IMG/VR virus record: IMGVR_UViG_3300044972_000601
Coordinates: 32,001 to 96,000 of that record
Direction: 5' to 3' (one strand)
Origin: a virus
Length of the DNA stretch: 64,000 nucleotides
In this document: positions 1 to 64,000 of the stretch, piece by piece
Position numbering within the stretch: the stretch's first letter is position 1
Layout of the letters: the number at the start of each line of letters is the position of its first letter
The notes under the pieces: generated by a model
What the model saw: the letters and a program-made list of their open reading frames with translations, nothing else
The model's database searches: none
Told to the model about the DNA's origin: nothing
Translations under genes and position numbers: made by a program

Positions 1-867
1 AAGATCTACAAGACCACTGTAAGGACTCATGCCTGTTGAATATGGGATTTCAATTTGCAATGACTCGAAAGGTTTTGCATAACGTGTTTTCATAATCTTG
101 CAGGCAGCACGAATGCCATGTACTTCGCTTGTCTTAACACCATTTTCATCAGTCTTAAGTTTGAGTTTTTTCATAGCAACAACAATACTAGAAGCATAAA
201 CAAATCCTTGTCCACCACTAATTTTGTCATCTGGATCAAACATGTCTTGGCTTGCGTATGTGTGATTGGTACATACCATACCCACATTATAACTGCCAAA
301 CATATTAACACAATTACGAACTAAACTGGTAAGTGCTTTAGGTTTACGGCCCATGTCTCCCTTCATATCACCAGCTTCGAACTGGTTAATGTCAGTAGGG
401 GTAAGCAACATACCCAATGAGTCTATGACAAATAAGACTTTAGGACGAGTCTCCATTGCTTTGTACTCTTTCATGAACTCACTGATGGTTTTAGCAACAT
501 CATCAATCATAGCCATGTTGAGTTTAAGCAATTTATCTTCACTTGTATCTACACCAAGTGCATGTAGCCATTTTTCGTCAAGTGCATTTTCGCTATCAAT
601 CAAGATAACATAGATACCTTGTTCCTGTGCATTTTTAACAATGTTTGCAGAACAAATGTAGCTCTTACCTGCACCAGATTCACCGGCAAACACAGTAACC
701 TTGCCCAAAGGAATACCCTTGTGAAAGTCGCCACTAATAAGGGAATTCAAGGCATAATTGCCAGTGCCTACCCAGTCTGTAGGATCGTTAAATCCTACAC
801 CCAGACCGTCAATTGACTTAGTCAAGGTTTTTCTAAATTTCGATAAATCGAAGGCTTTTGTAGCCAT
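1..867 (-). CDS. uvsX: RecA/UvsX-like recombinase (3' end runs off the window)
   Basis: Not in the ORF track; translated by hand from ATG at 867: MATKAFDLSKFRK...Walker A GESGAGKS...LIDSENALD...Walker B VIDSLGML...KGDMGRKPKAL...NHTY...SGG. SD GGAG upstream. Confidence 0.93.
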   Translation of the reverse strand, partial: MATKAFDLSKFRKTLTKSIDGLGVGFNDPTDWVGTGNYALNSLISGDFHKGIPLGKVTVFAGESGAGKSYICSANIVKNAQEQGIYVILIDSENALDEKWLHALGVDTSEDKLLKLNMAMIDDVAKTISEFMKEYKAMETRPKVLFVIDSLGMLLTPTDINQFEAGDMKGDMGRKPKALTSLVRNCVNMFGSYNVGMVCTNHTYASQDMFDPDDKISGGQGFVYASSIVVAMKKLKLKTDENGVKTSEVHGIRAACKIMKTRYAKPFESLQIEIPYSTGMSPYSGLVDL

Positions 868-890
868 AAGTTATTTCTCCTAATAAGATA

Positions 891-925
891 ACCCGGGCGT
901 ATGACTAAGTCACAGTGGCCCGAGT
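891..925 (-). other. Intergenic stem-loop between gp32 and uvsX
   Basis: Minus strand ACUCGGGC...UGAC-UUA-GUCA...GCCCGGGU: outer 8-bp stem with one G-U pair, inner hairpin, no U-tract. Confidence 0.5.
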
Positions 926-933
926 CGAACGTT

Positions 934-1920
934 TTACTTCTGACGATTACGAATCATTGCCAAGATGTCTTGGGCACGATTGTCACCGCCACTTGCATCA
1001 GCCGCTGGTGCTGGTGCAGGAGTAGCTTTTGCTACTGGAGCAGGTGTGTCATCTTCGTCATGGCTTACTGCTGGTGCAGGAGCCGCTCTAGGAGTAGATG
1101 TCTTTTGTGGATCACCAGTGTTCTGGCTCATGCCAGCTGGCTTGAAGTATTGACCCCAACGTTCCATATCATACGGCTCGCCATCAACTGATGCTTCAAA
1201 CATTTCCTTCATAACCTTGAGCTCAACATCAGTTGGCTTTTTAGGCAAGAAGTCGCTCAAGTTAAACAAACCATGTTGTTTAATTGCCGCTTGTTCTGTA
1301 TCGTTCAATGGACGCTCACGACGTGACCAAGTACTAGTAGAGTAGTCAGCGTAACCGCCTTTACTACCTTTCTTCATACGATAGTCAATACCGTGTACGT
1401 AATCTGTTGGCAAGTCTTCCAACTCTGGATCAACCAATGCCGCACGGATTGATGTAAAGATCTGAGGACCAATAATAAATCTACGGATTGGATTTGCTGG
1501 AGTTTCTTTTTCAGCAAGGCCGTCTTCAACAACGAATCCTTGGAAAATATAACTACGCTTTTTCCAGTACTTACGGCCCATGTCTTCCAATGCTGGGTCT
1601 TTGAACCACGCACGGACTTCTGACAAGATCGGGCATGTATTGCCTTCGCCATACATTTCTACGCATGGAACTTGTACTGTGATTTGTTTGCTTTCTGATT
1701 CACCTTTGATTCCAGCGAATGGCAATTTGATCATTGCACGTTCAACCCAGAAAAAAGTGTTATTGGCGTTACCATCTGGTAGGAAGCGGAGTGATGCTTC
1801 GTCGCCTTCTTTGAGATTCCAGAATGGATAAATGGAATTGTCTCCACCTGTTCTGTTACCGTCTGAACCTTTCGATTCTGCTGCCTTAAGTTTTGCTCTG
1901 ATTTCTGCTAATGTAGCCAT
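934..1920 (-). CDS. gp32: Single-stranded DNA-binding protein, T4 gp32-like
   Basis: LRFLPDGN, CVEMYG..CPIL, YWKKRSYIFQGFV, GGYADYSTS motifs; Pro/Ala linker; C-terminal DILAMIRNRQ; adjacent to uvsX. Confidence 0.9.
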   Translation of the reverse strand: MATLAEIRAKLKAAESKGSDGNRTGGDNSIYPFWNLKEGDEASLRFLPDGNANNTFFWVERAMIKLPFAGIKGESESKQITVQVPCVEMYGEGNTCPILSEVRAWFKDPALEDMGRKYWKKRSYIFQGFVVEDGLAEKETPANPIRRFIIGPQIFTSIRAALVDPELEDLPTDYVHGIDYRMKKGSKGGYADYSTSTWSRRERPLNDTEQAAIKQHGLFNLSDFLPKKPTDVELKVMKEMFEASVDGEPYDMERWGQYFKPAGMSQNTGDPQKTSTPRAAPAPAVSHDEDDTPAPVAKATPAPAPAADASGGDNRAQDILAMIRNRQK

Positions 1921-2018
1921 AGTATTTCTCCTGTTGTAAGCCTATGTTTTGCATTTCTGCTATTTTTATGTGCCTGTATTGCTTTAGAACCTACTAAAGC
2001 AAAAAACGCATACATGTT

Positions 2019-2047
2019 ATTGTATACGTTTTTATTTATCTTTGCAA
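2019..2047 (-). promoter_or_regulatory. Sigma70-type promoter for gp32 with an embedded late box
   Basis: TTGCAA-N17-TACAAT on the minus strand; GATAAATA (2033-2040) lies in the spacer. Confidence 0.7.
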
Positions 2048-2083
2048 GAGAAATCTTGCTTAAATGTGGTTTAATTTCACCAA

Positions 2084-3022
2084 TTATCTACGACCCAATG
2101 AAACTATTCTTGCCAAAGTTTGATCGTCTGCATATGTAACCGATTCTTTTAAACCATATCTCTTCATTTCGTCAGCAGTTAATTCCCTTGGTGGATTGCC
2201 TGTAGTGTAATACTTACCTCCAGCATCTCTTCGTACTGGCGGCACTACTGGTGCTTTATCAAACCGTTGATATTTGTCATCCGTTGGTTTAGTTTTTAAC
2301 AAAGCCAAATTGGATTCTGCACTTCCTGCTTTATATTTTCCAGCACCTAACATTCTATCTACAAATGCTTGATCAAGTCTGTTTTGCTTGCTGATTCCCA
2401 TTCTAGCTAACGCTTGACCGGTTGGCCCGTCACGTGGATCTACTGGTACTGCGGCAGGTGTTGAAACTTTTGCAGCTGAATCTGCCTGCGGCTCGTTCAT
2501 GCGAGCCAGTGCTTGATTGAAGGCTGCGTCTGATGCTGCTGGTGAAAATGCAGGGCTAGCATCTGCCGCAGGTGCTGCCGCAGGTGTTGTTTGAGTTTTG
2601 TTAGCTAATCTTTGATCTGTTGGATTAGCCTCTGGTGCTACAGGTGGCAGATCTGTGCTGGCTATTGGTGCAGGAGGTGTAACTGGTGATGTCACTGCGG
2701 CTGGTGCTGCTGGCACTGTTATATTTTGCAATTCAGCTGGCATGGCTTGGCCAGCTTTCCAGCCACCTTTTCCATCATAAACTCCGCGAACTAACCCGGC
2801 TGGATTCACGGCAACTACTTGACCGTTGTGTGTGGCTAATCTTGTAACATCTTGCAATGCTGGCGTCATTTTATTAAGTGCTATGTTAGGATCAACACCT
2901 GGATCTCGAGTAATAGTTTCGTCATGACTACCAACCGGCCGAACTTCGCCTGCTTCTAAAATTAATTTTTCCCTTAGTGAATTGACACGCTTAGATAATT
3001 CTGCTTCTGTAATTTTTTTCAT
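2084..3022 (-). CDS. Hypothetical Pro/Ala-rich protein, probable internal head protein
   Basis: ORF track gives 2084..3040; likely start MKKITEAEL at 3022 (AGGA upstream). Has (I/L)xE-type sites and a C-terminal LARIVSLG helix. Confidence 0.6.
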   Translation of the reverse strand: MKKITEAELSKRVNSLREKLILEAGEVRPVGSHDETITRDPGVDPNIALNKMTPALQDVTRLATHNGQVVAVNPAGLVRGVYDGKGGWKAGQAMPAELQNITVPAAPAAVTSPVTPPAPIASTDLPPVAPEANPTDQRLANKTQTTPAAAPAADASPAFSPAASDAAFNQALARMNEPQADSAAKVSTPAAVPVDPRDGPTGQALARMGISKQNRLDQAFVDRMLGAGKYKAGSAESNLALLKTKPTDDKYQRFDKAPVVPPVRRDAGGKYYTTGNPPRELTADEMKRYGLKESVTYADDQTLARIVSLGRR

Positions 3023-3023
3023 A

Positions 3024-5771
3024 TTATTTAATTCCTGCAATCTTTAGCCATGATGCTAATTCGTTGTTTGATTCCATAGTGGTTTGTCCCACAACTGCTC
3101 CGGGTTTTTTAAGTGCGGCTGCACGTCTTGCCACATACTCAGGATTGTCAACTTGTAGTAAATTAGATTGATTACCTGGTTTGAAATCCATCGTGTTTGT
3201 TGGTGCAATACTGCCAATTGTGTGGAGGTCTTCTTCTGGCGGCTCAGGTGTGGTGATTGACCTTGTCACTCCAGGCCTGTATATGCCCATTTCAAGGTCG
3301 TCCAAGTTACCGGGTGCACCTGGTAACGCTTTGTTGGATGGTGCACCTGGCATGTTCATGCCTTGTTTAGGCATCTTGCTCATAATACTCTTCATCATGG
3401 CTTGTGGATCCAGTTGGCCGTCGGCACCCATTCCAGGCATATTCATACCTTTCATCATGCTGCCAAGTTTGCCTTGAATACTTTTTTGCATAGCTTCTGG
3501 ACTAGATCCATCAAATCCCATGCCGGTAACCATGTTTCTAAACTTGGCCATTGCATCTGCATAGTTAGCTGGTTTACCATCTATTGTGCCAGTTTGATTA
3601 TTGCTTGCTGTTTGGCCTGCTTGCGGTGCAGTTGGAGTTGTAACACCAGGCATGTCAAAATTATCATCTTCTGAATCTGTTTCGTCAGGCATGTCAAAAT
3701 CCCCATCTTCAGGCCCTTCGTTTGTACCGTGAGGTTGAGGAATTCCAGCCATTTGTTTCATGCGATTTAATCCGCCTGCATCACTGCTGGGATCCATCTT
3801 TTCAATCATGGCCAATACTCGACCAACATCTTCCTTAGTAGCATGTTTGTATTCGCCGTTTTTAAAGTTAGAAACAACATGCTGTTTGGTCCAAGTACCA
3901 CCTTTGGTAAAGTTACCTTCTGTAATTGTGGCATCTCTATTCCAAAAACCAGAAATGCTTTTTAAAATTTCTTGTACGCCATCACCGCCACTACGCGACT
4001 TCATGCCAATGCTTGTTGGATCGATACCACATTCTTGTAACGCACTCATTAGGCTCATTTTTCTAGAACCAAAATCTAATTGTGTGTCGGGGCCAGCACC
4101 GCATTCAACTGCTTTGATCAGCTTGGCTTTTAACTTGCTCATGCCCATGCTTTCTGCTACCGGCGGTGCTGCTGGAGCGGCTGGTGCAGTAGGTTCTGTA
4201 GGTACAGCTGGTTCTGCAGGAGGTGCTTCTGGTGCTGGCATATCTTGTCCGCCAACTGGCATGTCACTGCCTTCTGGACTACTAAATTGTAATTGTCCTG
4301 ATTGAATTAAATCTGCAAGGTCTTTATTGTGTTCAGACATTTGATTTAAAATTACTTCTATACCTGAACGCATATCTAAATTGTTGGTACCACTTAACTG
4401 ATCTAACATAGAAGCAAACTCTGGATCAGGAATTAATTCTTTAACTTTGTTAAGATTCATTCCATCTGGGCCACCTTTGAGTTCAGTCTTAAAAATATTA
4501 TTTAATTCAGCAACTGCACCAGGACGTTGTTGCGGATCAAAAATTCCTCTAAGTGCGGCAGCGCCGTCTTCAGGAAGGATACCATTCATGAAATTTTCAA
4601 ATGCTTGTTCAGGATCAAAGCCTTCCTTCTTAGGAATGCCTTTTTGTGCCAATGCCTTGGCAGCATCTCTTCCAGTACGGTTAGGATTGTTTGGTTTCTT
4701 AAACGGCGACTTTTCTTTCTTGCCGCCTTCACGTGACTTGGCTTCGTCGTCAGTTTCCCAAGGTAAAGTTTCTTCGTCCAACAAATCGTCAGCAGTTAAT
4801 TCACGGATTGGCAATTCGCTTTCGTCGACTAGTTTAAAGATATATGGAAATACGCCTTTTAATTCTTCGTTGAATGTGCGGATAGTCAAACGATCAATCC
4901 AGTCATCCATAACTGCTTCTGGAATCATTTGTTCTTCATGTTCAACAAACGACTCTGCAAATTGTTGATAGTAAGTAGGACGTTGTAAAGAATGAATTTC
5001 TTTCTTTATACTGTCAATGCGTTCCATTACCTTGCTGGTAATGTCGCCCATTGCTTCACTCAGTTGTTCTTGACGTCCAACGTAGTTCTTAAACTTACGC
5101 AGACTTGCTAATTCTTCGCTTAGGCTGGTAATGTGTTGACCAATTCCGTCATACGGATGACCACCAGCTTTAATGTGCTCTGCTAATGCACGGGCACCAT
5201 TTAAATGCTTTACGGGATAACGAAAGCGTTCTCCCATTGCATTTTCAATGTAAATATTTTCAATGTGCATTGTGCGGCCTGCGGCGAGTTCAGGATTAAT
5301 TTGTTGACTGTGTTTAATAATTAATCGTGCTTCTCCGAGATCCTGGTAGCTCATCTTCGAAGTACCAAACAACTTGTTTTCCATAATCATATCATCCTTA
5401 ACTTTGGAGCGAAACGCATAGTCTCTTTTATCTAAATTACTTTTGCCCATTCTTTTAACATCATAATTCAATAGCCTATCTTTGGCAAATTGCCTAAAAC
5501 TGCGAATAAATTTAAATGCACCAGGGTGTTTCTTTGAAACAATATCGCCACTGACTTCTAACACTACGCCCTCATCGGTGTCTAGTGTGATGGAAATCGT
5601 GCCAATTTCGTCACCATCTTCTTTATATTCAAACTCAAAAAATCGAGCTTTGGGTATATCTTGTTTTTTACTCAATACGTTAGCTTCTTCGTCACCGATA
5701 CGAATATCAGGAAAGCGTGTCTGTATTTTTCCGTAAAGGTCTTTGGCAATTGTGTCTAAATTAGCGTCCAT
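3024..5771 (-). CDS. Large hypothetical protein, probable head-associated/internal protein
   Basis: ORF track gives 3024..5849; likely start MDANLD at 5771, directly after GATAAATA. Ordered N-terminal half, low-complexity Pro/Met/Gly C-terminal half, ends in LKIAGIK. Confidence 0.65.
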   Translation of the reverse strand: MDANLDTIAKDLYGKIQTRFPDIRIGDEEANVLSKKQDIPKARFFEFEYKEDGDEIGTISITLDTDEGVVLEVSGDIVSKKHPGAFKFIRSFRQFAKDRLLNYDVKRMGKSNLDKRDYAFRSKVKDDMIMENKLFGTSKMSYQDLGEARLIIKHSQQINPELAAGRTMHIENIYIENAMGERFRYPVKHLNGARALAEHIKAGGHPYDGIGQHITSLSEELASLRKFKNYVGRQEQLSEAMGDITSKVMERIDSIKKEIHSLQRPTYYQQFAESFVEHEEQMIPEAVMDDWIDRLTIRTFNEELKGVFPYIFKLVDESELPIRELTADDLLDEETLPWETDDEAKSREGGKKEKSPFKKPNNPNRTGRDAAKALAQKGIPKKEGFDPEQAFENFMNGILPEDGAAALRGIFDPQQRPGAVAELNNIFKTELKGGPDGMNLNKVKELIPDPEFASMLDQLSGTNNLDMRSGIEVILNQMSEHNKDLADLIQSGQLQFSSPEGSDMPVGGQDMPAPEAPPAEPAVPTEPTAPAAPAAPPVAESMGMSKLKAKLIKAVECGAGPDTQLDFGSRKMSLMSALQECGIDPTSIGMKSRSGGDGVQEILKSISGFWNRDATITEGNFTKGGTWTKQHVVSNFKNGEYKHATKEDVGRVLAMIEKMDPSSDAGGLNRMKQMAGIPQPHGTNEGPEDGDFDMPDETDSEDDNFDMPGVTTPTAPQAGQTASNNQTGTIDGKPANYADAMAKFRNMVTGMGFDGSSPEAMQKSIQGKLGSMMKGMNMPGMGADGQLDPQAMMKSIMSKMPKQGMNMPGAPSNKALPGAPGNLDDLEMGIYRPGVTRSITTPEPPEEDLHTIGSIAPTNTMDFKPGNQSNLLQVDNPEYVARRAAALKKPGAVVGQTTMESNNELASWLKIAGIK

Positions 5772-5781
5772 ATGATATTTA

Positions 5782-7377
5782 TCAAACGTTAGAGGAAATG
5801 AATATGGGTAGTGGTGCGTCCCAATCTTCGGCGAAATCGCTGTTAACACTCATTGTTTCAAATACCAAAGGATCCCATTCTGCTAAAATAACACTCATAC
5901 GTATTACAAGTAATAATGCACTTACCAAGTCATCATGTTGCCCAGTTTTAGCTTTGAAACTTGTGCCAGCCGCAATAAATGCCTTGAGTTCTGTGATCAA
6001 GGGTCTGCTGTTTAGCTTCATTTTATTTTCTTCAATTAGGTATTTCAAGCGGGCACACGCTGATATTTTACTGCCAAATGTGGTGTTGAATCCTTTACGG
6101 AATTTACGTATATGCCCTTTCTTAACTGGCTCGCTGACAAATAATCCTGGGAATGTTTCCTCTCCAAGATCCTTGATAACAACCAATGCGGCTTCACCTA
6201 CTGTGTTATTTTCGCATGACCAGTAAATGCTGTTGGTGTATTCTTGGCCAATTTCGTCTTGAATATATCTCACTATGTCTCTAAATATTCTAATTTGATC
6301 TTGAATAATTGTTAGATTGTGTTGCCATTCACCACATTGCGTCATACTGGGCAATTCGAATATTTGTATGGCTGCAAAATCTCCGCCTGTTCCTAAACTG
6401 GGATCCAGTGCAACAACATACAAGTTTCCGGGCGTTGGCTTTTTAAACCATCGTACTTGCCCCATCTTAGTAATAGGCTCTTTGCCAGTGAGTTCGCTAA
6501 GTTTAATACTGTTGATAAGCGTTTCGTCATACACTAGAAATTCACATCCGTATTCACGACGAAACCGTTCTTCTCCAATACGACCCATCTCAACTTGCTT
6601 CCATGCATCATCACGATCCGGATGTTCATTCCATTCAGCACGGAATCCATGAAAGCCGTTGATGCCAAGGCCGTCTGGTTTTTCGTTGCCGAACTCGTCA
6701 AATGTGTTTTTGCTTTCTTTCCAAATTAGTGCAAATTCATCTTCGTCACTGTTGGGTGTACTAGTAATAATTGCACGGCCACCAGTTGCTAGTGTCGGGG
6801 AAATTGAAGTCCAAAACTCTGTGGCGATGTTAGGTTGCACAAATGCAAACTCATCGCAATACAATAAGGATATTGACATACCGCGACCAGTATTACCGGT
6901 AGTAGTTGCTGAAACAATTCTTGATCCATTTTCAAACTCAATAGAGCCCTTGTTATAGTTTACTACACCTGCACGAATATGGTCAGGGCATAGTTCGTAT
7001 CCGTAACGGATACGTTGCATAATTTCCTGTGAGCCGGTGTATTTGTGTGCGGCAACTAGAATAGTTTGATCCGGGTGGAACATAGCAAACCATAACAAGT
7101 ATGCACTTGCACATGTTGTCTTGCCGCTTTGGCGTGGCAGCATGTTTATGTTAAAACGATAATCGTGATAACTTTGTAATAGTCGTTCTTGGTATTCAAA
7201 TGGTTCAAACAACAACTTGCCTTTGACAGGATGTTGTATATAGAAAAACTTTTTACTGAAATGCAAATAGCCATTTACCGGATCGGAACAATCCAACAGC
7301 TCTTTGATATCAGCTTCTGTGAACTTTTCTTTTGTGTGGGCTTTCTTGGTGATTACACCATCTAAACTTTTTGACAT
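5782..7377 (-). CDS. gp17: Terminase large subunit
   Basis: Walker A PRQSGKTT, Walker B LLYCDEFAF, coupling motif TSTPN, RNase H-like nuclease ALDPSLGTGGD...HDDLV. Confidence 0.96.
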   Translation of the reverse strand: MSKSLDGVITKKAHTKEKFTEADIKELLDCSDPVNGYLHFSKKFFYIQHPVKGKLLFEPFEYQERLLQSYHDYRFNINMLPRQSGKTTCASAYLLWFAMFHPDQTILVAAHKYTGSQEIMQRIRYGYELCPDHIRAGVVNYNKGSIEFENGSRIVSATTTGNTGRGMSISLLYCDEFAFVQPNIATEFWTSISPTLATGGRAIITSTPNSDEDEFALIWKESKNTFDEFGNEKPDGLGINGFHGFRAEWNEHPDRDDAWKQVEMGRIGEERFRREYGCEFLVYDETLINSIKLSELTGKEPITKMGQVRWFKKPTPGNLYVVALDPSLGTGGDFAAIQIFELPSMTQCGEWQHNLTIIQDQIRIFRDIVRYIQDEIGQEYTNSIYWSCENNTVGEAALVVIKDLGEETFPGLFVSEPVKKGHIRKFRKGFNTTFGSKISACARLKYLIEENKMKLNSRPLITELKAFIAAGTSFKAKTGQHDDLVSALLLVIRMSVILAEWDPLVFETMSVNSDFAEDWDAPLPIFISSNV

Positions 7378-7391
7378 AACTTTATTTACAT

Positions 7392-7419
7392 AAAAAAAGC
7401 ACCGCGAAGGTGCTTTTTT
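7392..7419. terminator. Intrinsic terminator (bidirectional-looking)
   Basis: AAAAAAAGCACC-GCGAA-GGTGCTTTTTT. Confidence 0.85.
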
Positions 7420-7437
7420 GGTATCTTGAACAAATGT

Positions 7438-8199
7438 TTATCTTTCCATACGATCGTTGTAATCGTTACGCATACGTTCTTTTTTATCTTTTAATGCTTG
7501 TAAACGTTTCTTAGCTGACTCATCTCCGTCAGCTGCTTTTTTCTTCAAGCTGTCTTCTTGTGATTTTTCTAGGTCGCGACGATGTTCAGCATCTACTGAA
7601 TTTGGGTTATATGCTTCGTCATATTTGTTGTACTTTTTGCGGATAGCATCCATTTCTTCTTCGCCGGCTTCTTTAATTTCTTGATATAAACTTGACAACT
7701 GACTAACAAGTTCTTCGCTTACTTGAGTGTAAGGATTGCCGCCGCCATGGGCTTTGGGTACTTCGTGATCACCGCGTCCTGAGTTTGATCCAAGGTCAGT
7801 GACTGCGGATGGTGGAAAAATTTTCTTACCGCTGGCACCTGCCATGGAGTTTGCAAATGCTTCCATCTCTGGTTCCATCTCTCCGCCAAACACTACATCA
7901 ATTGCATCATGGTCTGCATGTGGCTCGCCAACATTTTCAATACCTTTTAGAATATTCATCAAATCACGGATGCCGCCATCACCTGAACCATTCATGCTAA
8001 CATTCATGGTAACTGAGTTGCTTTGAGCAGGATGGCCGTGGCCCATGCTTGTAGGAAGTGCCATCATGTCGCCACATTCTTCTACATCAGCTGCCGGCTG
8101 TGGTATTGGCATTACCGTATCGCCGCCGTCACCGCCGTCCGAGTGAATGTCACGTTCGTCGATAGCTTTAATCTTTTTATAAATGTCTGAGAAGTTCAT
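7438..8199 (-). CDS. Hypothetical acidic/low-complexity protein, possible internal head protein
   Basis: 253-aa ORF in the head/packaging region with many xxE-(A/G/S) sites; AGGA upstream. Confidence 0.55.
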   Translation of the reverse strand: MNFSDIYKKIKAIDERDIHSDGGDGGDTVMPIPQPAADVEECGDMMALPTSMGHGHPAQSNSVTMNVSMNGSGDGGIRDLMNILKGIENVGEPHADHDAIDVVFGGEMEPEMEAFANSMAGASGKKIFPPSAVTDLGSNSGRGDHEVPKAHGGGNPYTQVSEELVSQLSSLYQEIKEAGEEEMDAIRKKYNKYDEAYNPNSVDAEHRRDLEKSQEDSLKKKAADGDESAKKRLQALKDKKERMRNDYNDRMER

Positions 8200-8200
8200 A

Positions 8201-8809
8201 TTATTTTCCTTTCCTCGGGTCTGGATTTGTTACTTTACCAAAGACCCCGGTAGTCGATGATAGCTTTTCTGATTTTGTAGATTTTTCGCTTGGAGCTTTT
8301 TTTGCCAACAATTTTTCGTTAACACCTTTGTACTGTGTAAGCTCAGCTTTGTTTTTGTTTAACTCTTTTAACAAACTCATAACATGCTTCTCACCAACTT
8401 TATCCTGGCCAGTACTTTTGTCGTATTCTTTTTCAATCAATGCTTCTCCACTTAGTTCGTCATTGGCATGATTAAGTTCTTCTTCTTCTTGTTCTTTTAA
8501 ATTACGTACTTTAATGCAACCTGCTGGAACACCACAATGTTCTGCAACTAAGTTTTGTACTTCTAAACTGGTGGCAGGATAGCTTGTGCATACGTCAAAC
8601 ATAGTGATACCTACATTTGCTAATCCTGGAAAATCTGTTTGAGTTTCTTGAATAGGAGTGCTTTTTCCACTGCTACAACTTTCAACTTGGAACTTGGATA
8701 AGGCCCGTTTAATCAGCATAGAACAGTCTTTAGGACAGTCTCCTGCAATTTTAACTTTAAATTCGTAGACTTGTTTATTCTCTACTAAGTATTCTTTGAA
8801 TGATTTCAT
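8201..8809 (-). CDS. Hypothetical protein (MKSFKEYLVE N-terminus typical of T4-like head-targeted proteins)
   Basis: The N-terminal MK(S/T)F.E(Y/F)L.E resembles the T4 internal-protein capsid-targeting sequence; preceded by AATAAATA and AGGA. Confidence 0.6.
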   Translation of the reverse strand: MKSFKEYLVENKQVYEFKVKIAGDCPKDCSMLIKRALSKFQVESCSSGKSTPIQETQTDFPGLANVGITMFDVCTSYPATSLEVQNLVAEHCGVPAGCIKVRNLKEQEEEELNHANDELSGEALIEKEYDKSTGQDKVGEKHVMSLLKELNKNKAELTQYKGVNEKLLAKKAPSEKSTKSEKLSSTTGVFGKVTNPDPRKGK

Positions 8810-8830
8810 GTTAGATTCCTGATAGTGTAT

Positions 8831-9307
8831 TTATTTCATATTGCGTAGTTTTTCTAATAAACTATTGCGATCAGTGATAATAACACCATCGCCTTGTATA
8901 CTAATGCCAGAATCTTCTTGAATTGAATCGTTATCTAATTTCTGTTTCTTAAGCTGAAGATCAATCATCTTTAATTTCTTATCTATTTTGGCAGCTTTGG
9001 CATCAATAGCATTTTTTAACATTCCGCCAGCAACTTCAAAAATACGTCCACTATAACGTGCTTCCACATTCATACCCAAATCCATGAGATCGTCAAATGC
9101 GTCTGTAGCACGGGTTGCAAGTGCGTCAAATTCTGCATCGCTTTCAGCAAGGCCTTTTACAGCAGGTAATGCAGCCGAAATCTTGTCAAACTCTGACATG
9201 TCACGGAGGAACGGCTGAGCCATTTCTGCCTTGGCAGCAGCTTTTTCTTCGTCCTTGACAACTTTCTTGCTTTCAGGTAGGTTTAAAATTTCTTCAAGTT
9301 TCTTCAT
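8831..9307 (-). CDS. Probable terminase small subunit (gp16-like)
   Basis: Helical 158-aa protein with ARYSGRIFEVAGGMLK..D.K (compare the gp16 PRxxEV motif) and C-terminal DRNSLLEKL; close to gp17. Confidence 0.55.
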   Translation of the reverse strand: MKKLEEILNLPESKKVVKDEEKAAAKAEMAQPFLRDMSEFDKISAALPAVKGLAESDAEFDALATRATDAFDDLMDLGMNVEARYSGRIFEVAGGMLKNAIDAKAAKIDKKLKMIDLQLKKQKLDNDSIQEDSGISIQGDGVIITDRNSLLEKLRNMK

Positions 9308-9315
9308 AATAATAC

Positions 9316-9753
9316 TTATGCGTTTCCTTGGTGGAACAAATCGTTTTCGTTAAGGATGCGGAACTTTATGCCCTGTTGCCTGCACCATACACTGGCAGCG
9401 GCCCACTTGGCTTGATTCTTAACGTACTGTGCTTGATTATATTTGTTCTTGCCGACACGTTCTAATATAGTCTGACTTGCGGGTTTAACTTCAATTAATT
9501 CCACTATGATTTTGTTATTTTTATCCACATATTGGATGAAAAAATCAGGAACATATATTGTGTTGCGACCAGTCAGTGGATCTCGGTAAGGTATGTTGAT
9601 AGCTTCGCTGGCCCATTTTTGAACACTTTTATTGGTGTCGCAAAATCGCATAAAACTCCATTCCCAACTGCTACGATATGTAGGAATCTTAGTGCCCACA
9701 TACTTTTCAGGTTGTGTCATGGTAAACTTACCGCGGGCAAATTTACTGGCCAT
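9316..9753 (-). CDS. gp4: Head completion protein (T4 gp4-like, TnsA-type nuclease fold)
   Basis: PEKYVG, YRSSWE..FM..CD, WASE...IPY, YVPDF, LIEVKP, NQAKWAAA motifs. Confidence 0.9.
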   Translation of the reverse strand: MASKFARGKFTMTQPEKYVGTKIPTYRSSWEWSFMRFCDTNKSVQKWASEAINIPYRDPLTGRNTIYVPDFFIQYVDKNNKIIVELIEVKPASQTILERVGKNKYNQAQYVKNQAKWAAASVWCRQQGIKFRILNENDLFHQGNA

Positions 9754-9754
9754 A

Positions 9755-10120
9755 TTACACTAAGATATTGCGGCTTTCGTAGCTATCTGCAAGTGGTGCA
9801 ATTCGATATCCAAGCAAGCTAATTTTTTCTCTGTAAGAGTTTAGTATCTGTGCTATAATCTGACTTAATTTTACATCAGTTAATGACGTCAATGTATCTA
9901 ACAGTTCAAAAGAATTTACGTTATCTAGTCTTGCTTGATTAAGTAACACAATTGCAATGCTTCTTGCACCTTCTGTGTCAAATCCTCGTTTTAAGAAAAA
10001 TCCAACGCTTGCATCTATTTCGTTGGCTGGAAAACTAACTGCATTAACAAAAAACTTATCAAAGAACTGTTTAGTATCAAGTGTTGAATTTGTATTAACG
10101 GTTGGTAAATTACTGGCCAT
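9755..10120 (-). CDS. Hypothetical protein
   Basis: 121-aa ORF translationally coupled to the upstream gene. Confidence 0.6.
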   Translation of the reverse strand: MASNLPTVNTNSTLDTKQFFDKFFVNAVSFPANEIDASVGFFLKRGFDTEGARSIAIVLLNQARLDNVNSFELLDTLTSLTDVKLSQIIAQILNSYREKISLLGYRIAPLADSYESRNILV

Positions 10121-11121
10121 TATGGTTCTATACCTAAATTAATTTTTTTAGCAACTGTGGTGTTGCTGTTCGCTACGTTAAGCGATTGCGGAAATGTAGT
10201 ATTTTGAATTCCGCCAACAGTTTGTATAGTGTTTGTTGACAACAGCCCAGATACACCGGATGCAGGCCTAGTTTGTGTATTTTGATATGAATTAATACTA
10301 GTCACAGTATTATTTAATGACTCTACTGCATTGTTAGTAACATTTTGTTGAGATACAAAACTTGGGCTTGCATTGTCAACTTGTGGCAATCCTTGCAACG
10401 GGCTTGGAGTTAAGTCATAATGTTCTAAGCCCCATCCTTCAACGTTCTCCGAACTCACAGTTCCCATTTCATAACTGACTGCTTCGTATCCCAAAGCCAT
10501 AGAAAATTCATGTAAATCTTTGGATGCATATCCTACTTCTTTATGGTCGAATTCTTTAATAATAGGATTATGTAATTTATAACTAACATACTCGTGTCTG
10601 GCCATCTGATATATTTTAATATAATTAAAAAACGGTGCAGTACTACCGTTATCTAACCCGTATGCAGTTTTAATAAAATCACTGTTTCTAGTGGCGTTTC
10701 TGTTGTAAGAACCTGATGCTTTGGCACTTAATGAATCAGCATAATAATAACTGTAGTAGTTTTGCCACAACTGATTAATCAGGCTCATGTTGTCATCGTG
10801 AAATGTAATTCTGGCATCTTCAAATTTGTGTTGAAATTGTATTATTTTTTTTCTATTGTACTGATTAACTTGGTCAGTGCTTATTGTAAACTTGGGCAAG
10901 TTGATCTTTTTAACCAACACACTAATCTCATTTCTATGACGTTGGGACAGGTCTATTGTTTTCAATGCCGCCGGATTGATATTAAATGCCACGTGAAATT
11001 GAAAATCAAACTTGGGTGCAAGTCTGAACTGATCCGATACAAATGTTCTACTTGCGTGTTGAAAATCACGCAATAATACATGCGAATTTGCTGTCAAAAA
11101 TTTAGTTGGAGTGAATGCCAT
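10120..11121 (-). CDS. Tail tube-like protein (gp19 paralog; possible gp54/gp48-type tube initiator)
   Basis: PKFDFQFHVAF...VKKINLPKF...NQYNRK...ITFHDD parallels the tube protein's PKMKYRFRVSF...ARPSV...EVYNSK...IKLRDD. Confidence 0.65.
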   Translation of the reverse strand: MAFTPTKFLTANSHVLLRDFQHASRTFVSDQFRLAPKFDFQFHVAFNINPAALKTIDLSQRHRNEISVLVKKINLPKFTISTDQVNQYNRKKIIQFQHKFEDARITFHDDNMSLINQLWQNYYSYYYADSLSAKASGSYNRNATRNSDFIKTAYGLDNGSTAPFFNYIKIYQMARHEYVSYKLHNPIIKEFDHKEVGYASKDLHEFSMALGYEAVSYEMGTVSSENVEGWGLEHYDLTPSPLQGLPQVDNASPSFVSQQNVTNNAVESLNNTVTSINSYQNTQTRPASGVSGLLSTNTIQTVGGIQNTTFPQSLNVANSNTTVAKKINLGIEP

Positions 11122-11170
11122 AACAGTATTTATTTAAAATATAAACTACGTAGTTAATGATCAGTCGTTT

Positions 11171-11194
11171 AAAAACCCACCGAAGTGGGTTTTT
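11171..11194 (-). terminator. Intrinsic terminator after the tail tube gene
   Basis: Minus strand AAAAACCCAC-UUCG-GUGGGUUUUU with a cUUCGg tetraloop. Confidence 0.88.
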
Positions 11195-11201
11195 ATATAT
11201 C

Positions 11202-11837
11202 TTAGTAAAGTCCGCCGCCAGTAACAGCAGTACCACGCTTTTGTTGGAATCCAGAAGTGCCAAATCCTGCGCCAGCGCCAATTTGTTGTGCGTTATCATA
11301 TTGAATTGACAAGTCGATTAACATGATATCTGCACTGCCTGTGTAGCTAAGTGCTTGGTAGTTGGTTGATTCTAAGTAGCAACCATACAATTCCCAAGTT
11401 TCGAGTACTGTGATTGCTTCAGCACCATTGCCGCCGTCAAGCATTTCGATACGTGTGATAAACTTGTAATCGCCTGCAGATGTAGCACTTGCCTGCTCAA
11501 AGAAGTCAAACTGTTTTTGATTCTGTTCGCCAACAAGTTTGGTAACTGCGTTGGTGATATCATCACGTAGTTTGATCGCAACAGGTGTAAAAGTTGGCTT
11601 ACCAGCATAATGAATCTTGCTGTTGTAAACTTCGATGGTCTTGTCTTCAAACTTAACGCTTGGGCGTGCCGCATCAGCGACTTGTTTTGTTAATTCAACA
11701 GTACTACCTGATACACCAAAGTTTTCAAATGAAACACGGAATCTGTATTTCATTTTTGGCATTAGTAGACCCTGTGTAGCAGAGCTTTGATTGCTTGCTA
11801 ACGGTACTGTAAATCTTGATAATGATGCAATTGACAT
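11202..11837 (-). CDS. gp19: Tail tube protein
   Basis: Directly downstream of the sheath gene; YAGKPTF.P..IKLRDD, ETWELYGCY, LSIQYDNA. Confidence 0.85.
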   Translation of the reverse strand: MSIASLSRFTVPLASNQSSATQGLLMPKMKYRFRVSFENFGVSGSTVELTKQVADAARPSVKFEDKTIEVYNSKIHYAGKPTFTPVAIKLRDDITNAVTKLVGEQNQKQFDFFEQASATSAGDYKFITRIEMLDGGNGAEAITVLETWELYGCYLESTNYQALSYTGSADIMLIDLSIQYDNAQQIGAGAGFGTSGFQQKRGTAVTGGGLY

Positions 11838-11854
11838 TTATGTTCTCCTAATTA

Positions 11855-14800
11855 TTATAGACCTGCTATCTCGCCAGTGTTCTTCAAGCGTAGTGGAATG
11901 TAAATAAATTCAACTGCTTTCACTGGTTCAATTGCAACATCAAGGTATAGTTCGCTGCGATCGATTCTTGCAGGCGTATTATTTGAAGTATCGCACACTA
12001 CCAAGTAGTCGTACAATGCACGTTGTCCTACTAATTCAAGCAATAGACTTTCTGCGGCTTGTTTAATTTCATTACGTGTGATAGTGTCGTTTGGTTCAAA
12101 CACATATGGTTTTGCCAACTGGGCAAACTGTCTACGTAGATAAATCACCAAACGTGCCACGTTAATGCGATCCAATGAGCTCGCAGTTAATTGTCGTGTA
12201 TATTGTCCAAAGTTAACTAGACCAGTGCCTGTGATGAATGTGATTGGGTTCACATGAATGCTTGCTAGCGTATCACGTTGTCCGTTGTTCAATGCAGTTG
12301 CATTAAATTCACCAGTTAGCGGATCAACATAACCCACTGAGCTAACATTAGTAATACCGCCACGGCGTGTTCCTGCTGGAGCAAACCATGGATAAGAGAC
12401 ATTATCGCTTAGAGCAATTGTACGCAACATCATGTGGCTTGGAGGAACAACAATGTTGTTGCCTAACAAGTCTGTGGTATAACCCCATGGATAGAACACA
12501 CCAAGATAAGCATCTGTTGCAATTAATCCGTCATCGCCGTTAACTGTTGCGTTTGCTGTGTTGTTACCCCAGTTGCTTAGTGTAGTAGCATCTGGTGTTA
12601 AACGTGCTGGTGTATCGCCAACCACGAATGCAGTTTGTCCACGGTCGTAGTTTAAGCCAACCAATGCTGTAATTGCTTCAGTATAACCTGGGCAAGCCAT
12701 CAAGTTGAAAATAAGTGATTCTTCATCACGCATGTTTGTGTTGCCGTTGATTTCTGCATTGATTGCAGCAAGTACAACTTGACGTACAGCCTTGCGTCCA
12801 AATGATCCAGCACCATTAACTTGGTTGGCAGCATAGCTAACCCAGCGAGCTGGATAGTAGTCTGTCATCACTTCATCACCAAATCGGATGTTACGTGCAA
12901 GAACATCAACATAAGTTTCTTGATAACGTTTAACGTTAAATCCACTACGACGCAAATTCCATAACAATGTTCCTGATGGATACAATGCAGGATCTGGACA
13001 GTCAAAATCTACAAAATCGCTGCCTAACAAGTCAACTATAGGACTAGCGTCAGGACCTTCACCAGTTGTGTTCCAACGTGCGTCTGCAAATAAAACACCA
13101 TTTTGTGTTGTTTGATCTGCGTTATCAAGTAGTACCCATTTCTTAGTGGTAAAGTTAAATTTATAGATTAATGGGAAGTTTTCTAAATCAGCAGTACTGA
13201 TCCACAAATCTCCGTTTACCAGTGCAGTTCCATCAGACTGTAATGTTGGTCTAGTTGCACTAACAATCGGACCTGTTGGATTACTGCCTGCAATACTGCT
13301 ATAACCCTTCCAAATTGTACCGTTATGCACCATGATATCAACTTCGTCAATCATGGTGTTGTACCACAATGTACCGTCTGTTGGTGTTGATGTAGGTGCA
13401 GTGTCACTTGATGTAATATCAAAAGACTCTGTCCACAAACTTGCAACACCATCTGCAACACCTGTTGGATCTAGGTAGAAATTAGTAGTTGTACCAGCTG
13501 CAAATAGTTGATTTATCGGAGCACCAGTTCCGTCGGTGAATTTAATGTCGCCGCCGTCTGTGTGACTAATAACAATTTGATTAGTAGTAGTTCTTGTGGC
13601 AGTTACTGGAAGACCAGTTAGTTGAGAATGTAACTGATCCAACAATGAATTTACGTTTTGCACAGGATCAGTTCCTGCTGTAAATGTAACAGTGACATTG
13701 GTGTAGGTATTTGATCCTGCACGGCTTACGTCCAATTGGAATGTATTAGTGCCAGCAGTGAAATTACGGGCAGTTGTGATTGCAATCGAAGTTACTATAG
13801 TTGGACCAACTCCTGAACGTGCATAAATTTTAAAATCTGCTTCGTTGGTTGTTTCGGCATCATTTGTTTTTACATAAACAGTACCGATTGCTAGGCCTAG
13901 TCCACCTGTTAATGGATCTAATCCGTTAAGGGCCTGGGCTGCTGTTGGGTATAACGAAACTGCTTGCTCTACAAAGGCACCAGTAGTTGCACTGTATTTT
14001 TTAATAATATAGTCTGCACCTTGATTAGGTTTAGTTGTCTTAACCCAGATTGAACCAGTTGGAGCATTGTCTGCATCGAATGTTGGAACTGAAGTGTGTT
14101 TGCTGATTTGTAATACAGGAGCGATATAAGTAGTTGAAGATAATCCAACTTTTGCTACAGTAGTGCCACTGATCACAATGTCAACACCACTAGAATAAAG
14201 ATTTAAAAATCCGCTAATTGCGGCTGCTTTAACACCACCTGCAGAAATGTTTGCAGCATTGATGGCAGCAGCCAATGCAGTCACTGACTCAACACCAGTT
14301 ACAGTAACACTGTTAATAACAATTTCGTCGCCCACTAGCAGAGTGGGACTAACTATGTTTCCAGTGGCAGCAGGCCAACTTGCTTTCCAAGCACCTGTTC
14401 CAACTTTAACCCATGTTCCTGCGGCTGTGTTTGTTAAAACTTTTTTGTAGTACAATCTATTAAGACTTGTAGTTGCTACCAGTGCATACTCGCCGTTGGC
14501 ACCAACTGAAGTTGCAGGATCTCCGTCTGCAACTGCTCCGACTAGTTGATTAACATCAGTGATGATTGTTGGGTAACGAACATTGTCCGTGCCAAATGTG
14601 CCAGTGTCTGCGTTATATTGGTTGACGCCAAATTTGGTGTCCGCAGTAGCAAACCAGTATGTTCCGTCAGCTGGTGCACCAGTAGGTGCTTCTGCTTTGC
14701 CTGTCAGTTGGTCAAGATCTAAATCTGCACGTACCACATACGCACGATTGCTCACCCCTAAGAAGCTGTATGCAGCCTCTAAACCATACTCATTCTGTTC

Positions 14801-15064
14801 ACCAGCATGGATAGGATTGTTGTTTGAGTCAGTGTAAAATTTGGGTATACCAAATGTATCTGAAAGATCTTTCTGGCTAGTAAGCAAATATATTTTGCCT
14901 GCGTTTGCTGCCAGTGTTCCAGGTGCGGTACCAGTACCTGCACCATTTTGTTTATTTTCTGCGGAAGCAACGACAATTAACGGTACAGTGCCGGGGGCAG
15001 CTGGAGTGTAGAAACTCTCGTCTATTACTGTTACGCTTACGCCTGGTGAACTTAATTGAGCCAT
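11855..15064 (-). CDS. gp18: Tail sheath protein (enlarged, ~1070 aa)
   Basis: N-terminal LSSPGVSVTVIDES; C-terminal YPWFAPAGTRRG, LDRINVARL, FEPND..TR, IEPVKAVEFIYIPL. Start at 15064 has SD GGAG. Confidence 0.95.
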   Translation of the reverse strand: MAQLSSPGVSVTVIDESFYTPAAPGTVPLIVVASAENKQNGAGTGTAPGTLAANAGKIYLLTSQKDLSDTFGIPKFYTDSNNNPIHAGEQNEYGLEAAYSFLGVSNRAYVVRADLDLDQLTGKAEAPTGAPADGTYWFATADTKFGVNQYNADTGTFGTDNVRYPTIITDVNQLVGAVADGDPATSVGANGEYALVATTSLNRLYYKKVLTNTAAGTWVKVGTGAWKASWPAATGNIVSPTLLVGDEIVINSVTVTGVESVTALAAAINAANISAGGVKAAAISGFLNLYSSGVDIVISGTTVAKVGLSSTTYIAPVLQISKHTSVPTFDADNAPTGSIWVKTTKPNQGADYIIKKYSATTGAFVEQAVSLYPTAAQALNGLDPLTGGLGLAIGTVYVKTNDAETTNEADFKIYARSGVGPTIVTSIAITTARNFTAGTNTFQLDVSRAGSNTYTNVTVTFTAGTDPVQNVNSLLDQLHSQLTGLPVTATRTTTNQIVISHTDGGDIKFTDGTGAPINQLFAAGTTTNFYLDPTGVADGVASLWTESFDITSSDTAPTSTPTDGTLWYNTMIDEVDIMVHNGTIWKGYSSIAGSNPTGPIVSATRPTLQSDGTALVNGDLWISTADLENFPLIYKFNFTTKKWVLLDNADQTTQNGVLFADARWNTTGEGPDASPIVDLLGSDFVDFDCPDPALYPSGTLLWNLRRSGFNVKRYQETYVDVLARNIRFGDEVMTDYYPARWVSYAANQVNGAGSFGRKAVRQVVLAAINAEINGNTNMRDEESLIFNLMACPGYTEAITALVGLNYDRGQTAFVVGDTPARLTPDATTLSNWGNNTANATVNGDDGLIATDAYLGVFYPWGYTTDLLGNNIVVPPSHMMLRTIALSDNVSYPWFAPAGTRRGGITNVSSVGYVDPLTGEFNATALNNGQRDTLASIHVNPITFITGTGLVNFGQYTRQLTASSLDRINVARLVIYLRRQFAQLAKPYVFEPNDTITRNEIKQAAESLLLELVGQRALYDYLVVCDTSNNTPARIDRSELYLDVAIEPVKAVEFIYIPLRLKNTGEIAGL

Positions 15065-15096
15065 ATGTTTTATCTCCATGAATACATGTTCTAATG

Positions 15097-15104
15097 TATT
15101 TATA
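15097..15104 (-). promoter_or_regulatory. T4-type late promoter for the sheath/tube operon
   Basis: Perfect TATAAATA on the minus strand, ~33 nt upstream of the sheath ATG. Confidence 0.8.
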
Positions 15105-15142
15105 GGTTTTTTGGTTTTTCTAGCTGATATAGCGTAATGAAA

Positions 15143-15173
15143 TTGACAAAAAAGGCTTGAAAAGGTATAAATA
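15143..15173 (+). promoter_or_regulatory. Composite sigma70 plus late promoter for the HNH gene
   Basis: TTGACA (15143-48)-N17-TATAAA; the -10 box is also a perfect TATAAATA (15166-73). Confidence 0.8.
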
Positions 15174-15196
15174 TTTTCACAAAGGTCTTAAAAGGT

Positions 15197-15916
15197 ATGC
15201 ATCCAGATTTAATAAAAAACAAATATACAAAATGGTACGCTTTGATTATTGCTAATTGTAAAATGCGTGTTAAGCCAACTGTTTATACAGAGTCTCATCA
15301 TATTCTTCCTAGGAGTTTAGGAGGTGCTGATGTTCCTGAAAATTTAGTAATCTTAACTGCAAGGGAGCATTTTGTAGCACACTTGCTATTAGCTAAAATG
15401 TACAGAGGCGATAGTGGAATTAAGATGGCACAGGCTATTAATGCTATGTCTATGCAGGATCGTGACGGAAAACGTACTCGATTAAATTCAAAAAAATATG
15501 CTCTTGCAAAGTCAATAATTAGTAAAATATATCGACAAGCTGGCAAAGAATATAAAAAAGAAAAAACAATACAGGATGAAATCTTATCTGCACATACTGA
15601 TCTAACAAAAGTATTTGATAGGGGATCTTGTAAGATATGCGGAATTCGACCAAAAACTATTAATTATATCAAAGAAGGCAAGACCTTTTATAGATCAACT
15701 TGTACTATTTGTAGTAAAGGAGATACACGAGAACGGGTTCCAGATTGGATGCGGGATGGCTATAAAAAATTAACAAATTGCGAAATATGTAATTTTAAAT
15801 CAAAATTTACAGAACAATTACTTGTAAATAAAGAAAATAAAAAATACAAAACAATCTGTTTAAACTGTCAAGTGGCTATTAAATTGACTCCGCCGAAGTT
15901 AATTCCCGATTTATAA
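15197..15916 (+). CDS. HNH endonuclease fused to a Zn-ribbon domain
   Basis: ESHHILPRSLGG.D..ENLV.LTAREHFVAHLLL HNH motif; the C-terminal half has four CxxC pairs. Confidence 0.8.
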   Translation: MHPDLIKNKYTKWYALIIANCKMRVKPTVYTESHHILPRSLGGADVPENLVILTAREHFVAHLLLAKMYRGDSGIKMAQAINAMSMQDRDGKRTRLNSKKYALAKSIISKIYRQAGKEYKKEKTIQDEILSAHTDLTKVFDRGSCKICGIRPKTINYIKEGKTFYRSTCTICSKGDTRERVPDWMRDGYKKLTNCEICNFKSKFTEQLLVNKENKKYKTICLNCQVAIKLTPPKLIPDL

Positions 15917-16538
15917 GAGGGTATACTTGGGCGTACAAGTCATCAATGTGTCCATTGTTGTCTAATACAGCATCAAACTCAGTACCAACCCATGCAGTTT
16001 CACTGGCATGAATTCCTAATTCTTCTATTTTAGACTTGCTCAATGCCCAGGTCATGTTGCCTCGGTCACCTTTATTCATGCTGATTGCCGCGTCGTACCA
16101 TTCAGGTTCAGTGCCTCGGAGAACACGTACAACAATGCCGCCAGCATCTTTAATTGACTTAATTTCGTTAGGAAAGCGGCAATCACTGATAACAACATCG
16201 TCTGTACTATTACGTAGCTTGTTTTCTAAACTGGCAATCCAAATATCATCGTGAAATGCTCGACGACATACTTCAGTACCCCAGTATTGTAACACCCAAC
16301 GTGGTGTGAGATTGGGTATATTCAAGCGTTCTGACCACCAAGGATCTACCTGTTCACGCCATTCACGGGCTTGTTTAGTGCGTCCTTCTAACATAGTACG
16401 GTCCCAGCCGAACACTTGTGCCACTGCATCTTTAAGACTATTGGCAAATGATTCTCGACGAAATCCGTGAAAGTTAGTAAGGTAGTCGGCAATAGTATCT
16501 TTGCCAGAACCAATAAAACCGCAAACGCCTATAATCAT
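15879..16538 (-). CDS. Deoxynucleoside monophosphate kinase (T4 gp1-like)
   Basis: IIGVCGFIGSGKDT P-loop, SFANSLKDAV, PRWVLQYWGTE, ISDCRFPNE, HASE. Confidence 0.92.
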   Translation of the reverse strand: MIIGVCGFIGSGKDTIADYLTNFHGFRRESFANSLKDAVAQVFGWDRTMLEGRTKQAREWREQVDPWWSERLNIPNLTPRWVLQYWGTEVCRRAFHDDIWIASLENKLRNSTDDVVISDCRFPNEIKSIKDAGGIVVRVLRGTEPEWYDAAISMNKGDRGNMTWALSKSKIEELGIHASETAWVGTEFDAVLDNNGHIDDLYAQVYPLINRELTSAESI

Positions 16539-16560
16539 AGAGCCCCCTAATAATAGCTCT

Positions 16561-16589
16561 ATTATATAACAGTTTTATTACAAAGTCAA
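16561..16589 (-). promoter_or_regulatory. Sigma70-type early promoter for the dNMP kinase
   Basis: TTGACT-N17-TATAAT on the minus strand. Confidence 0.8.
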
Positions 16590-16597
16590 TTTATTTG

Positions 16598-17383
16598 TTA
16601 GCCAATAACAAATGCATAGCCTGTACCACCTGCTATGTAAGTTTCCATTTCTTTGTCAAGATCTTTAAGTTCCGCTGTTCCAGCAGTTAATAATGCTGTA
16701 CCGTTTAGTGTGATGGCACTACCTGGCCCTGCAATAGAACCAAACTTACTGCGGGCTTCTCCCAGCATGATTTTACAACTTGCCAGTGTATAGTCTTTGA
16801 GCCATTGTTTGGCATAGATATCCTGTAGCAATACCCAGTCTGGACGATAGTTCTGACTCTTAATTAAAATTTGTTCGCCTTGTGCAAACGGGCGTTGTAA
16901 AATGTTTAGAATATGACTTGTGGGCTTCCAACTAAATTCAATGAACGATCCAAACATTTTACCCACTAGCTTTTGATAGCCAGCAAATAGTTCATATGTT
17001 GCAAGGCCGCCCATCATACTACCCGACATCAAATAGGTATTTGTATAGGCCAAGTTGAATGGTTCAAACAATGTACCACCTGCACCCATACCACTTCTAC
17101 TGCCAATTGCTCTGCGAAATACACTTTGCACATTGATAATTTCGTCGGGCAAGCGATATTCGTTTTGATCCTGTATTAATTCAAGGAAGCTATAACTTTC
17201 CTCCACTGCGTTTGGACTGCGTTGTCGAAAGCGATTTAACGCACGATCAAGTCCAGTTTCATAGTGAATAGGGTCAAGCTCTACTTCAATCATGCCATCG
17301 CCAAGCATGGCACGAACATAGTCAAACACTTTGTTTCGTTCCAATAATGAATTAGATTCTGTTGTTGCTGGTAGATCGTCCAT
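16598..17383 (-). CDS. gp13: Neck protein (gp13-like)
   Basis: LGDGMIEVELD, EYRLPDEII.V..V, WLKDYTLA.CK..LGEARSKF, TLNG..L, ends FVIG. Confidence 0.85.
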   Translation of the reverse strand: MDDLPATTESNSLLERNKVFDYVRAMLGDGMIEVELDPIHYETGLDRALNRFRQRSPNAVEESYSFLELIQDQNEYRLPDEIINVQSVFRRAIGSRSGMGAGGTLFEPFNLAYTNTYLMSGSMMGGLATYELFAGYQKLVGKMFGSFIEFSWKPTSHILNILQRPFAQGEQILIKSQNYRPDWVLLQDIYAKQWLKDYTLASCKIMLGEARSKFGSIAGPGSAITLNGTALLTAGTAELKDLDKEMETYIAGGTGYAFVIG

Positions 17384-17399
17384 ATAAGTTCTCCATGTA

Positions 17400-17419
17400 T
17401 ATTTAGCTGGCGATAAATA
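17400..17419. promoter_or_regulatory. Back-to-back late promoter boxes for divergent gp13/gp14
   Basis: GCTAAATA on the minus strand (17400-07) and GATAAATA on the plus strand (17412-19), in a 40-bp gap. Confidence 0.7.
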
Positions 17420-17423
17420 TCAT

Positions 17424-18827
17424 ATGCCAAGACTATCACTGTATAAACCCGAACGTGGGCAAGATTATAAATTCATGGATCGCCAGATTTCTGAGATGTT
17501 TCAGGTTGGCGGTACAGATGTATACTTGCACAAGTATATGGGTCCAAAATTAAACCCAAACGGTACCGCAGATCAACCTGTAATTGATTCATACAATGTG
17601 GCAAACATACAGGATTTACTGTTTTTAGAAAACCGTGATAGGAAATACGAAGAAGAAATATACCGTATTCGTGGCATTTATAATGTGCAAAATATCGACT
17701 TTAATCTAAGTCAGTTTGGCCTGTTCATTGATAACGATACAATTTACATGACTGTGCATATCAACGATTTTATCAAGTATATCGATCGTAAACCTATCAG
17801 TGGCGATGTGATAGAACTACCGCATTTGAAGGATCAATTTGCACTGAATGATTACGATATTGCCTTGCCACGATATTATGTAATTGAGGATGTGGGCCGT
17901 GCCAGTGAAGGATTTAGCCCAACTTGGTATCCGCATTTGTACAGATTAAAACTTAAGAAAATAACAGATAGCCAGCAGTTTGCTGACATTCTCAACAAAC
18001 CTGCTACAGATGCTAACGGTGATCCAAGTGGTATGACATTGCGTGATTTGCTCAGTACACACAACAAAGAACTGGAAATCAACGATCAAGTTGTTGCACA
18101 AGCAGAAGCAGATGCACCCAAGAGTGGATACGAAACAAGACAGTTTTATACACTTGCAGTTGATTCTACGGGCAAACCAACATTAACAACCGCGGATGAA
18201 ACTGATATATCAGCGGCATCTTCAGTAAGAGCAAGTCAAGTGAATGGTGTTCCGGAGCGTACTGGATATACAGGTTATTTGGTAGGCGACGGTTTTCCAG
18301 TTAACGGATACGAGTTTGGATTTGGAATACAGTTCCCTATGGCACCAGCACAAAATGATTTCTTTTTGCGTACTGATTTTTTACCCAATAGACTGTTTAG
18401 ATTTGATAGTACTAGATGGATCAAAGTTGAAGATGCAGTACGTATGAATATGACTAATAACGACACAAGACGTACTTTTAAGACTAACTTTATTAACAAT
18501 ACTAATCACATGTATACTGATATTGTTGCTACTGATTATGTAAGATTAGAAATTGGAGATACGGTTGTACTTACTAACATTGCGTCCACTGTCACAGCAC
18601 CGTATGTTGTGTTAAAACTTGATACAAACAAATTAGAATATGCACTTGCAGATCATCCAGAGTTAATTTCTATTGCAGGTAGTTTTATACAAATAGCATT
18701 GCCAGTTATTAATCTAACACAAGAAACAATTCCTTACGATGGAGCGTGGACTGTAACGCTATACAATGTACGCGAAGAAGAGAGGCAAAGTCTCTCTAAG
18801 GCACTTAAACCCAAGGCAGATCTATAA
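17424..18827 (+). CDS. gp14: Neck protein (gp14-like) with C-terminal extension
   Basis: GGTDVYLHKY, QDLLFLENRDRKY, LSQFGLF, GDVIELPHL; lies between gp13 and gp15. Confidence 0.75.
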   Translation: MPRLSLYKPERGQDYKFMDRQISEMFQVGGTDVYLHKYMGPKLNPNGTADQPVIDSYNVANIQDLLFLENRDRKYEEEIYRIRGIYNVQNIDFNLSQFGLFIDNDTIYMTVHINDFIKYIDRKPISGDVIELPHLKDQFALNDYDIALPRYYVIEDVGRASEGFSPTWYPHLYRLKLKKITDSQQFADILNKPATDANGDPSGMTLRDLLSTHNKELEINDQVVAQAEADAPKSGYETRQFYTLAVDSTGKPTLTTADETDISAASSVRASQVNGVPERTGYTGYLVGDGFPVNGYEFGFGIQFPMAPAQNDFFLRTDFLPNRLFRFDSTRWIKVEDAVRMNMTNNDTRRTFKTNFINNTNHMYTDIVATDYVRLEIGDTVVLTNIASTVTAPYVVLKLDTNKLEYALADHPELISIAGSFIQIALPVINLTQETIPYDGAWTVTLYNVREEERQSLSKALKPKADL

Positions 18828-20338
18828 TGCAACATTTTTACGATGGTCAAATACGTAGATATCTAACACAAACAATTCGGGTGTTCAGTAATTTTGTAGT
18901 CAAATACAGCGACGGTACACTAGTACGTATTCCGGTTATGTATGGTGATGCTGACAGACAAGTTGCCAGTATCATAAGGCAAAATAGTGAAAACAAAGTT
19001 AATAGTGTTCCTAGAATTTCTGTGTATATCGGCGAATTAAGTTTGGATCGTAATAGACTTAGCGATTCAAGTTTTGTAGGAAAAGTACACTTTAGAGAAC
19101 GTGGAATCCAAGTTGACACAGCAACTGGGAATGACACGTATAATCAAAGCCAGGGCCGTAATTATACTGTTGAACGTGTGATGCCAACTCCATTCAAACT
19201 GACAATGAAAGTAGATATATGGGCCGCCAATACTGACCAGAAATTACAAATCATGGAACAGCTATTGGTGTTGTTTAATCCTAGTTTGGAACTACAAACA
19301 ACTGACAATTACATTGATTGGACCAGTTTAACCACCTTAGAATTAACTGATGTAAAATGGGGCAGTAGAACTGTTCCAGTAGGAACTGATACTCCTATTG
19401 ACATAGCTACACTAACAGTAGTAACTCCAATTTGGATTAGTCCGCCTGCTAAAGTCAAACACCTTGGCGTTATTACCAAAATTATCACAAGTTTTTATCA
19501 AGATTCAAACACAAGCCCAAGTGGATACATAGATGGCCTAGGGCAAGATCTTGCTGGCCCAACAATAACATTATCAACAGAGCTGACAAGAATAACCGAA
19601 ACTACCAGCGGTAACTTTGGAATTCAAGTATACGGTGGCGAAGTTAGATTAATGGCTTCGAGTGAAAATGCAATACCTAAAAACAATCTTTTAGAATTGC
19701 CGGTTAAACAAGGGCCAGCTATCAATTGGCTAGTGCTGTTTGAACAATTTCCTCAGCAGTATGTTGCTGGTTCCAGTAGATTGTTTTTAACGCAGCCCAA
19801 CGGATCAAGTGTCATAGGTACTATATTGATCAACCCATTGGATAATACACTACTTAATGTGTCATGGGATACTGATACACTTACTACCAACACCGGCATA
19901 GATAGTAATGGATACTTGGATACTGATATTGGATACAATTTAGGCGGGTGTCACAGAGCCAGTAGTCCGGGCACGTTCGATGCCATCATGGACCCACTGG
20001 TTACTGGGCCCAGTGATGCAAAATTTGTTTCTCGATACGGTGCATTAGCAGCTGGTCGACGTTATTTAATAATAGAAGATATCGGCAGTGTGATCAATAC
20101 AGACGGTGCCGATGCTTGGAAAAGCACTGCAAATGTTGATTTTGTGGCACATGCCAACGATATTATCGAATGGAGTGGCACAGCATGGCAAGTAATTTTT
20201 AACAGCATTCAAGAAGCAGACACCATGGTATGGCAGACGAATATATACACTGGAGTTCAGTACGCATGGAACGGAGTTTCCTGGGTCAAGAGCTTTGAAG
20301 GTGAATATAAGGCCGGCCAATGGATGATAGAACTATAA
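18827..20338 (+). CDS. gp15: Tail sheath stabilizer/terminator (gp15-like) with C-terminal extension
   Basis: FYDGQIRRY...FSNF, RIPVMYG, PRISV, PTPFKL...VDIWA.NTDQKLQI.EQ...LFNP. Confidence 0.85.
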   Translation: MQHFYDGQIRRYLTQTIRVFSNFVVKYSDGTLVRIPVMYGDADRQVASIIRQNSENKVNSVPRISVYIGELSLDRNRLSDSSFVGKVHFRERGIQVDTATGNDTYNQSQGRNYTVERVMPTPFKLTMKVDIWAANTDQKLQIMEQLLVLFNPSLELQTTDNYIDWTSLTTLELTDVKWGSRTVPVGTDTPIDIATLTVVTPIWISPPAKVKHLGVITKIITSFYQDSNTSPSGYIDGLGQDLAGPTITLSTELTRITETTSGNFGIQVYGGEVRLMASSENAIPKNNLLELPVKQGPAINWLVLFEQFPQQYVAGSSRLFLTQPNGSSVIGTILINPLDNTLLNVSWDTDTLTTNTGIDSNGYLDTDIGYNLGGCHRASSPGTFDAIMDPLVTGPSDAKFVSRYGALAAGRRYLIIEDIGSVINTDGADAWKSTANVDFVAHANDIIEWSGTAWQVIFNSIQEADTMVWQTNIYTGVQYAWNGVSWVKSFEGEYKAGQWMIEL

Positions 20339-20769
20339 CAGAAAAAATCATATGCAGTGGTGCATTGTTTTGTGCCAAATCAACTCAAAGATTTTTATTA
20401 CTACAAAAAGCACACGGCAAACATGTAGGCACTTGGGGACTAGTGGGCGGTACTAATATATCTGGAGAATCTCCTTGGCAAGGTCTTCAGCGTGAAATTG
20501 AAGAAGAAATAGGAAAAGTTCCTTACATTAATAAAACGCTACCTTTAGAAAAATTCACCAGCAATGACAGTGTGTTTAACTTTCACACGTACTTCTGTGT
20601 TGTGGAAGAAGAATTTATTCCTATTCTAAGTGACGAACACAGTGCCTGGGGCTGGTTCAGCTTGGATCGGCTTCCTAAACCCGTACACCGAGGACTCGAT
20701 TTAAGTCTGCGTAATCGAGTCATTCAAACCAAAATACAAACTGTGATAGATTTAATAGATAACTTATAA
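20320..20769 (+). CDS. Nudix hydrolase
   Basis: Nudix box G-TNISG-E-SPWQGLQ-REIEEEIG; LSDEH..WGW. Confidence 0.9.
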   Translation: MDDRTITEKIICSGALFCAKSTQRFLLLQKAHGKHVGTWGLVGGTNISGESPWQGLQREIEEEIGKVPYINKTLPLEKFTSNDSVFNFHTYFCVVEEEFIPILSDEHSAWGWFSLDRLPKPVHRGLDLSLRNRVIQTKIQTVIDLIDNL

Positions 20770-20771
20770 AA

Positions 20772-20800
20772 CAAAAAAGCCGCATCAAGCGGCTTTTTTG
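20772..20800. terminator. Bidirectional intrinsic terminator between convergent genes
   Basis: CAAAAAAGCCGC-ATCAA-GCGGCTTTTTTG. Confidence 0.9.
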
Positions 20801-20816
20801 TTGGGTACTGTTTGAA

Positions 20817-23800
20817 TTAAGCCTGCGCTTCACTCCAACGCAACACCAAGTTACAAGGAATAGTTCCTGAACCTGAAGCACGATAGATATTAATAGCCAA
20901 CACGTCTGGACCATTTGGATATGTGCCTCGACCACCCAATGTGGTATTTGTAAGTTCTTTCAACGGACTTAGATTCAGTGAATTGGTAGAACCTGGGGCA
21001 GCAATAAACGAGAAAATCTGCTCGCCTGGTTGTGCGTATGGGGGTTGTCCAAACTTGAATGTTACTGTGGTTGAACCAGCGGTAATTGTTGTAGTATCCG
21101 ATGTCTGGTTAAACGTCACACGATAATACTGTGTTGCAAAATACGTGGACAAGGTCACTGATGAAACAAACGTACCACCTGGAAAAATACCGCCAACGTT
21201 GACTTCAGTACCTGTGGTAGCAGAAGTTGCTTCCCAGCTTGCTTTGGTGAAGAATATTAGTGAAGTTCTTGTAAGAGGATAGCTGATTGTCGATGTTAAT
21301 GTTGTGGCACCAGCAGTTGAACCGCTTGGGTTTTTACTCAATGTTATGTAGTAGTATTGTGTACCACTGAAACTGCCCCAGAAGTTTATTGAGTTAATAA
21401 CAGTACCAGATTGTATGTTTGATCCTGTAATAGGTTGCCCAGTTTGTAGCCCAGCTGCAATATATGTTGAGTAATTGGCTGCTGTTATAAACAAGTACGG
21501 ATACCCGCTAAGAACGGAATTACTGTTACCAGGAATTAGTTCAATGCTAAGTGTTCCAGTTGGAAACGCCACTGACGTAATAGAACTTGTGGTCTGCGTT
21601 GCACCGCTGGCCCAAACAATACCACCGCCACTTGCTACTTGTGAGAAACTGGGCAATCCGCCAGCTCCTGCACCTTGTAATCCGTTCCATGCCACGTCAG
21701 AAACGTTGAGTGGATAATTTTGTGGATTCAGCACACCTTCAATAACAATACCACCCGTGTATGGAGTTGTGCCGGTGTAACCGTCGGACGTAATTTCAAG
21801 AGCTTGTAATAACAATTGAGCACGGTTAATCAGTTCTCTATCACCCAAGTCGCCAATAAGAGCATTGCTCACGCTGGGTGCCAGTCGAATCATGAAAGCT
21901 GTTTGTTTAGTTGTTGATACCAACAAGTTTGTGGCTTGATAGTTGAACAAATATCCACGGTCTTGGTCAAATCCACCGTCTTGAATATAAGCACTACCCC
22001 AGTGACTGATGTTTGGAGTTGCTGTGGCAGCAACTTGCAATACACCTTCATACTTGGCATGCGTTGCGGCAACACCTGCACTGTATGCTCTTGCAGAACC
22101 TGCAACAAAGTGAGTGAATGTTGTGGCACGAACTGCACCTGTCAAGTTGCCTGCATTAACACTGGCACTTTTGCCAGTGTATCTAATTAGTTCGTTGTCA
22201 ATGTACACAGTGCCAGCTGTTGGGAAATATGTCAAATCAGATACTGGAATAGTTGTTTGACTGTCAGTCATTGCTTCTGTCAACACACTCTTTGCACCTT
22301 CGTTGATGACTTCATAACGAACTGGGCTGTTACCTGAACGTTGATAAGCTTCTCTATTTAAATTGTTACCACGCAATCTATGCACAGTGATGTATCGTCC
22401 ATCAGGGCCACGCATCATCCAGTCACAGAAACCAGCACCATACCATGTCCACTGCAAGCCAATCATCTGCATCTTGCCCACATCAATGTTAAAACCGCTG
22501 GGGTTATGCACTCCGCCAGTGCCGTCACAGCGATCCACATTCCATTCTCTTTGCGGAACAGTGTAGTCAACCACACGAGCCATCTTGATACCAGATGCGG
22601 TGTTAACACCGCGATAGTCTGGAGTAACTGTGATTTGTGTATCGCTGTTAACTTGGCTGACCACGTGAGTCATACCACGAACAACCACACGGTCACCTGC
22701 TGCCAACTGGGCAATAAAGCGAGTGTTGGTTCCAGTAAGAATATTGCTATCTGGAGAGACTGCAATAGTTCCAGATACTTGGAATGTGCTGGAACGACGT
22801 CCAATTGCCAATGTCTGGCCATCGTATTGCCAGTAAGGTCCGTTTTGGTCGTCAAATGTGCCTGCACGAACAATCGCACCAGTCCAGTTTTTAACCACCA
22901 TGAAACTTGGTCCGGCCAAATCTGTAGTTGTTGCGCCTAGTGTTTGGGTGGCCAGTACTGTCAATGTTCTTTCATCCACAATACTGGTAACTGTGTATGA
23001 GCCATCATAGCCCGAGGTAAGTACTCCGTGAAGTTCTATACCTGCGCCAATCTGACATGAATGATCCACGTCATCTGTGATAATAGTAATAATGCTGCCA
23101 ACAGTTGTACCAGATGCAGTTACACTTCTGATGTCATAGTTAGGAGCAAACAATGCGCCTGTGTTGTAGTTAATGGCTTTACCAGATTGATAACGAATAT
23201 ATTTCTTGCTCATACGAATTGCATGACTACCGTAGCTTGGACTTCCTGTGCTTAGAATAACACCGCCATCCAATGGACGATGTAAGAAATAAGCATCAGG
23301 ACGAGCGTAAATTATACCACCAATTGTGCCTGTGATAACCACAGCACTTCTGGCGGTATATGTAAGTGTTGTCAATGTTGGAACTGTTTCAACAAAAAAC
23401 GGGCCGCCGGCAAATTTGTGATTCAGTGTGTCGCCTGAGTCACTAGTAGTTGATACTATAATTGTGTCGCCAGGTAAAAAGCCGTGGGCAGCTGGAAATG
23501 TAACAGTGATCACAGGAGTTGCGGCTGCACTGTATGTGAACTGTGGAGCACTTACTTGTGACCCAGTATAAAAACCACCCTTACGTAGTTGAATAATTGG
23601 GCTGAATAAATTGTCGCCGTTTGTAACACCAACTTGTGCCTTAGCATAATAGGTAAAAGTAGTTGTTGTAGGCACACTAAAAATAATAAAACTTCCTTCA
23701 GCACGACTAAAACCAGTAATGGCAGTGTTGAAACCTTTAATTGTGACGGGCTGACCAACTGTATATCCGTGAACGCTGGATGTTGTGATGGTAATTAAAC

Positions 23801-24323
23801 TTTCGCCTGTTGCAGCATTTGTTACAGCCGCACTAACGTTTGCATCAGAACCTGGAAGTTCGTAAATACTTGGATAACCACGCATCAAACTAACTGCTTG
23901 CCACTTGGTAGGTTGTAATCCGTATTCAAAGTCAGCGTCCAGCATGGACAAGGGCTGTGATACACGAGTACGTTCAAACGCATCTGTACCAACTTCTGGC
24001 AAACGTACATCTGTCCAGGGTTTTTCGTAGAATATTTGAAGTGTATCGTTAGCGTTATGACTAGCGGTATTAACTTGTAATGTAATAGTGGTAATGCCGT
24101 CAGTGCTGTCTAATGCATGTGGAAAGTCCGTACTATTTGCTCTGCTAAAACTGATTGCTGTGCTAGCGTTTGTTGTGTCTGCAAAGTTATAAAGAATAAC
24201 GTTGCGGGTGGTGTTTGTAATAATCAACAACTGATTAAGGTCAAGTTTACCCGGAACTTTAATAGTACCTACGCCAGCGACACCTGGGGTAAAAACGTAG
24301 CTTCTAATCTGACTTTTGGCCAT
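20817..24323 (-). CDS. Large virion structural/fibre protein
   Basis: 1168 aa, Thr/Gly-rich, with three repeats of IT(I/V)T....HG...G..I.I; preceded by GCTAAATA (24352-59) and GGAG. Confidence 0.7.
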   Translation of the reverse strand: MAKSQIRSYVFTPGVAGVGTIKVPGKLDLNQLLIITNTTRNVILYNFADTTNASTAISFSRANSTDFPHALDSTDGITTITLQVNTASHNANDTLQIFYEKPWTDVRLPEVGTDAFERTRVSQPLSMLDADFEYGLQPTKWQAVSLMRGYPSIYELPGSDANVSAAVTNAATGESLITITTSSVHGYTVGQPVTIKGFNTAITGFSRAEGSFIIFSVPTTTTFTYYAKAQVGVTNGDNLFSPIIQLRKGGFYTGSQVSAPQFTYSAAATPVITVTFPAAHGFLPGDTIIVSTTSDSGDTLNHKFAGGPFFVETVPTLTTLTYTARSAVVITGTIGGIIYARPDAYFLHRPLDGGVILSTGSPSYGSHAIRMSKKYIRYQSGKAINYNTGALFAPNYDIRSVTASGTTVGSIITIITDDVDHSCQIGAGIELHGVLTSGYDGSYTVTSIVDERTLTVLATQTLGATTTDLAGPSFMVVKNWTGAIVRAGTFDDQNGPYWQYDGQTLAIGRRSSTFQVSGTIAVSPDSNILTGTNTRFIAQLAAGDRVVVRGMTHVVSQVNSDTQITVTPDYRGVNTASGIKMARVVDYTVPQREWNVDRCDGTGGVHNPSGFNIDVGKMQMIGLQWTWYGAGFCDWMMRGPDGRYITVHRLRGNNLNREAYQRSGNSPVRYEVINEGAKSVLTEAMTDSQTTIPVSDLTYFPTAGTVYIDNELIRYTGKSASVNAGNLTGAVRATTFTHFVAGSARAYSAGVAATHAKYEGVLQVAATATPNISHWGSAYIQDGGFDQDRGYLFNYQATNLLVSTTKQTAFMIRLAPSVSNALIGDLGDRELINRAQLLLQALEITSDGYTGTTPYTGGIVIEGVLNPQNYPLNVSDVAWNGLQGAGAGGLPSFSQVASGGGIVWASGATQTTSSITSVAFPTGTLSIELIPGNSNSVLSGYPYLFITAANYSTYIAAGLQTGQPITGSNIQSGTVINSINFWGSFSGTQYYYITLSKNPSGSTAGATTLTSTISYPLTRTSLIFFTKASWEATSATTGTEVNVGGIFPGGTFVSSVTLSTYFATQYYRVTFNQTSDTTTITAGSTTVTFKFGQPPYAQPGEQIFSFIAAPGSTNSLNLSPLKELTNTTLGGRGTYPNGPDVLAINIYRASGSGTIPCNLVLRWSEAQA

Positions 24324-24391
24324 TTATGACTTCTCCAAATATTATTAATGTTATTTAGCTTAAATTATTGTTGCTAGTGCTGATTTGTAAT

Positions 24392-24856
24392 TTAAAAGTT
24401 TTTGATGTCAATTGCATCAATTGCTTCGCGTGTTGTACACGCCAATACTTCAGCTTCTAACGCATTATTTGCATCTCGTATTGCTTGCCTAGCTTGTAAC
24501 ACTTCAAGTACTCGAGAAGTTGTATTTTCAAGCTGATCTTGTTCTTTGGCTCTTTCTAGTTGCCAGTCCAGGGCCATTATCTTTTCAGCAGCCTTAGCCT
24601 TGATCTGCGGAATTCTGGATTCTTTATATTTTTGCAAAGAATCCGCTTCTTTAGCTGAGTTGTATTCTGTAACTTGTTGATCCAATGTTTTGCCTGGCAT
24701 TGTGTGTACAACTACGCCGTCAATCAACTTCAAGGTGGCCAACAATTCTGTTGCTGGATTGTATGGATATGCATAGCTGGTGGTGTGTGCGTCTGACTCA
24801 GCATCGAAAAAATTAGTTGCTTCGTTAGTCAGCGGGTCGAATGTGAGATATTTCAT
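24392..24856 (-). CDS. Tail-fibre assembly chaperone-like protein
   Basis: C-terminal DWQLERAKE...RQAIRD..N..EAEVLA pattern resembles Tfa-type chaperones; follows fibre-tip genes. Confidence 0.55.
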   Translation of the reverse strand: MKYLTFDPLTNEATNFFDAESDAHTTSYAYPYNPATELLATLKLIDGVVVHTMPGKTLDQQVTEYNSAKEADSLQKYKESRIPQIKAKAAEKIMALDWQLERAKEQDQLENTTSRVLEVLQARQAIRDANNALEAEVLACTTREAIDAIDIKNF

Positions 24857-24868
24857 AATTGTCCTGTT

Positions 24869-26266
24869 TTATAAATCATTGAATGGTTTTGTGTCGTACA
24901 TTAACGGCACAATACACGGATAGTCTGTACTGTTGTAGTTACTGCCAATAATTTCAGTGGCTTGAGTTCGTACCATATTGGCCCTAGCAGAATCAGCAGT
25001 GGTGTTCATCAACCAATCACTGGCAATGTGCTGGAAATACAGGCCTGCTCCGCCGTTTGCATTTGCACCGTTTTGACACATGAAATCGCTTTTGCCAATT
25101 GGTGTAAACTGATAGCCACGACTATTGGGATGTTCAAAATCATAAATTGTTTTGCCATCACTTACTCGGATCAATGCACAGTAAATTCCAGCTTGGTAGT
25201 AGTAACTTGCACAGTACGCCATGACATATCTGCCGTCTGAACTGACTACAAATCTAATACCATAATTCACACCTTGGTCAATGCCATAGCTGGTGGTATT
25301 ACTTTGACTTACAATTGCACCTTCTGCTAAGCCAGTTGTTCCCCATCGGTGTACCCAAAATCCATAACTAGGTATCATGTTAACAAAAACAATTTTTCCA
25401 TTGTCGCACATCACAGGAATGCCCCGGTAGTTGTCTTCGGTTCCGTTATTAGTTGGGACTCCAGTACTTGCCGCATACGCAGTACTGTAGTTTGCCGCAG
25501 TGTTAAAATATGTGTACAGATTGCTGGAAGTGGCTTGTGTAAAGGCTGCTAATTGCTCAGTGGTTCCAAAAAATTCTCTATTCGAGTACTGACTTAATCT
25601 TGGTACATTGTTGTAAACCACAGGTTTGTGAACATAACTACCGTTGCTTTCTATAATGCACAGCTGATTTGTTTTGGCATTGTAGCTGACGCGACCGTAT
25701 CTAGTATTACTATATCCTGCATTTTTAGTAGTAACTGTGACATAGCCTTTGCCTAAACTAAATCTCTGAAAGCCGTACCAAGTTGCACTTCTTGGCCCAA
25801 CAGAAATTTCAGCACTGTTATTAAAAATAGCATACACTTGATCTGATTCGTTGACCACTGTGCCTACATCTCTAAAGGCTTGGCCACGTCGAGTCAATTC
25901 AGTACTTTCTCTAATAAGATCGCCGGCAAACCCTGAGCCCATGGCATGGCTCAGATTGCCTAAAAATCCTGCACTTGGTGCACCTTGACTGTAACAATCC
26001 GATGTGCCGCCCGGTTGACTACTGGTTAGCGCATATCTACTTCCATAGTATTCTTCACTACTAGGTGCTCCTGTGCTACTCATGGTTGCACCACCACCAC
26101 CACGATTACTATTATTCAACATGAATCTACCTACGCAATTATAGTTATGATCATATATGGAGTAGCCGCCATTTGCACTTTGATTTGACCACACTGCAAA
26201 CGCTGCCTGCAAGTATGCATTGCTTGGTGTGTAATTTGTTAAAGTATTGCCTAATAAGGTTGGCAT
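24869..26266 (-). CDS. Putative receptor-binding/fibre-tip protein, paralog B
   Basis: Co-linear with 26290..27696 (shared TNNGTEDNYRGIPVMCDN, VSSDGRYV, TPIGKSDF, STDYP); rich in Tyr/Asn/Ser/Gly. Confidence 0.55.
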   Translation of the reverse strand: MPTLLGNTLTNYTPSNAYLQAAFAVWSNQSANGGYSIYDHNYNCVGRFMLNNSNRGGGGATMSSTGAPSSEEYYGSRYALTSSQPGGTSDCYSQGAPSAGFLGNLSHAMGSGFAGDLIRESTELTRRGQAFRDVGTVVNESDQVYAIFNNSAEISVGPRSATWYGFQRFSLGKGYVTVTTKNAGYSNTRYGRVSYNAKTNQLCIIESNGSYVHKPVVYNNVPRLSQYSNREFFGTTEQLAAFTQATSSNLYTYFNTAANYSTAYAASTGVPTNNGTEDNYRGIPVMCDNGKIVFVNMIPSYGFWVHRWGTTGLAEGAIVSQSNTTSYGIDQGVNYGIRFVVSSDGRYVMAYCASYYYQAGIYCALIRVSDGKTIYDFEHPNSRGYQFTPIGKSDFMCQNGANANGGAGLYFQHIASDWLMNTTADSARANMVRTQATEIIGSNYNSTDYPCIVPLMYDTKPFNDL

Positions 26267-26289
26267 TTTATCGATTCCTTGGATTCATA

Positions 26290-27696
26290 TTATGCATTAA
26301 TATTGAACAATGCAGTATCATATTGTACAGATGCAAACGCTGGATAATCAGTTGAGTAAAAATTACTGTGCATAAATCCAGGAAGATAAGTTCTGCATAT
26401 GTTTGCCTGGGCAAGATCCGCTGTTTCATTCATTATGGAATCACTCGAAATACTTTGATGGTGTATGCCAGCTCCGCTATCGGCATTGACATTTTCTAAC
26501 CTCACAAAATCACTCTTGCCAATTGGGGTGTAAAAATTCGCATAACTGCCACCATTACTTTCATCCCATACAGTTTTGCCATCGCTGACTCTCACTAGGA
26601 ATACTTTAGTGCCCGAACCATAATAATTGTACGGGCAATGTACCAACACATATCTGCCATCTGACGACACTTGATGTCTAATACCATATCTAAATCCCTG
26701 ATCAGTTCCGTAACTAGTAGTCAAACTTCTATTAATCAATGCACCGGTATGAGTACCATCTGCATTCCACCTGCTCATCCAAACATTATTACTAGGAATC
26801 ATCTGTATCCATACTATTTTATCATTGTCACACATCACAGGTATGCCTCGATAGTTATCTTCAGTGCCGTTGTTTGTGGGCTTACCAGTGGCTGCTACAT
26901 ATGTTGTGCTGTAATTGGCTGCGGTATTAAAAAAGTTGTACACTGGGCCAGTAGTGCCGGCGGCATATGCGGCAGACTGCTCTGCAACTCCTCTAAACAA
27001 AGACGGTGCATAATATCTAAGATTAGGCACTGCATTATACACAGTAGGTCTAGCACCGTATGAATCGTTGACTTCAATGATGCAGACTTTTTTAGTTTTT
27101 ACGTTATAGCTGATACGCCCTTGAATACTATTTAAATTATAACCAGATTGTTTGGCAGTGACTGTGGTGTAATTCTGAGTATTGACGACTCGCTGATGCA
27201 CGTACCAATTCATACTGCGTTGGCCAATTCTTAAATAACCGCTAGTCGACATGAAAATTGCATAGTCTTGATTGGTTTCATTTACTATAACTCCACAATC
27301 TGCAAGACCACGGGCACGTTGTTCATACCCAGATGACCCCATGATGTCTCCGCAGGCATTTGACCCTTGAGTGAAGCCTATTGACAATAAGCAGTTACCA
27401 AGATAATTATTAAACTGCGACTGTGCATACGTATCATTGTTACCAGTGGTGGTGCTGGTTCGGGTGAATGCACTGGCAGAATATGAGTCAGTCATTTCGT
27501 TTGCTGAAGTAGAAGTCATTGCACCTCCGCCGTTGACGTTGCTGTCATTCAGCATGAATCTACCAATGCAGTGAAAATTGTGATCATATATGGACCAGCC
27601 GCCTTGACTGCCGTTGTTGCTCCAGCAGGCAAATGCAGGTTGCTTGTACGCTTGACCTGGAACATTCCCACCTACAAAATTAGATAATAACGCCAT
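26290..27696 (-). CDS. Putative receptor-binding/fibre-tip protein, paralog A
   Basis: Co-linear paralog of 24869..26266; follows a fibre gene carrying an adaptor-like C-terminal domain. Confidence 0.55.
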   Translation of the reverse strand: MALLSNFVGGNVPGQAYKQPAFACWSNNGSQGGWSIYDHNFHCIGRFMLNDSNVNGGGAMTSTSANEMTDSYSASAFTRTSTTTGNNDTYAQSQFNNYLGNCLLSIGFTQGSNACGDIMGSSGYEQRARGLADCGVIVNETNQDYAIFMSTSGYLRIGQRSMNWYVHQRVVNTQNYTTVTAKQSGYNLNSIQGRISYNVKTKKVCIIEVNDSYGARPTVYNAVPNLRYYAPSLFRGVAEQSAAYAAGTTGPVYNFFNTAANYSTTYVAATGKPTNNGTEDNYRGIPVMCDNDKIVWIQMIPSNNVWMSRWNADGTHTGALINRSLTTSYGTDQGFRYGIRHQVSSDGRYVLVHCPYNYYGSGTKVFLVRVSDGKTVWDESNGGSYANFYTPIGKSDFVRLENVNADSGAGIHHQSISSDSIMNETADLAQANICRTYLPGFMHSNFYSTDYPAFASVQYDTALFNINA

Positions 27697-27705
27697 TTAT
27701 TTCCC

Positions 27706-28899
27706 TTATACCAATTTCCAACCGTAAGTTACGCCTGAATACACCAGTGCAACGCTTACGTTTTTTATGTTTAAAATTAAATCTTCTGTTAACCCCATAA
27801 TCAAACTGGCGTTTCTTGCAACAGTTAAATTGTTACGGTCAAATGTTCCAGCCAAATCAGCAATGTATATGGTTGCATTAGTTGCAGGTGTTGCTGGCAA
27901 TGTCAAGGTAAATGCAGATGTGGCAGTATTGGCAAAATATTTTGCACCTGCCACTGCGGTTGTTGCGGTTGTGATAGTAGACCAAGCGCCGCCGCCTGAA
28001 GCATCCACATAACCTTTTGTTGCAGCTTGTAAATCAGTAGTTGGGTTGCCAGCTAGATACACTGCGGCGCCAAAATAACTGACACCGTTGACTCCTATAC
28101 CGCCAGCCACTGTAACTGCTCCAGTTGTTGCACTGCTGGATGCGGTAACATCAGTGGATATTAAAGTTGTAAATTTTCCAGAACTTGCTGTGGCACTGCC
28201 AATTGCAGGAGGACTTGCCAAGTAACTGCTAAAACCAGTGCCACTTATACTGGTGGCAGATAATGAGGTAAATGCTCCTGATAATGCCGTTGTTGCACCA
28301 ATGGTGACATTGTTAATTGTGCCGGCAGTTGCTGGATTAATGGTAACTGTGCCAGTACCAAGCGGGCTCAGTGTCACTGTTTGATTGGTAGATACCGCTG
28401 ATAGCTGGCCTAAAAACGTAGTAAGCTGTCCAGCTGTTCCGAGTGTTAGTGTACTGGTAGGGCTTATAGTGGCCAATCCTGTTGGACTGATTGTTACATT
28501 ACCGGTTGGACTTAAAGTCACTGTGCTGGTTGTGGTCAGTGTAGTAAATCTACCAGCGGCTGCTGTTGTTACACCTATACTTACATTGTTTAATGTGCCA
28601 GTCGAAGTTGGACTTAAACTAAAAGAATTCAACGTTAAATTTAAATTTCCAGAAATGTTAACAGTTCCGTCAACAGTTAGTCCGTCCAATGTTCCTGCAA
28701 TATGTGTTACACTTGGTCCTAGTGTGGTAGGAGTCAGTAACTCATCGCCGTTGTAACCTAAATACGATCCAGTAGTAAGTTCAATTTTAGTACCAGTCAC
28801 AGTGATAGTATTTGTGACCAAGTTTCCTTGCACATCTACAACAAAATAAGGGCTAACGTAGCCGTGTGCTGATCTAAATAATTTAGAAACTGTAGTCAT
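27706..28899 (-). CDS. Tail fibre shaft protein with C-terminal adaptor domain
   Basis: LSP.GTG.VTINPAT.GTINNV.IG repeats; P.TDLQAATKGYVD; C-terminal YFANT...FTLTLPATP...IADLAGTF..NNLTVARN...LVYSG..YGWK. Confidence 0.7.
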   Translation of the reverse strand: MTTVSKLFRSAHGYVSPYFVVDVQGNLVTNTITVTGTKIELTTGSYLGYNGDELLTPTTLGPSVTHIAGTLDGLTVDGTVNISGNLNLTLNSFSLSPTSTGTLNNVSIGVTTAAAGRFTTLTTTSTVTLSPTGNVTISPTGLATISPTSTLTLGTAGQLTTFLGQLSAVSTNQTVTLSPLGTGTVTINPATAGTINNVTIGATTALSGAFTSLSATSISGTGFSSYLASPPAIGSATASSGKFTTLISTDVTASSSATTGAVTVAGGIGVNGVSYFGAAVYLAGNPTTDLQAATKGYVDASGGGAWSTITTATTAVAGAKYFANTATSAFTLTLPATPATNATIYIADLAGTFDRNNLTVARNASLIMGLTEDLILNIKNVSVALVYSGVTYGWKLV

Positions 28900-28909
28900 A
28901 TGTTTTCCG

Positions 28910-29584
28910 TTAAACCATTGCCATGCCGTATGCGGCTGCTAGGGCGGCTGCATAACCAAATGTAACGGCACTGTTTACACCTGCAGGCTGGCTGGTCATT
29001 GTTAATGTTGTGAATCTTCCAGTGGATGCTGTGGTGGCACCTATTGAAACATTATTAATATCACCAGTGGTATTTGGGTTTGCAACAAATGTTCCAGTCC
29101 CCGACGGAGTTATAGATATAATTGCATTTGAGCCGCTAAATGCAACATTGCCTGATGCAGTTAATGCAGTAAATGCACCGGCAGCTGGGGTAATATTGCC
29201 AACAGTGACATTATTCATAGAACCTGTTGTTGCTGGTGCTATTGTTATAGTTCCAGTGCCAGTTGGGCTTAATGTTATTACAGCATTTGAAGAATTAAGA
29301 TTTACAGTGCTAGTTGCAGTTAATGTTGTAAAAGTTCCTGCTTTAGGTGTTATAGCACCAATAATAACGTTATTCATTGCACCAGTTGTCACTGGATTAA
29401 CTGCTAAACTGTTGGTCACTGTTAAATCTGCAATTGAGCTACCGGTATTAATAAACAACGTGTTTGTGGTTGCATTTGTTGTGACAGCTATTCCGTTTGT
29501 TCCCACCACATTTAATACGCTGTTGGATGCGTGAAGATTAATGGCATCTTGCCCACTGACCGCAAGTTGTGTATAACTGTTCAT
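28910..29584 (-). CDS. Fibre protein sharing the same ~40-aa repeat
   Basis: Three NP.TTG.(M/I)NNV.IG..T...G.FT.LT repeats. Confidence 0.65.
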   Translation of the reverse strand: MNSYTQLAVSGQDAINLHASNSVLNVVGTNGIAVTTNATTNTLFINTGSSIADLTVTNSLAVNPVTTGAMNNVIIGAITPKAGTFTTLTATSTVNLNSSNAVITLSPTGTGTITIAPATTGSMNNVTVGNITPAAGAFTALTASGNVAFSGSNAIISITPSGTGTFVANPNTTGDINNVSIGATTASTGRFTTLTMTSQPAGVNSAVTFGYAAALAAAYGMAMV

Positions 29585-30771
29585 ACTGCTGCTCCTAAAA
29601 GAATAGCCTGTAACTGGCCAAGTGTGATAAGTTGATTGCCCTGAGTGCTTTGATTTAAAACTGTTATAGTAGTAAATCTACCAGCAGCCGGTATTGATGA
29701 TCCAACATTTACATTATCTATAGAACCTATATTACTAGGCCCTATATTAACTGTACCAGTACCGCCAGGGCTTATGTTAACTGTTTGATTATTGCTGTTA
29801 AAGATTCCGTTATTATTAACAGTGAACGTTGTAAAAGAACCACTATTAGAACTTACTAATCCTATAGTGGTATTATTTATAGTTCCCACGGTTGCTGGAT
29901 TGACTGTAACAGTGCCGCTGCCTGTTGGTGCCAACGAAATTAGCTGATTATTACTAACAGCAGACACCGCTCCTATTGCTGTCAGTTCTGTAAATGTTCC
30001 AGACTCTGGCGTAAGTGTTCCTATGTTCACATTATTAAAATTGGATACTTCTACAGTATTTGCTGTGAATGTAGTAGTTACATTTAAATTAGCAATATTT
30101 TCTAAACTAAACGTTATTGCACTAGGAGCAGTTGTAATTGTAATAGCACCATCTGTATTTAAAATGTTTAGTTTTGTTAGAATAAAATCTGGAGCAAGCT
30201 CGGTTTGGCCAGGAACTTGTATTAACCCAATATTACCAATTGCCACGGATCCAGTTTCGTTAATTATCATGAATCCGTCTGACAGGTTAGTGTTATTCCA
30301 ATTTCTGAACACACCTAATTCGCCGCCGGCATTTGAACTTTCACCGTCAATTGTTGGAATATAAGTAGGAGTTAGACGTTCAAAATATGTAACTTTAAAA
30401 GTTAACTTGACATTTACTAATGGAGTAACACCATCATCTTGATAAAATGGGCTGGCTGTTACAATTACCCTAGATGCATCTGCCACGGCACTGAAACTTA
30501 CTAAATCTCTACCATTATTATTCCTGCCACTTACTGTAATTGATGCTTGTTCAGGGCGAGCTGATATTTTTACATTAATATGCTCAACATCGTTTTTTCC
30601 GTACTCTGCAACAATTTCATAAACCGCACTGGAAAACTCACCAACAAACCACGTGTCTATCACAGTGGCCGTTGGAATAGGTATTTCAGATCCTTTTACA
30701 GACCAGTTTACGCCCCTTTTAAGTCTTAGGGTATTTCTTAAGCCTCTAACAAAGTAGTCTGCAAAGTTCAT
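29581..30771 (-). CDS. Fibre/virion protein sharing the same repeat
   Basis: C-terminal N.V.IG..TP..G.FT repeats; AATAAATA at 30792-99 upstream. Confidence 0.65.
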   Translation of the reverse strand: MNFADYFVRGLRNTLRLKRGVNWSVKGSEIPIPTATVIDTWFVGEFSSAVYEIVAEYGKNDVEHINVKISARPEQASITVSGRNNNGRDLVSFSAVADASRVIVTASPFYQDDGVTPLVNVKLTFKVTYFERLTPTYIPTIDGESSNAGGELGVFRNWNNTNLSDGFMIINETGSVAIGNIGLIQVPGQTELAPDFILTKLNILNTDGAITITTAPSAITFSLENIANLNVTTTFTANTVEVSNFNNVNIGTLTPESGTFTELTAIGAVSAVSNNQLISLAPTGSGTVTVNPATVGTINNTTIGLVSSNSGSFTTFTVNNNGIFNSNNQTVNISPGGTGTVNIGPSNIGSIDNVNVGSSIPAAGRFTTITVLNQSTQGNQLITLGQLQAILLGAAV

Positions 30772-30813
30772 ATAGTCTCACTAGTACAATGTATTTATTC
30801 ATAGTCAGATATA

Positions 30814-30842
30814 TTGACTGTGCTCGCTAAAAATGCTAAATT
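30814..30842 (+). promoter_or_regulatory. Sigma70-type promoter for the HAD-like gene
   Basis: TTGACT-N17-TAAATT with an extended -10 TG; AGGAG SD downstream. Confidence 0.65.
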
Positions 30843-30863
30843 AATATAAATTAGGAGTTTGAC

Positions 30864-31445
30864 ATGGGTCGTTATTCGGAATATTTCAAAGAAGTATGGA
30901 AGTTGCAGGCAAACCGCAAGGTTATGGGTGTGGGATTGTTCAATGTATTGGTTGACAACACACGGGTTTTTACACCCGGTGATGCAATTATGCCTGTAGA
31001 AGGTGTTGACAAAGCAATACAGATTCTGTCTCAAAAAGGATACGATTTTATCATTATTACGGGCCAACCTTCTAGCAGAACCCGTGCTTTAGAAATGCAC
31101 GATTTTGAAAATATTATCACTGGAGCAAGACAGTTTATCGAACAACTAGGCGGCCGAGTTCGCAATGTTTATTATGCACCGGGTACTGATAAAAATGACC
31201 CGTATGTTAGACCAAATACGGGTATGTGGGAGCGTGCGGCATCAGAAAATAATCTCAAATGGGATGGGGTGCATTTTGTAGGAAGCGAAACAAACGATGT
31301 TAAAGCATCTACTAAAATGAAAGCTATTCCTGTTTTAATTAAAACTGCTAATAGCGAGTCTAAACTCAAAGCGTTTGAACTAACGCATCAAACTAAAGTA
31401 AAAGAATTTAGCAGTTTATTAGATTTTGCTAATTCGCTGGAATAA
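30864..31445 (+). CDS. GmhB/HisB-like HAD-fold protein with a degenerate active site
   Basis: PVEGVDKAIQIL..KGY..IIITGQ, YYAP....DPYVRPNTGMWERA and FVGS...DVKA...KAIPVLIKT match the GmhB layout, but DxDG is replaced by GLFNV. Confidence 0.7.
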   Translation: MGRYSEYFKEVWKLQANRKVMGVGLFNVLVDNTRVFTPGDAIMPVEGVDKAIQILSQKGYDFIIITGQPSSRTRALEMHDFENIITGARQFIEQLGGRVRNVYYAPGTDKNDPYVRPNTGMWERAASENNLKWDGVHFVGSETNDVKASTKMKAIPVLIKTANSESKLKAFELTHQTKVKEFSSLLDFANSLE

Positions 31446-31471
31446 AAAAAGGAGCTAAATGCTCCTTTTTT
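31444..31471. terminator. Bidirectional intrinsic terminator
   Basis: AAAAAAAGGAGC-TAAAT-GCTCCTTTTTT between convergent genes. Confidence 0.88.
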
Positions 31472-31472
31472 A

Positions 31473-32090
31473 TTAAAATACTCTAGAATTTAATATATCA
31501 TCTGCATTTCCAGTGCATCCTTTCCAGAATGTATTAAATGCAATAGTCCTACGTGCTGTATCTAGTTGTGCAGGAAAAACTTGATGTCCAACATTTGACA
31601 ATATCAGTAGCAAATGATTTTTAAGATTATCTTCGGAGCCAGCTAAATCTCTAATTGTTGCTTGTATTTGCTTTTTATACAAATAACAAGGAATCTCTTG
31701 GGAACTAGTATTCATAGCAAAATTTAAATTATCAGGATTATCGTCTAAGTATAATACACCACTGACAACGCTAAATGGGTGTGCGTGGTCTTGATGGCTA
31801 CCGCCTTGCGTGGATCTATTAGCCCACGAGTTAGTAATTTCTATTTTTTCAAATAGATTAACATTGTATGCATTTCTTAAATAGTCCTCGCATTCCTTCT
31901 CTAATGCTTCCTTAATTTCTTTAAATTCAGGTCTATTAAATAAATCTCGATTGATACTTATTTCATTATGTAGATTTTTTGTAAATTCAAGTTTGTCAAA
32001 CTCTGATCTGATGAGATCAAAATCAATCTCATCAGACAAGTCTTTAATTAAAATTAAATTAGTTGACAAATTAAAAAAACTATTCATCAA
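31473..32090 (-). CDS. Putative 2OG-Fe(II) oxygenase (TIGR02466-like)
   Basis: SWAN....GGSHQDHAHPFSVVSGVLYL...H.V.P....RRTIAFN. Confidence 0.75.
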   Translation of the reverse strand: MMNSFFNLSTNLILIKDLSDEIDFDLIRSEFDKLEFTKNLHNEISINRDLFNRPEFKEIKEALEKECEDYLRNAYNVNLFEKIEITNSWANRSTQGGSHQDHAHPFSVVSGVLYLDDNPDNLNFAMNTSSQEIPCYLYKKQIQATIRDLAGSEDNLKNHLLLILSNVGHQVFPAQLDTARRTIAFNTFWKGCTGNADDILNSRVF

Positions 32091-33799
32091 ACTTCCTGCA
32101 ATTCATTCTTCGTTAACAATTTTCCAATTTCAGGCAACCATAAGTATTTCATGCTAGAGCGATTCAAAGTGTCTAATGCTTCGCTTATTTTTTCAACTAG
32201 CGGATCTCCTGCCAAGTTAAAACTAGTATTGAACAAAATAGGTACACCTTTAATTTTATTAAACTCGCTGATCAAGTTATAATAGTGAGGATTCTGCTCT
32301 TGTGTAACTGTTTGCACACGACAAGTACCGTCTACGTGTGTAATTGCTGGAATCTTATCACGTTTGTCTGCTAGTACGTCAACAGCATACATCATACTAG
32401 GACTTTCTTTCCTACCTGCAAGGTCAAACCAGTCTAATGCGTGTTCTGCTAAACATGATCCAGCAAATGGACGGAACCATTCTCTGTTTTTAACTAGATT
32501 AACAATGTCTTTACCGTCAGGCACAGTTGGGTCAAATAAAATACTTCTGTTACCCAGTGCTCGTGGGCCTGCTTCGCTACGTCCTTGGAACAATGTAACA
32601 ATATTACCGTCTGCAATAAGTTTAGCTACATCACTAGCAGTAGTACCTTCAACGGTAAATCCGTCAAAGTTTGCGGCTGCATATTCTCCGGATCTATCTG
32701 GACCAATGTACAACGATGTCAATGGTGTTGGCTCGTTGTTACCTGTAATTTTCCTATAAACATACTGGCATGCACCCATAACTGTGCCGCCATCGTGACT
32801 AACTGGTTCGTGATAAAATTCAACATCTGGGAATTCTTTCAAAAATTCGTAGTTTGCAACGCAGTTTAAAACATAACCGCCGGCCATTACAATTTTCTTT
32901 TTACCTGTAATTTCGATAGTCTGTTTGATCAACGCAATTACCCGCTCTTCTGTAGATTTTTGTACAGCATAAGCTAGATCTTTTTGAAGATCGTTAATTG
33001 CAGATTCATCCTTATGCCACGATGCATCACTTTCGTGCTCTTTTAACTCGGGATTTAAATCGCATCGAATTACATTGCCTGCTGGAAACTTAGGTTTAAT
33101 CAAGTTACGATTGTTAAATTTACCTTCATGAATTTTAATACTATCATTTGGTTTACCGTAAGGTGCAATGCCCATAGTTTTGCCAGCTTCAATAGCATGG
33201 AATCCTAAGTATTGTGTTACAGCTTCGTAACTCTTTGTAATACCATGGCCGTCAGACATTTCAATATATGTATCGTTGTCGGTTAGGCTGAAACTATCTA
33301 CTAAATTAGTGCCGTAATGCACTAGATGTTTGGTAATTTCTGCTGGGTATGACAAACTCCAGATAGATTCTACTTCCCACGATTCATGTTTTAAACCTTC
33401 CATATCAGGCAAGTCTAAACCGCTGCCGGCGCCGTCGATAACAATAGCTGCGGCATCGTCGAATCCTGAATTATAAAATGCACAAACTGCATGAGTCATG
33501 TGATGATCATCACCTAACTTAATAGTTTCCATCTTATGCCCAGGTTGTTTCTTTCTTACATAACAGGTATATGCATCTTCGGCTGTCCAAGGAACTTGTC
33601 CAAACGCATTTCTAGTCCCGCATAAAATTAAGAAATCAATATGATCAGTATATTTGAATGCTTCTTCCATGCCTAAGAAAGGATTGCCATCGTACTTCAT
33701 TCTGCTTAATCGATCTTCTTCGATATAGTATACTAGTTTGTTATCTTCGTACAGCGCACAAGCACCGTTGTGCCCTACATTAATAGCCATTAACCACAT
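32087..33799 (-). CDS. Carbamoyltransferase, NodU/CmcH/TobZ family
   Basis: HHMTHA..AFYNSGF..A.AIVIDGAG, EAGKTMG.APYG, AGGY.LNCVAN, GRSEAGPRALGNRSIL, KNREWFRPFA, HVDGTCRVQTV, NTSFNLAG.P. Confidence 0.95.
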   Translation of the reverse strand: MWLMAINVGHNGACALYEDNKLVYYIEEDRLSRMKYDGNPFLGMEEAFKYTDHIDFLILCGTRNAFGQVPWTAEDAYTCYVRKKQPGHKMETIKLGDDHHMTHAVCAFYNSGFDDAAAIVIDGAGSGLDLPDMEGLKHESWEVESIWSLSYPAEITKHLVHYGTNLVDSFSLTDNDTYIEMSDGHGITKSYEAVTQYLGFHAIEAGKTMGIAPYGKPNDSIKIHEGKFNNRNLIKPKFPAGNVIRCDLNPELKEHESDASWHKDESAINDLQKDLAYAVQKSTEERVIALIKQTIEITGKKKIVMAGGYVLNCVANYEFLKEFPDVEFYHEPVSHDGGTVMGACQYVYRKITGNNEPTPLTSLYIGPDRSGEYAAANFDGFTVEGTTASDVAKLIADGNIVTLFQGRSEAGPRALGNRSILFDPTVPDGKDIVNLVKNREWFRPFAGSCLAEHALDWFDLAGRKESPSMMYAVDVLADKRDKIPAITHVDGTCRVQTVTQEQNPHYYNLISEFNKIKGVPILFNTSFNLAGDPLVEKISEALDTLNRSSMKYLWLPEIGKLLTKNELQEV

Positions 33800-33811
33800 G
33801 CTTAGGTATCC

Positions 33812-34735
33812 TTATTTTGTTGTTTTCTTAATATGTTCTTTGATGCCTGCAATGATAGTTTTTAATTCTTCTTTGCTAAAATCCATCAATGTATCGTTTA
33901 ATCTATCCGCTTCTTCGCTTGCAAATCCAGCAATCCTGATAGGACTATAAACTTTCTTTGCACCTTTCTTTTCAACAATATTGAAATGCTCTGGGAATGA
34001 AACATTAATGCCAAAAGTGCTTCCTAAGATTACAGTGCCAGGTTTATCAAAAGTATATGCAAGATGCTGTCCTACACTATCGCAACCAATAAAATAGTCG
34101 GAGCTTTCAATGATTGCAGCCCATACCCGCAATGGAACTTGTTCTTGAGGTTGGAACAAAGGCAAGTTTACTACGTCTAGTTTATGTTCACCCATGTAAA
34201 TCATGTTATAGTCTTTAGATAGTTCTGCTACAAGTTCCATAAACGTTGCTTGTTCAATACTACGACTGCTTCCGTCATATACAATACCTGGACCCATTTG
34301 ACTGCTACGGCCAAACGGCTGAATCACAATTGTTTTTTCTTTCTGATGCTGTTGTTTTACTTGAGTCATTAATCCAACAGCTGCCATTTCTTCGTGTTTG
34401 TTTAAGTTTAGGGTGGGCTTTTGATTTTTATCAGTACGCTCGCCTAAAATATCCCACCAAAAGCTCTGCTGTAAGCTACTTCTCTGGTTGTAGTATTCAT
34501 GATCTCTATAAGGTTCTGCACTAACACAGATATTGTCCTTAATAAGATCTTCAAATAACCCCTTGTGGTTAACGTCCCAGGCTTTGGCCTGTAATGTCGG
34601 ATGTCCCATGAACATCTCTAGTCCGCCTTCGCAAACAATTCCTGCAAGTTCACCTCTGCTATCTAATTCTTCTAGAGCGGGTATACTTGCTATAACACGG
34701 CCTGCGCCACCATTAATAAAGACAACTTTTTTCAT
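33812..34735 (-). CDS. GT-B glycosyltransferase, GT9 (ADP-heptose heptosyltransferase)-like
   Basis: N-terminal GGAGRVIASIPAL, IVIQPFG, and the GT9 signature AAII..SDYFIGCDSVGQHLAY.FDKP.TVILGST. Confidence 0.8.
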   Translation of the reverse strand: MKKVVFINGGAGRVIASIPALEELDSRGELAGIVCEGGLEMFMGHPTLQAKAWDVNHKGLFEDLIKDNICVSAEPYRDHEYYNQRSSLQQSFWWDILGERTDKNQKPTLNLNKHEEMAAVGLMTQVKQQHQKEKTIVIQPFGRSSQMGPGIVYDGSSRSIEQATFMELVAELSKDYNMIYMGEHKLDVVNLPLFQPQEQVPLRVWAAIIESSDYFIGCDSVGQHLAYTFDKPGTVILGSTFGINVSFPEHFNIVEKKGAKKVYSPIRIAGFASEEADRLNDTLMDFSKEELKTIIAGIKEHIKKTTK

Positions 34736-34754
34736 ATGATTCCTATAGTCTGGA

Positions 34755-34762
34755 TATTTATA
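34755..34762 (-). promoter_or_regulatory. T4-type late promoter for the GT-carbamoyltransferase-oxygenase operon
   Basis: Perfect TATAAATA 19 nt upstream of the GT ATG, with an AGGA SD in between. Confidence 0.75.
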
Positions 34763-34775
34763 CTAGCATATAATA

Positions 34776-35543
34776 CTATACAAGGTTTTCTGATATATAG
34801 TCAAGCAAAATTTTGCCGTATTCTTCGTGAACTATTGCATCAAAGTGGCCGGCCATTCGGCGACGGTCAATATGATTAACACTTCCCCAATTGTAAACTG
34901 CTTCTGAATTCAATTTGTAAAAATTTACACAGCTTGTATCGATAATTTTATAGTCAACTTTATCAACTGTGTTTACGAATATATGCTTGTAACCTTTTGA
35001 TTTTAAAAATTCATGTAACGCAATTATTCTAGCTTCCTGTTGGGGACGTTGCAGTTCGTCTGTCCACAAATAATCTACACAAAATGGTACAACATCTTCA
35101 ACTACACTATGAAGTTTACCCTTGGTCTGGACAACGGTTCCACAAGTTGGGTTGACAAACATTGTACCAAAATCTTTAAATTCTATAGGTGCATGTTCGC
35201 TTAAAAAAATATTGTTAAGATTAAGATTAAAATTTGGTATTTTGCTAAACCAAGCAGTACCATCAACTTCTGTTCTATGCAAACTAGACCAACCAATTAT
35301 AACAAATACATCTTCAGGGTTAGTGCCAGTTTTTTCTAACTCAAGTAGATCAAAGATAGTATTTCTAAAAATAAAATCGTTGGTTGCACCGTTATAAGAA
35401 TTGTTTATATAAGTTTCGCAATTTAATCCGGATGCAATAACTTTTGGAAATGCATATTCTTTATTATGTTCTTCTCGGTTGTAATCTTCTATAATCTCCA
35501 TTCCAAAGATAAATGAATCGCCGTTTGCATATAGTGTTTTCAT
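34776..35543 (-). CDS. SGNH/GDSL-like hydrolase or acyltransferase
   Basis: LYANGDSF block I, N.SYNGATND.I.R, IIGWS...R.E, C-terminal GHF....HEEY. Confidence 0.7.
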   Translation of the reverse strand: MKTLYANGDSFIFGMEIIEDYNREEHNKEYAFPKVIASGLNCETYINNSYNGATNDFIFRNTIFDLLELEKTGTNPEDVFVIIGWSSLHRTEVDGTAWFSKIPNFNLNLNNIFLSEHAPIEFKDFGTMFVNPTCGTVVQTKGKLHSVVEDVVPFCVDYLWTDELQRPQQEARIIALHEFLKSKGYKHIFVNTVDKVDYKIIDTSCVNFYKLNSEAVYNWGSVNHIDRRRMAGHFDAIVHEEYGKILLDYISENLV

Positions 35544-35546
35544 GAA

Positions 35547-35664
35547 TTATGTACTGTACGGATACCCAATGTTTGTTTGTTGTTTAGCAACCCATTCAAA
35601 TTGTTGCTCCATGTGGCCAGACATAGTTTGTAAGCGAACAACCAAAAGTAAAAAGTCTTGCCAT
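35547..35664 (-). pseudogene. Internally deleted remnant of a second SGNH-like gene
   Basis: ATG at 35664 gives MARLFTFGCSLTNYVWP (GCS block-I start) and then a stop; another frame gives EQQFEWVAKQQTNIGYPYST*, ending 3 nt before the SGNH ATG. Confidence 0.55.
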
Positions 35665-35741
35665 TATCTGTTATTGAAAGTATATCCTAGACTATATATA
35701 TGCAAACAAAAACTGTTTCGTGCCTAAACTGGAGATTTATC

Positions 35742-36380
35742 ATGTTGAAAAAAATTGTTAATGCATTTAGCGTACCTATATTAGAAACTCAATTTGATAA
35801 TGTTGATGCGTTGAACGTTTCTCTTTATGAAAATATAACTGCTATGTTTTCTGATATGGACGACAAGCGACTTTTGAGTTATGAATGGAACAACTTTGTA
35901 CTAACAGATAATCCAAAACCAGCAACAGGATATAGTTCGTTTAATCATGCAAGTCTAGTAGATAATCCTAATTTTAAAGAGTTCTTTGATATAATTACTC
36001 CGTTAATCACTGATTTTTTCAAACAACTAAATTTTCCCGAAGCTTCCCCGTTTATCAATAAGTGGAGTTTTGAAAATTCATGGGCAAGTGTATATCCGGA
36101 AGGTGCATGGGTTCCTAGTCATAATCACGGTAGCAGTCACTGGAGTGGTGTCTACTATGTAAAAGCAGATCCTGCATGTGGTGATTTAATATTCTCGGAT
36201 CCTAAAGAATATTCGTTAAGCAACGAACCTGCAAACACTAAATGGCGTGGCAATAATCGCCATATAATGGGAGCAATTCCGGGCAAGATGTATGTTTTTC
36301 CTGGGTATGTCAAACATGAATCACATCCTAATATGTCCGGCGAAGATCGAGTTATTATCAGTTTCAATATTAAAGCATGA
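35742..36380 (+). CDS. Putative 2OG-Fe(II) oxygenase (TIGR02466-like)
   Basis: Start MLKKIV with GGAG; SWASVYPEGAWVPSHNH...WSGVYYV...FPGYVKHES.PN.SGEDRVIISFNI. Confidence 0.85.
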   Translation: MLKKIVNAFSVPILETQFDNVDALNVSLYENITAMFSDMDDKRLLSYEWNNFVLTDNPKPATGYSSFNHASLVDNPNFKEFFDIITPLITDFFKQLNFPEASPFINKWSFENSWASVYPEGAWVPSHNHGSSHWSGVYYVKADPACGDLIFSDPKEYSLSNEPANTKWRGNNRHIMGAIPGKMYVFPGYVKHESHPNMSGEDRVIISFNIKA

Positions 36381-36955
36381 TATACGATCCTAATTTTCCA
36401 GAAATACTACAAACAACATTTGCAATAACTGCTGAGACTAGGCAACGGATGATCGATACTGTCTTGTCACAAAAAGATATTGGAAATTATTACGGTGGCT
36501 ACACGTTTCGAGTTGTAGATACAGAACAAGGCGATTTTAAAAAACTGTATAACTATACTATCGAATGCACTGAAAAAATATTTGGAAAGTTAATGCTTGC
36601 TCCTAAGAACAGATCTTGGTGTTGGGCAAATGTTTATAACAAAGATAGTTTTAGAACAAACATGCACGAACATAAAGGAACGTGTTCTATCAACGCAATT
36701 TATTATCTAAAAATACCCGATGACATTGCTAATAATGAAGGCGGATTGTCACTGGTAAAAGATGAAAAACTGTACGGTACATTTCAGCCGGACGAAGGCG
36801 ATCTTGTCATAATGCCAAGCTATGTTCCGCACGAGCCGCAGTATCACTCGTCGACTGATTATAGAATAGCAATTAATATGGAGATTGCAACATCTAATCA
36901 CAGTTCAAAATACTACACTAAGGAAAACATTTATGCCAACGCCACCATTCTATAA
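36377..36955 (+). CDS. Putative 2OG-Fe(II) oxygenase (TIGR02466-like)
   Basis: CWANV...HEH....INAIYYL...P.EGDLVIMPSYVPHEP......RIAIN. Confidence 0.75.
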   Translation: MIYDPNFPEILQTTFAITAETRQRMIDTVLSQKDIGNYYGGYTFRVVDTEQGDFKKLYNYTIECTEKIFGKLMLAPKNRSWCWANVYNKDSFRTNMHEHKGTCSINAIYYLKIPDDIANNEGGLSLVKDEKLYGTFQPDEGDLVIMPSYVPHEPQYHSSTDYRIAINMEIATSNHSSKYYTKENIYANATIL

Positions 36956-37475
36956 CCCATCTGTGTACGAACAAATTCGAGTATTATCTAAGCACTTGTT
37001 AGAAGAAGATGTATGTGATAAACTGATTAAAAACTACGATACTGATTTAGAATTAAAAAATCAAGATGGCGACAATAATGTATCTTATAGATCTGTTAAA
37101 ATAAAAGATATTGATATTAACGAAATCCCGGGATTACGGGATCAAGTATTATCTGCTAATTTTGAATATTATAGACTCAACGTCAATGCACTTAAATCTG
37201 ATTGTTTTTTTGCAAAATATGAAACGGGTATGCATTACCAAGAACTGCATATGGATTGTGTGCCTGGTGATCATCAGCGTAAAATAACTTTTACATTAAT
37301 GCTGAACGACGATTTTGAAGGCGGCCAATTTGAATTGTTAGGCAATACCTATATAGAAAAGGAAAGGGGAAAACTTTTGGTTCTCCCCTCTTTTCTTCCC
37401 CATCGAATCACACAAGTTACATCAGGTGTAAGATATGCAATCTTTGGGTGGTTTTACGGCCCTAACTTTATTTAA
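36933..37475 (+). CDS. 2OG-Fe(II) oxygenase, prolyl-hydroxylase/PKHD-like
   Basis: Likely start MPTPP (AGGA). KYETG..Y..LHMD...RKITFTLMLNDDFEGG.F...PSFLPHRIT.VTSGVRY...GW..GP gives HxD...H...R. Confidence 0.88.
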   Translation: MPTPPFYNPSVYEQIRVLSKHLLEEDVCDKLIKNYDTDLELKNQDGDNNVSYRSVKIKDIDINEIPGLRDQVLSANFEYYRLNVNALKSDCFFAKYETGMHYQELHMDCVPGDHQRKITFTLMLNDDFEGGQFELLGNTYIEKERGKLLVLPSFLPHRITQVTSGVRYAIFGWFYGPNFI

Positions 37476-37996
37476 ACTGTAGGAATTTCTACAGGTACTA
37501 AAGATAGTGGTTTTGCCTGAATCTCCACTGGATCTTTATGCTCGCTAGTTACAGTTCCGCCTGGACCAGTTACTGTTAGAACTACACTAATTACGACTTT
37601 TGTTGCTTGTTTTACAAATTCAATTTCGACAAACTCTTCTTGGCCGTATTCTTCTCCGTTGATAACCCAACTGTAAGTATCCCAAATACCGTTAGGAGTT
37701 GCATGGAATCCCAGTTTGACAGTGTTGCCGTTGTCTTTAACAACGTAGTTAGACCAGTCAGCGAACGGCGGCCCTGGCGGCGGTGTTGGGTTTTCAGCAA
37801 TGTGCTCTTCTAACCACTGTCCGCCACTGATCCATTCGTCGTTCTTAAATTTCCAACCTACATTAACATGGTCAGGAACTTGTTCCCAATACCCAGGCAG
37901 ATCGTTTTTTGCGATCTGATCTGGATGCCACAGTCCCGAAGGATCTTCGTCATGCGTTTGCATGATTTCATTGTTTACTATTTTTGCCCAAATCAT
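37472..37996 (-). CDS. Fibre-associated protein (Tfa-like N-terminus, PKD/Ig-like C-terminus)
   Basis: WAKIVNN.I...VPDHV.VGW N-terminus; YSWVING...V.LTVTGPGGT C-terminus; follows the Cys-rich pair. Confidence 0.5.
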   Translation of the reverse strand: MIWAKIVNNEIMQTHDEDPSGLWHPDQIAKNDLPGYWEQVPDHVNVGWKFKNDEWISGGQWLEEHIAENPTPPPGPPFADWSNYVVKDNGNTVKLGFHATPNGIWDTYSWVINGEEYGQEEFVEIEFVKQATKVVISVVLTVTGPGGTVTSEHKDPVEIQAKPLSLVPVEIPTV

Positions 37997-38013
37997 TTAT
38001 TTCTCCTGAATTA

Positions 38014-39654
38014 TTAAGCATCTTTCCAATAGATAATAGCCATACCAGTACCAGCATTGCTAATTCTCCAATCTAACTCACATGCAGGGTATGCTAAAGC
38101 AGTAACTCCGTCGCCGTTGCAAGTGTTAAACGTACTATTACCATAACAAACGCATAAGATATAGTTTCTAAATACGCCGCCACCACCGCCTTTACCTGCT
38201 TTTGACATCATGGTACAGATTCCTACTCCGCCTGATCCGCCCAATGTTCCTGCACAACTAATAATGTTAGGAAACAACGATTGTGCAAATCTATCTGAGC
38301 AACATACCTTACCTGTCAATCCTAGGCAACATACGAATGGCCAATTTACATATAGTGAATTATTATTGTAATGGAACTGTGTAGCACAGCAAACAAATAC
38401 TACGCCGCCTGTTCCTGCGCCTTCACCTGCATTTGCTGGACGAGTTGTTTGATCTTCTCGTGTTGCCCACAGAATTGACCCGCACCAGTAGTCATTATCC
38501 CTGTGATGGCTTCTACCAGCAGAGCCGGATCCGCACATACTGTGAATGTCGTGCCAGCTGTGAACTATTGGATCTTTACTCGGTGGTGTGTACATAGTAC
38601 ACGACGCATAATTACCGCAATAGAAGCCGATACAATCCCAATCAATACATCCGCCAACACCTGAGTGGTTATCATAGCCACCCCAACCGCCGTGGCCTTC
38701 GATCCAGAATCCGCAGGTACAATTGGTATTGTACATATTTTGGCATTCACAACAAGTGCAAATTTGCCATTTTGTTCCGCCGCCGCCGCCCGCGCTGTTT
38801 GGAAAACAGGCATTACGCTGATGCGGCCCGCCTTGCCCGCCTTGGTTTGCTGAGCCGCACATACAACTGCAAGGGCCGCTACGTACATCTTGTCTAAAGG
38901 TATAACCTACGCCGCCGCCGCCGCCGGCAGTTGCTCCGTGGCCGCCTGATGCGCCGTATATATCAACTGAATTTTGTGCGCCTTGTCCGTTGCCGCCACA
39001 TAAATGTCCCCACCATCCAGCACTTGCACCGCCGGGATAACGTGCATTACAACATTGATCAGAACCGTGGCCTGGAGTTTGGCCAATGCCAACGCCGGCA
39101 ACAACAATACAATACCCGCAGCAAGTTGTTAAAGAAAAACAAATACATGTTCCGCAATAATGGCTGAGAGAACCACCGCAATAGTTACAACCTTTGCCGC
39201 CTGTGCCGCCAATACTATTCCAATCTCCACCAGATGCTGCGCCTGGTGTACAACCGGCTGCTCCGCCGCCGGTTACTGTTCTTGCTACAGCACTTGAGTT
39301 AGTGTAACTTATTGTTGTATCTTGTTCTTGGCGACCAACAACAACCGAAACAACACAGCCTGGGGACACAGTGTCGTAGCGTTCAGCATATCCGCCGCCG
39401 CCGCCTGCATACCCGCAACAAGTTTCTGTACATTTTGGTTTGCCGCCGCCGCCTACTGAAACTACTCGTAAACAAGTAATTCCGGAAGGAACAGTAAATG
39501 AATAGTTACCAGGAGTGTCTAAAATAACTCTATTTTGCCAACAATCGTTGGAACTATAAGAATATTTTTGAGTATTTGACTGATAACAAGTAGTAGATAC
39601 TGCAAGCTGACAACTGTTAGCTTGAGAAGTACCAGTGCTTACATAACGTCCCAT
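38014..39654 (-). CDS. Cys/Gly-rich fibre-tip protein, paralog B
   Basis: PG.YSFTVPSGIT.LRV..VGGGG ... GGGGGYAE ... AG.GMAIIYW glycine-rich tip architecture; about 48 Cys in 546 aa (hand count). Confidence 0.65.
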   Translation of the reverse strand: MGRYVSTGTSQANSCQLAVSTTCYQSNTQKYSYSSNDCWQNRVILDTPGNYSFTVPSGITCLRVVSVGGGGKPKCTETCCGYAGGGGGYAERYDTVSPGCVVSVVVGRQEQDTTISYTNSSAVARTVTGGGAAGCTPGAASGGDWNSIGGTGGKGCNYCGGSLSHYCGTCICFSLTTCCGYCIVVAGVGIGQTPGHGSDQCCNARYPGGASAGWWGHLCGGNGQGAQNSVDIYGASGGHGATAGGGGGVGYTFRQDVRSGPCSCMCGSANQGGQGGPHQRNACFPNSAGGGGGTKWQICTCCECQNMYNTNCTCGFWIEGHGGWGGYDNHSGVGGCIDWDCIGFYCGNYASCTMYTPPSKDPIVHSWHDIHSMCGSGSAGRSHHRDNDYWCGSILWATREDQTTRPANAGEGAGTGGVVFVCCATQFHYNNNSLYVNWPFVCCLGLTGKVCCSDRFAQSLFPNIISCAGTLGGSGGVGICTMMSKAGKGGGGGVFRNYILCVCYGNSTFNTCNGDGVTALAYPACELDWRISNAGTGMAIIYWKDA

Positions 39655-39656
39655 TA

Positions 39657-41354
39657 TTATGCTTCCCTATAATATATAATTGCCATTCCTGTACCTGCAT
39701 TACTGACCATTTGATCTAGTAAGCAAGGAGGAAATGCTAGTGGTGTAGCTGCTGTACCGTTACAGCAATCAAATGCACCGCCCCAACATACACAAAGGAA
39801 TTGACATTTTGCTTGGCCGCCGCCACCGCCTTTGCCGGCTTTGGATGAATATCCGCACCACGACACACCGCCAGAACCGCCTAATGTTCCTGCGCAAGTA
39901 ATAAAGAATGGAAATAATGCATCCTGCATTAACCATGCCTGATCACACCAGCCGCAAACGCCTAACTGGCAAATTTTACACCAGTTAACGTTTGGACTTC
40001 CGCTTGTTCCGCTGTTTGCTCCAGCTGTTGTACCAATCATGTTACCCATCATTAAAGGATTACAGCAAGTAGTAGCAATGCCGCCAGTTCCTGCACCTTC
40101 ACCTGAGTTTCGTGGACGAACTCCGATGAAAAATCCTCTGCAACCGTTAGTGTTTGCTCTACTTGCAACTGTGCCTGGTGCACCAGATCCGGCCATATCG
40201 TGTATATCCCACCATTCTTGTCTTTGAGGGCCTTCTTCGCTACAAGCGTAGCAATGCGTAGTATAGCAGTAAGCAGAACCAAAAGGATACGAACAATATG
40301 CTCCATAACCCCACTCAACGTGCCATGCTTGTGATTCTTTAGGGTTTGCGCCACCACGGCCTCCGTCACCACCTTTCCATACACCAGACATGCAGTCTTG
40401 ACTCGCCCAACTTCTGCATTGTGTTTGTCCTAAACTTGTGCCACCGCCGCCCTGGGCGCTCGGTGGGCAATTTGTACACCAAGTCAAATAAGGAGGAATA
40501 TACTGACACCCCTGCATACAAATACAGTTACAGCAGTTATAATGCCAAGTACAGCCTTGTGCGATCCAGTCGCCAATACCTGCTCCACCACCAACAACTG
40601 CTCCGTGACTTGTGCCGCCGTAGCCGCAAGTACACCAAGATGCGCCGCCACAAGTTGCTAACCAAGAACCTGCGCTTGCACCGCCAACAATATTTGCACT
40701 ACAGCAACCGTTACCGTCATGTCCACCTTCAGTATATTGGTAAACTACACAGTATCCACAACAAGTTGTAACACTAAAACATTTACAACTTCCGCAATAG
40801 TGACTGTAAGAACTTCCGCAATTGTTACAAGAATATCCTGACAAGCCGCCGCAACTATTCCAATCTCCACCTGTAGCAACGCCAGAAACACAGCCAGATG
40901 CTCCGCCTGCTGTGTGAGAAGCAACACCATTACAACTTACTGTTGTATCTTGCTCTTGACGGCCTACTTGGATACAGAAATATGTGGAGCCGCCTGTTAC
41001 TGCGTGATTTTTCTCGCTGTATGCTCCGCCTGAGCCAGCAGCACTTGCGCACGTTGAACCGCTTGCATCAGGCACACTGCCGCATTTTGGTTTGCCGCCG
41101 CCGCCAACAAGAACTGTTCTGGCACAAACTATGCCAGCTGGCACTGTCCAGCAATATGCTCCGGGTTTATCTAAAACTAACTTGTACTGCCAACATTGCT
41201 TGCCGTCGTAACATGCTTTTCCGCCGTAACGTAAGGTTGTGCCATATGCTTGACTTTGTGCAATGCTACCACCCAAACTTGCGGCTGTCATTTTAAATGC
41301 AGCTTGCTTTTCAGAAGTAATACAAGTAGTTAATACTGGTACAAAACGTCCCAT
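39657..41354 (-). CDS. Cys/Gly-rich fibre-tip protein, paralog A
   Basis: Co-linear with 38014..39654 (GGGGKPKC, VGRQEQDTT, GGDWNS, SHYCG.C.CFS.TTCCGYC, CAGTLGGSGGV, SNAGTGMAIIY); about 53 Cys in 565 aa. Confidence 0.65.
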   Translation of the reverse strand: MGRFVPVLTTCITSEKQAAFKMTAASLGGSIAQSQAYGTTLRYGGKACYDGKQCWQYKLVLDKPGAYCWTVPAGIVCARTVLVGGGGKPKCGSVPDASGSTCASAAGSGGAYSEKNHAVTGGSTYFCIQVGRQEQDTTVSCNGVASHTAGGASGCVSGVATGGDWNSCGGLSGYSCNNCGSSYSHYCGSCKCFSVTTCCGYCVVYQYTEGGHDGNGCCSANIVGGASAGSWLATCGGASWCTCGYGGTSHGAVVGGGAGIGDWIAQGCTWHYNCCNCICMQGCQYIPPYLTWCTNCPPSAQGGGGTSLGQTQCRSWASQDCMSGVWKGGDGGRGGANPKESQAWHVEWGYGAYCSYPFGSAYCYTTHCYACSEEGPQRQEWWDIHDMAGSGAPGTVASRANTNGCRGFFIGVRPRNSGEGAGTGGIATTCCNPLMMGNMIGTTAGANSGTSGSPNVNWCKICQLGVCGWCDQAWLMQDALFPFFITCAGTLGGSGGVSWCGYSSKAGKGGGGGQAKCQFLCVCWGGAFDCCNGTAATPLAFPPCLLDQMVSNAGTGMAIIYYREA

Positions 41355-41369
41355 ATTATCTATTTCCTA

Positions 41370-41690
41370 TTAAGTTGTGCTTGTTTCAATACCGTATGCT
41401 ACAGCATTAACACTGGTTGTGCTTGAATAAACAACTAATACTTTTCCAGCATCTAGTACTAAACCTGTACGCTCTAGTACAGCGTTTGCTGGAATAGTTG
41501 TACCAAATTCTAACCACTCTGCACCACCCGGTGTTGCACTACTAGCAAGAGCTAGTCTAACTGTAACACCTGACGCATTCCTATTACAAATTGTTATGTT
41601 TACAATAGCAAATGTACCTGTAGGGCAAGTATACAAAGTGGTATTCGTTGCTGCTGACAGATCTGCTGTGCCTAATCTTCCTGTTGCCAT
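41370..41690 (-). CDS. Small beta-sandwich virion/fibre adaptor protein
   Basis: T.LYT.P....AIV.I.ICN...LE.G..IPAN.VLERTGLVL.AG pattern shared with 54063..54392 and 58246..58578. Confidence 0.6.
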   Translation of the reverse strand: MATGRLGTADLSAATNTTLYTCPTGTFAIVNITICNRNASGVTVRLALASSATPGGAEWLEFGTTIPANAVLERTGLVLDAGKVLVVYSSTTSVNAVAYGIETSTT

Positions 41691-41705
41691 AATTTAATTC
41701 TCCAA

Positions 41706-44700
41706 TTATCTTAGTAAGAAGTAGTTTAATGCTAAGGGACTACCGTCTATACCCTGTGTAAAGTTAGCTTTATTCTTTATATTTATCTGAGTTCCTGCCG
41801 TGTTACGAATCTGAGATCCTGTAATTTCGATAGTTCCTGCTACCAGCGTATTTACGTTAACTGTGCTGTTGCCGCCGCCAATTTGGCTAGCAACATATGC
41901 CCTGATAGCTTTCTGCGTTGGCACAATCGTATCACTGTTTGCACTGAATGTTGCATCAGTACTGAACTGACTAATACTTGTGTTTGAACTGCCCAATGTA
42001 ACACTACCTAATTGTAATGTTTGTAGGCCGCTCAAGTTAAACGCATTGGCATTCAATGTGGCAATACCTGTTGATTGCTGAACAGTGAACAAGTCGCCCA
42101 CGTTAAAGTTACCGTCTTGGTCAGTACTTGTGTAGAACACACGCCCGCCGCCCGCTTCGACAGTTTCATTTGCTATGTCGGCTGCTTGAAGTGGTGTGTT
42201 TGGATAATTGGTTGTGGCAATTGGGCCGGTACCAATACTCAAGAAGTCGTGTCCAGTTAGTCGAGTTTGACTGTATAATATACGCATTGTGATTGCTACA
42301 CCATGTACTGGTGCAAGTGCAATGGTCATAACAGGACTAATTTGTAATGTAGCACTGTAGTTACCCGGTGTTCCTGTTTGACTACTAACTGTTACCAACT
42401 TGTAGTACGAACTATTGCCTGCAAATTGTATGTTACTACCCAATGTAGGAATAGCAGTCATACCACTTACATTCATGTACTGATTATTTTGGAAAATGTC
42501 AGCATAGCCGCTACCACTGATTGTGGTAGTGGAACTGGTATAGCCAGTGCCGCGATTGGTAAATGTTGGGTTGCCCAAAACGCCTATACCAGTTCTCACT
42601 GTGTACGTGGCCGTTGACGTGGCATTTGGGTCGCCAAGTGTGATTGTTGGAGGAGTAGTGTATCCAGAACCTGGTTCGTAGATTCTAAAACTACTGATCT
42701 GTCCGCTGGTAACAACTGCACGGGCTTCTGCTCGTGTAAAGTTAGGAATACTCAATGCACTTGTACTGCTACTTGCAATAACTGCCCATGTAGGAGCCGC
42801 ACTGGTAATAGTAGTGCTGCCTGTTGAAACAGCATGACTAGTGTCAACTGTCCAAGTACTGCTTGAACCAAACTGTGTTCCAGTCAAGTTAGCAGTGATT
42901 GTTGTGCCAGCAATTACACCAACGCCATTCAACACTGCACCAGTAATAATGCCGCTGCCAGTTGGAGTACTTGTAACAGTTAATGTTGTTCCAGTGATAC
43001 TACCAGTAAAGCTAGTGCTGGTATTACCAAATGTCAAAGCATTCCAAGATGCATTGCTCAGTGTGCGTGGAGTCCAGTTAATGCCATCCGGACTTGTTGC
43101 ACCTGCACCTGCACCTGTTACACTGGTCCAGTTGCCGCCTACATTACTTGAAATAGTAGTAATTGGTGTTAACGTTGCACTTGTACTAACTTGTATCTGA
43201 CTATTAGTCTGATTAATTGAGACAACGTAATATGTTGTGGCTGATGTTAAACCGCCAAATGCAGCACCTGCTGTGATTGCCTGTGTACCAGTAGCAGTTG
43301 TAACTGCCAAATTAGTTCCGCCAAAGCTAGCACTTACTGCTACAGTTGTTGCACTTGGAACTGCTGTGACAAAGTATGTTGTACTATTTGACAAGCCACC
43401 AAATGCTCCCGATACATCAGTTACAAAGCTCTCGCCCACTGCCATGCCAGTAGAAGAATCAACGGTAATCAAATTATTAGTACCGGTTATCAAACCTGGA
43501 GTTGTAACAGTTTGACTTGCGTTCAAAGAATAACTAGATCCAGAAATTGCAATACTACCAGTTGCACCAATGGCAGAACTCACTGTGTATGTGCCTGCAC
43601 CTCCAGAGCCTGAGCCAAGAGCAGTAATATATCCAGTCAAATTATCTAATTTGATAGCATTGTTTTGATAAGAAACATATCCCAATGTGTATGTTAGGCC
43701 AGTTGGAGTACCAATAGTAGTTACCACACCAGTTGTTACGTTAGGATTAACATTGCTGGTTGTGCTCAGTGTGAATGTTGTACGACCATTTGTAGCAATC
43801 ACATAATAAGTAGTTGGATTGGCATAGCTGGTAATAGAGCCAGTGCCGCCCAGTGTGCCACTAATTGTTATAGTCATACCAACCGCAAGAGTTGTTGCAT
43901 CACAATTAAACTGTCCGCCAGTTCCAATAATATTAACATTGGCCAATACGGGCTGTGTTAATGTATAATGTTGACCTGCAAATAGTGTGCCTCCGCCCAC
44001 GGTTGCTGTGGGTGCTGGACTTATGAAATAAGTTCCTGATCCACCAGTGCCTGTGCCGTTAGCAGTAACAAATGATCCTGCACTTACTACGGTTCCGCCA
44101 GCACCAGTTGCACTTGTGGCACTGTCAAATGTACAGATACTTGCTGAACAAGCTGTTACTTTGAATGTGCCGTTAAAGTTGCTGTTGGCATTGCCTGTGA
44201 TTGTGATTGCTTGTCCTGTGGCAAATGGAGCACTTGCTTGTACACTGCTGAATGTAACTGTAGCACTTAATCCGTTACCGTTAACATTATTGATTGCCAA
44301 ACTTTGTGCAACGAAACCGTTTGTCCAGCTGATAACTGTACCCGGAACAACAGTGCCAGAACCCACACCCGATACGTTTAGTGTAATAGGAGTTGCTGTG
44401 ATTGTGGTACTTGTAACTGTCTGACTCAAGTTAACTAACCATGTGCTTGGATTACTGGTTGCAGTACCGCTCAAACCTGCAGAAACATAAGTTCCTCCAG
44501 TAACGCCTGTGCCGCTTATCACATATCCCACAACAATGCCTGTTCCTGATGGAGCACTGGTCACAGACATAATGCCGCCTAGGCCTACATCCGTTGCACT
44601 TACTGGTGCAATGCTGGCAGTAAATGTCACTGCTGTACCGGCTGTGATGCCGCCAAAGAATGAACTTGGTGCTGAAGCAGCAATAGTATAACTGGCTCCT

Positions 44701-47700
44701 GTGATATTAGGACCACTCACATATGCACCAGCCGCTGGAGTTCCAACACTAGTACCTTGCAAACTTAATACGCCGTTCTTAACTTCTGCAAAGTTGTTAG
44801 TAACAACTGGCCCGCTGATAGCCTGTCCAACTGCCACTGTACCTGTTATAGTACCACCAACAGTTAATGTTACACCGCTTACGCTGGAACTTGTACTTGT
44901 AAAACTGTTACTTCCAGTAATATACAATGGCTTGCTGAATACTGTTCCGCCAGATACATATGCAGTAGTTGTTGTGCCTGCAAATGTCACGCTGGTAGCA
45001 GTTGGTTGTCCAGTAACAGTGTAACTGCCATTGTAAGCAATAGGGGCTACACCTTGTAAATCAATAGTTTGACCTGATACAAACGGTACTGGTTTAACAT
45101 AAGTGTATGTTAAGCCAGTTGGAGTTCCTGTAGTTGTAACAACACCAACTGTTGGTACTACGTAAACGCTAGTTGCCGCTGTGCCTGCGGTAAATGTCAA
45201 TGCTGTTCCACCTGGAACAGAACTGATTGTGATACTGGTACTTGCTACGACACTCAACACATAGTAAGGAGTATTAGCAACCAAACCAATTGTTGCCAAG
45301 TTTGCACCTGTAAAGTAAATTGGGATTCCAGCTTGTATATTTGTTGTACTAGCCATTGCCAATGCGGATGTGCCGTTGCCGGTAAATGTTTGGCCTGCTG
45401 CGGCTGTTCCGCCTGACAACTGGAATCCTGTACTGTTATTGTTAGTCTTGTTAATAAAATAAGTTGTTGGATTTGCATAACCAGTAATAGAGCCAGTGCC
45501 GCCCAATGTACCACTAACAGTTACTAGCTGTCCAACTTGCAATGCAGATGCTGTTGCTGTGCAAGTAAATTGCCCGGCTGTTCCTGCAATAACAACTCCA
45601 GTTAATGCTTCTGTTTGTTGAGCATAAGTGACTGTTACTGTTGATCCAGAACCAGTGACACCTGTTACTGCAATGTTTTGTGCAGTTTGTACATTATTAC
45701 CAGTAACAACCATACCTGTAGCAACAGTTCCTTGATTTGCTGACCCAGGTGTTAACACATTGCCAGCACCAGTAATACCTATTGTGCCAGAACTGTTTAA
45801 AGATGCAACTGCTCTTGTAGTAGCTGTTGCGTTAGTAGTTTGACTAGCGACTGTTGGTGTCCACGCTTGCCCTGTTGCCATACCAGCTGTACTGCTTAAA
45901 GTAATTTGATTACTACCAGTGTAGGCTGCTGTAACTGTGGGTGTCAAATAAGCTGCTGTAGCAAGGAACGATCCTTGACCGTAGGCAACATTTTTCCAAG
46001 CATAACTGAATGGTAAAACTGTATTAGGAGTTGTCCAAGTAATACCATCTGTTGAGTATGCTGTTGCTGTGCCGCCCTGGGCAACTGCAACAAATCGGCC
46101 ATTGCCCCATGCAATACTTGTCCAGTATGCTGTTTGTGGTAATGCTCCAGCTGTCCAAGCTGCTCCGTCTACTGAATATGCAGTGGCTTGGCTTAACACA
46201 GTGCCGCCTGTAATAGCAACAAATCGTTCTGGGCCAGTGCCATATGCAACAGCTATGTAGTTAGCGTTGGCAACTGAGCCACCGTTGTTCCAAGATGTGC
46301 CGTTAGCACTGTAAGCTGTTACTGTTCCGTTGCCAACTGCAACAAACCGGCTATTACCATAAGCAACGCTGGTCCATGTTCCAGATTGTAATCCAGTCAT
46401 TGCTGTCCAGCTTGTGCCATTGGTGCTAGAATATGCAACTGTAGTTGCTGCTGTTCCTGCAACTGTTACAAAATAAGTTGTGGCACTTATTGCACCACTT
46501 GCAACTCCAACATATGCACTAGCAGAACTCAAGCCAGTCATTGCACTCCAGTTTGCACCGTCTACGCTGTATGCACTGTTGCCATCACTGGAAGAAACTG
46601 CCACAAAACGGCCGCTTGCATAAGTGGTAGAACTCCAATTTGTTGCAGTTCCTGGCATTGTGCGACTGGTAGTGGCAAAACTTGGAGCAGTAAATGTTAC
46701 CCTTGGTTCAATGCTGTATGTTGTTGTGCTGTCCATTGTTGCACTAATTGCTGTTCCAACAACCACATGATCCCAACCTGCTGCATTTACAATCATTGTA
46801 CTGGCAGTTACATCGGTCAAACCAGTGCTGATTGCAGCACCGCCGCTTGTTGCACTGACTGCAAACTGTGTTGCACTAGTGATGGCCTGTACATAGTAAA
46901 CAGTGGCCACAGCAAAGCCGCCGATTGCAGTGCCTGTAAAGACGATTGGTTGATTAACATACAATGTTAAAGTGCTAGCAACTGTGACCAATGCACCAGT
47001 TGCTGTAACTGCACTGGCTGTCAATGCTGTGAAACTTTCTTTAGCAATGTATGCTTGCTTGCCTCCAGCGTTATAAAATGCAATATAACCAAATTGACCA
47101 ACACCTAGGCCGCTTGTGATTAGTAAACGCATGCCAAGATAGGATGCACTAACCGCAGTATCTGATCCAGCAATAATAATAGTTGTAGTTGTACCGCTTT
47201 GTGCCGTGTTTGTTGCTGATACAAATCCTGCACCAGTAGTTAACATTCTGTTTTCAAATACAGCATTATCACGAACTTCATCACCTACTGCTGTGGCATT
47301 GATGCCGTTTGCACTGTTAAAGGTAAAAGTTGTTCCTGAATTAGGATATGCATTACCAGCATTACTATATTCTAATCTATAGATACTTGCACCGCTGGTG
47401 AATGTATTTCCAACCACTGCTTGAACAGCACGGTTATTAACAGTAGCAGTGATAGGAGTTTCTGAACTGTTAACTCCTTCAGATACGCTGCCAAATTTAC
47501 CGTAAGAGTTGTTGCCGTTGGTGGCACGAATCTTGCCACCGTGTTCTGCAAGATAACCAATGTGTGCGTAGTATGTAAACACCGAAACTAATTCAGCACG
47601 GCCTTGGTTAGTAATCCAAGCACCGATACCATTGTCAATAACTTGTGTAAAGTCGTTGGCAACAATAGATTGATTTCCGCCGTTGTGTAATGCACCATCT

Positions 47701-49958
47701 ACTTTTAGTCCAATTGCACAAGATCCAAATGTAGTGACGTTTTGAATATACGGACTACGGCGTGAAATCCATACGCTAGCATCATCTGGGCCTGCACCTG
47801 GATCTAAACTTGCATATGCACCTGCTGTGGGACGCTGTGTTCCATAACTGTTTGCTGCACCTAGTGTGCCGCTTAATCCTTGCAATGTACAATTACGCAG
47901 GCCAGAGCCGTTTCTCATGTAGAACATATTGCTGGTTGTGTATCCGCTGGAGGGTTGAATTACAGTTGATCGCAATTCGTCGCCAATAATTGCACAGTTT
48001 TCAGGAATACTAATAGGCAGTACTTCGGAATAAACACCAGACTTAACATAAATTGAACTAGTGTATCCTGTCGTTGGCAACGGAATACCAGCTGTGTCTA
48101 CTGCGGTTAATGCGTTAATAACAATATCAAACAATGCTCCTGCCGCAGTTGTTGCACCAGCTTCTGATGTGTAAGACAAGTTAATCACTTGATTAACTGC
48201 TGGAGTATAACTGGTTAATGTTTGGTAGTTAGTACCTGGAGCAGTATTTGTTAATGCATTAGTAACAATATTAATTTTTAATCTTTGTAGCAATGCAATA
48301 ATAAACGGCATTGCTGATGTTGTGGCTGCATTAACAAATGTAGTGGAAGTAGCAAAATACATCATTGTTGCATTTACAGTGTTAGTATTACTTCCACTAC
48401 GTAAATCTTGAGTGATAGCATCTAAAATAATTCTTGAATCACGCAATGTTTTTACACCGTCATATACTGAGCCCGGTGCAAACGGTGCAATACTAGTTGT
48501 TTTAGCATATTCGCCATACTGATACATTTCACGAACGGCCCAGTTAACGTTTTCGCCAAACAAATAGATAGCATTGGGAAATAATGTTCCCGCTGCAACT
48601 TGAGAGCAAGCGTAGGCAATAGTTGCCCATGGCTTGTCAAGTGTTTTACCTTGATCAGTTGCTGCGGTGTCTGTACCACCAACAGCAACATAATAAACAT
48701 TGTTAATATTACCAAATGTGTTCCAGTATAAGTTTGTTCCCTGTACTGTCAACACTTGACCGTCGGTACCGATAGGCAATCTTGCTGGGCCTGCGCCGCT
48801 GTAATATAGCGTGTCGCCTTGTGTTGTTAACACCGCAGTTTCCGATCCAGCAGCCAACAAGTTCCAATAAGTACCAACTAAATCAACAGTTGGTTTGTTT
48901 GTTGCAGTGGCAGCAGTGTGGCCCAACACGCAAACATATGTGTTTACACCATCCTTGATTGAATCCCCAAGTTTATATGCAGTGCCATTTGTCCATGCAC
49001 CTAACCACTGATATCCTGGGTTTAACAATTCCCAGTATGTGCCGTTTGGTGGTTCGTTGTTGGTGTGATCTAGTTTTGATAGATATGTATAACCATTTAA
49101 TCTCACAACATCGCCTACTTTGTAAGCAGTTGCTCCAGACCAGTTGCCAATAAAGTTGAATCCTGTGCTTAACACAGTCCAATACAATGTTGCTGTACTA
49201 GGAGTTTGATTTGTATGATTTTGCAGAGCCACATAACTATAGCCGCCGTATGTAACAACATCGCCTTTTTGGTAAGTTGTTACACCACTCCATGTGCTTT
49301 CAAATTGCAAACCTTCTACAAATATTGCCCATTTGGTATCGTCAAATGTGCCAGCAGATGTGTGGTATGTTGTGCAAATCCATAAATCAGCACCGTACTT
49401 GACAACATCATTAAGTTTGTAACGTGTTGTGCCTGACCAGTCTGTTTTATAGTCAAAACTTCTGTTGACTAAATCCCAAGATGATGTATCACCTTCTAAT
49501 CCTATTGAAGTAGATTGGCTAGTATGTGCGGCATTACAAATGTAAACCGATGCTCCGTACTTGACAACATCTCCAACTTTGTATGTTGTAGTTTGTGACC
49601 AAGATCCAGTCCAATTAAATGCACTGGCAAACAGTGTCCAGTTGCTTTGATTTGTTTCTAATGTAGTACTGCTGGTATGACCTGTGTTACAAATATAAAC
49701 GCGGCCGCCATATTGCACAAGGTCATTAATATTGTAATATGTAGGAGTGGTCCAAGTGCCTCTCCATGTTTGGCCGTCGGCGGTAATGTTCCACTTTGAT
49801 GCTAAATCAGTATAAAAATCTGCCGAGCTTGTGTGCCCTGTGGTACAAATATATACTTTACCACTAACTCTAACTACGTCGTCTTTTACGTATGTGGTAG
49901 TTCCCGCCCAGACACCTTTCCAGACAAATCTAATCCTACCTAATTTAAACTCTGCCAT
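41706..49958 (-). CDS. Giant tail fibre/baseplate-associated protein (2750 aa)
   Basis: N-terminal W.G.W...T.Y..DVV.YG repeats, a beta-helix-like core, propeller-type W.SVAYG.GRFVAV repeats and many inserted beta domains; paralog of 50003..53677; GATAAATA at 49985-92. Confidence 0.8.
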   Translation of the reverse strand: MAEFKLGRIRFVWKGVWAGTTTYVKDDVVRVSGKVYICTTGHTSSADFYTDLASKWNITADGQTWRGTWTTPTYYNINDLVQYGGRVYICNTGHTSSTTLETNQSNWTLFASAFNWTGSWSQTTTYKVGDVVKYGASVYICNAAHTSQSTSIGLEGDTSSWDLVNRSFDYKTDWSGTTRYKLNDVVKYGADLWICTTYHTSAGTFDDTKWAIFVEGLQFESTWSGVTTYQKGDVVTYGGYSYVALQNHTNQTPSTATLYWTVLSTGFNFIGNWSGATAYKVGDVVRLNGYTYLSKLDHTNNEPPNGTYWELLNPGYQWLGAWTNGTAYKLGDSIKDGVNTYVCVLGHTAATATNKPTVDLVGTYWNLLAAGSETAVLTTQGDTLYYSGAGPARLPIGTDGQVLTVQGTNLYWNTFGNINNVYYVAVGGTDTAATDQGKTLDKPWATIAYACSQVAAGTLFPNAIYLFGENVNWAVREMYQYGEYAKTTSIAPFAPGSVYDGVKTLRDSRIILDAITQDLRSGSNTNTVNATMMYFATSTTFVNAATTSAMPFIIALLQRLKINIVTNALTNTAPGTNYQTLTSYTPAVNQVINLSYTSEAGATTAAGALFDIVINALTAVDTAGIPLPTTGYTSSIYVKSGVYSEVLPISIPENCAIIGDELRSTVIQPSSGYTTSNMFYMRNGSGLRNCTLQGLSGTLGAANSYGTQRPTAGAYASLDPGAGPDDASVWISRRSPYIQNVTTFGSCAIGLKVDGALHNGGNQSIVANDFTQVIDNGIGAWITNQGRAELVSVFTYYAHIGYLAEHGGKIRATNGNNSYGKFGSVSEGVNSSETPITATVNNRAVQAVVGNTFTSGASIYRLEYSNAGNAYPNSGTTFTFNSANGINATAVGDEVRDNAVFENRMLTTGAGFVSATNTAQSGTTTTIIIAGSDTAVSASYLGMRLLITSGLGVGQFGYIAFYNAGGKQAYIAKESFTALTASAVTATGALVTVASTLTLYVNQPIVFTGTAIGGFAVATVYYVQAITSATQFAVSATSGGAAISTGLTDVTASTMIVNAAGWDHVVVGTAISATMDSTTTYSIEPRVTFTAPSFATTSRTMPGTATNWSSTTYASGRFVAVSSSDGNSAYSVDGANWSAMTGLSSASAYVGVASGAISATTYFVTVAGTAATTVAYSSTNGTSWTAMTGLQSGTWTSVAYGNSRFVAVGNGTVTAYSANGTSWNNGGSVANANYIAVAYGTGPERFVAITGGTVLSQATAYSVDGAAWTAGALPQTAYWTSIAWGNGRFVAVAQGGTATAYSTDGITWTTPNTVLPFSYAWKNVAYGQGSFLATAAYLTPTVTAAYTGSNQITLSSTAGMATGQAWTPTVASQTTNATATTRAVASLNSSGTIGITGAGNVLTPGSANQGTVATGMVVTGNNVQTAQNIAVTGVTGSGSTVTVTYAQQTEALTGVVIAGTAGQFTCTATASALQVGQLVTVSGTLGGTGSITGYANPTTYFINKTNNNSTGFQLSGGTAAAGQTFTGNGTSALAMASTTNIQAGIPIYFTGANLATIGLVANTPYYVLSVVASTSITISSVPGGTALTFTAGTAATSVYVVPTVGVVTTTGTPTGLTYTYVKPVPFVSGQTIDLQGVAPIAYNGSYTVTGQPTATSVTFAGTTTTAYVSGGTVFSKPLYITGSNSFTSTSSSVSGVTLTVGGTITGTVAVGQAISGPVVTNNFAEVKNGVLSLQGTSVGTPAAGAYVSGPNITGASYTIAASAPSSFFGGITAGTAVTFTASIAPVSATDVGLGGIMSVTSAPSGTGIVVGYVISGTGVTGGTYVSAGLSGTATSNPSTWLVNLSQTVTSTTITATPITLNVSGVGSGTVVPGTVISWTNGFVAQSLAINNVNGNGLSATVTFSSVQASAPFATGQAITITGNANSNFNGTFKVTACSASICTFDSATSATGAGGTVVSAGSFVTANGTGTGGSGTYFISPAPTATVGGGTLFAGQHYTLTQPVLANVNIIGTGGQFNCDATTLAVGMTITISGTLGGTGSITSYANPTTYYVIATNGRTTFTLSTTSNVNPNVTTGVVTTIGTPTGLTYTLGYVSYQNNAIKLDNLTGYITALGSGSGGAGTYTVSSAIGATGSIAISGSSYSLNASQTVTTPGLITGTNNLITVDSSTGMAVGESFVTDVSGAFGGLSNSTTYFVTAVPSATTVAVSASFGGTNLAVTTATGTQAITAGAAFGGLTSATTYYVVSINQTNSQIQVSTSATLTPITTISSNVGGNWTSVTGAGAGATSPDGINWTPRTLSNASWNALTFGNTSTSFTGSITGTTLTVTSTPTGSGIITGAVLNGVGVIAGTTITANLTGTQFGSSSTWTVDTSHAVSTGSTTITSAAPTWAVIASSSTSALSIPNFTRAEARAVVTSGQISSFRIYEPGSGYTTPPTITLGDPNATSTATYTVRTGIGVLGNPTFTNRGTGYTSSTTTISGSGYADIFQNNQYMNVSGMTAIPTLGSNIQFAGNSSYYKLVTVSSQTGTPGNYSATLQISPVMTIALAPVHGVAITMRILYSQTRLTGHDFLSIGTGPIATTNYPNTPLQAADIANETVEAGGGRVFYTSTDQDGNFNVGDLFTVQQSTGIATLNANAFNLSGLQTLQLGSVTLGSSNTSISQFSTDATFSANSDTIVPTQKAIRAYVASQIGGGNSTVNVNTLVAGTIEITGSQIRNTAGTQINIKNKANFTQGIDGSPLALNYFLLR

Positions 49959-50002
49959 ATTCTACTCCAGATTTAAGTTCTAAATATTTATCAATATACA
50001 TT

Positions 50003-53000
50003 TTAACGTGCTCCGCTTGATATAAATGAAGCTGTTGCCAACATATTACCACTTACTCCACCTGTAAAATTAACTTTACTTTTAAAATTAATTGCAGTAC
50101 CAAGAGTGTTTGTTATTTGATTTGATGTTGCAATTTTAATTTGGCCCGCTGTTGCTTCGTTAACATTTACGTTTGCACCGCCTCCACCAATTCTACTTGC
50201 AATATATGATTTAATTGCTCGCTGTGTTACTAATACATTGTCGCTGTTTGCAGGCAATGTTGCATCTGTTGAGATTTCAGTAACTGTTGCACTAGTTCCA
50301 CCAAGCACAATGCCGCCCAGTGTTAATTGAGAAAGCCCGTTAAGTTGGAAGAAGCTGGCATTTAATGTTGCTGTTCCGCTGGCTTGTTCAACTTTAAACA
50401 AGTTACCAACACGGAAGTTACCGTCTTGATCTGTTGCTGTGTAGAACACTCGGCCACCACCACTTTCTACTGCCAGGTTTTGCGGTTTAACTTCGCTTAC
50501 GTCGATATTTGGATAATTTGTCTCAGCGGTATTTCCTGTACCAATTTCTAAGAAATCGTGTCCAGTTAATCGTGTTTGGCTATAGTTAGTTGTAATAGTA
50601 ACTGTTTGACCTTGTGGTGGTGCTTCGGCTAACAATATTTCAGGATAAACGGTAAATCTAGCAGAGTATGGACCAGTTCCTGTTATATGTTCGGCTGCTA
50701 CCAATCTAAAATTAGTGCTTGTACTAAGAAAGTTTACGTTTGCTCCAGGGCCAGGAACCGATGTAAGGCCACTAACATAAAGGTATGAACCGTATTGGTA
50801 CGCATCTTGGTAGCCAGTGCCGCCGGTAATAATTGCACTTGATGTCAAATATCCAGTTCCTCTATTACTAAAAGTGGGCGTAGCCAATACTCCGTTTCCG
50901 ATCCTAATTTGATACTCTACTCCAGAACCATTTGGATCACCGATAACTATTGTTGGTGCAGATGCGTATCCGGAGCCAGGTTCAAATACTCTAAATTTAC
51001 TAATCCGGCCAGATGTTACCACGGCTCTTGCTTGTGCTCTAGTTCCAGACCCTGGAGCACTAAATGTGATTCTAGGTTCAATACTGTACTGGCTTGTGGT
51101 ATCAAGATCTACCACTGCATTAACACTTTGCATAGCATCCCAACCAGCTGTTCCGTTACTTTCTTTTAATATAGTGGCTAATTTAGTTGTTGCACTGTAT
51201 GAACTAATATATCCGTATTGTCCTGCACCTCTTCCTGAAATAATAACAATACGCATTCCTAGATAGTTACTTTGCACATTTGAATCTCCCGCTGAAAGAT
51301 AAATTGTTCCAGAAGATCCGCTACCTGCCTGTGCATAATTAATAACACTTAAATAGCCACCACCGCCGTAACTGCCAGACGAAGTTATGTCTGTTAATCT
51401 AATTTCGTATACTCCACCATCTCTTACTACAGCAGTGCTAGATGCGGCACTTAATCCTGAACCAGTAAATGAAAATGTTGTTGAACTGTCATAACTAACT
51501 CCTGCATTGTCATATTCAAATCCTAAAATCTTAGAACCGTCTGTGAATACAAAACCAACAACTGCATGCGACCCACCGTTGTTAATTGTTCCTAGGATAG
51601 GAGTCTCCGTTGCCAGCGTGCCTTCTGCTACTGACCCAAAATCTCCGTAGCTATTGTTGCCGTTAGTGGCACGAATTTTGCCGCCGTTTTCCGCCAGATA
51701 TCCAATGTGTGCATAATACGTGAATACTGAAACTAATTCAGCACGGCCACCGTTAGTAATCCACATACCAATGCCATCACTAATTACCTGTGTGAAGTCG
51801 TTGGCCACAATAGATTTGTTGCCCCCACCATGTAACGCACCGTCTACCTTCATGCCAATACAGCCAGTTCCAAAAGTTGTAACGTTCTGCACGTAAGGAC
51901 TACGATATATAATTTGTGCTGCTGAATCTGCAATGCCGGTTGGATCCAAACTTACATACGCACCGGCTGTGGGGCGTTGTGTTCCAAAACTATTTGCTGT
52001 ACCTAGTGTACCTCTCAATCCCTGAAGTGTCATATTTTTTAGAACAGTACCATCCCGCATATAAAACATATTACTAGTTGTGTAGCCAGTCGTTGGTTGA
52101 ATAACGGTTCCTCTTAACTCATCTCCAACTAGTGCAACATTGGATTGTATAGTGATAGGCAGCTCTTCTGAATATACGCCAGATTTAATGTATATAGTTG
52201 CTGTTCCAGTTACATTATTACAAGCATATTTGACAGTTCTAAACGGTTTGTCTAATGAAGTACCGTAACCTGGTGCATCAGTTCCTGCCAGTGAAACATA
52301 ATAAACTTTTGTTCTAACGCCCCATAGTCCCCATACTGGACTATTACCAGATACTTTTAATACTTGTCCGTCAGTGCCGGCTGCTAATCTAGTTTTGGCA
52401 CCTGCATTATAATAAATCATATCAGCAGGGCTGGTCATTACGTTGGTTGTTGTACCTTGTACTAGAATAGTCCAGTAAGTACCAGTGGTGCCGCCGCCAA
52501 TATCAGTATCTGGTCTACTGCCAGCTGTTGCTCCGTGGGCCAAGGTGCATTGAAATGTGCTAGGACCGTAGCCAACAATATCGCCTAATTTGTATTGAGT
52601 TGCAGTTGGGATTAGGTCTGTTGTTAGCTCGAACCACGGGCCTCGCCATTTTGAACCTTGGTTAACTACTTTCCAATAACCTACATTTGGAGGTTCTTGA
52701 AGTGTATTATCTGCTGTAGCAACATACAAGTAGCCGCCTACTCTCACAACGTCACCTACTTTGTATTGAATAGCAACTGGAGATGGGCCGCTGGTAGTGG
52801 CTACATAATCTCCTACAAAATTATAGTTTGCTACTACAATAGACCAATAACTCAAATTGTTAAACGGTGTTTGATTTTCATTATTTTGCTCTGCACGATA
52901 TGCATATCCACCATAAGATACAACATCGCCGCGTTGATACGGTGTTATATTATCCCATGTTGCAGATTCAATTTGTAAACCATCTAAATACACTGACCAA

Positions 53001-53677
53001 TTGGCTAGATTAGCGGCAAATGCTGTTGCGGTATGACCTGCTGTGGCAATCCATAACGATCCACCATATTTGACTACATCGTTAACTTTGTAACGAATGG
53101 CAGTGGTCCAAGTACCCTTAAAATCATTTTGTTGATATACAACTTGCCAGACTCCAATGTCTGCTTCTAAACCGCTGGCATACGATGCCACACTATTGTG
53201 AGGAGCTGTACATCTGTACACAGTGGCACCGTATTTTACAAGGTCGTTAATTTTATATCGTGTGCTTGTTGTCCAATCTTGTGTCCAGTAATCTGATTTG
53301 GCCACTGTTTCCCATCTGGAAATATTAGCCTCCAATCCCGAAATGGTGTCAGGGCCTGCAACACCCGAAGTTGTTATGCCGCTGCTGGTATGCGATAACA
53401 AGCATCTGTAAACAATGCCGTTGTAACGAACCAAGTCACCTGGATTGTACAATGTGCTAGTAGCCCAAGTACTTCTCCAAGCATATCCGTCTAACATCAG
53501 TACCCATGTTGCAGCTGCCAATGCAGGTGCAAATGTAGAGCCGCTGGTATGTGTAACAAAACAAATGAATGTTTTGCCGCCGTACGCTACTACATCGTCT
53601 TTGACATATTCTGTGGCAGCAGCCCAGTTACCTTTCCAGGTATATCTAATTCTTGCTATTTTAAAATCTGTAGTCAT
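50003..53677 (-). CDS. Fibre/baseplate-associated protein (1224 aa), paralog of the giant fibre
   Basis: Shares the N-terminal repeats, SIVANDFTQVI..GIG.WITN.GRAELVSVFTYYAHIGYLAE.GGKIRATNGNNSYG and YSQTRLTGHDFL.IGTG. Confidence 0.8.
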   Translation of the reverse strand: MTTDFKIARIRYTWKGNWAAATEYVKDDVVAYGGKTFICFVTHTSGSTFAPALAAATWVLMLDGYAWRSTWATSTLYNPGDLVRYNGIVYRCLLSHTSSGITTSGVAGPDTISGLEANISRWETVAKSDYWTQDWTTSTRYKINDLVKYGATVYRCTAPHNSVASYASGLEADIGVWQVVYQQNDFKGTWTTAIRYKVNDVVKYGGSLWIATAGHTATAFAANLANWSVYLDGLQIESATWDNITPYQRGDVVSYGGYAYRAEQNNENQTPFNNLSYWSIVVANYNFVGDYVATTSGPSPVAIQYKVGDVVRVGGYLYVATADNTLQEPPNVGYWKVVNQGSKWRGPWFELTTDLIPTATQYKLGDIVGYGPSTFQCTLAHGATAGSRPDTDIGGGTTGTYWTILVQGTTTNVMTSPADMIYYNAGAKTRLAAGTDGQVLKVSGNSPVWGLWGVRTKVYYVSLAGTDAPGYGTSLDKPFRTVKYACNNVTGTATIYIKSGVYSEELPITIQSNVALVGDELRGTVIQPTTGYTTSNMFYMRDGTVLKNMTLQGLRGTLGTANSFGTQRPTAGAYVSLDPTGIADSAAQIIYRSPYVQNVTTFGTGCIGMKVDGALHGGGNKSIVANDFTQVISDGIGMWITNGGRAELVSVFTYYAHIGYLAENGGKIRATNGNNSYGDFGSVAEGTLATETPILGTINNGGSHAVVGFVFTDGSKILGFEYDNAGVSYDSSTTFSFTGSGLSAASSTAVVRDGGVYEIRLTDITSSGSYGGGGYLSVINYAQAGSGSSGTIYLSAGDSNVQSNYLGMRIVIISGRGAGQYGYISSYSATTKLATILKESNGTAGWDAMQSVNAVVDLDTTSQYSIEPRITFSAPGSGTRAQARAVVTSGRISKFRVFEPGSGYASAPTIVIGDPNGSGVEYQIRIGNGVLATPTFSNRGTGYLTSSAIITGGTGYQDAYQYGSYLYVSGLTSVPGPGANVNFLSTSTNFRLVAAEHITGTGPYSARFTVYPEILLAEAPPQGQTVTITTNYSQTRLTGHDFLEIGTGNTAETNYPNIDVSEVKPQNLAVESGGGRVFYTATDQDGNFRVGNLFKVEQASGTATLNASFFQLNGLSQLTLGGIVLGGTSATVTEISTDATLPANSDNVLVTQRAIKSYIASRIGGGGANVNVNEATAGQIKIATSNQITNTLGTAINFKSKVNFTGGVSGNMLATASFISSGAR

Positions 53678-53686
53678 AGTTTACTC

Positions 53687-54052
53687 TTAACTTGAAATAC
53701 CTGTTGGGTATGTGTATTTTGTGTTTATTCTAGCTACTAACTGGCCAGCTTCATCAACGTAATAATAAATTCTGCGATTGTCCCAGCGATATTGTTCATA
53801 CAATAAGTTTTCATAAACGATGTTATGATACACATCACGGCCTTCATAGAAGTCTGTACCTGTATCAAAGTCTTCGTAATTATTTTCAATATCACCGACT
53901 GCATTGACTGACAGTGTGTCTAATCTACTCATTTGATCAACCAGTGTGAGAGTAATTTCGCCATCGTCGTTGCGTTTAATGCCCATGAAGTATCGAGGTT
54001 GAGATCCAATCAGTTCATCTTGACTACGTCCAAAAAAGTAATTGCTATTCAT
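53687..54052 (-). CDS. Hypothetical virion protein
   Basis: 121-aa ORF in the structural operon with an AGGA SD. Confidence 0.6.
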   Translation of the reverse strand: MNSNYFFGRSQDELIGSQPRYFMGIKRNDDGEITLTLVDQMSRLDTLSVNAVGDIENNYEDFDTGTDFYEGRDVYHNIVYENLLYEQYRWDNRRIYYYVDEAGQLVARINTKYTYPTGISS

Positions 54053-54062
54053 ATCGGTTCCT

Positions 54063-54392
54063 TTATGCTATTTCAGCGTAACTGGCAATAACATCTAAAC
54101 TTGCGGCGGTGTCGCTAATAACACTTAAACTACAACTGTTGCCTAAAATAATCTTTTCGCCATTCTGTACTAATTTTGCCGAGGTATAGGGTGGTATAAT
54201 AAGTTGTTTTATATAATAACCCTTGGTTGAAGTAGCATCTGTAATGTACACATCCACAATAACATCATAGTCAACGATGTTTGCCACACTTAATCCAATA
54301 AGTGTAAAAATGTTAGAAGGAGTTGTTGACAAAATTGTCGTTTCAACGGTTCCTATTTCTTTTTCAACTGTTGTTCTAAAATAAGTCGTCAT
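54063..54392 (-). CDS. Small beta-sandwich virion protein
   Basis: TLIGLSVAN...V.VDV...Y.IK...IPP..S...VQNGEKIIL...L.V.SDTAASLDVI.SY.EI. Confidence 0.6.
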   Translation of the reverse strand: MTTYFRTTVEKEIGTVETTILSTTPSNIFTLIGLSVANIVDYDVIVDVYITDATSTKGYYIKQLIIPPYTSAKLVQNGEKIILGNSCSLSVISDTAASLDVIASYAEIA

Positions 54393-54397
54393 TTCTA

Positions 54398-55456
54398 TTA
54401 TCCAAATATTAAGGCAGTTTGAATGCCAATGTCTGTGGCCACGTTAGCAGTAACACCTGCGGCTGCACCAGCAACACTAATCCAGGCAGTGCCGTTCCAA
54501 ATTTCAACAAGAAACAATTCGTTGTTGTAACGCATCATGCCAGTTTCAACATATATGCCAGTTGGTCTTGCGGCAACAGATCCTACTGGAATTACAACAC
54601 CACGGGTGCCAGCAATTTTTATATAGCCGTTATTAGTTTCAACAAATTCAGTTACTGCGTTATTAGAAATATTTGTAATTGTATTATTAAAAATCTTAAT
54701 ATTTCCAAGAACTACTCCGCCTGTTCCGCTAGTTGTAAAATTAATATTAGTGTCAGCTGTTTTAGCACTGATAGTATTGCCAGTAATTTCTAAATTAACT
54801 GTTTGAAAATTATCAGCTGTGAAATTAGTTGTTGTGATGCTGGATACTGTAACCGCATCACTGTACACGCCCGCCCATTTTAAAGATGGCGTACCAAGTG
54901 TAAACTGATTGTTCTGACTAGGAATAATGTCACTACCAATTTCGCCTTCAAAGTCAACAACATCTGTAGTTTGATTACCTAATGTGATATTTCCGTTGGC
55001 AGTAATATTACCAGTGGCATAGATATCACCGTTAACATACACATTACCGTTGACATTAACTTGTCCTGAGCCAGCAGTTGTGATATTTAAATCTTGATTA
55101 GTTCCCAGCGTGGCAATTGTGTTGCCGCTGATTTCAAGTGCAGTTCCGATTAATGCACGGCCTTGATACACAACGCCGTTTGCACCACTTGGTACAAAAT
55201 TAATTGTTGAACTTGAACTGCTTATTGTGTTATTTACAAGAGTAAAACTGGCAAGCTGTGCTTGATTATTTACTTCAAGGTTTGTTGATTTTGTTGTGCC
55301 GTTGACATCGAGTGTGTACTGGGGAGATGCGTTATTAACACCAATTTTATGGCTTGTGACATCTAAGTAAAGTAGGCTCGTCTCAAAGGCCAGATTCACT
55401 CCATTACGAAGTAAATTATCCTTTAAGAGCGGACCTGAGATACGACCAACAGCCAT
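54398..55456 (-). CDS. Virion fibre protein
   Basis: GRISGPLLKDNLLRNG..LAFET.LLYLDV N-terminus; I.GNTI...N.D.N..T.G.G repeats; IP.G....RP....GM.RYN..EIWNG..W. Confidence 0.7.
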   Translation of the reverse strand: MAVGRISGPLLKDNLLRNGVNLAFETSLLYLDVTSHKIGVNNASPQYTLDVNGTTKSTNLEVNNQAQLASFTLVNNTISSSSSTINFVPSGANGVVYQGRALIGTALEISGNTIATLGTNQDLNITTAGSGQVNVNGNVYVNGDIYATGNITANGNITLGNQTTDVVDFEGEIGSDIIPSQNNQFTLGTPSLKWAGVYSDAVTVSSITTTNFTADNFQTVNLEITGNTISAKTADTNINFTTSGTGGVVLGNIKIFNNTITNISNNAVTEFVETNNGYIKIAGTRGVVIPVGSVAARPTGIYVETGMMRYNNELFLVEIWNGTAWISVAGAAAGVTANVATDIGIQTALIFG

Positions 55457-55557
55457 TTACGCTCCTTTGTACACCGAGTTTCACGGATAACCACCTTACA
55501 TAGCGGGTTTACCACTGTTGAATATCGTAAAAACTTGGTCAGTCTTTACAGTAATAG
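55457..55557 (-). promoter_or_regulatory. Structured ~100-nt 5' leader downstream of late box AATAAATA (55558-65)
   Basis: 9-bp hairpin at 55527-49 plus two overlapping alternative hairpins (55485-513 and 55474-86) just upstream of AGGAG. Confidence 0.45.
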
Positions 55558-55577
55558 TATTTATTATATTTTGGTTT

Positions 55578-57194
55578 TTAACCCAGTATAAGAGTCCAAA
55601 TGTCCATGATGTCAGTGACCTCGTCTGTTGAAAGAACAGGACTGGTACCAATCATAGGAATCCATTTACGTTGTATACTAATATTATTTCCAGATGCTAA
55701 AAATCCAGTTGCGGCTACATCTACATCAATGCTGACTCCTGGAACAACTCCAGTAATCAACGTTAATGTGGCAAATATTCCCGGAGTAGGTGAACTGACA
55801 AAATCACCTATTGAAAATCCCACAGTGCTGTCCACATAGATTGTGGTATCTCCAATATTAATATCTGCGGTAACAACTGTTAGTGTAACTGTGGTAGTGT
55901 TAGAAACATTTGCATAAACTTCAGGCGTAAATGAAGTTGTATTATAACGAATTGTTCCTAAGTCAGGACTAGCAGGCCGCTCTAGGGTAGTTCCTATTGG
56001 AATTGACCAGCCGGTTGGGCCACCGAATTTAAAATATCCGTTGCCTGTTGAAACAAATTCTAATGGAGTGGAATCATGATGTGAAAATGTATTGTCTTTA
56101 ATGGATAAAAAGCTGTTGAAATTCAAACTGCCAGTGCCACTAGGAACTAAATTAACATCATTAGACGTGACAATGTTACTAATAGCATTGCCACTAATCC
56201 TAATATTACCTGCATCTAGAGTAGTAATAGTTGCGTTGGTTGTGTTAAAATTTGTTGTTACTAAACTGGTAGCATGTATATTCTTCCAAATTGATGGAGT
56301 TGTATCTTCGCCTAGATTATACGTACCGCCAATGATGGGAATTATATCACTACCTACATTTGCTCCGAATGTAATAACATCGCCGGTGTCATTGCCCAAC
56401 GTGATGTCTCCGTCAAATGTAATATTACCAGTGGAAGTAATTGTACCATCCACATGTAGATTGGTTTTACTAATTGTCAGTGTTATTGTATCTAACGGAT
56501 TTAAATCTACTAATGGGTTATTACTTGTGAAAATTATATAATAGTCTTGTCCGTAATTTGCAAACGGTCCCTGTACAATGGTTACAGTAGTGCCTTTAAT
56601 AAATTGTGCAAGATTAGTAAGATATGATCCTACATCTAATCCACTAGATTCCCAACTTGCTCGCGTAGCATAAAAATAATTTAAACTAGTTGTAGTATAA
56701 AATCCTGGATCATTTGGAACAACTAGTGTGGCTGCTACTCCTGTACCAAAAACTAATCTACCAGTAGGATCGAATATAATATTTTGATCAGCAAGTCCAG
56801 TAAGTTCGGAACCAACAAAATTAAATTTATTTGTACTACCTATACCAGTTAATTGAATAATAGGATCAGTGCTTTGATCTGGAGTGATGTAGATATTTTC
56901 ATTAAGATAGTTTGCAATTTGATCTAACGTGCCAGTACCGCCAAACGATAAGTGAGCAATATCTGCTTGGGTGTTTATTATAAGATCATCGGAATATATA
57001 TCTCCAAATATATCTAAAGTTCTAACAGGTGTATTGGTATTAAATCCTACAAATTTATTATTGACATTAAGGTACAGTACATCTGTATCAAATGCAAGAT
57101 CAATTCCGCTACGCAGTAAATTATCTGACAGCAAAGGACCGCTTATGCGACCAAACTCTTTTCCTGGAGAAACTTGATTAATTTTTAAGGCCAT
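55578..57194 (-). CDS. Virion fibre protein, paralog of 54398..55456
   Basis: GRISGPLLSDNLLRSG.DLAF.T..LYL.V; same C-terminal IP.G...RP...G..RYN module, with extra inserted domains. Confidence 0.7.
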   Translation of the reverse strand: MALKINQVSPGKEFGRISGPLLSDNLLRSGIDLAFDTDVLYLNVNNKFVGFNTNTPVRTLDIFGDIYSDDLIINTQADIAHLSFGGTGTLDQIANYLNENIYITPDQSTDPIIQLTGIGSTNKFNFVGSELTGLADQNIIFDPTGRLVFGTGVAATLVVPNDPGFYTTTSLNYFYATRASWESSGLDVGSYLTNLAQFIKGTTVTIVQGPFANYGQDYYIIFTSNNPLVDLNPLDTITLTISKTNLHVDGTITSTGNITFDGDITLGNDTGDVITFGANVGSDIIPIIGGTYNLGEDTTPSIWKNIHATSLVTTNFNTTNATITTLDAGNIRISGNAISNIVTSNDVNLVPSGTGSLNFNSFLSIKDNTFSHHDSTPLEFVSTGNGYFKFGGPTGWSIPIGTTLERPASPDLGTIRYNTTSFTPEVYANVSNTTTVTLTVVTADINIGDTTIYVDSTVGFSIGDFVSSPTPGIFATLTLITGVVPGVSIDVDVAATGFLASGNNISIQRKWIPMIGTSPVLSTDEVTDIMDIWTLILG

Positions 57195-57205
57195 AACTAA
57201 TGCAC

Positions 57206-58246
57206 TTATTGATCAAAACCATGCAATACAGTTACTGGTTTTCCTGGTGGAACTGGGCTACTAAATTGCAAGTACCAACCATCTCCAATCTGTGAAGGGT
57301 TGGCAATAGTAATGGCGGTTCCTGCAACAATTGGAGATCCAGTAATTGGATTACTAATATCAATGCTGGTCAATGCACCAGTTGCTAGGTCTGTAGTATA
57401 TTCCACTAATGTTGTAAGTGCTGGAATACCAGTTCCAGATACTGCGGCACCAGTAAGATCCATTGCTGGATAAATTGTATTAATACTTGTAATTGTGCCT
57501 GCCACAGTTTGAGATCCAGTAGTGGTATTCATATAACTTACTGAAGTTGTATTGCAATTAGTTACAACTGCTTCTCCGTTATATCCGTAAGGTGTCATTC
57601 CAGTTACTAGTATAGTTTCGCCTATTGAAAATGGTGCAGCTGGTTGTGCGGCAAATGTTAAGGTTGCAGTAGTAGTTGAACCACTTGCACCAGTTGTTTG
57701 TAAACTGGTATTAAAATATAATCTAGTTGCAGTTACAAGTTCAGTTCTACTAAGGGTGCCGTTATAAGTTTCTGCACTAAAAGTTGGATTTTGTTCAACC
57801 AAATAATTTGTAGTATGCAATTGAATTACATTTTCAACAATTACTAACAAGTTAGCACCTGTCCATGTATACCCGCGTTGTGCGGTAACAGCATACGGTG
57901 ACGGACTTAACGGCCCAAAGTATACAGTGTCGCCGTCGCCTACTCCAAGAGTTTGTTGAGTAATTTCACCAGATTCTCTATAGCGTAATGCACGCCAAGT
58001 ACTACCTTGATACACTTCTATATCAAGTGTTGTTTCGTTATATCGCATCATTCCATTTTGCGGAACAACCGGGCGTTCGTTATCAACATCGCCAAAACCA
58101 CCAGACGGCACAGTATCATCACCAAGGCCGTTGGGCAACTTTAATGCTGTACGAGAGTCCATTATTACAGAACCGTTCGTATCAACATACAGTGTGTTAT
58201 CGTAAACTGCTCTACGATTTAAAGTTTGTCGTCTTAAATATCTCAT
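57206..58246 (-). CDS. Virion structural protein
   Basis: RP..PQNGMMRYNET...EVYQG..W module; GDG.T..FGPL; V.VENV.Q; inserted beta domains. Confidence 0.65.
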   Translation of the reverse strand: MRYLRRQTLNRRAVYDNTLYVDTNGSVIMDSRTALKLPNGLGDDTVPSGGFGDVDNERPVVPQNGMMRYNETTLDIEVYQGSTWRALRYRESGEITQQTLGVGDGDTVYFGPLSPSPYAVTAQRGYTWTGANLLVIVENVIQLHTTNYLVEQNPTFSAETYNGTLSRTELVTATRLYFNTSLQTTGASGSTTTATLTFAAQPAAPFSIGETILVTGMTPYGYNGEAVVTNCNTTSVSYMNTTTGSQTVAGTITSINTIYPAMDLTGAAVSGTGIPALTTLVEYTTDLATGALTSIDISNPITGSPIVAGTAITIANPSQIGDGWYLQFSSPVPPGKPVTVLHGFDQ

Positions 58247-58578
58247 TATACTGCCAACGTACTTATAGTCATTACTAATGTGCTGCCGTCATCGGCTTTT
58301 GCATATAGTTTGTCGCCATTTTCTAATACTAATTTTTCTTGATCTAAACTCAATGTTTCTCCAGCTGTGATGGGAAGCCCATTAACAATTAAATTAACAT
58401 CTGCAGGTGTGCCGCCACCGGGCACTGCATACAAATAAAAGTTAGTAGCATTAAGTGCAGGATTGCTTGCGGCAAATGGAAATAAATTGCAAACAATTAT
58501 GCAAGTGATTGCATTGCTACCGGTACTGGTATATACCGATGCTGCTGTAGTAGTAATAGCCGCTGATGTTATTGCCAT
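58246..58578 (-). CDS. Small beta-sandwich virion protein
   Basis: VYTS.G.NAITCIIVCN...LIVNGLPI.AGET..LDQEKLVL.NGD.L.A. Confidence 0.6.
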   Translation of the reverse strand: MAITSAAITTTAASVYTSTGSNAITCIIVCNLFPFAASNPALNATNFYLYAVPGGGTPADVNLIVNGLPITAGETLSLDQEKLVLENGDKLYAKADDGSTLVMTISTLAV

Positions 58579-58587
58579 AATTTTTCC

Positions 58588-59643
58588 TTATAATAATATA
58601 CTTAATAAAACTGCACGATTCTTACTTACTAATTCGTCTACATTGTTAGTCATGCCAGTTGTACTGGAGTTTTTAAAAAATAATCCAGTTTTACCAGCAC
58701 CTATATTTGCTGTATTTGAAAATACTTGGGTTTTTGTAGCAGATAATACGGGGAATGTTGATTGATTTGTTAAATTTAAAAACGAATTAATTTCAACGTT
58801 GTTGTTATTTGCAAGCAATGTTAAATTATTACTAGATATGTTATTAATAGAATCGTCAAGAATATTTACATTATTAACACTTAATCCATTTTGGCTCAGT
58901 GTTGCTACAATATTTTGATTGTTAAGTATGCCCGAAGGTCCTACAAAGAATTGAATGTTACTGCCAAATGCTTGGATTTTAGTATCTTCATTACCTGGTG
59001 CGGCTGTTGGAGGAAAGTACATCCTGTCAACAGTAGCAACACCGCCACTAGCTGTTACATAGTTTGTGATCGATTTCCAATTTGGAATATTGTTATCGTT
59101 GTCAGACACGTGTATATAGTAATCGTCATTGTTGCCGCCATTGACAATACGCAACATGCCGCCTGTACTTTTTAAATCAAATATAAAATCCGCAGCACGG
59201 TCATTTACAATACCTGCTAAACTTAGACCAGTAACAATATTACTTGTTGCAGTTTTTAAAACAAATGTACCATATACCTCAGCAGAAACTGCCGATTCGT
59301 AGTACGATACTTTTTCATCAAATATTATCAGTGCATTTCCATTAGGATGAGCACCGCGGTCAATTTCAATTCCAGAACGTTTGTTGGACTGAGCATCTGC
59401 AACAATTCCCCAGTCAGGATAAACTGCAAGAGGATTGGTGTTGCCGCCACCTTTGTTAAGAGTTATAAGTCTATCTTCAATGTATAGTTGTGAAGTGTTA
59501 ACAGCCGTAGTGTTACCTTGAACTACCAAATCTCCAGTGATATAAGTAGTGCCAGCATCAGGTCCAGTATCCAATGTTATAGTTCCATTGTAACCTGTTT
59601 GAATTCTATAATTGCTTTGACTGACTTTTAATATTCTTGACAT
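58588..59643 (-). CDS. Virion fibre/structural protein
   Basis: ITGDLVVQGNTT.VNT..L.IED..ITLNKG and SGIEIDRG motifs typical of phage fibres. Confidence 0.65.
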   Translation of the reverse strand: MSRILKVSQSNYRIQTGYNGTITLDTGPDAGTTYITGDLVVQGNTTAVNTSQLYIEDRLITLNKGGGNTNPLAVYPDWGIVADAQSNKRSGIEIDRGAHPNGNALIIFDEKVSYYESAVSAEVYGTFVLKTATSNIVTGLSLAGIVNDRAADFIFDLKSTGGMLRIVNGGNNDDYYIHVSDNDNNIPNWKSITNYVTASGGVATVDRMYFPPTAAPGNEDTKIQAFGSNIQFFVGPSGILNNQNIVATLSQNGLSVNNVNILDDSINNISSNNLTLLANNNNVEINSFLNLTNQSTFPVLSATKTQVFSNTANIGAGKTGLFFKNSSTTGMTNNVDELVSKNRAVLLSILL

Positions 59644-59669
59644 CTATTATCCTTAACATTATCCTTAAG

Positions 59670-59689
59670 TTAGGGGCCGAAGCCCCTAA
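59670..59689 (-). terminator. UUCG hairpin; weak terminator or RNA stabiliser
   Basis: TTAGGGGC-TTCG-GCCCCTAA on the minus strand, with no long U tract. Confidence 0.55.
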
Positions 59690-59694
59690 ATTAA

Positions 59695-60678
59695 TTAAGC
59701 GTTAGCAAGTTGAACATATACTCCAACCGGAGCAACTAGTTTCCAAGGAGCTTGTTGACCAGTAGTATACAAATGTCCCGATCCGCCTGCGACTGTTAAT
59801 GTTGCCTTGTGTGCTGTAATCTTAGTAGCAAAGTACTCGCCGCCTGCACTATCAAGAACTGCCACACTACATTCGCCAGCAGCATCAGCTAACGAACCAG
59901 TTAACTTAACAGTACCAGTTAGTGTACCGTCTGTTACTTTATAACGACGACCAGATACTTGTTTCTTAATGTCAACTGATAGTGCTGATCCGCCTGTTAA
60001 GAATGCTGTCATTAAAATGGCATTTTCTTGATTGGTTGTTGAACCAACGTTGCCAGTGTCAGTGGATAAAACAGCAACTTTAGTAGCATTACCGGTCATT
60101 GTGATTGATGGTGCTGATACATAACCAGAACCTTTTTCATTAATTGCTACTGCTAATACACCCCACGTAATTGTTACACGTAAGTTGTTACCAGTTCCGC
60201 CAGTTGTAAACATTTGTGTAACAGTACTACCCGGATTGCTTGCTGCGGTAGCTCCGTTGTATGCTAATACTGTGTACGAACCGCCTGCAACTAGTTCAAT
60301 AGTTGTAGCTGCGCCGCCGCCGTCTATACTTTTAATTCTAAAACTTGCGCGAGTTGTATATGTGCCGTCAACAGTGCCCGTCCCGCCTGCTGCTGATCCG
60401 CTGCCTAACGTTACAACTTCTTCGTCAAGATAGCTGCCGCCGCCGTTATCAATACTAACTGACTTGACAACCATAGTGATAGCGCCTGCTGTTGCAGTAA
60501 CACCGCCTGGTAGTGTAGGTGCTGCAAATGTTGCTGTTGGTACTGCAATGTAATTGTTGTTTGTGCCAGCGATAGTAACGCTAGCAACGCCTTGGCCGCC
60601 AATGCCATTATCGGTTGTTACGCTTGTGGAACCAATGTTTCGGTTACCAAAATATTTTTTATTTAAAGGACGTCCCAT
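59695..60678 (-). CDS. Virion structural protein (possible head decoration/fibre)
   Basis: Gly/Thr-rich, V..I...G.GY...P repeats, IKKQVSGRRYKV; directly after the MCP gene with its own late box. Confidence 0.55.
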   Translation of the reverse strand: MGRPLNKKYFGNRNIGSTSVTTDNGIGGQGVASVTIAGTNNNYIAVPTATFAAPTLPGGVTATAGAITMVVKSVSIDNGGGSYLDEEVVTLGSGSAAGGTGTVDGTYTTRASFRIKSIDGGGAATTIELVAGGSYTVLAYNGATAASNPGSTVTQMFTTGGTGNNLRVTITWGVLAVAINEKGSGYVSAPSITMTGNATKVAVLSTDTGNVGSTTNQENAILMTAFLTGGSALSVDIKKQVSGRRYKVTDGTLTGTVKLTGSLADAAGECSVAVLDSAGGEYFATKITAHKATLTVAGGSGHLYTTGQQAPWKLVAPVGVYVQLANA

Positions 60679-60773
60679 TTTATTTTCTCCTTAAGAAAAG
60701 TGGCGTTTTAGGCCATACGCGGTTGGATTTCCGCATAAAATTCACCCTATGTGAATCATACAAAGTATTTATC
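60679..60773 (-). promoter_or_regulatory. Late box GATAAATA (60766-73) followed by a three-hairpin leader
   Basis: Hairpins at 60740-56, 60717-36 and 60701-15 precede the AAGGAG SD. Confidence 0.5.
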
Positions 60774-60783
60774 ACATCGTGAG

Positions 60784-60805
60784 AAAGGGCACCTAAGTGC
60801 CCTTT
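60784..60805 (-). terminator. Terminator after the major capsid gene
   Basis: AAAGGGCAC-TTAG-GTGCCCTTT(CTC); preceded by a GAAA-tetraloop hairpin at 60814-32. Confidence 0.75.
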
Positions 60806-60833
60806 GTAGTTTACAATACCTTTCGGTAATTGA

Positions 60834-62009
60834 TTAACTGAACTTAACGTTACCAGCAGTAATAGCAACACGACCTAAGTAGTCAGCTGCGTTACCTAGA
60901 GAAGACGCTGTGTTTGACAACTCAACATAACCATAACGTGTCATGAATGATACGACTGGTTCGAATGTTGATGGGTCAAGAACAACACCACTGCTCATCA
61001 ATGGAATGTATGGGCAATAGAATGCTGGTGCATCAGACTCGCTAGCACCTTTGTAACCGATAAGAATATCAGTTGAATCATTTGCATAGCTGTTAACATA
61101 AACTTTCATTGCACTGTTCAATGTACCAACAAACTTGGTGTTTGTAGGTGCTTCGAATGTACCTTCTGTAGTACGAGCAAACGCACTAGTTGTAGCACTT
61201 TGTAGGATGGTCAATGCAAATGGGCTAACCACTGCATAGTTACCAGCACCACGACGTGTACGCTGAGCGATCAAGTTGCTAACACGATTGATCTGAACAG
61301 CTAAAGCAGCATGCTCGTCACCCACGAATGTAGCAGTACCAGAAACGGCAGCTTGGTCATAAGTCTGTGTAGCTGAACCAGCTAGTGACAACAACGAAGC
61401 AATGATTTCTTGGTCGATTTCAGCAGTAATTTCTTGTGCCAAAGCAGCCATAATTTCTGCTTCAACGTCAATACCTTGTTGGGCTTGTGCGTCTTGAGCA
61501 GCTTCAAACGTCCAGCGAGCTGACAACTTACGTGTCTTAGCTTCAACTGTTTGTTTCAAGATTTGAATGCTTAAACGGTTACCAGCACGGCCTTCTAAGC
61601 TAGCAGTTGAAGCTGCTTTAGCTGAAGAACTGTTCTCGTTACCAGAATAAGATTCTGCAATCTTGAATGGGCTTAGTGCCTCTTCTCCAGCTACAATGCC
61701 AGCACCTGAAGATGTATCGCTATAACGAACACGTAAAGTGTGGATTTGACCAACTGGGCCTGTCATTGGTTGTACACCAACTAACTCGTTAGCAATAACG
61801 GTTGGCATAACACGACGAATCACCGGTAAAATTACGCGGTTTAATGTTGAGACGTTGCCGGCAGAAGTGGCACCAGCTGTAGCAGATTCTTGCAAATACT
61901 TGCGAGTATTCTCAAGAGTCACGCCCATTACTGATTTTTTTGTGCCTTGTAAGCCTTCTAATAGGGCTTCTTTAGTTTCTGCCCAACGTCCATTTAGTAG
62001 TTCTGACAT
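60834..62009 (-). CDS. gp23: Major capsid protein (gp23-like, compact)
   Basis: VIRRVMP..IA.ELVGVQPMTGPVGQI, EAKTRKL.A.WT.E.AQD, EI.AEID.EII, FYCPYIPL, TFEP...F.TRYG. Confidence 0.96.
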   Translation of the reverse strand: MSELLNGRWAETKEALLEGLQGTKKSVMGVTLENTRKYLQESATAGATSAGNVSTLNRVILPVIRRVMPTVIANELVGVQPMTGPVGQIHTLRVRYSDTSSGAGIVAGEEALSPFKIAESYSGNENSSSAKAASTASLEGRAGNRLSIQILKQTVEAKTRKLSARWTFEAAQDAQAQQGIDVEAEIMAALAQEITAEIDQEIIASLLSLAGSATQTYDQAAVSGTATFVGDEHAALAVQINRVSNLIAQRTRRGAGNYAVVSPFALTILQSATTSAFARTTEGTFEAPTNTKFVGTLNSAMKVYVNSYANDSTDILIGYKGASESDAPAFYCPYIPLMSSGVVLDPSTFEPVVSFMTRYGYVELSNTASSLGNAADYLGRVAITAGNVKFS

Positions 62010-62021
62010 TTAAATTTCTCC

Positions 62022-63116
62022 TTAAAATTTTAGTCCTGCGAGCTTGCGAATATCAACGATATTGCTATCTGTCTCGCTGCTACGGGTGGTGTTGGAAATC
62101 TTGTTTCCGGTTACTTCTTTAGCCTCTACTAGTGCCTGTTTCTTCTGCGGAGCCTGGCCAGCAATTACAGCTGGTAGGTACTTGTTAAAACTTTCTTGAA
62201 GCTTAACAGTCTTTACATTCTCCATCAACTCATTCATAATGCCACGTTGTTCTGCGTTTAGCGGAGCAACTAGTTCACTAATGATTGCTTTTCTTTCTTG
62301 AGCTTCTTTCAAAGCACGTACTTCTGCTTGTTTACTTTCTAGGATTTGTTCAGCTTGAACAACTGCGTGAGCAGCTTCTTTGATAGCTAAATCTTTCAAG
62401 TCTATGACTTTGAGTAATTTTGCAGTTTCCGATTTTTCATTTAGGTAGCTGGTCGAGTACTCTGCGGCAAAAGCCTCAAATAACTTACGACCAAAATCTG
62501 CACGTCGAGCAGCTTCGATGTCTTCTCTCAGCGATGTAAGCTCAGAACGTAAGTTCTGTGATACAACACCTTCAACCATCTTAGCGGCACGTTGAACAAA
62601 TTGTTCTTTGACCTTCTTGATTTCTTGACGACCTTCACGGACTAAGCGTACTTTGGTTTCAGCCAACTCGCGTTTGTCTTTGAAGAATTCTGTGATTTCC
62701 TGGGCTAGAGCCTCAACTACGAATGATTCTAATGCACCAAACTTACTGGCCATTGCAACTTGATCTTCGTGTAGTTCAGAAACTTCAGAAGCCAACTGAC
62801 GTGTTACGAATTCTTTCATAACAGCAGTATCTTTCTTCATCTTCTGTGCATACTTGACTTTCATTTCTGAAAGTTGACGACGATCATCTGCAAACTCAAC
62901 AAGCTCAGTAGATAATTGTTCAGAGATCATACGATCCACTGCATCAATCATTGTGTTCTTGTCATGCTCATACTTTTGTGCAAATTCTTCGCGTAATTGT
63001 ACAGCAACCGCTTGACGAGCTTCATTAATACGCCCTTCAAATGCTGCCTCAATTGACTCTTTGATCTCCTCAGAAATCACATTGTTTTCAAATAAACTTT
63101 TTAGTGCATCCAACAT
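62022..63116 (-). CDS. gp22: Prohead scaffolding protein (gp22-like)
   Basis: Acidic coiled-coil protein between the protease and MCP genes; many xxE cleavage-type sites. Confidence 0.8.
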   Translation of the reverse strand: MLDALKSLFENNVISEEIKESIEAAFEGRINEARQAVAVQLREEFAQKYEHDKNTMIDAVDRMISEQLSTELVEFADDRRQLSEMKVKYAQKMKKDTAVMKEFVTRQLASEVSELHEDQVAMASKFGALESFVVEALAQEITEFFKDKRELAETKVRLVREGRQEIKKVKEQFVQRAAKMVEGVVSQNLRSELTSLREDIEAARRADFGRKLFEAFAAEYSTSYLNEKSETAKLLKVIDLKDLAIKEAAHAVVQAEQILESKQAEVRALKEAQERKAIISELVAPLNAEQRGIMNELMENVKTVKLQESFNKYLPAVIAGQAPQKKQALVEAKEVTGNKISNTTRSSETDSNIVDIRKLAGLKF

Positions 63117-63128
63117 GTGTTTCTCCTT

Positions 63129-63764
63129 TTATTGGAGTTTGCTTATTATGTTCAATAAGCTCTCTTTGAGATATTTCTGTGCTTTGGGGTTGCCCTTGAC
63201 CTCTTCCGCTATGCGTAAGGCACTTAGTCCACCGCGACTATTCATCAGGTGTTCATAAATTGGTGTAGGGTATGCTCCCGGAGCACTAGGTTGAGCCACC
63301 ATATCTACTGTGATGATCTCAAAATCTGATACTTCACCGGAACCGCTATCGCTAACGTTTCCGGATCCGCGACTTGACACGCCTAATTTTACGCCGCTTT
63401 CCAGCATTGTGCGAATTAGTTGTCCCATAGGTGTTGGAAGTATTTTCAACTTCCCGTAACCGTTAGGGCCGTCCATCCACATGTTTGTTATCATGTGCGA
63501 TACACGGTCCAGGTTAATTTTTAGATCATCTGGATGATCCACTTCTCCGAGAACTGAATAACCGTTTTGAATCTGATCGTTAAGGGTCTTAACAGCCTTG
63601 CCAATCTCATTAACAGGGTACACACGCTGATTTGCATTGCGGATGCCGCCTTGTATACAGATACCACTCATATACAAGGACTTCCCATCTTTGTCATCAG
63701 ATTCAACGATCATTTTTGCTTCGTTGAAACTGAGATTCTCTCGGAGGTATAACATATTTTTCAA
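63129..63764 (-). CDS. gp21: Prohead protease (gp21-like)
   Basis: GICIQG...N.N.RVYP, GEVDHP, VSH.I, G.LKILPTPMG, GVSSRGSG, D.VAQPSAPGA. The ATG at 63755 may be the true start. Confidence 0.95.
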   Translation of the reverse strand: MKNMLYLRENLSFNEAKMIVESDDKDGKSLYMSGICIQGGIRNANQRVYPVNEIGKAVKTLNDQIQNGYSVLGEVDHPDDLKINLDRVSHMITNMWMDGPNGYGKLKILPTPMGQLIRTMLESGVKLGVSSRGSGNVSDSGSGEVSDFEIITVDMVAQPSAPGAYPTPIYEHLMNSRGGLSALRIAEEVKGNPKAQKYLKESLLNIISKLQ

Positions 63765-63772
63765 TGTTTTAA

Positions 63773-64000
63773 TTATTTCTTAGCTTGACGTAACAAACTT
63801 TGTTTGTTATCTGCTGTTTCTCTTGAACCAGCTTTCTCTGCACCATGACCTGGTTCTTTCTTCTTGAACGCTGTCTTGCCTGCATTGGCACCTGGCTTGT
63901 TAACATTACCAAAGTCTTCCACGCTAGTAGTTGGCTTTAGCAATCCGCCTTGTGTACCGCCTTTCTCTGTTGAGAAAGATTGAGCGATATTTTTGTTAGT
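63773..64000 (-). CDS. C-terminal part of a low-complexity protein upstream of the protease (probable prohead core protein); partial
   Basis: Hand translation ...TNKNIAQSFSTEKGGTQGGLLKP...GNVNKPG...QSLLRQAKK*; the frame is open to the window end. Confidence 0.6.
   Translation of the reverse strand, partial: TNKNIAQSFSTEKGGTQGGLLKPTTSVEDFGNVNKPGANAGKTAFKKKEPGHGAEKAGSRETADNKQSLLRQAKK

Follow-up and report, generated by a model that had tools for sequence, protein, structure and literature searches.

In an uncultured freshwater (lake-water) jumbo myovirus, a GT9-fold transferase (GT) and an O-carbamoyltransferase are encoded as a pair close to two Cys- and Gly-rich fibre-tip proteins, and across relatives the association between GT and tip genes goes far beyond chance. 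On the folds, motifs, operon structure and cross-lineage synteny observed, we tentatively propose that the phage decorates its own fibre-tip adhesins with a carbamoyl-heptose, a reading that we rate as quite possible, if short of probable. The sheath of this phage is nearest to that of Pseudomonas phage PA5oct, and the lineage is PA5oct-like jumbo; a cyanophage identity was rejected.

In the window (the whole 64,000-nt stretch of DNA that was analysed), positions 30864-41690 encode an adaptor, a pair of paralogous tip proteins and a small protein without Cys, after which comes a 6.6-kb enzyme block. The features, beginning with the neighbouring proximal fibre gene, were as follows.

41706..49958, minus strand: 2750-aa proximal fibre protein at the head of the late fibre operon, with five CBM_5_12 modules (E 2.7e-26)
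41370..41690, minus strand: 106-aa adaptor-like small fibre protein, matching the N-terminal parts of tail-fibre PHROGs 11338 and 693
39657..41354, minus strand: Cys/Gly-rich tip protein, paralogue A, 565 aa (9.4% Cys, 18.6% Gly)
38014..39654, minus strand: Cys/Gly-rich tip protein, paralogue B, 546 aa, with a glycine-rich adhesin domain (8.8% Cys, 19.2% Gly)
37472..37996, minus strand: 174-aa Cys-free protein, a putative fibre chaperone by its position only
37363..37391, minus strand: terminator-like hairpin closing the fibre/tip operon (12-bp stem, T-rich tail 3')
35700-36380, 36377-36955 and 36885-37475, plus strand: three 2OG-Fe(II) oxygenases (PF13759, E 3.8e-19 and 1.7e-8; PF13640, E 5e-13)
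34776..35543, minus strand: DUF6071/SGNH-like protein (PF19547, 35.6 bits against a cut-off of 27)
34755..34762, minus strand: T4-type late-promoter-like box TATAAATA, 19 nt before the GT start
33812..34735, minus strand: GT9-fold heptosyltransferase-like enzyme, 307 aa, by AF2 fold and donor motif, with Arg13 in place of the catalytic Asp
32087..33799, minus strand: NodU/CmcH-type O-carbamoyltransferase (Carbam_trans_C and Carbam_trans_N), 12 nt after the GT
31473..32090, minus strand: 2OG-Fe(II) oxygenase (PF13759, E 2.6e-11), placed third in the operon and sharing 4 nt with the end of the carbamoyltransferase gene
30864..31445, plus strand: GmhB-like HAD-IIIA protein lacking the motif-I nucleophile, a probable pseudo-enzyme

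The first-pass annotation had placed the enzyme genes amid the fibre genes, and every gene that it named was found in its place. Its proposal that they form one system could be kept for the GT, the carbamoyltransferase and the 205-aa oxygenase, perhaps together with the DUF6071 protein. It was dropped for the other three oxygenases and the HAD gene, because these lie on the strand opposite to the GT and tip genes and because the fibre operon ends at a strong terminator (37391-37363) that sets it apart from the enzyme block.

The proximal fibre protein was found to be a paralogue of the 1224-aa tail fibre encoded at 50003-53677 (phrog_9851). Tip paralogues A and B share 41% identity, and their composition (9.4% and 8.8% Cys, 19% Gly) matched the earlier description of two Gly-rich tips with about 9% Cys. 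The AF2 model of paralogue B (pLDDT 83) had as its best Foldseek matches the Pam3 fibre (7ypx, E 6e-4), the ALK/LTK glycine-rich domain and the Bxb1 tail tip, and for this reason the tip proteins are taken to be fibre proteins. In searches with Pfam Gly_rich_2 (PF21722), homologues of the tips at 48-49% identity passed (26-28 bits against 24.3), and the window's own tip proteins scored under the threshold. The fold class is thus the one common to the glycine-rich (polyglycine-II) receptor-binding domains of the Pam3 fibre, the ALK/LTK GRD and PF21722, from which the window tips differ in their extreme Cys content (8.8-9.4%) and their obligatory enzyme neighbours. Fibres with glycine-rich domains, such as that of Pam3, are not known to require enzymes of this kind, which speaks against the proposed tip modification. 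About 16 Cys positions of the tip protein are conserved at 90% or more, and the protein is homologous to small Cys-rich proteins of the cyanophage type (hhalign, 95.9%, E 5e-9). The 174-aa protein had no match in a family search; a small Cys-free ORF occupied the same slot in the 21 window-type loci with downstream sequence and in S-CAM1, P-SSM2 and S-SSM7.

The arrangement was compared across 85 GT loci, window included, with the GTs clustered at 65% identity. The carbamoyltransferase was present in 82 of the 85, in most of them 0-18 nt after the GT on the same strand, and homologues of the 106-aa adaptor were found in 38, upstream of the GT wherever checked. Among the 19 clusters with at least 5 kb of upstream flank, 14 had an ORF with at least 4.5% Cys within 8 kb upstream and two more had one downstream (16/19), compared with only 2 of the 20 clusters with at least 5 kb of downstream flank that had such an ORF within 8 kb downstream. 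Clusters with no Cys-rich ORF nearby still adjoined glycine-rich adhesins or tail-tip proteins. The reverse search gave the same picture: all 11 phage records matching a P-SSM2 Cys-rich protein came from GT-positive phages, and of the 21 IMG/VR loci that have tip genes of the window type, 16 carried the GT and carbamoyltransferase 2.4-7.3 kb downstream, two more carrying them on the same contig and none being shown to lack the pair. The co-occurrence and synteny test proposed in the first-pass annotation was therefore passed in both directions. Its idea that Cys serves as the acceptor fared less well, since in one lineage (L043) the enzymes are paired with a 2141-aa protein that has four Gly_rich_2 domains and only 0.1% Cys, indicating that what stays constant in the partner is its glycine-rich adhesin domain and not Cys.

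The first-pass annotation knew of no description of such a module, but homologues are annotated in P-SSM2, S-SSM7 and S-CAM1. The "LPS gene clusters" of the larger cyanophages, including the heptose-pathway T4-GCs 304, 305, 307 and 308, were catalogued in 2010 without a function and discussed as "stuffer DNA" or LPS genes (PMC3037559). The cyanomyovirus cassette comprises T4-GC 302/303 and the neighbouring GCs 304-308 (PSSM2_307-313 in P-SSM2, SSSM7_120-133 in S-SSM7 and S170810_109-115 in S-CAM1). It resembles the window in having a homologous GT (38-41% identity) followed directly by a homologous carbamoyltransferase (43-51%), the pair standing within the fibre region directly after two or three Cys/Gly-rich proteins and a small Cys-free protein. 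The two differ in that the NDP-heptose genes are adjacent in these Kyanoviridae and absent from the locus of the lake-water jumbo phage, where the tip proteins are twice as long and the GmhB-like gene is degenerate. The published virion proteomes are those of S-SM1, S-PM2 and Syn9 (PMC3037559), none of which was among the GT homologue matches.

The same linkage could be read as remodelling of the host envelope, with carbamoyl-heptose added to the LPS or another surface glycan (the receptor) of the infected cell. Superinfection would then be blocked, or progeny kept from adhering to debris, and matched specificities would keep the genes with the receptor-binding genes. Published accounts lean this way, speaking of LPS gene clusters (PMC3037559), of fibre-region glycosyltransferases as modifiers of the host O-chain (PMC7029224) and of host cell-surface modification (PMC12801897), and the linkage to fibre genes is compatible with it. 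In Pseudomonas, GT9 enzymes and WapO-type carbamoyltransferases act jointly on the LPS inner core, where the putative carbamoyltransferase WapO adds the 7-O-carbamoyl group of HepII (PMC8005017); as a chemical precedent this serves the tip-modification reading too. An enzyme that modifies the receptor would likewise be expected to be linked to receptor-binding genes. We nevertheless consider envelope remodelling rather unlikely. The same enzyme pair occurs with homologous tips in unrelated lineages (Kyanoviridae and the PA5oct-like jumbo phages), and in N4-like Vibrio phages a GT homologue, in one such phage without a carbamoyltransferase, lies between fibre and tail-tip genes; co-travel of enzyme and homologous tips across lineages would have a simpler explanation if the substrate accompanied the enzyme. 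A late-type promoter would also presumably give new LPS little time to reach the surface. The LPS of marine picocyanobacteria, moreover, reportedly contains neither heptose nor Kdo.

The properties of the GT bear on the same question. Its AF2 model (pLDDT 97) gave Foldseek matches that were all GT9 down to rank 27 (E 1e-9 to 3e-7), including TibC (4rap, the best, E 1.2e-9), 3tov, RfaF (1psw), WaaC, 6dfe, 2gt1 and 2h1f. At the sequence level, a Pfam search of the GT gave no match at E ≤ 0.01, PF01075 included; the LPS heptosyltransferase III model of NCBIfam reached 17.4 bits against a cut-off of 170, with no BAHT model matching; and the GT profile searched against PDB sequences gave E 0.0075 at best, over one motif only. 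The donor motif D219-S-x-x-x-H224 was invariant in 60 of 60 family members and aligned to D261/H266 of WaaC and also to the WaaF motif, so that the earlier GT9-like assignment holds for both fold and donor motif, and the modelled enzyme looks functional. The N-terminal motif is in the WaaC register (G12, then P19-A20-L21) with Arg as residue 13; at this catalytic-base position, which is Asp13 in WaaC, the family has R in 56 of 60 members and K in 2. The Asp used on Kdo and heptose acceptors is thus absent, which argues against an LPS acceptor; the substitution also weighs against the tip reading, as it would fit a non-catalytic role. The acceptor domain is also acidic (net charge -4 in the window, family median -3), unlike those of WaaC (+8) and WaaF (+5), whose basic domains suit the anionic lipid A-core acceptor at the membrane; we regard this contrast as weak evidence.

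Two known systems share parts of this design. TibC and AAH are GT9-fold enzymes that use ADP-heptose to modify protein adhesins encoded by neighbouring genes (TibA and AIDA-I), a likeness that we propose here from the genes. The fold cannot identify the acceptor of the window GT, because LPS heptosyltransferases match almost as well as TibC. The window GT further differs from TibC/AAH in having no sequence-level membership, in its Arg for the GT9 catalytic Asp, and in having only 3 Cys and therefore no room for a Cys-based iron site. Pseudomonas WaaC/WaaF with WapO (PA5005) likewise combine GT9 heptosyl transfer with heptose O-carbamoylation (7-O-carbamoyl-HepII; PMC8005017); their acceptor is Kdo2-lipid A at the membrane, and in the phage the GT and carbamoyltransferase genes form one operon beside adhesin genes.

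Gene context supports ADP-heptose, which the first-pass annotation had named as the substrate of GT9 enzymes, as the putative donor. In 28 of the 85 loci, genes for a kinase, an adenylyltransferase, an SDR epimerase and a cupin occur no more than 10 kb from the GT-carbamoyltransferase pair, and they adjoin it in S-CAM1, P-SSM2 and S-SSM7. In a relative whose GT is 79% identical to that of the window (G001), the same four heptose genes are grouped in an operon at a distance of about 85 kb. Against the proposal, no heptose-pathway gene was found in the window's own record, which is 108 kb long and about 30% complete. The GmhB-like protein had GmhB as its best NCBIfam match (E 5e-18, 65 bits against 178) and passed as HAD-IIIA (46.5 against 44.6). 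Its DRDG motif is replaced by LFNV and its GDKxxD motif by GSETND, both of which are kept in relatives with heptose genes, so that, lacking the DxDG nucleophile, it is probably a pseudo-enzyme.

Such a protein has some bearing on a reading in which the GT-carbamoyltransferase pair makes a soluble carbamoyl-heptoside (a metabolite or cofactor), or in which the Arg13 protein is a non-catalytic, sugar-nucleotide-binding assembly factor for the glycine-rich tips. The GmhB-like gene is conserved at 57-60% identity in its lineage, which implies that such scaffolds can persist without catalysis; the canonical GT9 base is lost; and the islands of relatives also carry tailoring-type enzymes (halogenase, cupin, oxygenases and methyltransferase). 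We nonetheless find this improbable, since the donor-site residues invariant in all 60 members and the dedicated nucleotide-heptose pathway retained in many lineages both argue for real sugar transfer, and the strictness with which the GT is paired with a complete carbamoyltransferase points to a glycan as the product. The carbamoyltransferase, as called earlier, was supported by both of its domains (Carbam_trans_C, E 3e-60, 202.9 bits against a cut-off of 27; Carbam_trans_N, E 1.5e-20, 74.4 bits against 24) and a match to phrog_1601 (E 9e-156). It is not NodU itself (143 bits against an NCBIfam cut-off of 1000).

All four oxygenases scored above their Pfam cut-offs and were the sole ones in the 64-kb window by profile search, in agreement with the earlier count. 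The gene directly after the carbamoyltransferase was an oxygenase in 29 of 82 loci. The families of the four in the window, PF13759 and PF13640, are not of the TET/JBP type, which counts against the idea that heptose is placed on a hydroxymethylated base and later carbamoylated. That idea draws on phage GT-B enzymes for which heptose addition to 5hmC has been reconstituted, some clusters being near structural genes (bioRxiv 10.1101/2023.12.21.572611). The reconstituted enzymes are similar to T4 beta-GT and not to GT9; no cytosine methyltransferase, TET-type dioxygenase or hydroxymethylase was annotated beside the pair in the loci inspected in detail; and the tight link to tip-adhesin genes would be left without explanation. 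We therefore view DNA hypermodification as highly improbable. As to the SGNH assignment of the DUF6071 protein, a GDS motif (block I) is present at residues 8-10 and its Atlas structure neighbours, all viral, include GDSL/SGNH clusters, but the DUF6071 match covers the first 93 residues only, and neither block III (GxND) nor block V (DxxH) was recognisable by eye.

The TATAAATA box noted earlier was present ahead of the GT and also ahead of the sheath gene, which is among the three of four copies lying 17-24 nt before a start codon. Late timing of the GT operon is read from this short motif, an octamer not enriched in the window (4 found against about 5 expected by chance). In 29 of 84 loci the 50 nt ahead of the GT contained NATAAATA, as against 15% for other ORFs and 1% for carbamoyltransferase genes. 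Sigma-70-like matches at 30.7-38.1 kb were at chance level (31 against 27 ± 6).

Returning to the modification of the phage's own tips, we suggest the following scheme, its donor sugar, reaction order, acceptor and possible effect on host recognition being inferred. A late operon would supply the proximal fibre, the 106-aa adaptor, the two Cys/Gly-rich tips with their polyglycine-type domain and the small putative chaperone. A second operon, tightly coupled and with its own T4-type late box, a few kilobases downstream past the opposite-strand oxygenase block, would supply the GT, the carbamoyltransferase and a 2OG oxygenase. The GT would use a nucleotide-activated heptose, made by kinase, adenylyltransferase, epimerase and cupin genes that may lie elsewhere in the genome, as in the close relative. 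The carbamoyltransferase would then O-carbamoylate the heptose with carbamoyl phosphate and ATP, and the oxygenase and SGNH-like protein may tailor the protein or glycan further. That phages can decorate their own virion proteins with phage-encoded GTs has been reported for mycobacteriophages (Freeman et al. 2023, as described in PMC12801897 and PMC12619734); there the capsid and tail-tube C-termini are the targets, and neither heptose nor carbamoylation nor fibre tips play a part. If the phage's glycine-rich tip adhesin is itself the acceptor, virions would display carbamoyl-heptose on their receptor-binding tips. Since the enzymes lie beside tip genes both here and in relatives, they may well sugar-coat the phage's own host-recognition proteins.

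Window positions 30864-41690 fall among the tail-fibre genes of a large myovirus. A candidate virion-fibre modification system had been proposed there in the first-pass annotation; its gene-by-gene description proved correct, with all of the named genes present. An enzyme block of 6.6 kb comes next after the fibre and tip genes and a hairpin, as listed below.

Features of the fibre, tip and enzyme genes (window positions, strand, description)
41706-49958, minus strand, 2750-aa fibre with five CBM_5_12 modules
41370-41690, minus strand, 106-aa adaptor-like protein, matching the N-termini of tail-fibre PHROGs
39657-41354, minus strand, 565-aa tip protein (9.4% Cys, 18.6% Gly)
38014-39654, minus strand, 546-aa tip protein (8.8% Cys, 19.2% Gly), 41% identical to the 565-aa tip protein
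37472-37996, minus strand, 174-aa protein without Cys
37391-37363, minus strand, 12-bp terminator-like hairpin after the 174-aa gene
35700-37475, plus strand, three 2OG oxygenases
34776-35543, minus strand, DUF6071/SGNH-like gene
34755-34762, minus strand, exact TATAAATA
33812-34735, minus strand, 307-aa GT9-fold transferase (GT)
32087-33799, minus strand, carbamoyltransferase, 12 nt after the GT
31473-32090, minus strand, fourth oxygenase, overlapping the carbamoyltransferase stop by 4 nt
30864-31445, plus strand, GmhB-like HAD gene, convergent

The AF2 model of the 546-aa tip protein (pLDDT 83) matched the cyanophage Pam3 fibre, the ALK/LTK glycine-rich domain and Bxb1 tail-tip proteins. These model matches, together with homologues of the tip protein that passed the Pfam Gly_rich_2 threshold, identify both paralogues as polyglycine-type receptor-binding tip proteins. 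Conservation reached ≥90% at about 16 Cys positions, a pattern that points to structural roles for these residues. A tblastn search with the 546-aa protein produced no matches in cultured phages, and PDB sequence searches with the 174-aa and DUF6071 proteins returned nothing useful. The giant fibre has a 1224-aa paralogue (both within 41706-53677), and the two have N-terminal, middle and C-terminal blocks in common, the 2750-aa protein carrying large insertions in addition to its CBM_5_12 modules. On the far side of the enzyme block, a second fibre-tip-like module (24392-30771) comprised three related proteins (396, 224 and 397 aa), a 154-aa small protein and a pair of 468- and 465-aa paralogues that are 49% identical, have a Cys content of only 1.7 to 1.9% and gave no family match.

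The 307-aa transferase was modelled from a 60-sequence alignment with a pLDDT of 97, and the best PDB matches of the model were all GT9 enzymes, namely, the protein heptosyltransferase TibC, a Veillonella GT9, RfaF and WaaC. The donor-site motif was invariant in the family, with D219 and H224 aligning to D261 and H266 of WaaC. The position of the N-terminal G-D catalytic motif of WaaC was in perfect register, and there the transferase reads G12-R13, with Arg at the position of the catalytic Asp in 56 of the 60 family members. The enzyme therefore has a GT9 fold but departs from the family in two respects, since it gave no Pfam match and carries Arg13 in place of Asp. That the enzymes make a soluble product, or that their role is non-catalytic, is improbable.

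Protein heptosylation has precedents in TibC and AAH. For the chemistry, a precedent is the Pseudomonas LPS core, in which the putative carbamoyltransferase WapO adds a 7-O-carbamoyl group to HepII (PMC8005017). The best-supported reading, which we hold tentatively and at somewhat less than an even chance, is that the phage's own glycine-rich tip adhesins receive carbamoyl-heptose through the action of the GT and the carbamoyltransferase. In the literature (PMC3037559, PMC7029224, PMC12801897), such enzymes are seen as remodelling the host receptor or LPS, a reading that we consider unlikely here, though a serious contender. The acceptor domain of the transferase is acidic, with a net charge of −4 in the window and a family median of −3 versus +8 for WaaC and +5 for WaaF, a difference that speaks, if weakly, against an anionic lipid A-core acceptor.

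In most of the 85 GT-bearing loci that were gathered, the gap from the GT to the carbamoyltransferase was 0 to 18 nt, and in 29 of 82 loci the carbamoyltransferase was immediately followed by an oxygenase gene. The transferases were collapsed at 65% identity into 23 clusters, 19 of which had at least 5 kb of upstream sequence; an open reading frame with at least 4.5% Cys lay within 8 kb upstream in 14 of these 19 and downstream in two more. Among the apparent exceptions, L031 and L033 were threshold artefacts, and in L007 and L019 a larger enzyme island intervenes, placing the tip genes about 11 kb away. In reverse, all 11 cultured-phage records matching a Cys-rich protein of P-SSM2 belonged to GT-positive phages. 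Window-type tip genes with sufficient flanking sequence were present in 21 loci; the enzyme pair was 2.4 to 7.3 kb downstream in 16 of them and on the same contig in two more, and none was shown to be without it. The proposed linkage of the transferase to Cys-rich tips was thus borne out in both search directions. The accompanying suggestion of Cys as the acceptor fared less well, being disfavoured by one locus (L043, another of the apparent exceptions) in which the neighbour is a 2141-aa protein with four Gly_rich_2 domains and only 0.1% Cys. The constant partner of the enzymes is the glycine-rich domain, not cysteine. That the enzymes serve DNA hypermodification (bioRxiv 10.1101/2023.12.21.572611) is very improbable.

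In the other apparent exceptions, the neighbours were a protein with a gp38-adhesin-like match (L021) and, in an N4-like Vibrio phage, a fibre gene and a tail-tip protein on either side of the transferase. The first of these loci (5655-10924 of L021, from a complete 372-kb phage with terminal repeats) has a GT without a carbamoyltransferase after the 872-aa gp38-adhesin-like protein, together with two small P-loop genes that are sulfotransferase- and APS kinase-like by N-terminal motif only; this is possibly a version of the scheme with sulfation. In Vibrio phage vB_VspP_SBP1 (Schitoviridae; 9001-12522 of L004), the homologue is shortened to 244 aa and lies between a tail-fibre gene and a 925-aa tail-tip protein with 4.4% Cys, and about 30 records of N4-like Vibrio phages carry such a homologue.

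In S-CAM1, P-SSM2 and S-SSM7, the homologous pair is followed by genes for a heptose kinase, an adenylyltransferase, a phosphoheptose isomerase, a cupin and an ADP-heptose epimerase, and heptose genes were found within 10 kb in 28 of the 85 loci. The window's own 108-kb record (about 30% complete) contained no heptose genes; searches with PF13580 (GmhA) and PF01467 were blank, PF13580 being insensitive to short phage forms, as it misses loci where blastp finds a phage "phosphoheptose isomerase." A 280-kb relative (G001) with a GT 79% identical to the window's has a cupin-adenylyltransferase-kinase-epimerase operon at a distance of about 85 kb. This detached operon (L093, G001:46000-65000, at 6450-13333) adjoins genes for a class I/II aminotransferase, a PA14/GLEYA-domain protein, an HNH endonuclease and an FkbM-type methyltransferase, and the activated heptose may be modified further in that phage. 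The window's GmhB-like HAD-IIIA protein has lost the motif-I nucleophile (DRDG to LFNV) and the motif-IV Asp, both of which (the nucleophile within DxDG) are kept in relatives with heptose genes. It is predicted to be a conserved pseudo-enzyme, because the gene has stayed intact in sister phages at 57 to 60% identity despite the motif loss. This dead gene and the three plus-strand oxygenases can be tied to the system only loosely.

The TATAAATA box was not enriched in the window (4 copies versus about 5 expected), and three of the four copies lay 17 to 24 nt before start codons. Across loci, NATAAATA preceded the GT in 29 of 84 versus 15% of other open reading frames. Judged from these sequence signals, late expression of the GT operon is likely. 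A sigma-70-like match, TTGACT-18-TATAGT (10/12), just upstream of the late box (34775-34804) could reflect dual early and late control or chance.

A cyanophage as carrier was rejected, since psbA was not found in the window's record or in two large relatives (G001 and G002) and the sheath was nearest to that of PA5oct-like jumbo phages (42% identity to Pseudomonas jumbo phage PA5oct). A marine origin was likewise rejected, since the window's DNA is present in many lake-water and freshwater metagenome runs, none of those listed being of RNA; no near-identical DNA was found in cultured phages. Fifteen runs contained at least half of the words sampled from 31473-41354, and the phage seems to form a freshwater population that recurs. 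The carrier is a freshwater jumbo myovirus, and since cyanophages have the homologous pair and Cys-rich proteins, the module and its homologous candidate substrates occur in unrelated phage lineages. Homology also links the Cys-rich proteins of the large window type to those of the small cyanophage type (hhalign 95.9%, E value of 5e-9).

Annotations already existed for the cyanophage homologues, which PMC3037559 discusses as "LPS genes" without a known function, and our literature search found no paper tying them to fibre modification. New here are the freshwater non-cyanophage carrier, the relocated heptose operon, the degenerate GmhB-like gene, the glycine-rich domain as constant partner and the acidic acceptor domain. 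A bolder proposal, to which we give a small chance, is that the Arg13 GT9 variant represents a new class of protein glycosyltransferase that would transfer carbamoyl-heptose onto an unusual nucleophile of polyglycine-type tip adhesins, e.g., a Cys thiolate (giving S-linked heptose) or a residue prehydroxylated by the cotranscribed 2OG oxygenase. Phages would then have, in one mobile cassette, an enzyme and its substrate with which to retune or shield their receptor-binding tips chemically. Phage host range is decided by these tips. Should phages have a mobile cassette for adding carbamoylated heptose to them, virion glycosylation, described for the capsids and tail tubes of mycobacteriophages, would be extended to the structures by which abundant aquatic phages recognise their hosts. 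Such a cassette would also define a GT9 variant whose chemistry is new and would give a function to what have long been called the "LPS genes" of large cyanophages.

Follow-up and report, generated by a model that had tools for sequence, protein, structure and literature searches.

The locus examined here, in a 64,000-nt window of viral DNA, raises the question of how a phage tail fibre can carry some 1,300 residues that its paralog lacks, and whether the additional domains lie one after another or inside one another. Our analysis confirms the observation of nested domains made in the original prediction and supports its interpretation; the minimum of four levels proposed there proved right but too low. 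The best explanation, to which we assign a probability of roughly 85%, is a tree of nested insertions rooted at one point on the scaffold surface, with a likely role in binding the host surface. Its deepest branch runs scaffold > propeller > C0 > D1 (probable) > A > B > C, which amounts to five insertions without D1 and six with it, the propeller being placed either inside one scaffold domain or between two.

Results

The fibre scaffold and its insertion point

P0001 (Table 1) is a tail-fibre protein encoded by an uncultured T4-like phage, matching PHROG 9851 'tail fiber protein' with an E value of 2.7e-188 and bearing seven CBM_5_12 repeats at its N-terminus. Global alignment with the paralog P0002 (55% identity, 1,172 columns) leaves a single gap of 1,315 aa in P0002 opposite residues 1093-2407, in agreement with the roughly 1300 aa anticipated. 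The flanking motifs, EPRVTF at 1084 and RAEARAVVTSG at 2409, correspond to residues 867-872 and 880-890 of P0002, where just 7 residues separate them. Two further inserts in the scaffold had been overlooked, one at 457-632 (99% gap in P0019-21) and a barrel at 976-1059 that scores 71 bits with HMM C and 63.5 bits with HMM B and is missing from P0002 and the homolog L001; C0, D1 and the insert at 2316-2394 were likewise absent from the earlier inventory. Identity between P0001 and P0011-13 is 86-94% in the scaffold and 61-63% in the interior, which evolves separately.

Table 1. Features of the giant fibre and its paralog; residue i of P0001 corresponds to nt 49958-3(i-1) of the window
Feature	Residues	Position	Strand	Remarks
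Giant fibre ORF P0001	2,750 aa	41706..49958	-	End coordinate includes stop codon
Paralog P0002	1,224 aa	50003..53677	-	Scaffold shared with P0001, without propeller or inserts; comparison reference
Scaffold insert	457-632 (176 aa)	48063..48590	-	Gap in P0002
K-type (B/C family) barrel in scaffold	976-1059	46782..47033	-	Between 'KESF' and 'AGWDHVV'
Propeller blades 1-6	1093-1336	45951..46682	-	Five Asp-box motifs (S.DG..W); L001 colinear
C0 N-part (beta1-beta2)	1337-1371	45846..45950	-	'GSNQITLSSTAGMATGQAWTPT'; 16.4 bits, HMM positions 2-29
D1 N-part	1396-1424	45687..45773	-	Dn HMM 14.1 bits, shuffle maximum 7.0
A1 leader strand + beta1 ('STVTVTYAQQ')	1425-1448	45615..45686	-	Continues into '..PF..GQ' in P0019, P0023, P0035
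B1 N-part (beta1-beta4, ends 'FQLS')	1449-1515	45414..45614	-	81 bits, HMM positions 1-61
Barrel C1, innermost domain	1516-1603	45150..45413	-	54.6-64 bits; B family member
B1 C-part, hairpin 'GVVTTTGTPTGLTYT'	1604-1622	45093..45149	-	Chimera score, DNA repeat, VIA range
A1 core ('PVPFVSGQTIDLQG..YNGSYTVT')	1623-1679	44922..45092	-	Ac HMM 68.9 bits
D1 return strand 'PLYITGSNSFTSTSSS'	1680-1692	44883..44921	-	Aligns to P0046 'TPYITGSNTFTSTGSS'
D0 N-half, second split D-type domain	1693-1727	44778..44882	-	Dn 10.2 bits; tentative
Intact D-type domain D2	1778-1865	44364..44627	-	79.4 bits; BLAST E 2e-16 to D4
D-type domain D3	1866-1996	43971..44363	-	D pieces 7.0 and 9.8 bits
Intact barrel B2	2007-2092	43683..43940	-	95.5 bits
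D0 C-half	2108-2150	43509..43637	-	Dc 6.8 and 12.2 bits, shuffle maximum 4.1; tentative
Intact K-type barrel C2	2157-2227	43278..43490	-	57 bits
C0 C-part	2228-2283	43110..43277	-	'AFGGLTSATTYYV..NSQIQVSTSATLTPI'; 33 bits, HMM positions 27-71
Blade 7 first part	2284-2315	43014..43109	-	Asp-box 'TSPDGINW', 'WNALTFGNTS'
D-type domain D4	2316-2394	42777..43013	-	In blade 7 hairpin; 82.1 bits
Blade 7 last strand + exit	2395-2408	42735..42776	-	'PTWAVIASS..IPNF'
Scaffold resumes ('RAEARAVVTSG...')	2409-2750	41709..42734	-	Aligns to P0002 from residue 880 on

The split propeller and barrel C0

The extra part of P0001 is a seven-bladed Asp-box beta-propeller, as its propeller-type repeats had suggested: six Asp-box motifs were found, the region aligns colinearly with L001, whose propeller is uninterrupted, and a model of L001 (mean pLDDT 81.7, pTM 0.80) is a 7-bladed propeller whose residues 96..393 match 2z2n_A with Z 31.2 and rmsd 2.3 (277/293 residues aligned). 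Between WKNVAYGQGSFLA at 1321-1333 and ATSPDGINW at 2287, blades 6 and 7 are separated by a 947-aa insert, close to the 945 aa first estimated. This junction measures 2 residues in P0049, P0050, P0064 and P0067, whose propellers are also uninterrupted, and about 600-1,705 residues in homologs with a C0-type insert.

The 947-aa insert is itself a split small beta-barrel, C0, whose N-part opens nearly all large inserts listed for the blade 6/7 junction (exceptions P0057, P0058 and P0061) and whose C-part closes those listed, extra-propeller-blade inserts excepted. When residues 1084-1372 and 2226-2420 were folded as two chains in ESMFold2 with a custom alignment, ipSAE reached 0.92, compared with 0.47 for the best of 3 controls; the ipSAE mark is passed by 58/80 solved complexes and 2/110 mismatched pairs, counts that are only rough because of the custom alignment. 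The runs share at least 94% of contacts, with a partner pLDDT of at least 86, and the lowest-error contacts join blade 6 to blade 7 (1331-1335 with 2285-2289), the two parts of C0 (1352-1354 with 2253-2256, 1362-1367 with 2243-2245) and the propeller entry to its exit (1088-1113 with 2388-2411). The sequences flanking the 855-aa interior are thus predicted to join, a result that could partly stem from the model's memory of propeller folds. D4, which is 91% gap in P0035-42 and missing from L001, is nearly missing from the predicted interface.

Nested barrels in the interior

All motifs quoted in the original prediction are present where it placed them: the A pieces at 1440-1448 and 1623-1649, the B pieces at 1459-1515 and 1605-1619, C from 1537, and the intact copies of A and B at 1898-1935 and 2012-2091. 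At one site with conserved flanks, the homologs form a series in which P0046 lacks A, its 'TPYITGSNTFTSTGSS' following directly on the D1 N-part so that the flanks are joined; P0019, P0023 and P0035 carry A intact; P0017 and P0018 carry A[B] without C; and P0001 carries A[B[C]]. For A, B and C, as for the propeller and the 947-aa insert, there is in each case a homolog missing precisely that one element. B in A was found only down to about 65% identity, and C in B was found by alignment in P0001, P0008, P0011 and P0013-P0015 and by BLAST also in P0003-P0007, P0009, P0010, P0012 and P0016.

The proposed interruption of A by B is borne out by this series, the A1 core being the ortholog of the unbroken A in P0019, P0023 and P0035; beta1 of A is putatively assigned by the series only, as HMM scores do not discriminate (86.4 bits for contiguous 1608-1680 vs 83.7 for the chimera). 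For B, the joined pieces score 91.9 bits and a contiguous reading (1453-1540) 83.6 bits, and the B1 N-part matches B2 with a BLAST E of 5.6e-21. Furthermore, the B1 N-part and B2 share a 66-nt DNA repeat (86% identity) at a spacing of 1,653 nt, and the B1 C-part and the end of B2 a 51-nt repeat (82% identity) at 1,416 nt. The difference between the two spacings, 237 nt or 79 codons, keeps the frame and is about the size of C. B and C, first described as separate domains, are one barrel family by HMM.

An AF2 model of residues 1240-2420 has a mean pLDDT of 43.9, reaches confident values only within the A[B[C]] block (74-87) and is uninformative for 1650-2000 and 2090-2284. One-domain barrels align to its positions 208..384 over just 72-80 residues, skipping 277..364: 5i4q_C (Z 6.3, rmsd 2.6, 72 aligned), 9mc4_A, the UBA1 FCCH (Z 5.9, rmsd 3.4, 80 aligned), and 4hiz_A, the phi92 endosialidase barrel at 255..339 (Z 5.8, rmsd 2.5, 72 aligned), while 277..364 alone matches barrels such as 9jlf_E (Z 7.2, rmsd 2.6, 78 aligned), all Z values (5.8-7.2) being middling by the structure-comparison tool's own guidance. 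Judged from these aligned ranges, the model supports the two B pieces on either side of C forming one barrel.

The intact copies further along score 70-96 bits on homolog-built HMMs, with composition-shuffled controls at or below 5.4 bits. Both downstream copies announced earlier exist; however, that of A (A2, residues 1895-1961, 70.4 bits) probably splits D3, with flanks that by eye resemble the D1[A1] pattern, just as D1 is the probable host of the A module; D1, D0 and D3 are assigned from weak half-domain scores (7-14 bits). In P0018, D halves covering HMM positions 1-37 and 37-77 lie 380 aa apart. The B2 domain recurs in 423 cluster representatives (E<=0.001; 1.84 billion proteins searched), and the position of C2 is occupied by C[B] in P0017 and P0011 and by C[B[B]] in P0018.

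Discussion

The positions of the splits, the inserts that individual homologs carry or lack and the way the pieces are predicted to join together describe an out-and-back protein, and the homologs, the AF2 model and the two-chain fold support its proposed origin by repeated in-frame insertion into loops. From a conserved scaffold, made up of CBM5/12-like repeats and a beta-rich body together with a C-terminal part, the chain would exit after EPRVTFTAP, form six of seven propeller blades, lay the first two strands of six-stranded C0 and leave at the beta2-beta3 loop; it would then pass through about 855 residues of barrels and D-type domains, return to complete C0, and add blade 7 with its own D-type domain before re-entering the scaffold. 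Each level was probably added when a whole domain, its two ends lying close together, inserted in frame, so that folding of the host domain remained possible. We infer that nesting was favoured because modules can be added in this way without shifting the scaffold's own ends.

Could the domains instead be sequential, beads on a string whose 'halves' are short independent repeats or linkers resembling barrel parts? The HMM for A slightly prefers a contiguous segment, that for B can be forced through one, and the abundance of Thr, Ser and Gly in the sequence makes weak matches frequent. Yet this reading is very improbable, being already contradicted by single inserts missing from homologs at conserved flanks, by the 237-nt difference in repeat spacing, by the VIA ranges, which fit a split B, by the joining of both sides in the two-chain fold, and by the order of halves in unrelated proteins: P0079 contains one full barrel along with five N-halves and six C-halves, bracket-ordered (five N- then six C-halves is one of 462 arrangements), with a similar bracket-like order in P0076, P0055, P0073, P0094 and P0047. 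Neither purely sequential domains nor halves that fail to align, the outcomes that would have spoken for beads, appeared. An assembly artefact, in which the assembler collapsed or fused repeats into a chimeric giant ORF, is scarcely credible: the window comes from one 108-kb contig of an uncultured phage, and repeat-rich genes misassemble easily, but eight separate metagenome clusters, drawn from ENA, JGI and Logan, match region 1084-2420 with 85-94% identity at 100% coverage and are 2,749-2,752 aa long, and the internal DNA repeats are short (at most 66 nt) and at most 86% identical.

A deeply nested ancestor, from which the shorter homologs descend through precise deletions of inner domains, is possible, if doubtful. 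The homolog series is unrooted, deletion between barrels would be easy because B and C are one family, and P0018 lacks C at the A site yet has extra barrels elsewhere. On the other hand, a nested topology demands one insertion per level at some point, and the innermost inserts are the most narrowly distributed, C in B occurring only in the closest clade, which fits late gain; insertion rather than loss would be the likelier course at each individual step. Whether the propeller is a glycosidase or lyase that cuts a host surface polymer, with the barrels as substrate-binding modules rather than parts of a pure adhesin, bears on function, and we consider it unlikely. The Asp-box propeller is a typical fold of sialidases and other glycosidases (PMC2716378), the top structural match of the L001 propeller is virginiamycin B lyase (2z2n_A), and barrel B matches that of phi92 endosialidase; however, Pfam gives no sialidase, BNR or lyase match, catalytic residues were not identified, many non-enzymatic 7-bladed propellers also match the L001 model (Z 24-27), and P0002 and L058 have no propeller at all.

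Compared with known systems, the nested-insertion tree resembles Si3, the trigger loop insertion of cyanobacterial RNA polymerase beta' (RpoC2), in which a small beta domain is also repeatedly inserted into its own copies and SBHM-2 to -5 are discontinuous (PMC10895346). The Si3 fold is a sandwich-barrel hybrid motif in a cellular enzyme, whereas the P0001 barrels are FCCH/EF-Tu-domain-2-like and belong to a virion protein. The endosialidase tailspikes of K1F and phi92 resemble P0001 as phage fibres or spikes that combine a beta-propeller with a small beta-barrel. Their barrel is inserted within a six-bladed catalytic propeller, at a single insertion level. P0001 has no sequence similarity to them and no enzyme signature. 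In K1F endosialidase, both the sialidase-type propeller and the small barrel bind sialic acid (bioRxiv 10.1101/2025.10.06.680778).

FCCH-type six-stranded closed barrels face outward on siphophage tail tubes (PMC13576161), and the P0001 barrels have VIA matches to tail-tube/connector chains (9jlf_E, 9n71_B) and to ubiquitin E1 FCCH chains (4p22_B, 9mc4_A); homolog P0074 has a sub-threshold match to PF16190, which was not found in P0001 itself. Those barrels are fused end to end at termini, unlike the nested ones of P0001. The scaffold family is shared with 'tail fiber-like' proteins of the T4-like cyanophages S-CAM1, P-SSM2 and S-SSM7 and with Pelagibacter phage Mosig, distant relatives only (PHROG 9851; tblastn 30-38% identity over about two-thirds of the paralog), and the phage collection searched held no near DNA match.

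Nested insertion itself is already known, and six levels are published for Si3 in a survey (2026) of 2.7 million classified domains (PMC13114784). What is novel in P0001 is the mixture of domain types, which brings together a propeller with two barrel families and a D-type domain, and the preserved series of intermediates, as related phages keep most stages of the nesting. The tree would face outward, serving as a module for host range that binds the host surface, probably its glycans.

A giant tail fibre with a compact paralog

The giant fibre protein P0001 combines a scaffold common to its paralog P0002 with a tree of domains inserted within domains, with five successive insertions on the deepest branch and six when the probable host domain D1 is counted. 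P0001 is encoded on the minus strand at 41706..49958 (2,750 aa), with P0002 directly upstream (50003..53677, 1,224 aa). Both proteins carry CBM_5_12 repeats at the N-terminus and match the PHROG 9851 'tail fiber protein' profile over the scaffold (E of 2.7e-188 for P0001 and 1.3e-176 for P0002); T4-type tail sheath and virion proteins are also encoded within the window. Among named phages, Synechococcus phage S-CAM1, Prochlorococcus phage P-SSM2 and Pelagibacter phage Mosig encode the closest relatives, tail-fibre-like proteins with 30-38% identity; megablast found no close DNA match in the phage collection. The assembly is a single 108-kb contig; homologs lie on metagenome contigs that reach 356 kb. 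Two ORFs of 546 and 565 aa, nearly without PHROG match, follow immediately downstream of the giant fibre, at 38014-41354 (minus strand).

In a global alignment, P0001 and P0002 are 55% identical over 1,172 columns, and P0001 has three extra stretches, at residues 457-632, 976-1059 and 1093-2407. The first, 176 aa long (48063-48590, minus strand), is also missing from P0019-21; it is flanked by 'ACSQVAAGT' and 'IYVKSGVYSE' where the beta-rich body starts, and lacks barrel-like Thr/Ser richness. The second is a barrel of the K family introduced below and is missing from P0002 and L001. Every motif quoted in the original prediction, which proposed a 'matryoshka' fibre from the sequence alone, was found where that prediction had placed it in P0001.

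A propeller inserted in the scaffold

Between the flanks where P0001 has 1,315 residues, P0002 and the IMG/VR relative L058 have 7-13, and many relatives have about 290-305. Across the IMG/VR loci L058, L034 and L042-L055, the same two scaffold motifs lie 13 residues apart (no propeller), ~300 apart, or 620-670 apart. One homolog, L001, matches P0001 blade by blade when the P0001 inserts are omitted, and the AF2 model of its residues 780-1260 (mean pLDDT 81.7, pTM 0.80) is predicted to form seven four-stranded blades closing a ring, a result obtained on this colinear homolog and not on P0001 itself. Positions 96..393 of the L001 model match virginiamycin B lyase chain 2z2n_A at Z 31.2 (rmsd 2.3, 277/293 aligned); many WD40-type chains also match, at Z 24-27, and the top Foldseek match is Ycf48 (5ojr_D, E 4.1e-9). 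The Asp-box hairpin S-x-D-x-G-x-x-W has six matches in P0001, at residues 1131, 1177, 1217, 1262, 1302 and 2288. Pfam returned only sub-threshold matches for the propeller: DUF6242 scored 17 bits against a cut-off of 29, and KIB1-4, in P0052, scored 15.9 bits against 27.4.

A split barrel frames the 947-residue insert

Whole-protein self-BLAST of P0001 gave nothing usable, and fragment BLAST, with many weak matches driven by Thr, Ser and Gly, was replaced by HMMs with shuffled controls. HMMs for the four repeat types (A, B, C and D), iterated on 75 homologs, scored the intact copies in P0001 at 70-96 bits; 50 composition-shuffled copies of the region reached at most 5.4 bits with full models and 7.0 bits with half models. 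Because the B and C models cross-match at E of 1e-17 to 1e-22, the two types are one family, here termed K. The insert itself had no match in Pfam, in a PDB sequence search or in megablast against phages. Outside P0001, just one ORF on the 108-kb contig (57206-58246, minus strand) carries any of the four domain types: it encodes a 346-aa protein of no PHROG family, with one A-type barrel at about residues 191-255 (67.7 bits).

At the Asp-box junction from propeller blade 6 to blade 7, P0049, P0050, P0064 and P0067 have 2 residues and L001 is uninterrupted; P0001 has 947 residues here, and homologs with the same type of insert have about 600 to 1,705. Nearly all of these inserts, down to about 40% identity, open with 'LTP...GSNQITLSSTAGMATGQ.W.PT' (the exceptions are P0057, P0058 and P0061), and they end with 'FGGLTSGTTYYV...NQI.VSTS.TLTPI'. 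On the K model, the opening piece covers positions 2-29 (16.4 bits) and the closing piece positions 27-71 (33.3 bits); the 947-residue insert is therefore itself a K barrel, C0, its beta2-beta3 loop split by a variable interior. The 16.4-bit score comes from the full HMM on the isolated segment; the sliced N-half HMM did not find the N-terminal part of C0 in the full protein, and no homolog with an uninterrupted C0 occurs among the proteins retrieved.

Residues 1084-1372 and 2226-2420 were folded as two chains with our own alignment (A2), giving an ipSAE of 0.92 (0.91, 0.92 and 0.93 across runs) against 0.47 for the best of three controls. The ipSAE mark is reached by 58/80 solved complexes and 2/110 mismatched pairs, counts that are only rough with an alignment of one's own. 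At least 94% of contacts agree between runs, and partner pLDDT is at least 86. The lowest-error predicted contacts place the end of blade 6 against the start of blade 7 (1331-1335 with 2285-2289), join the C0 pieces (1352-1354 with 2253-2256 and 1362-1367 with 2243-2245; by our reading, beta1 against beta4 and beta2 against beta3), and close the P0001 ring with a return to the scaffold (1088-1113 with 2388-2411). On the model's own confidence, as distinct from measurement, the pieces of C0 and of blades 6 and 7 are thus predicted to pack into one fold; because propellers are so common, this outcome may partly be the model's memory of the propeller fold. D4, a D-type copy in the blade 7 hairpin (2316-2394) that is missing from P0035-42 and L001, is nearly missing from the predicted interface, as expected of a separate excursion.

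Homologs with and without the A, B and C inserts

Deeper within the insert, at one site with conserved flanks, homologs form a series from no A through A and A[B] to A[B[C]], with brackets enclosing the inserted domain. The A module is missing from P0046, which has 'GMVISGSGVSGTPYITGSNTFTSTGSS' at this site; A is unbroken in P0019, P0023 and P0035 ('SLLTITYATQSAVPFVTGQ...'); in P0017 and P0018, B sits between '...TYxxQ' and 'P.PF'; and P0001 and its close relatives (at least the aligned P0008, P0011 and P0013-P0015) also have C, between 'FQLS' and 'GVVTT.GTPTGLTYT'. These breakpoints are exactly the A, B and C split points named by the original prediction; its nesting claim stands in this respect, with the C0 level and the insertion of A in D1 as steps that it did not contain. 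D1 is called only the probable host of A because the evidence for that step is a comparison with P0046 and a D half-domain match of 14.1 bits.

When halves were compared with intact copies, the B1 pieces joined as a chimera scored 91.9 bits on the B model, and A beta1 plus core aligned with the intact A of P0019, P0023 and P0035; beta1 of A was not assignable from HMM scores. Two other homes for the strand 'TVTVTYAQQ', the upstream D-type domain and an extended B, were considered and rejected because in these three homologs the strand runs directly into the A core. At the DNA level, both B copies have in common a 66-nt repeat before C (86% identity, spacing 1,653 nt) and a 51-nt repeat after C (82% identity, spacing 1,416 nt), an offset of 237 nt, or 79 codons.

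The AF2 model of residues 1240-2420 was poor overall (mean pLDDT 43.9), and over its 1,181 residues the propeller blades, the D domains and everything beyond 1650 were not usably modelled; pLDDT reached 74-87 over model positions 210-380 (P0001 1449-1619). Searched against 48,161 chains, the A[B[C]] model has two classes of match (see table). Class 1 lies over model 277..364, which is domain C, and aligns 75-78 residues. Class 2 spans 177 residues (208..384), with just 72-80 aligned to compact one-domain barrels, as would be expected if both B pieces make one barrel around C. The barrel matches (FCCH, EF-Tu domain 2, FNR-type and phage) are middling at Z 5.8-7.2, where values below 8 may reflect a mere common arrangement. 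The E1 FCCH family PF16190 had no match in P0001 or the 947-residue insert at E<=10, and scored 26.2 bits in the homolog P0074 (cut-off 29.5).

Structural matches of the A[B[C]] model
Class	Match	Chain	Chain positions	Z	rmsd	Residues aligned
1		9jlf_E		7.2	2.6	78
1	E1 FCCH region	4p22_B		5.9	2.9	75
2	EF-Tu domain 2	5i4q_C	209..296	6.3	2.6	72
2	UBA1 FCCH	9mc4_A	214..297	5.9	3.4	80
2	phi92 endosialidase	4hiz_A	255..339	5.8	2.5	72

Self-nesting among relatives

Homologs that lack a single insert and conserve its flanks were found for C, B, the A module, the 947-residue insert, D4 and the propeller. The 'intact' A of P0001 (1895-1961) has weak D halves on either side, in the pattern of D1[A1], and is tentatively nested in a D domain as well; residues 1728-2107 may lie within yet another, D0. 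At the position of the intact K barrel of P0001 (2157-2227), nested barrels occur in homologs: K[K] in P0017 and P0011, and K[K[K]] in P0018.

Searching 1.84 billion representatives with barrel B2 returned 423 proteins at E<=0.001, several of which (e.g., P0079, P0076, P0094 and P0093) have halves ordered like balanced brackets; in P0079, for example, five N-halves are followed by one full barrel and then by six C-halves. The order recurs in P0055 and P0073, both of which came from the first homolog search. P0079, P0076, P0055 and P0073, metagenome proteins outside the window, each carry at least five K N-halves, one full barrel and about equally many C-halves. Self-nesting in these four appears deeper than in P0001, with depth numbers that are rough because automated bracket parsing leaves many C-halves unpaired as short N-halves fall below threshold. 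Across the K family, most N-halves stop at model positions 31-41 and most C-halves begin at 21-33, which suggests that insertion usually occurs in the beta2-beta3 loop. P0001 uses three different loops: beta1-beta2 (A), beta2-beta3 (C0) and beta4-beta5 (B).

Discussion

Nested insertion is an already established phenomenon; the nearest parallel comes from cyanobacterial RNA polymerase and its Si3 insertion, in which sandwich-barrel hybrid motifs are inserted into one another (Si3; PMC10895346); six-level nesting in cyanobacterial RNA polymerase is the example of complex nesting given in a 2026 survey (PMC13114784). Si3 reaches six levels in a cellular RNA polymerase, whereas P0001 reaches five to six levels, with mixed folds, in a virus particle protein. 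A literature search of incomplete coverage found no published account of such nesting in a phage fibre. What sets P0001 apart is that one tree mixes several folds, that homologs provide a series of intermediates, and that the repeats are offset at the DNA level. Each insert would have come in as a complete domain whose ends lie side by side; the fold of the host and the ends of the scaffold would then stay where they were, with two covalent links per joint.

As to function, we favour binding to the host surface, probably to glycans, at roughly even odds, on three observations. Compared with P0001, P0011-13 are 86-94% identical in the scaffold and 61-63% in the insert interior, a mosaic that suggests that only the interior has been exchanged or has evolved fast; for phage biology, an interior that diverges much faster than its scaffold is what one would expect of a host-range module. 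Barrels of this shape decorate phage tail tubes, facing outward (PMC13576161), and K1F endosialidase has a sialic-acid binding site in a beta-barrel (bioRxiv 10.1101/2025.10.06.680778). The main functional rival is that the propeller is an enzyme. The curated Pfam BNR/sialidase model did not match the P0001 propeller or the homologs searched, and no sequence similarity to sialidases was found on which an active-site alignment could be based.

Deep domain nesting is rare, and among the relatives of P0001 most of the intermediates survive at one and the same site; they offer a natural series in which to study how a whole domain can enter a loop in frame, and why certain loops allow it. The split sites also bear on protein design: they identify loops, in a small barrel and in a propeller, that tolerate inserts of ~80 to >1,000 residues. 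Perhaps, though we consider it rather unlikely, the K-type barrel is a self-propagating module, copied by recombination preferentially into its own beta2-beta3 loop and building double-linked, out-and-back stalks of any length. If so, the homolog series would allow a DNA-level reading of insertion breakpoints, and hence of mechanism, and phages could lengthen, branch and re-tip their host-recognition fibres while leaving the scaffold untouched.
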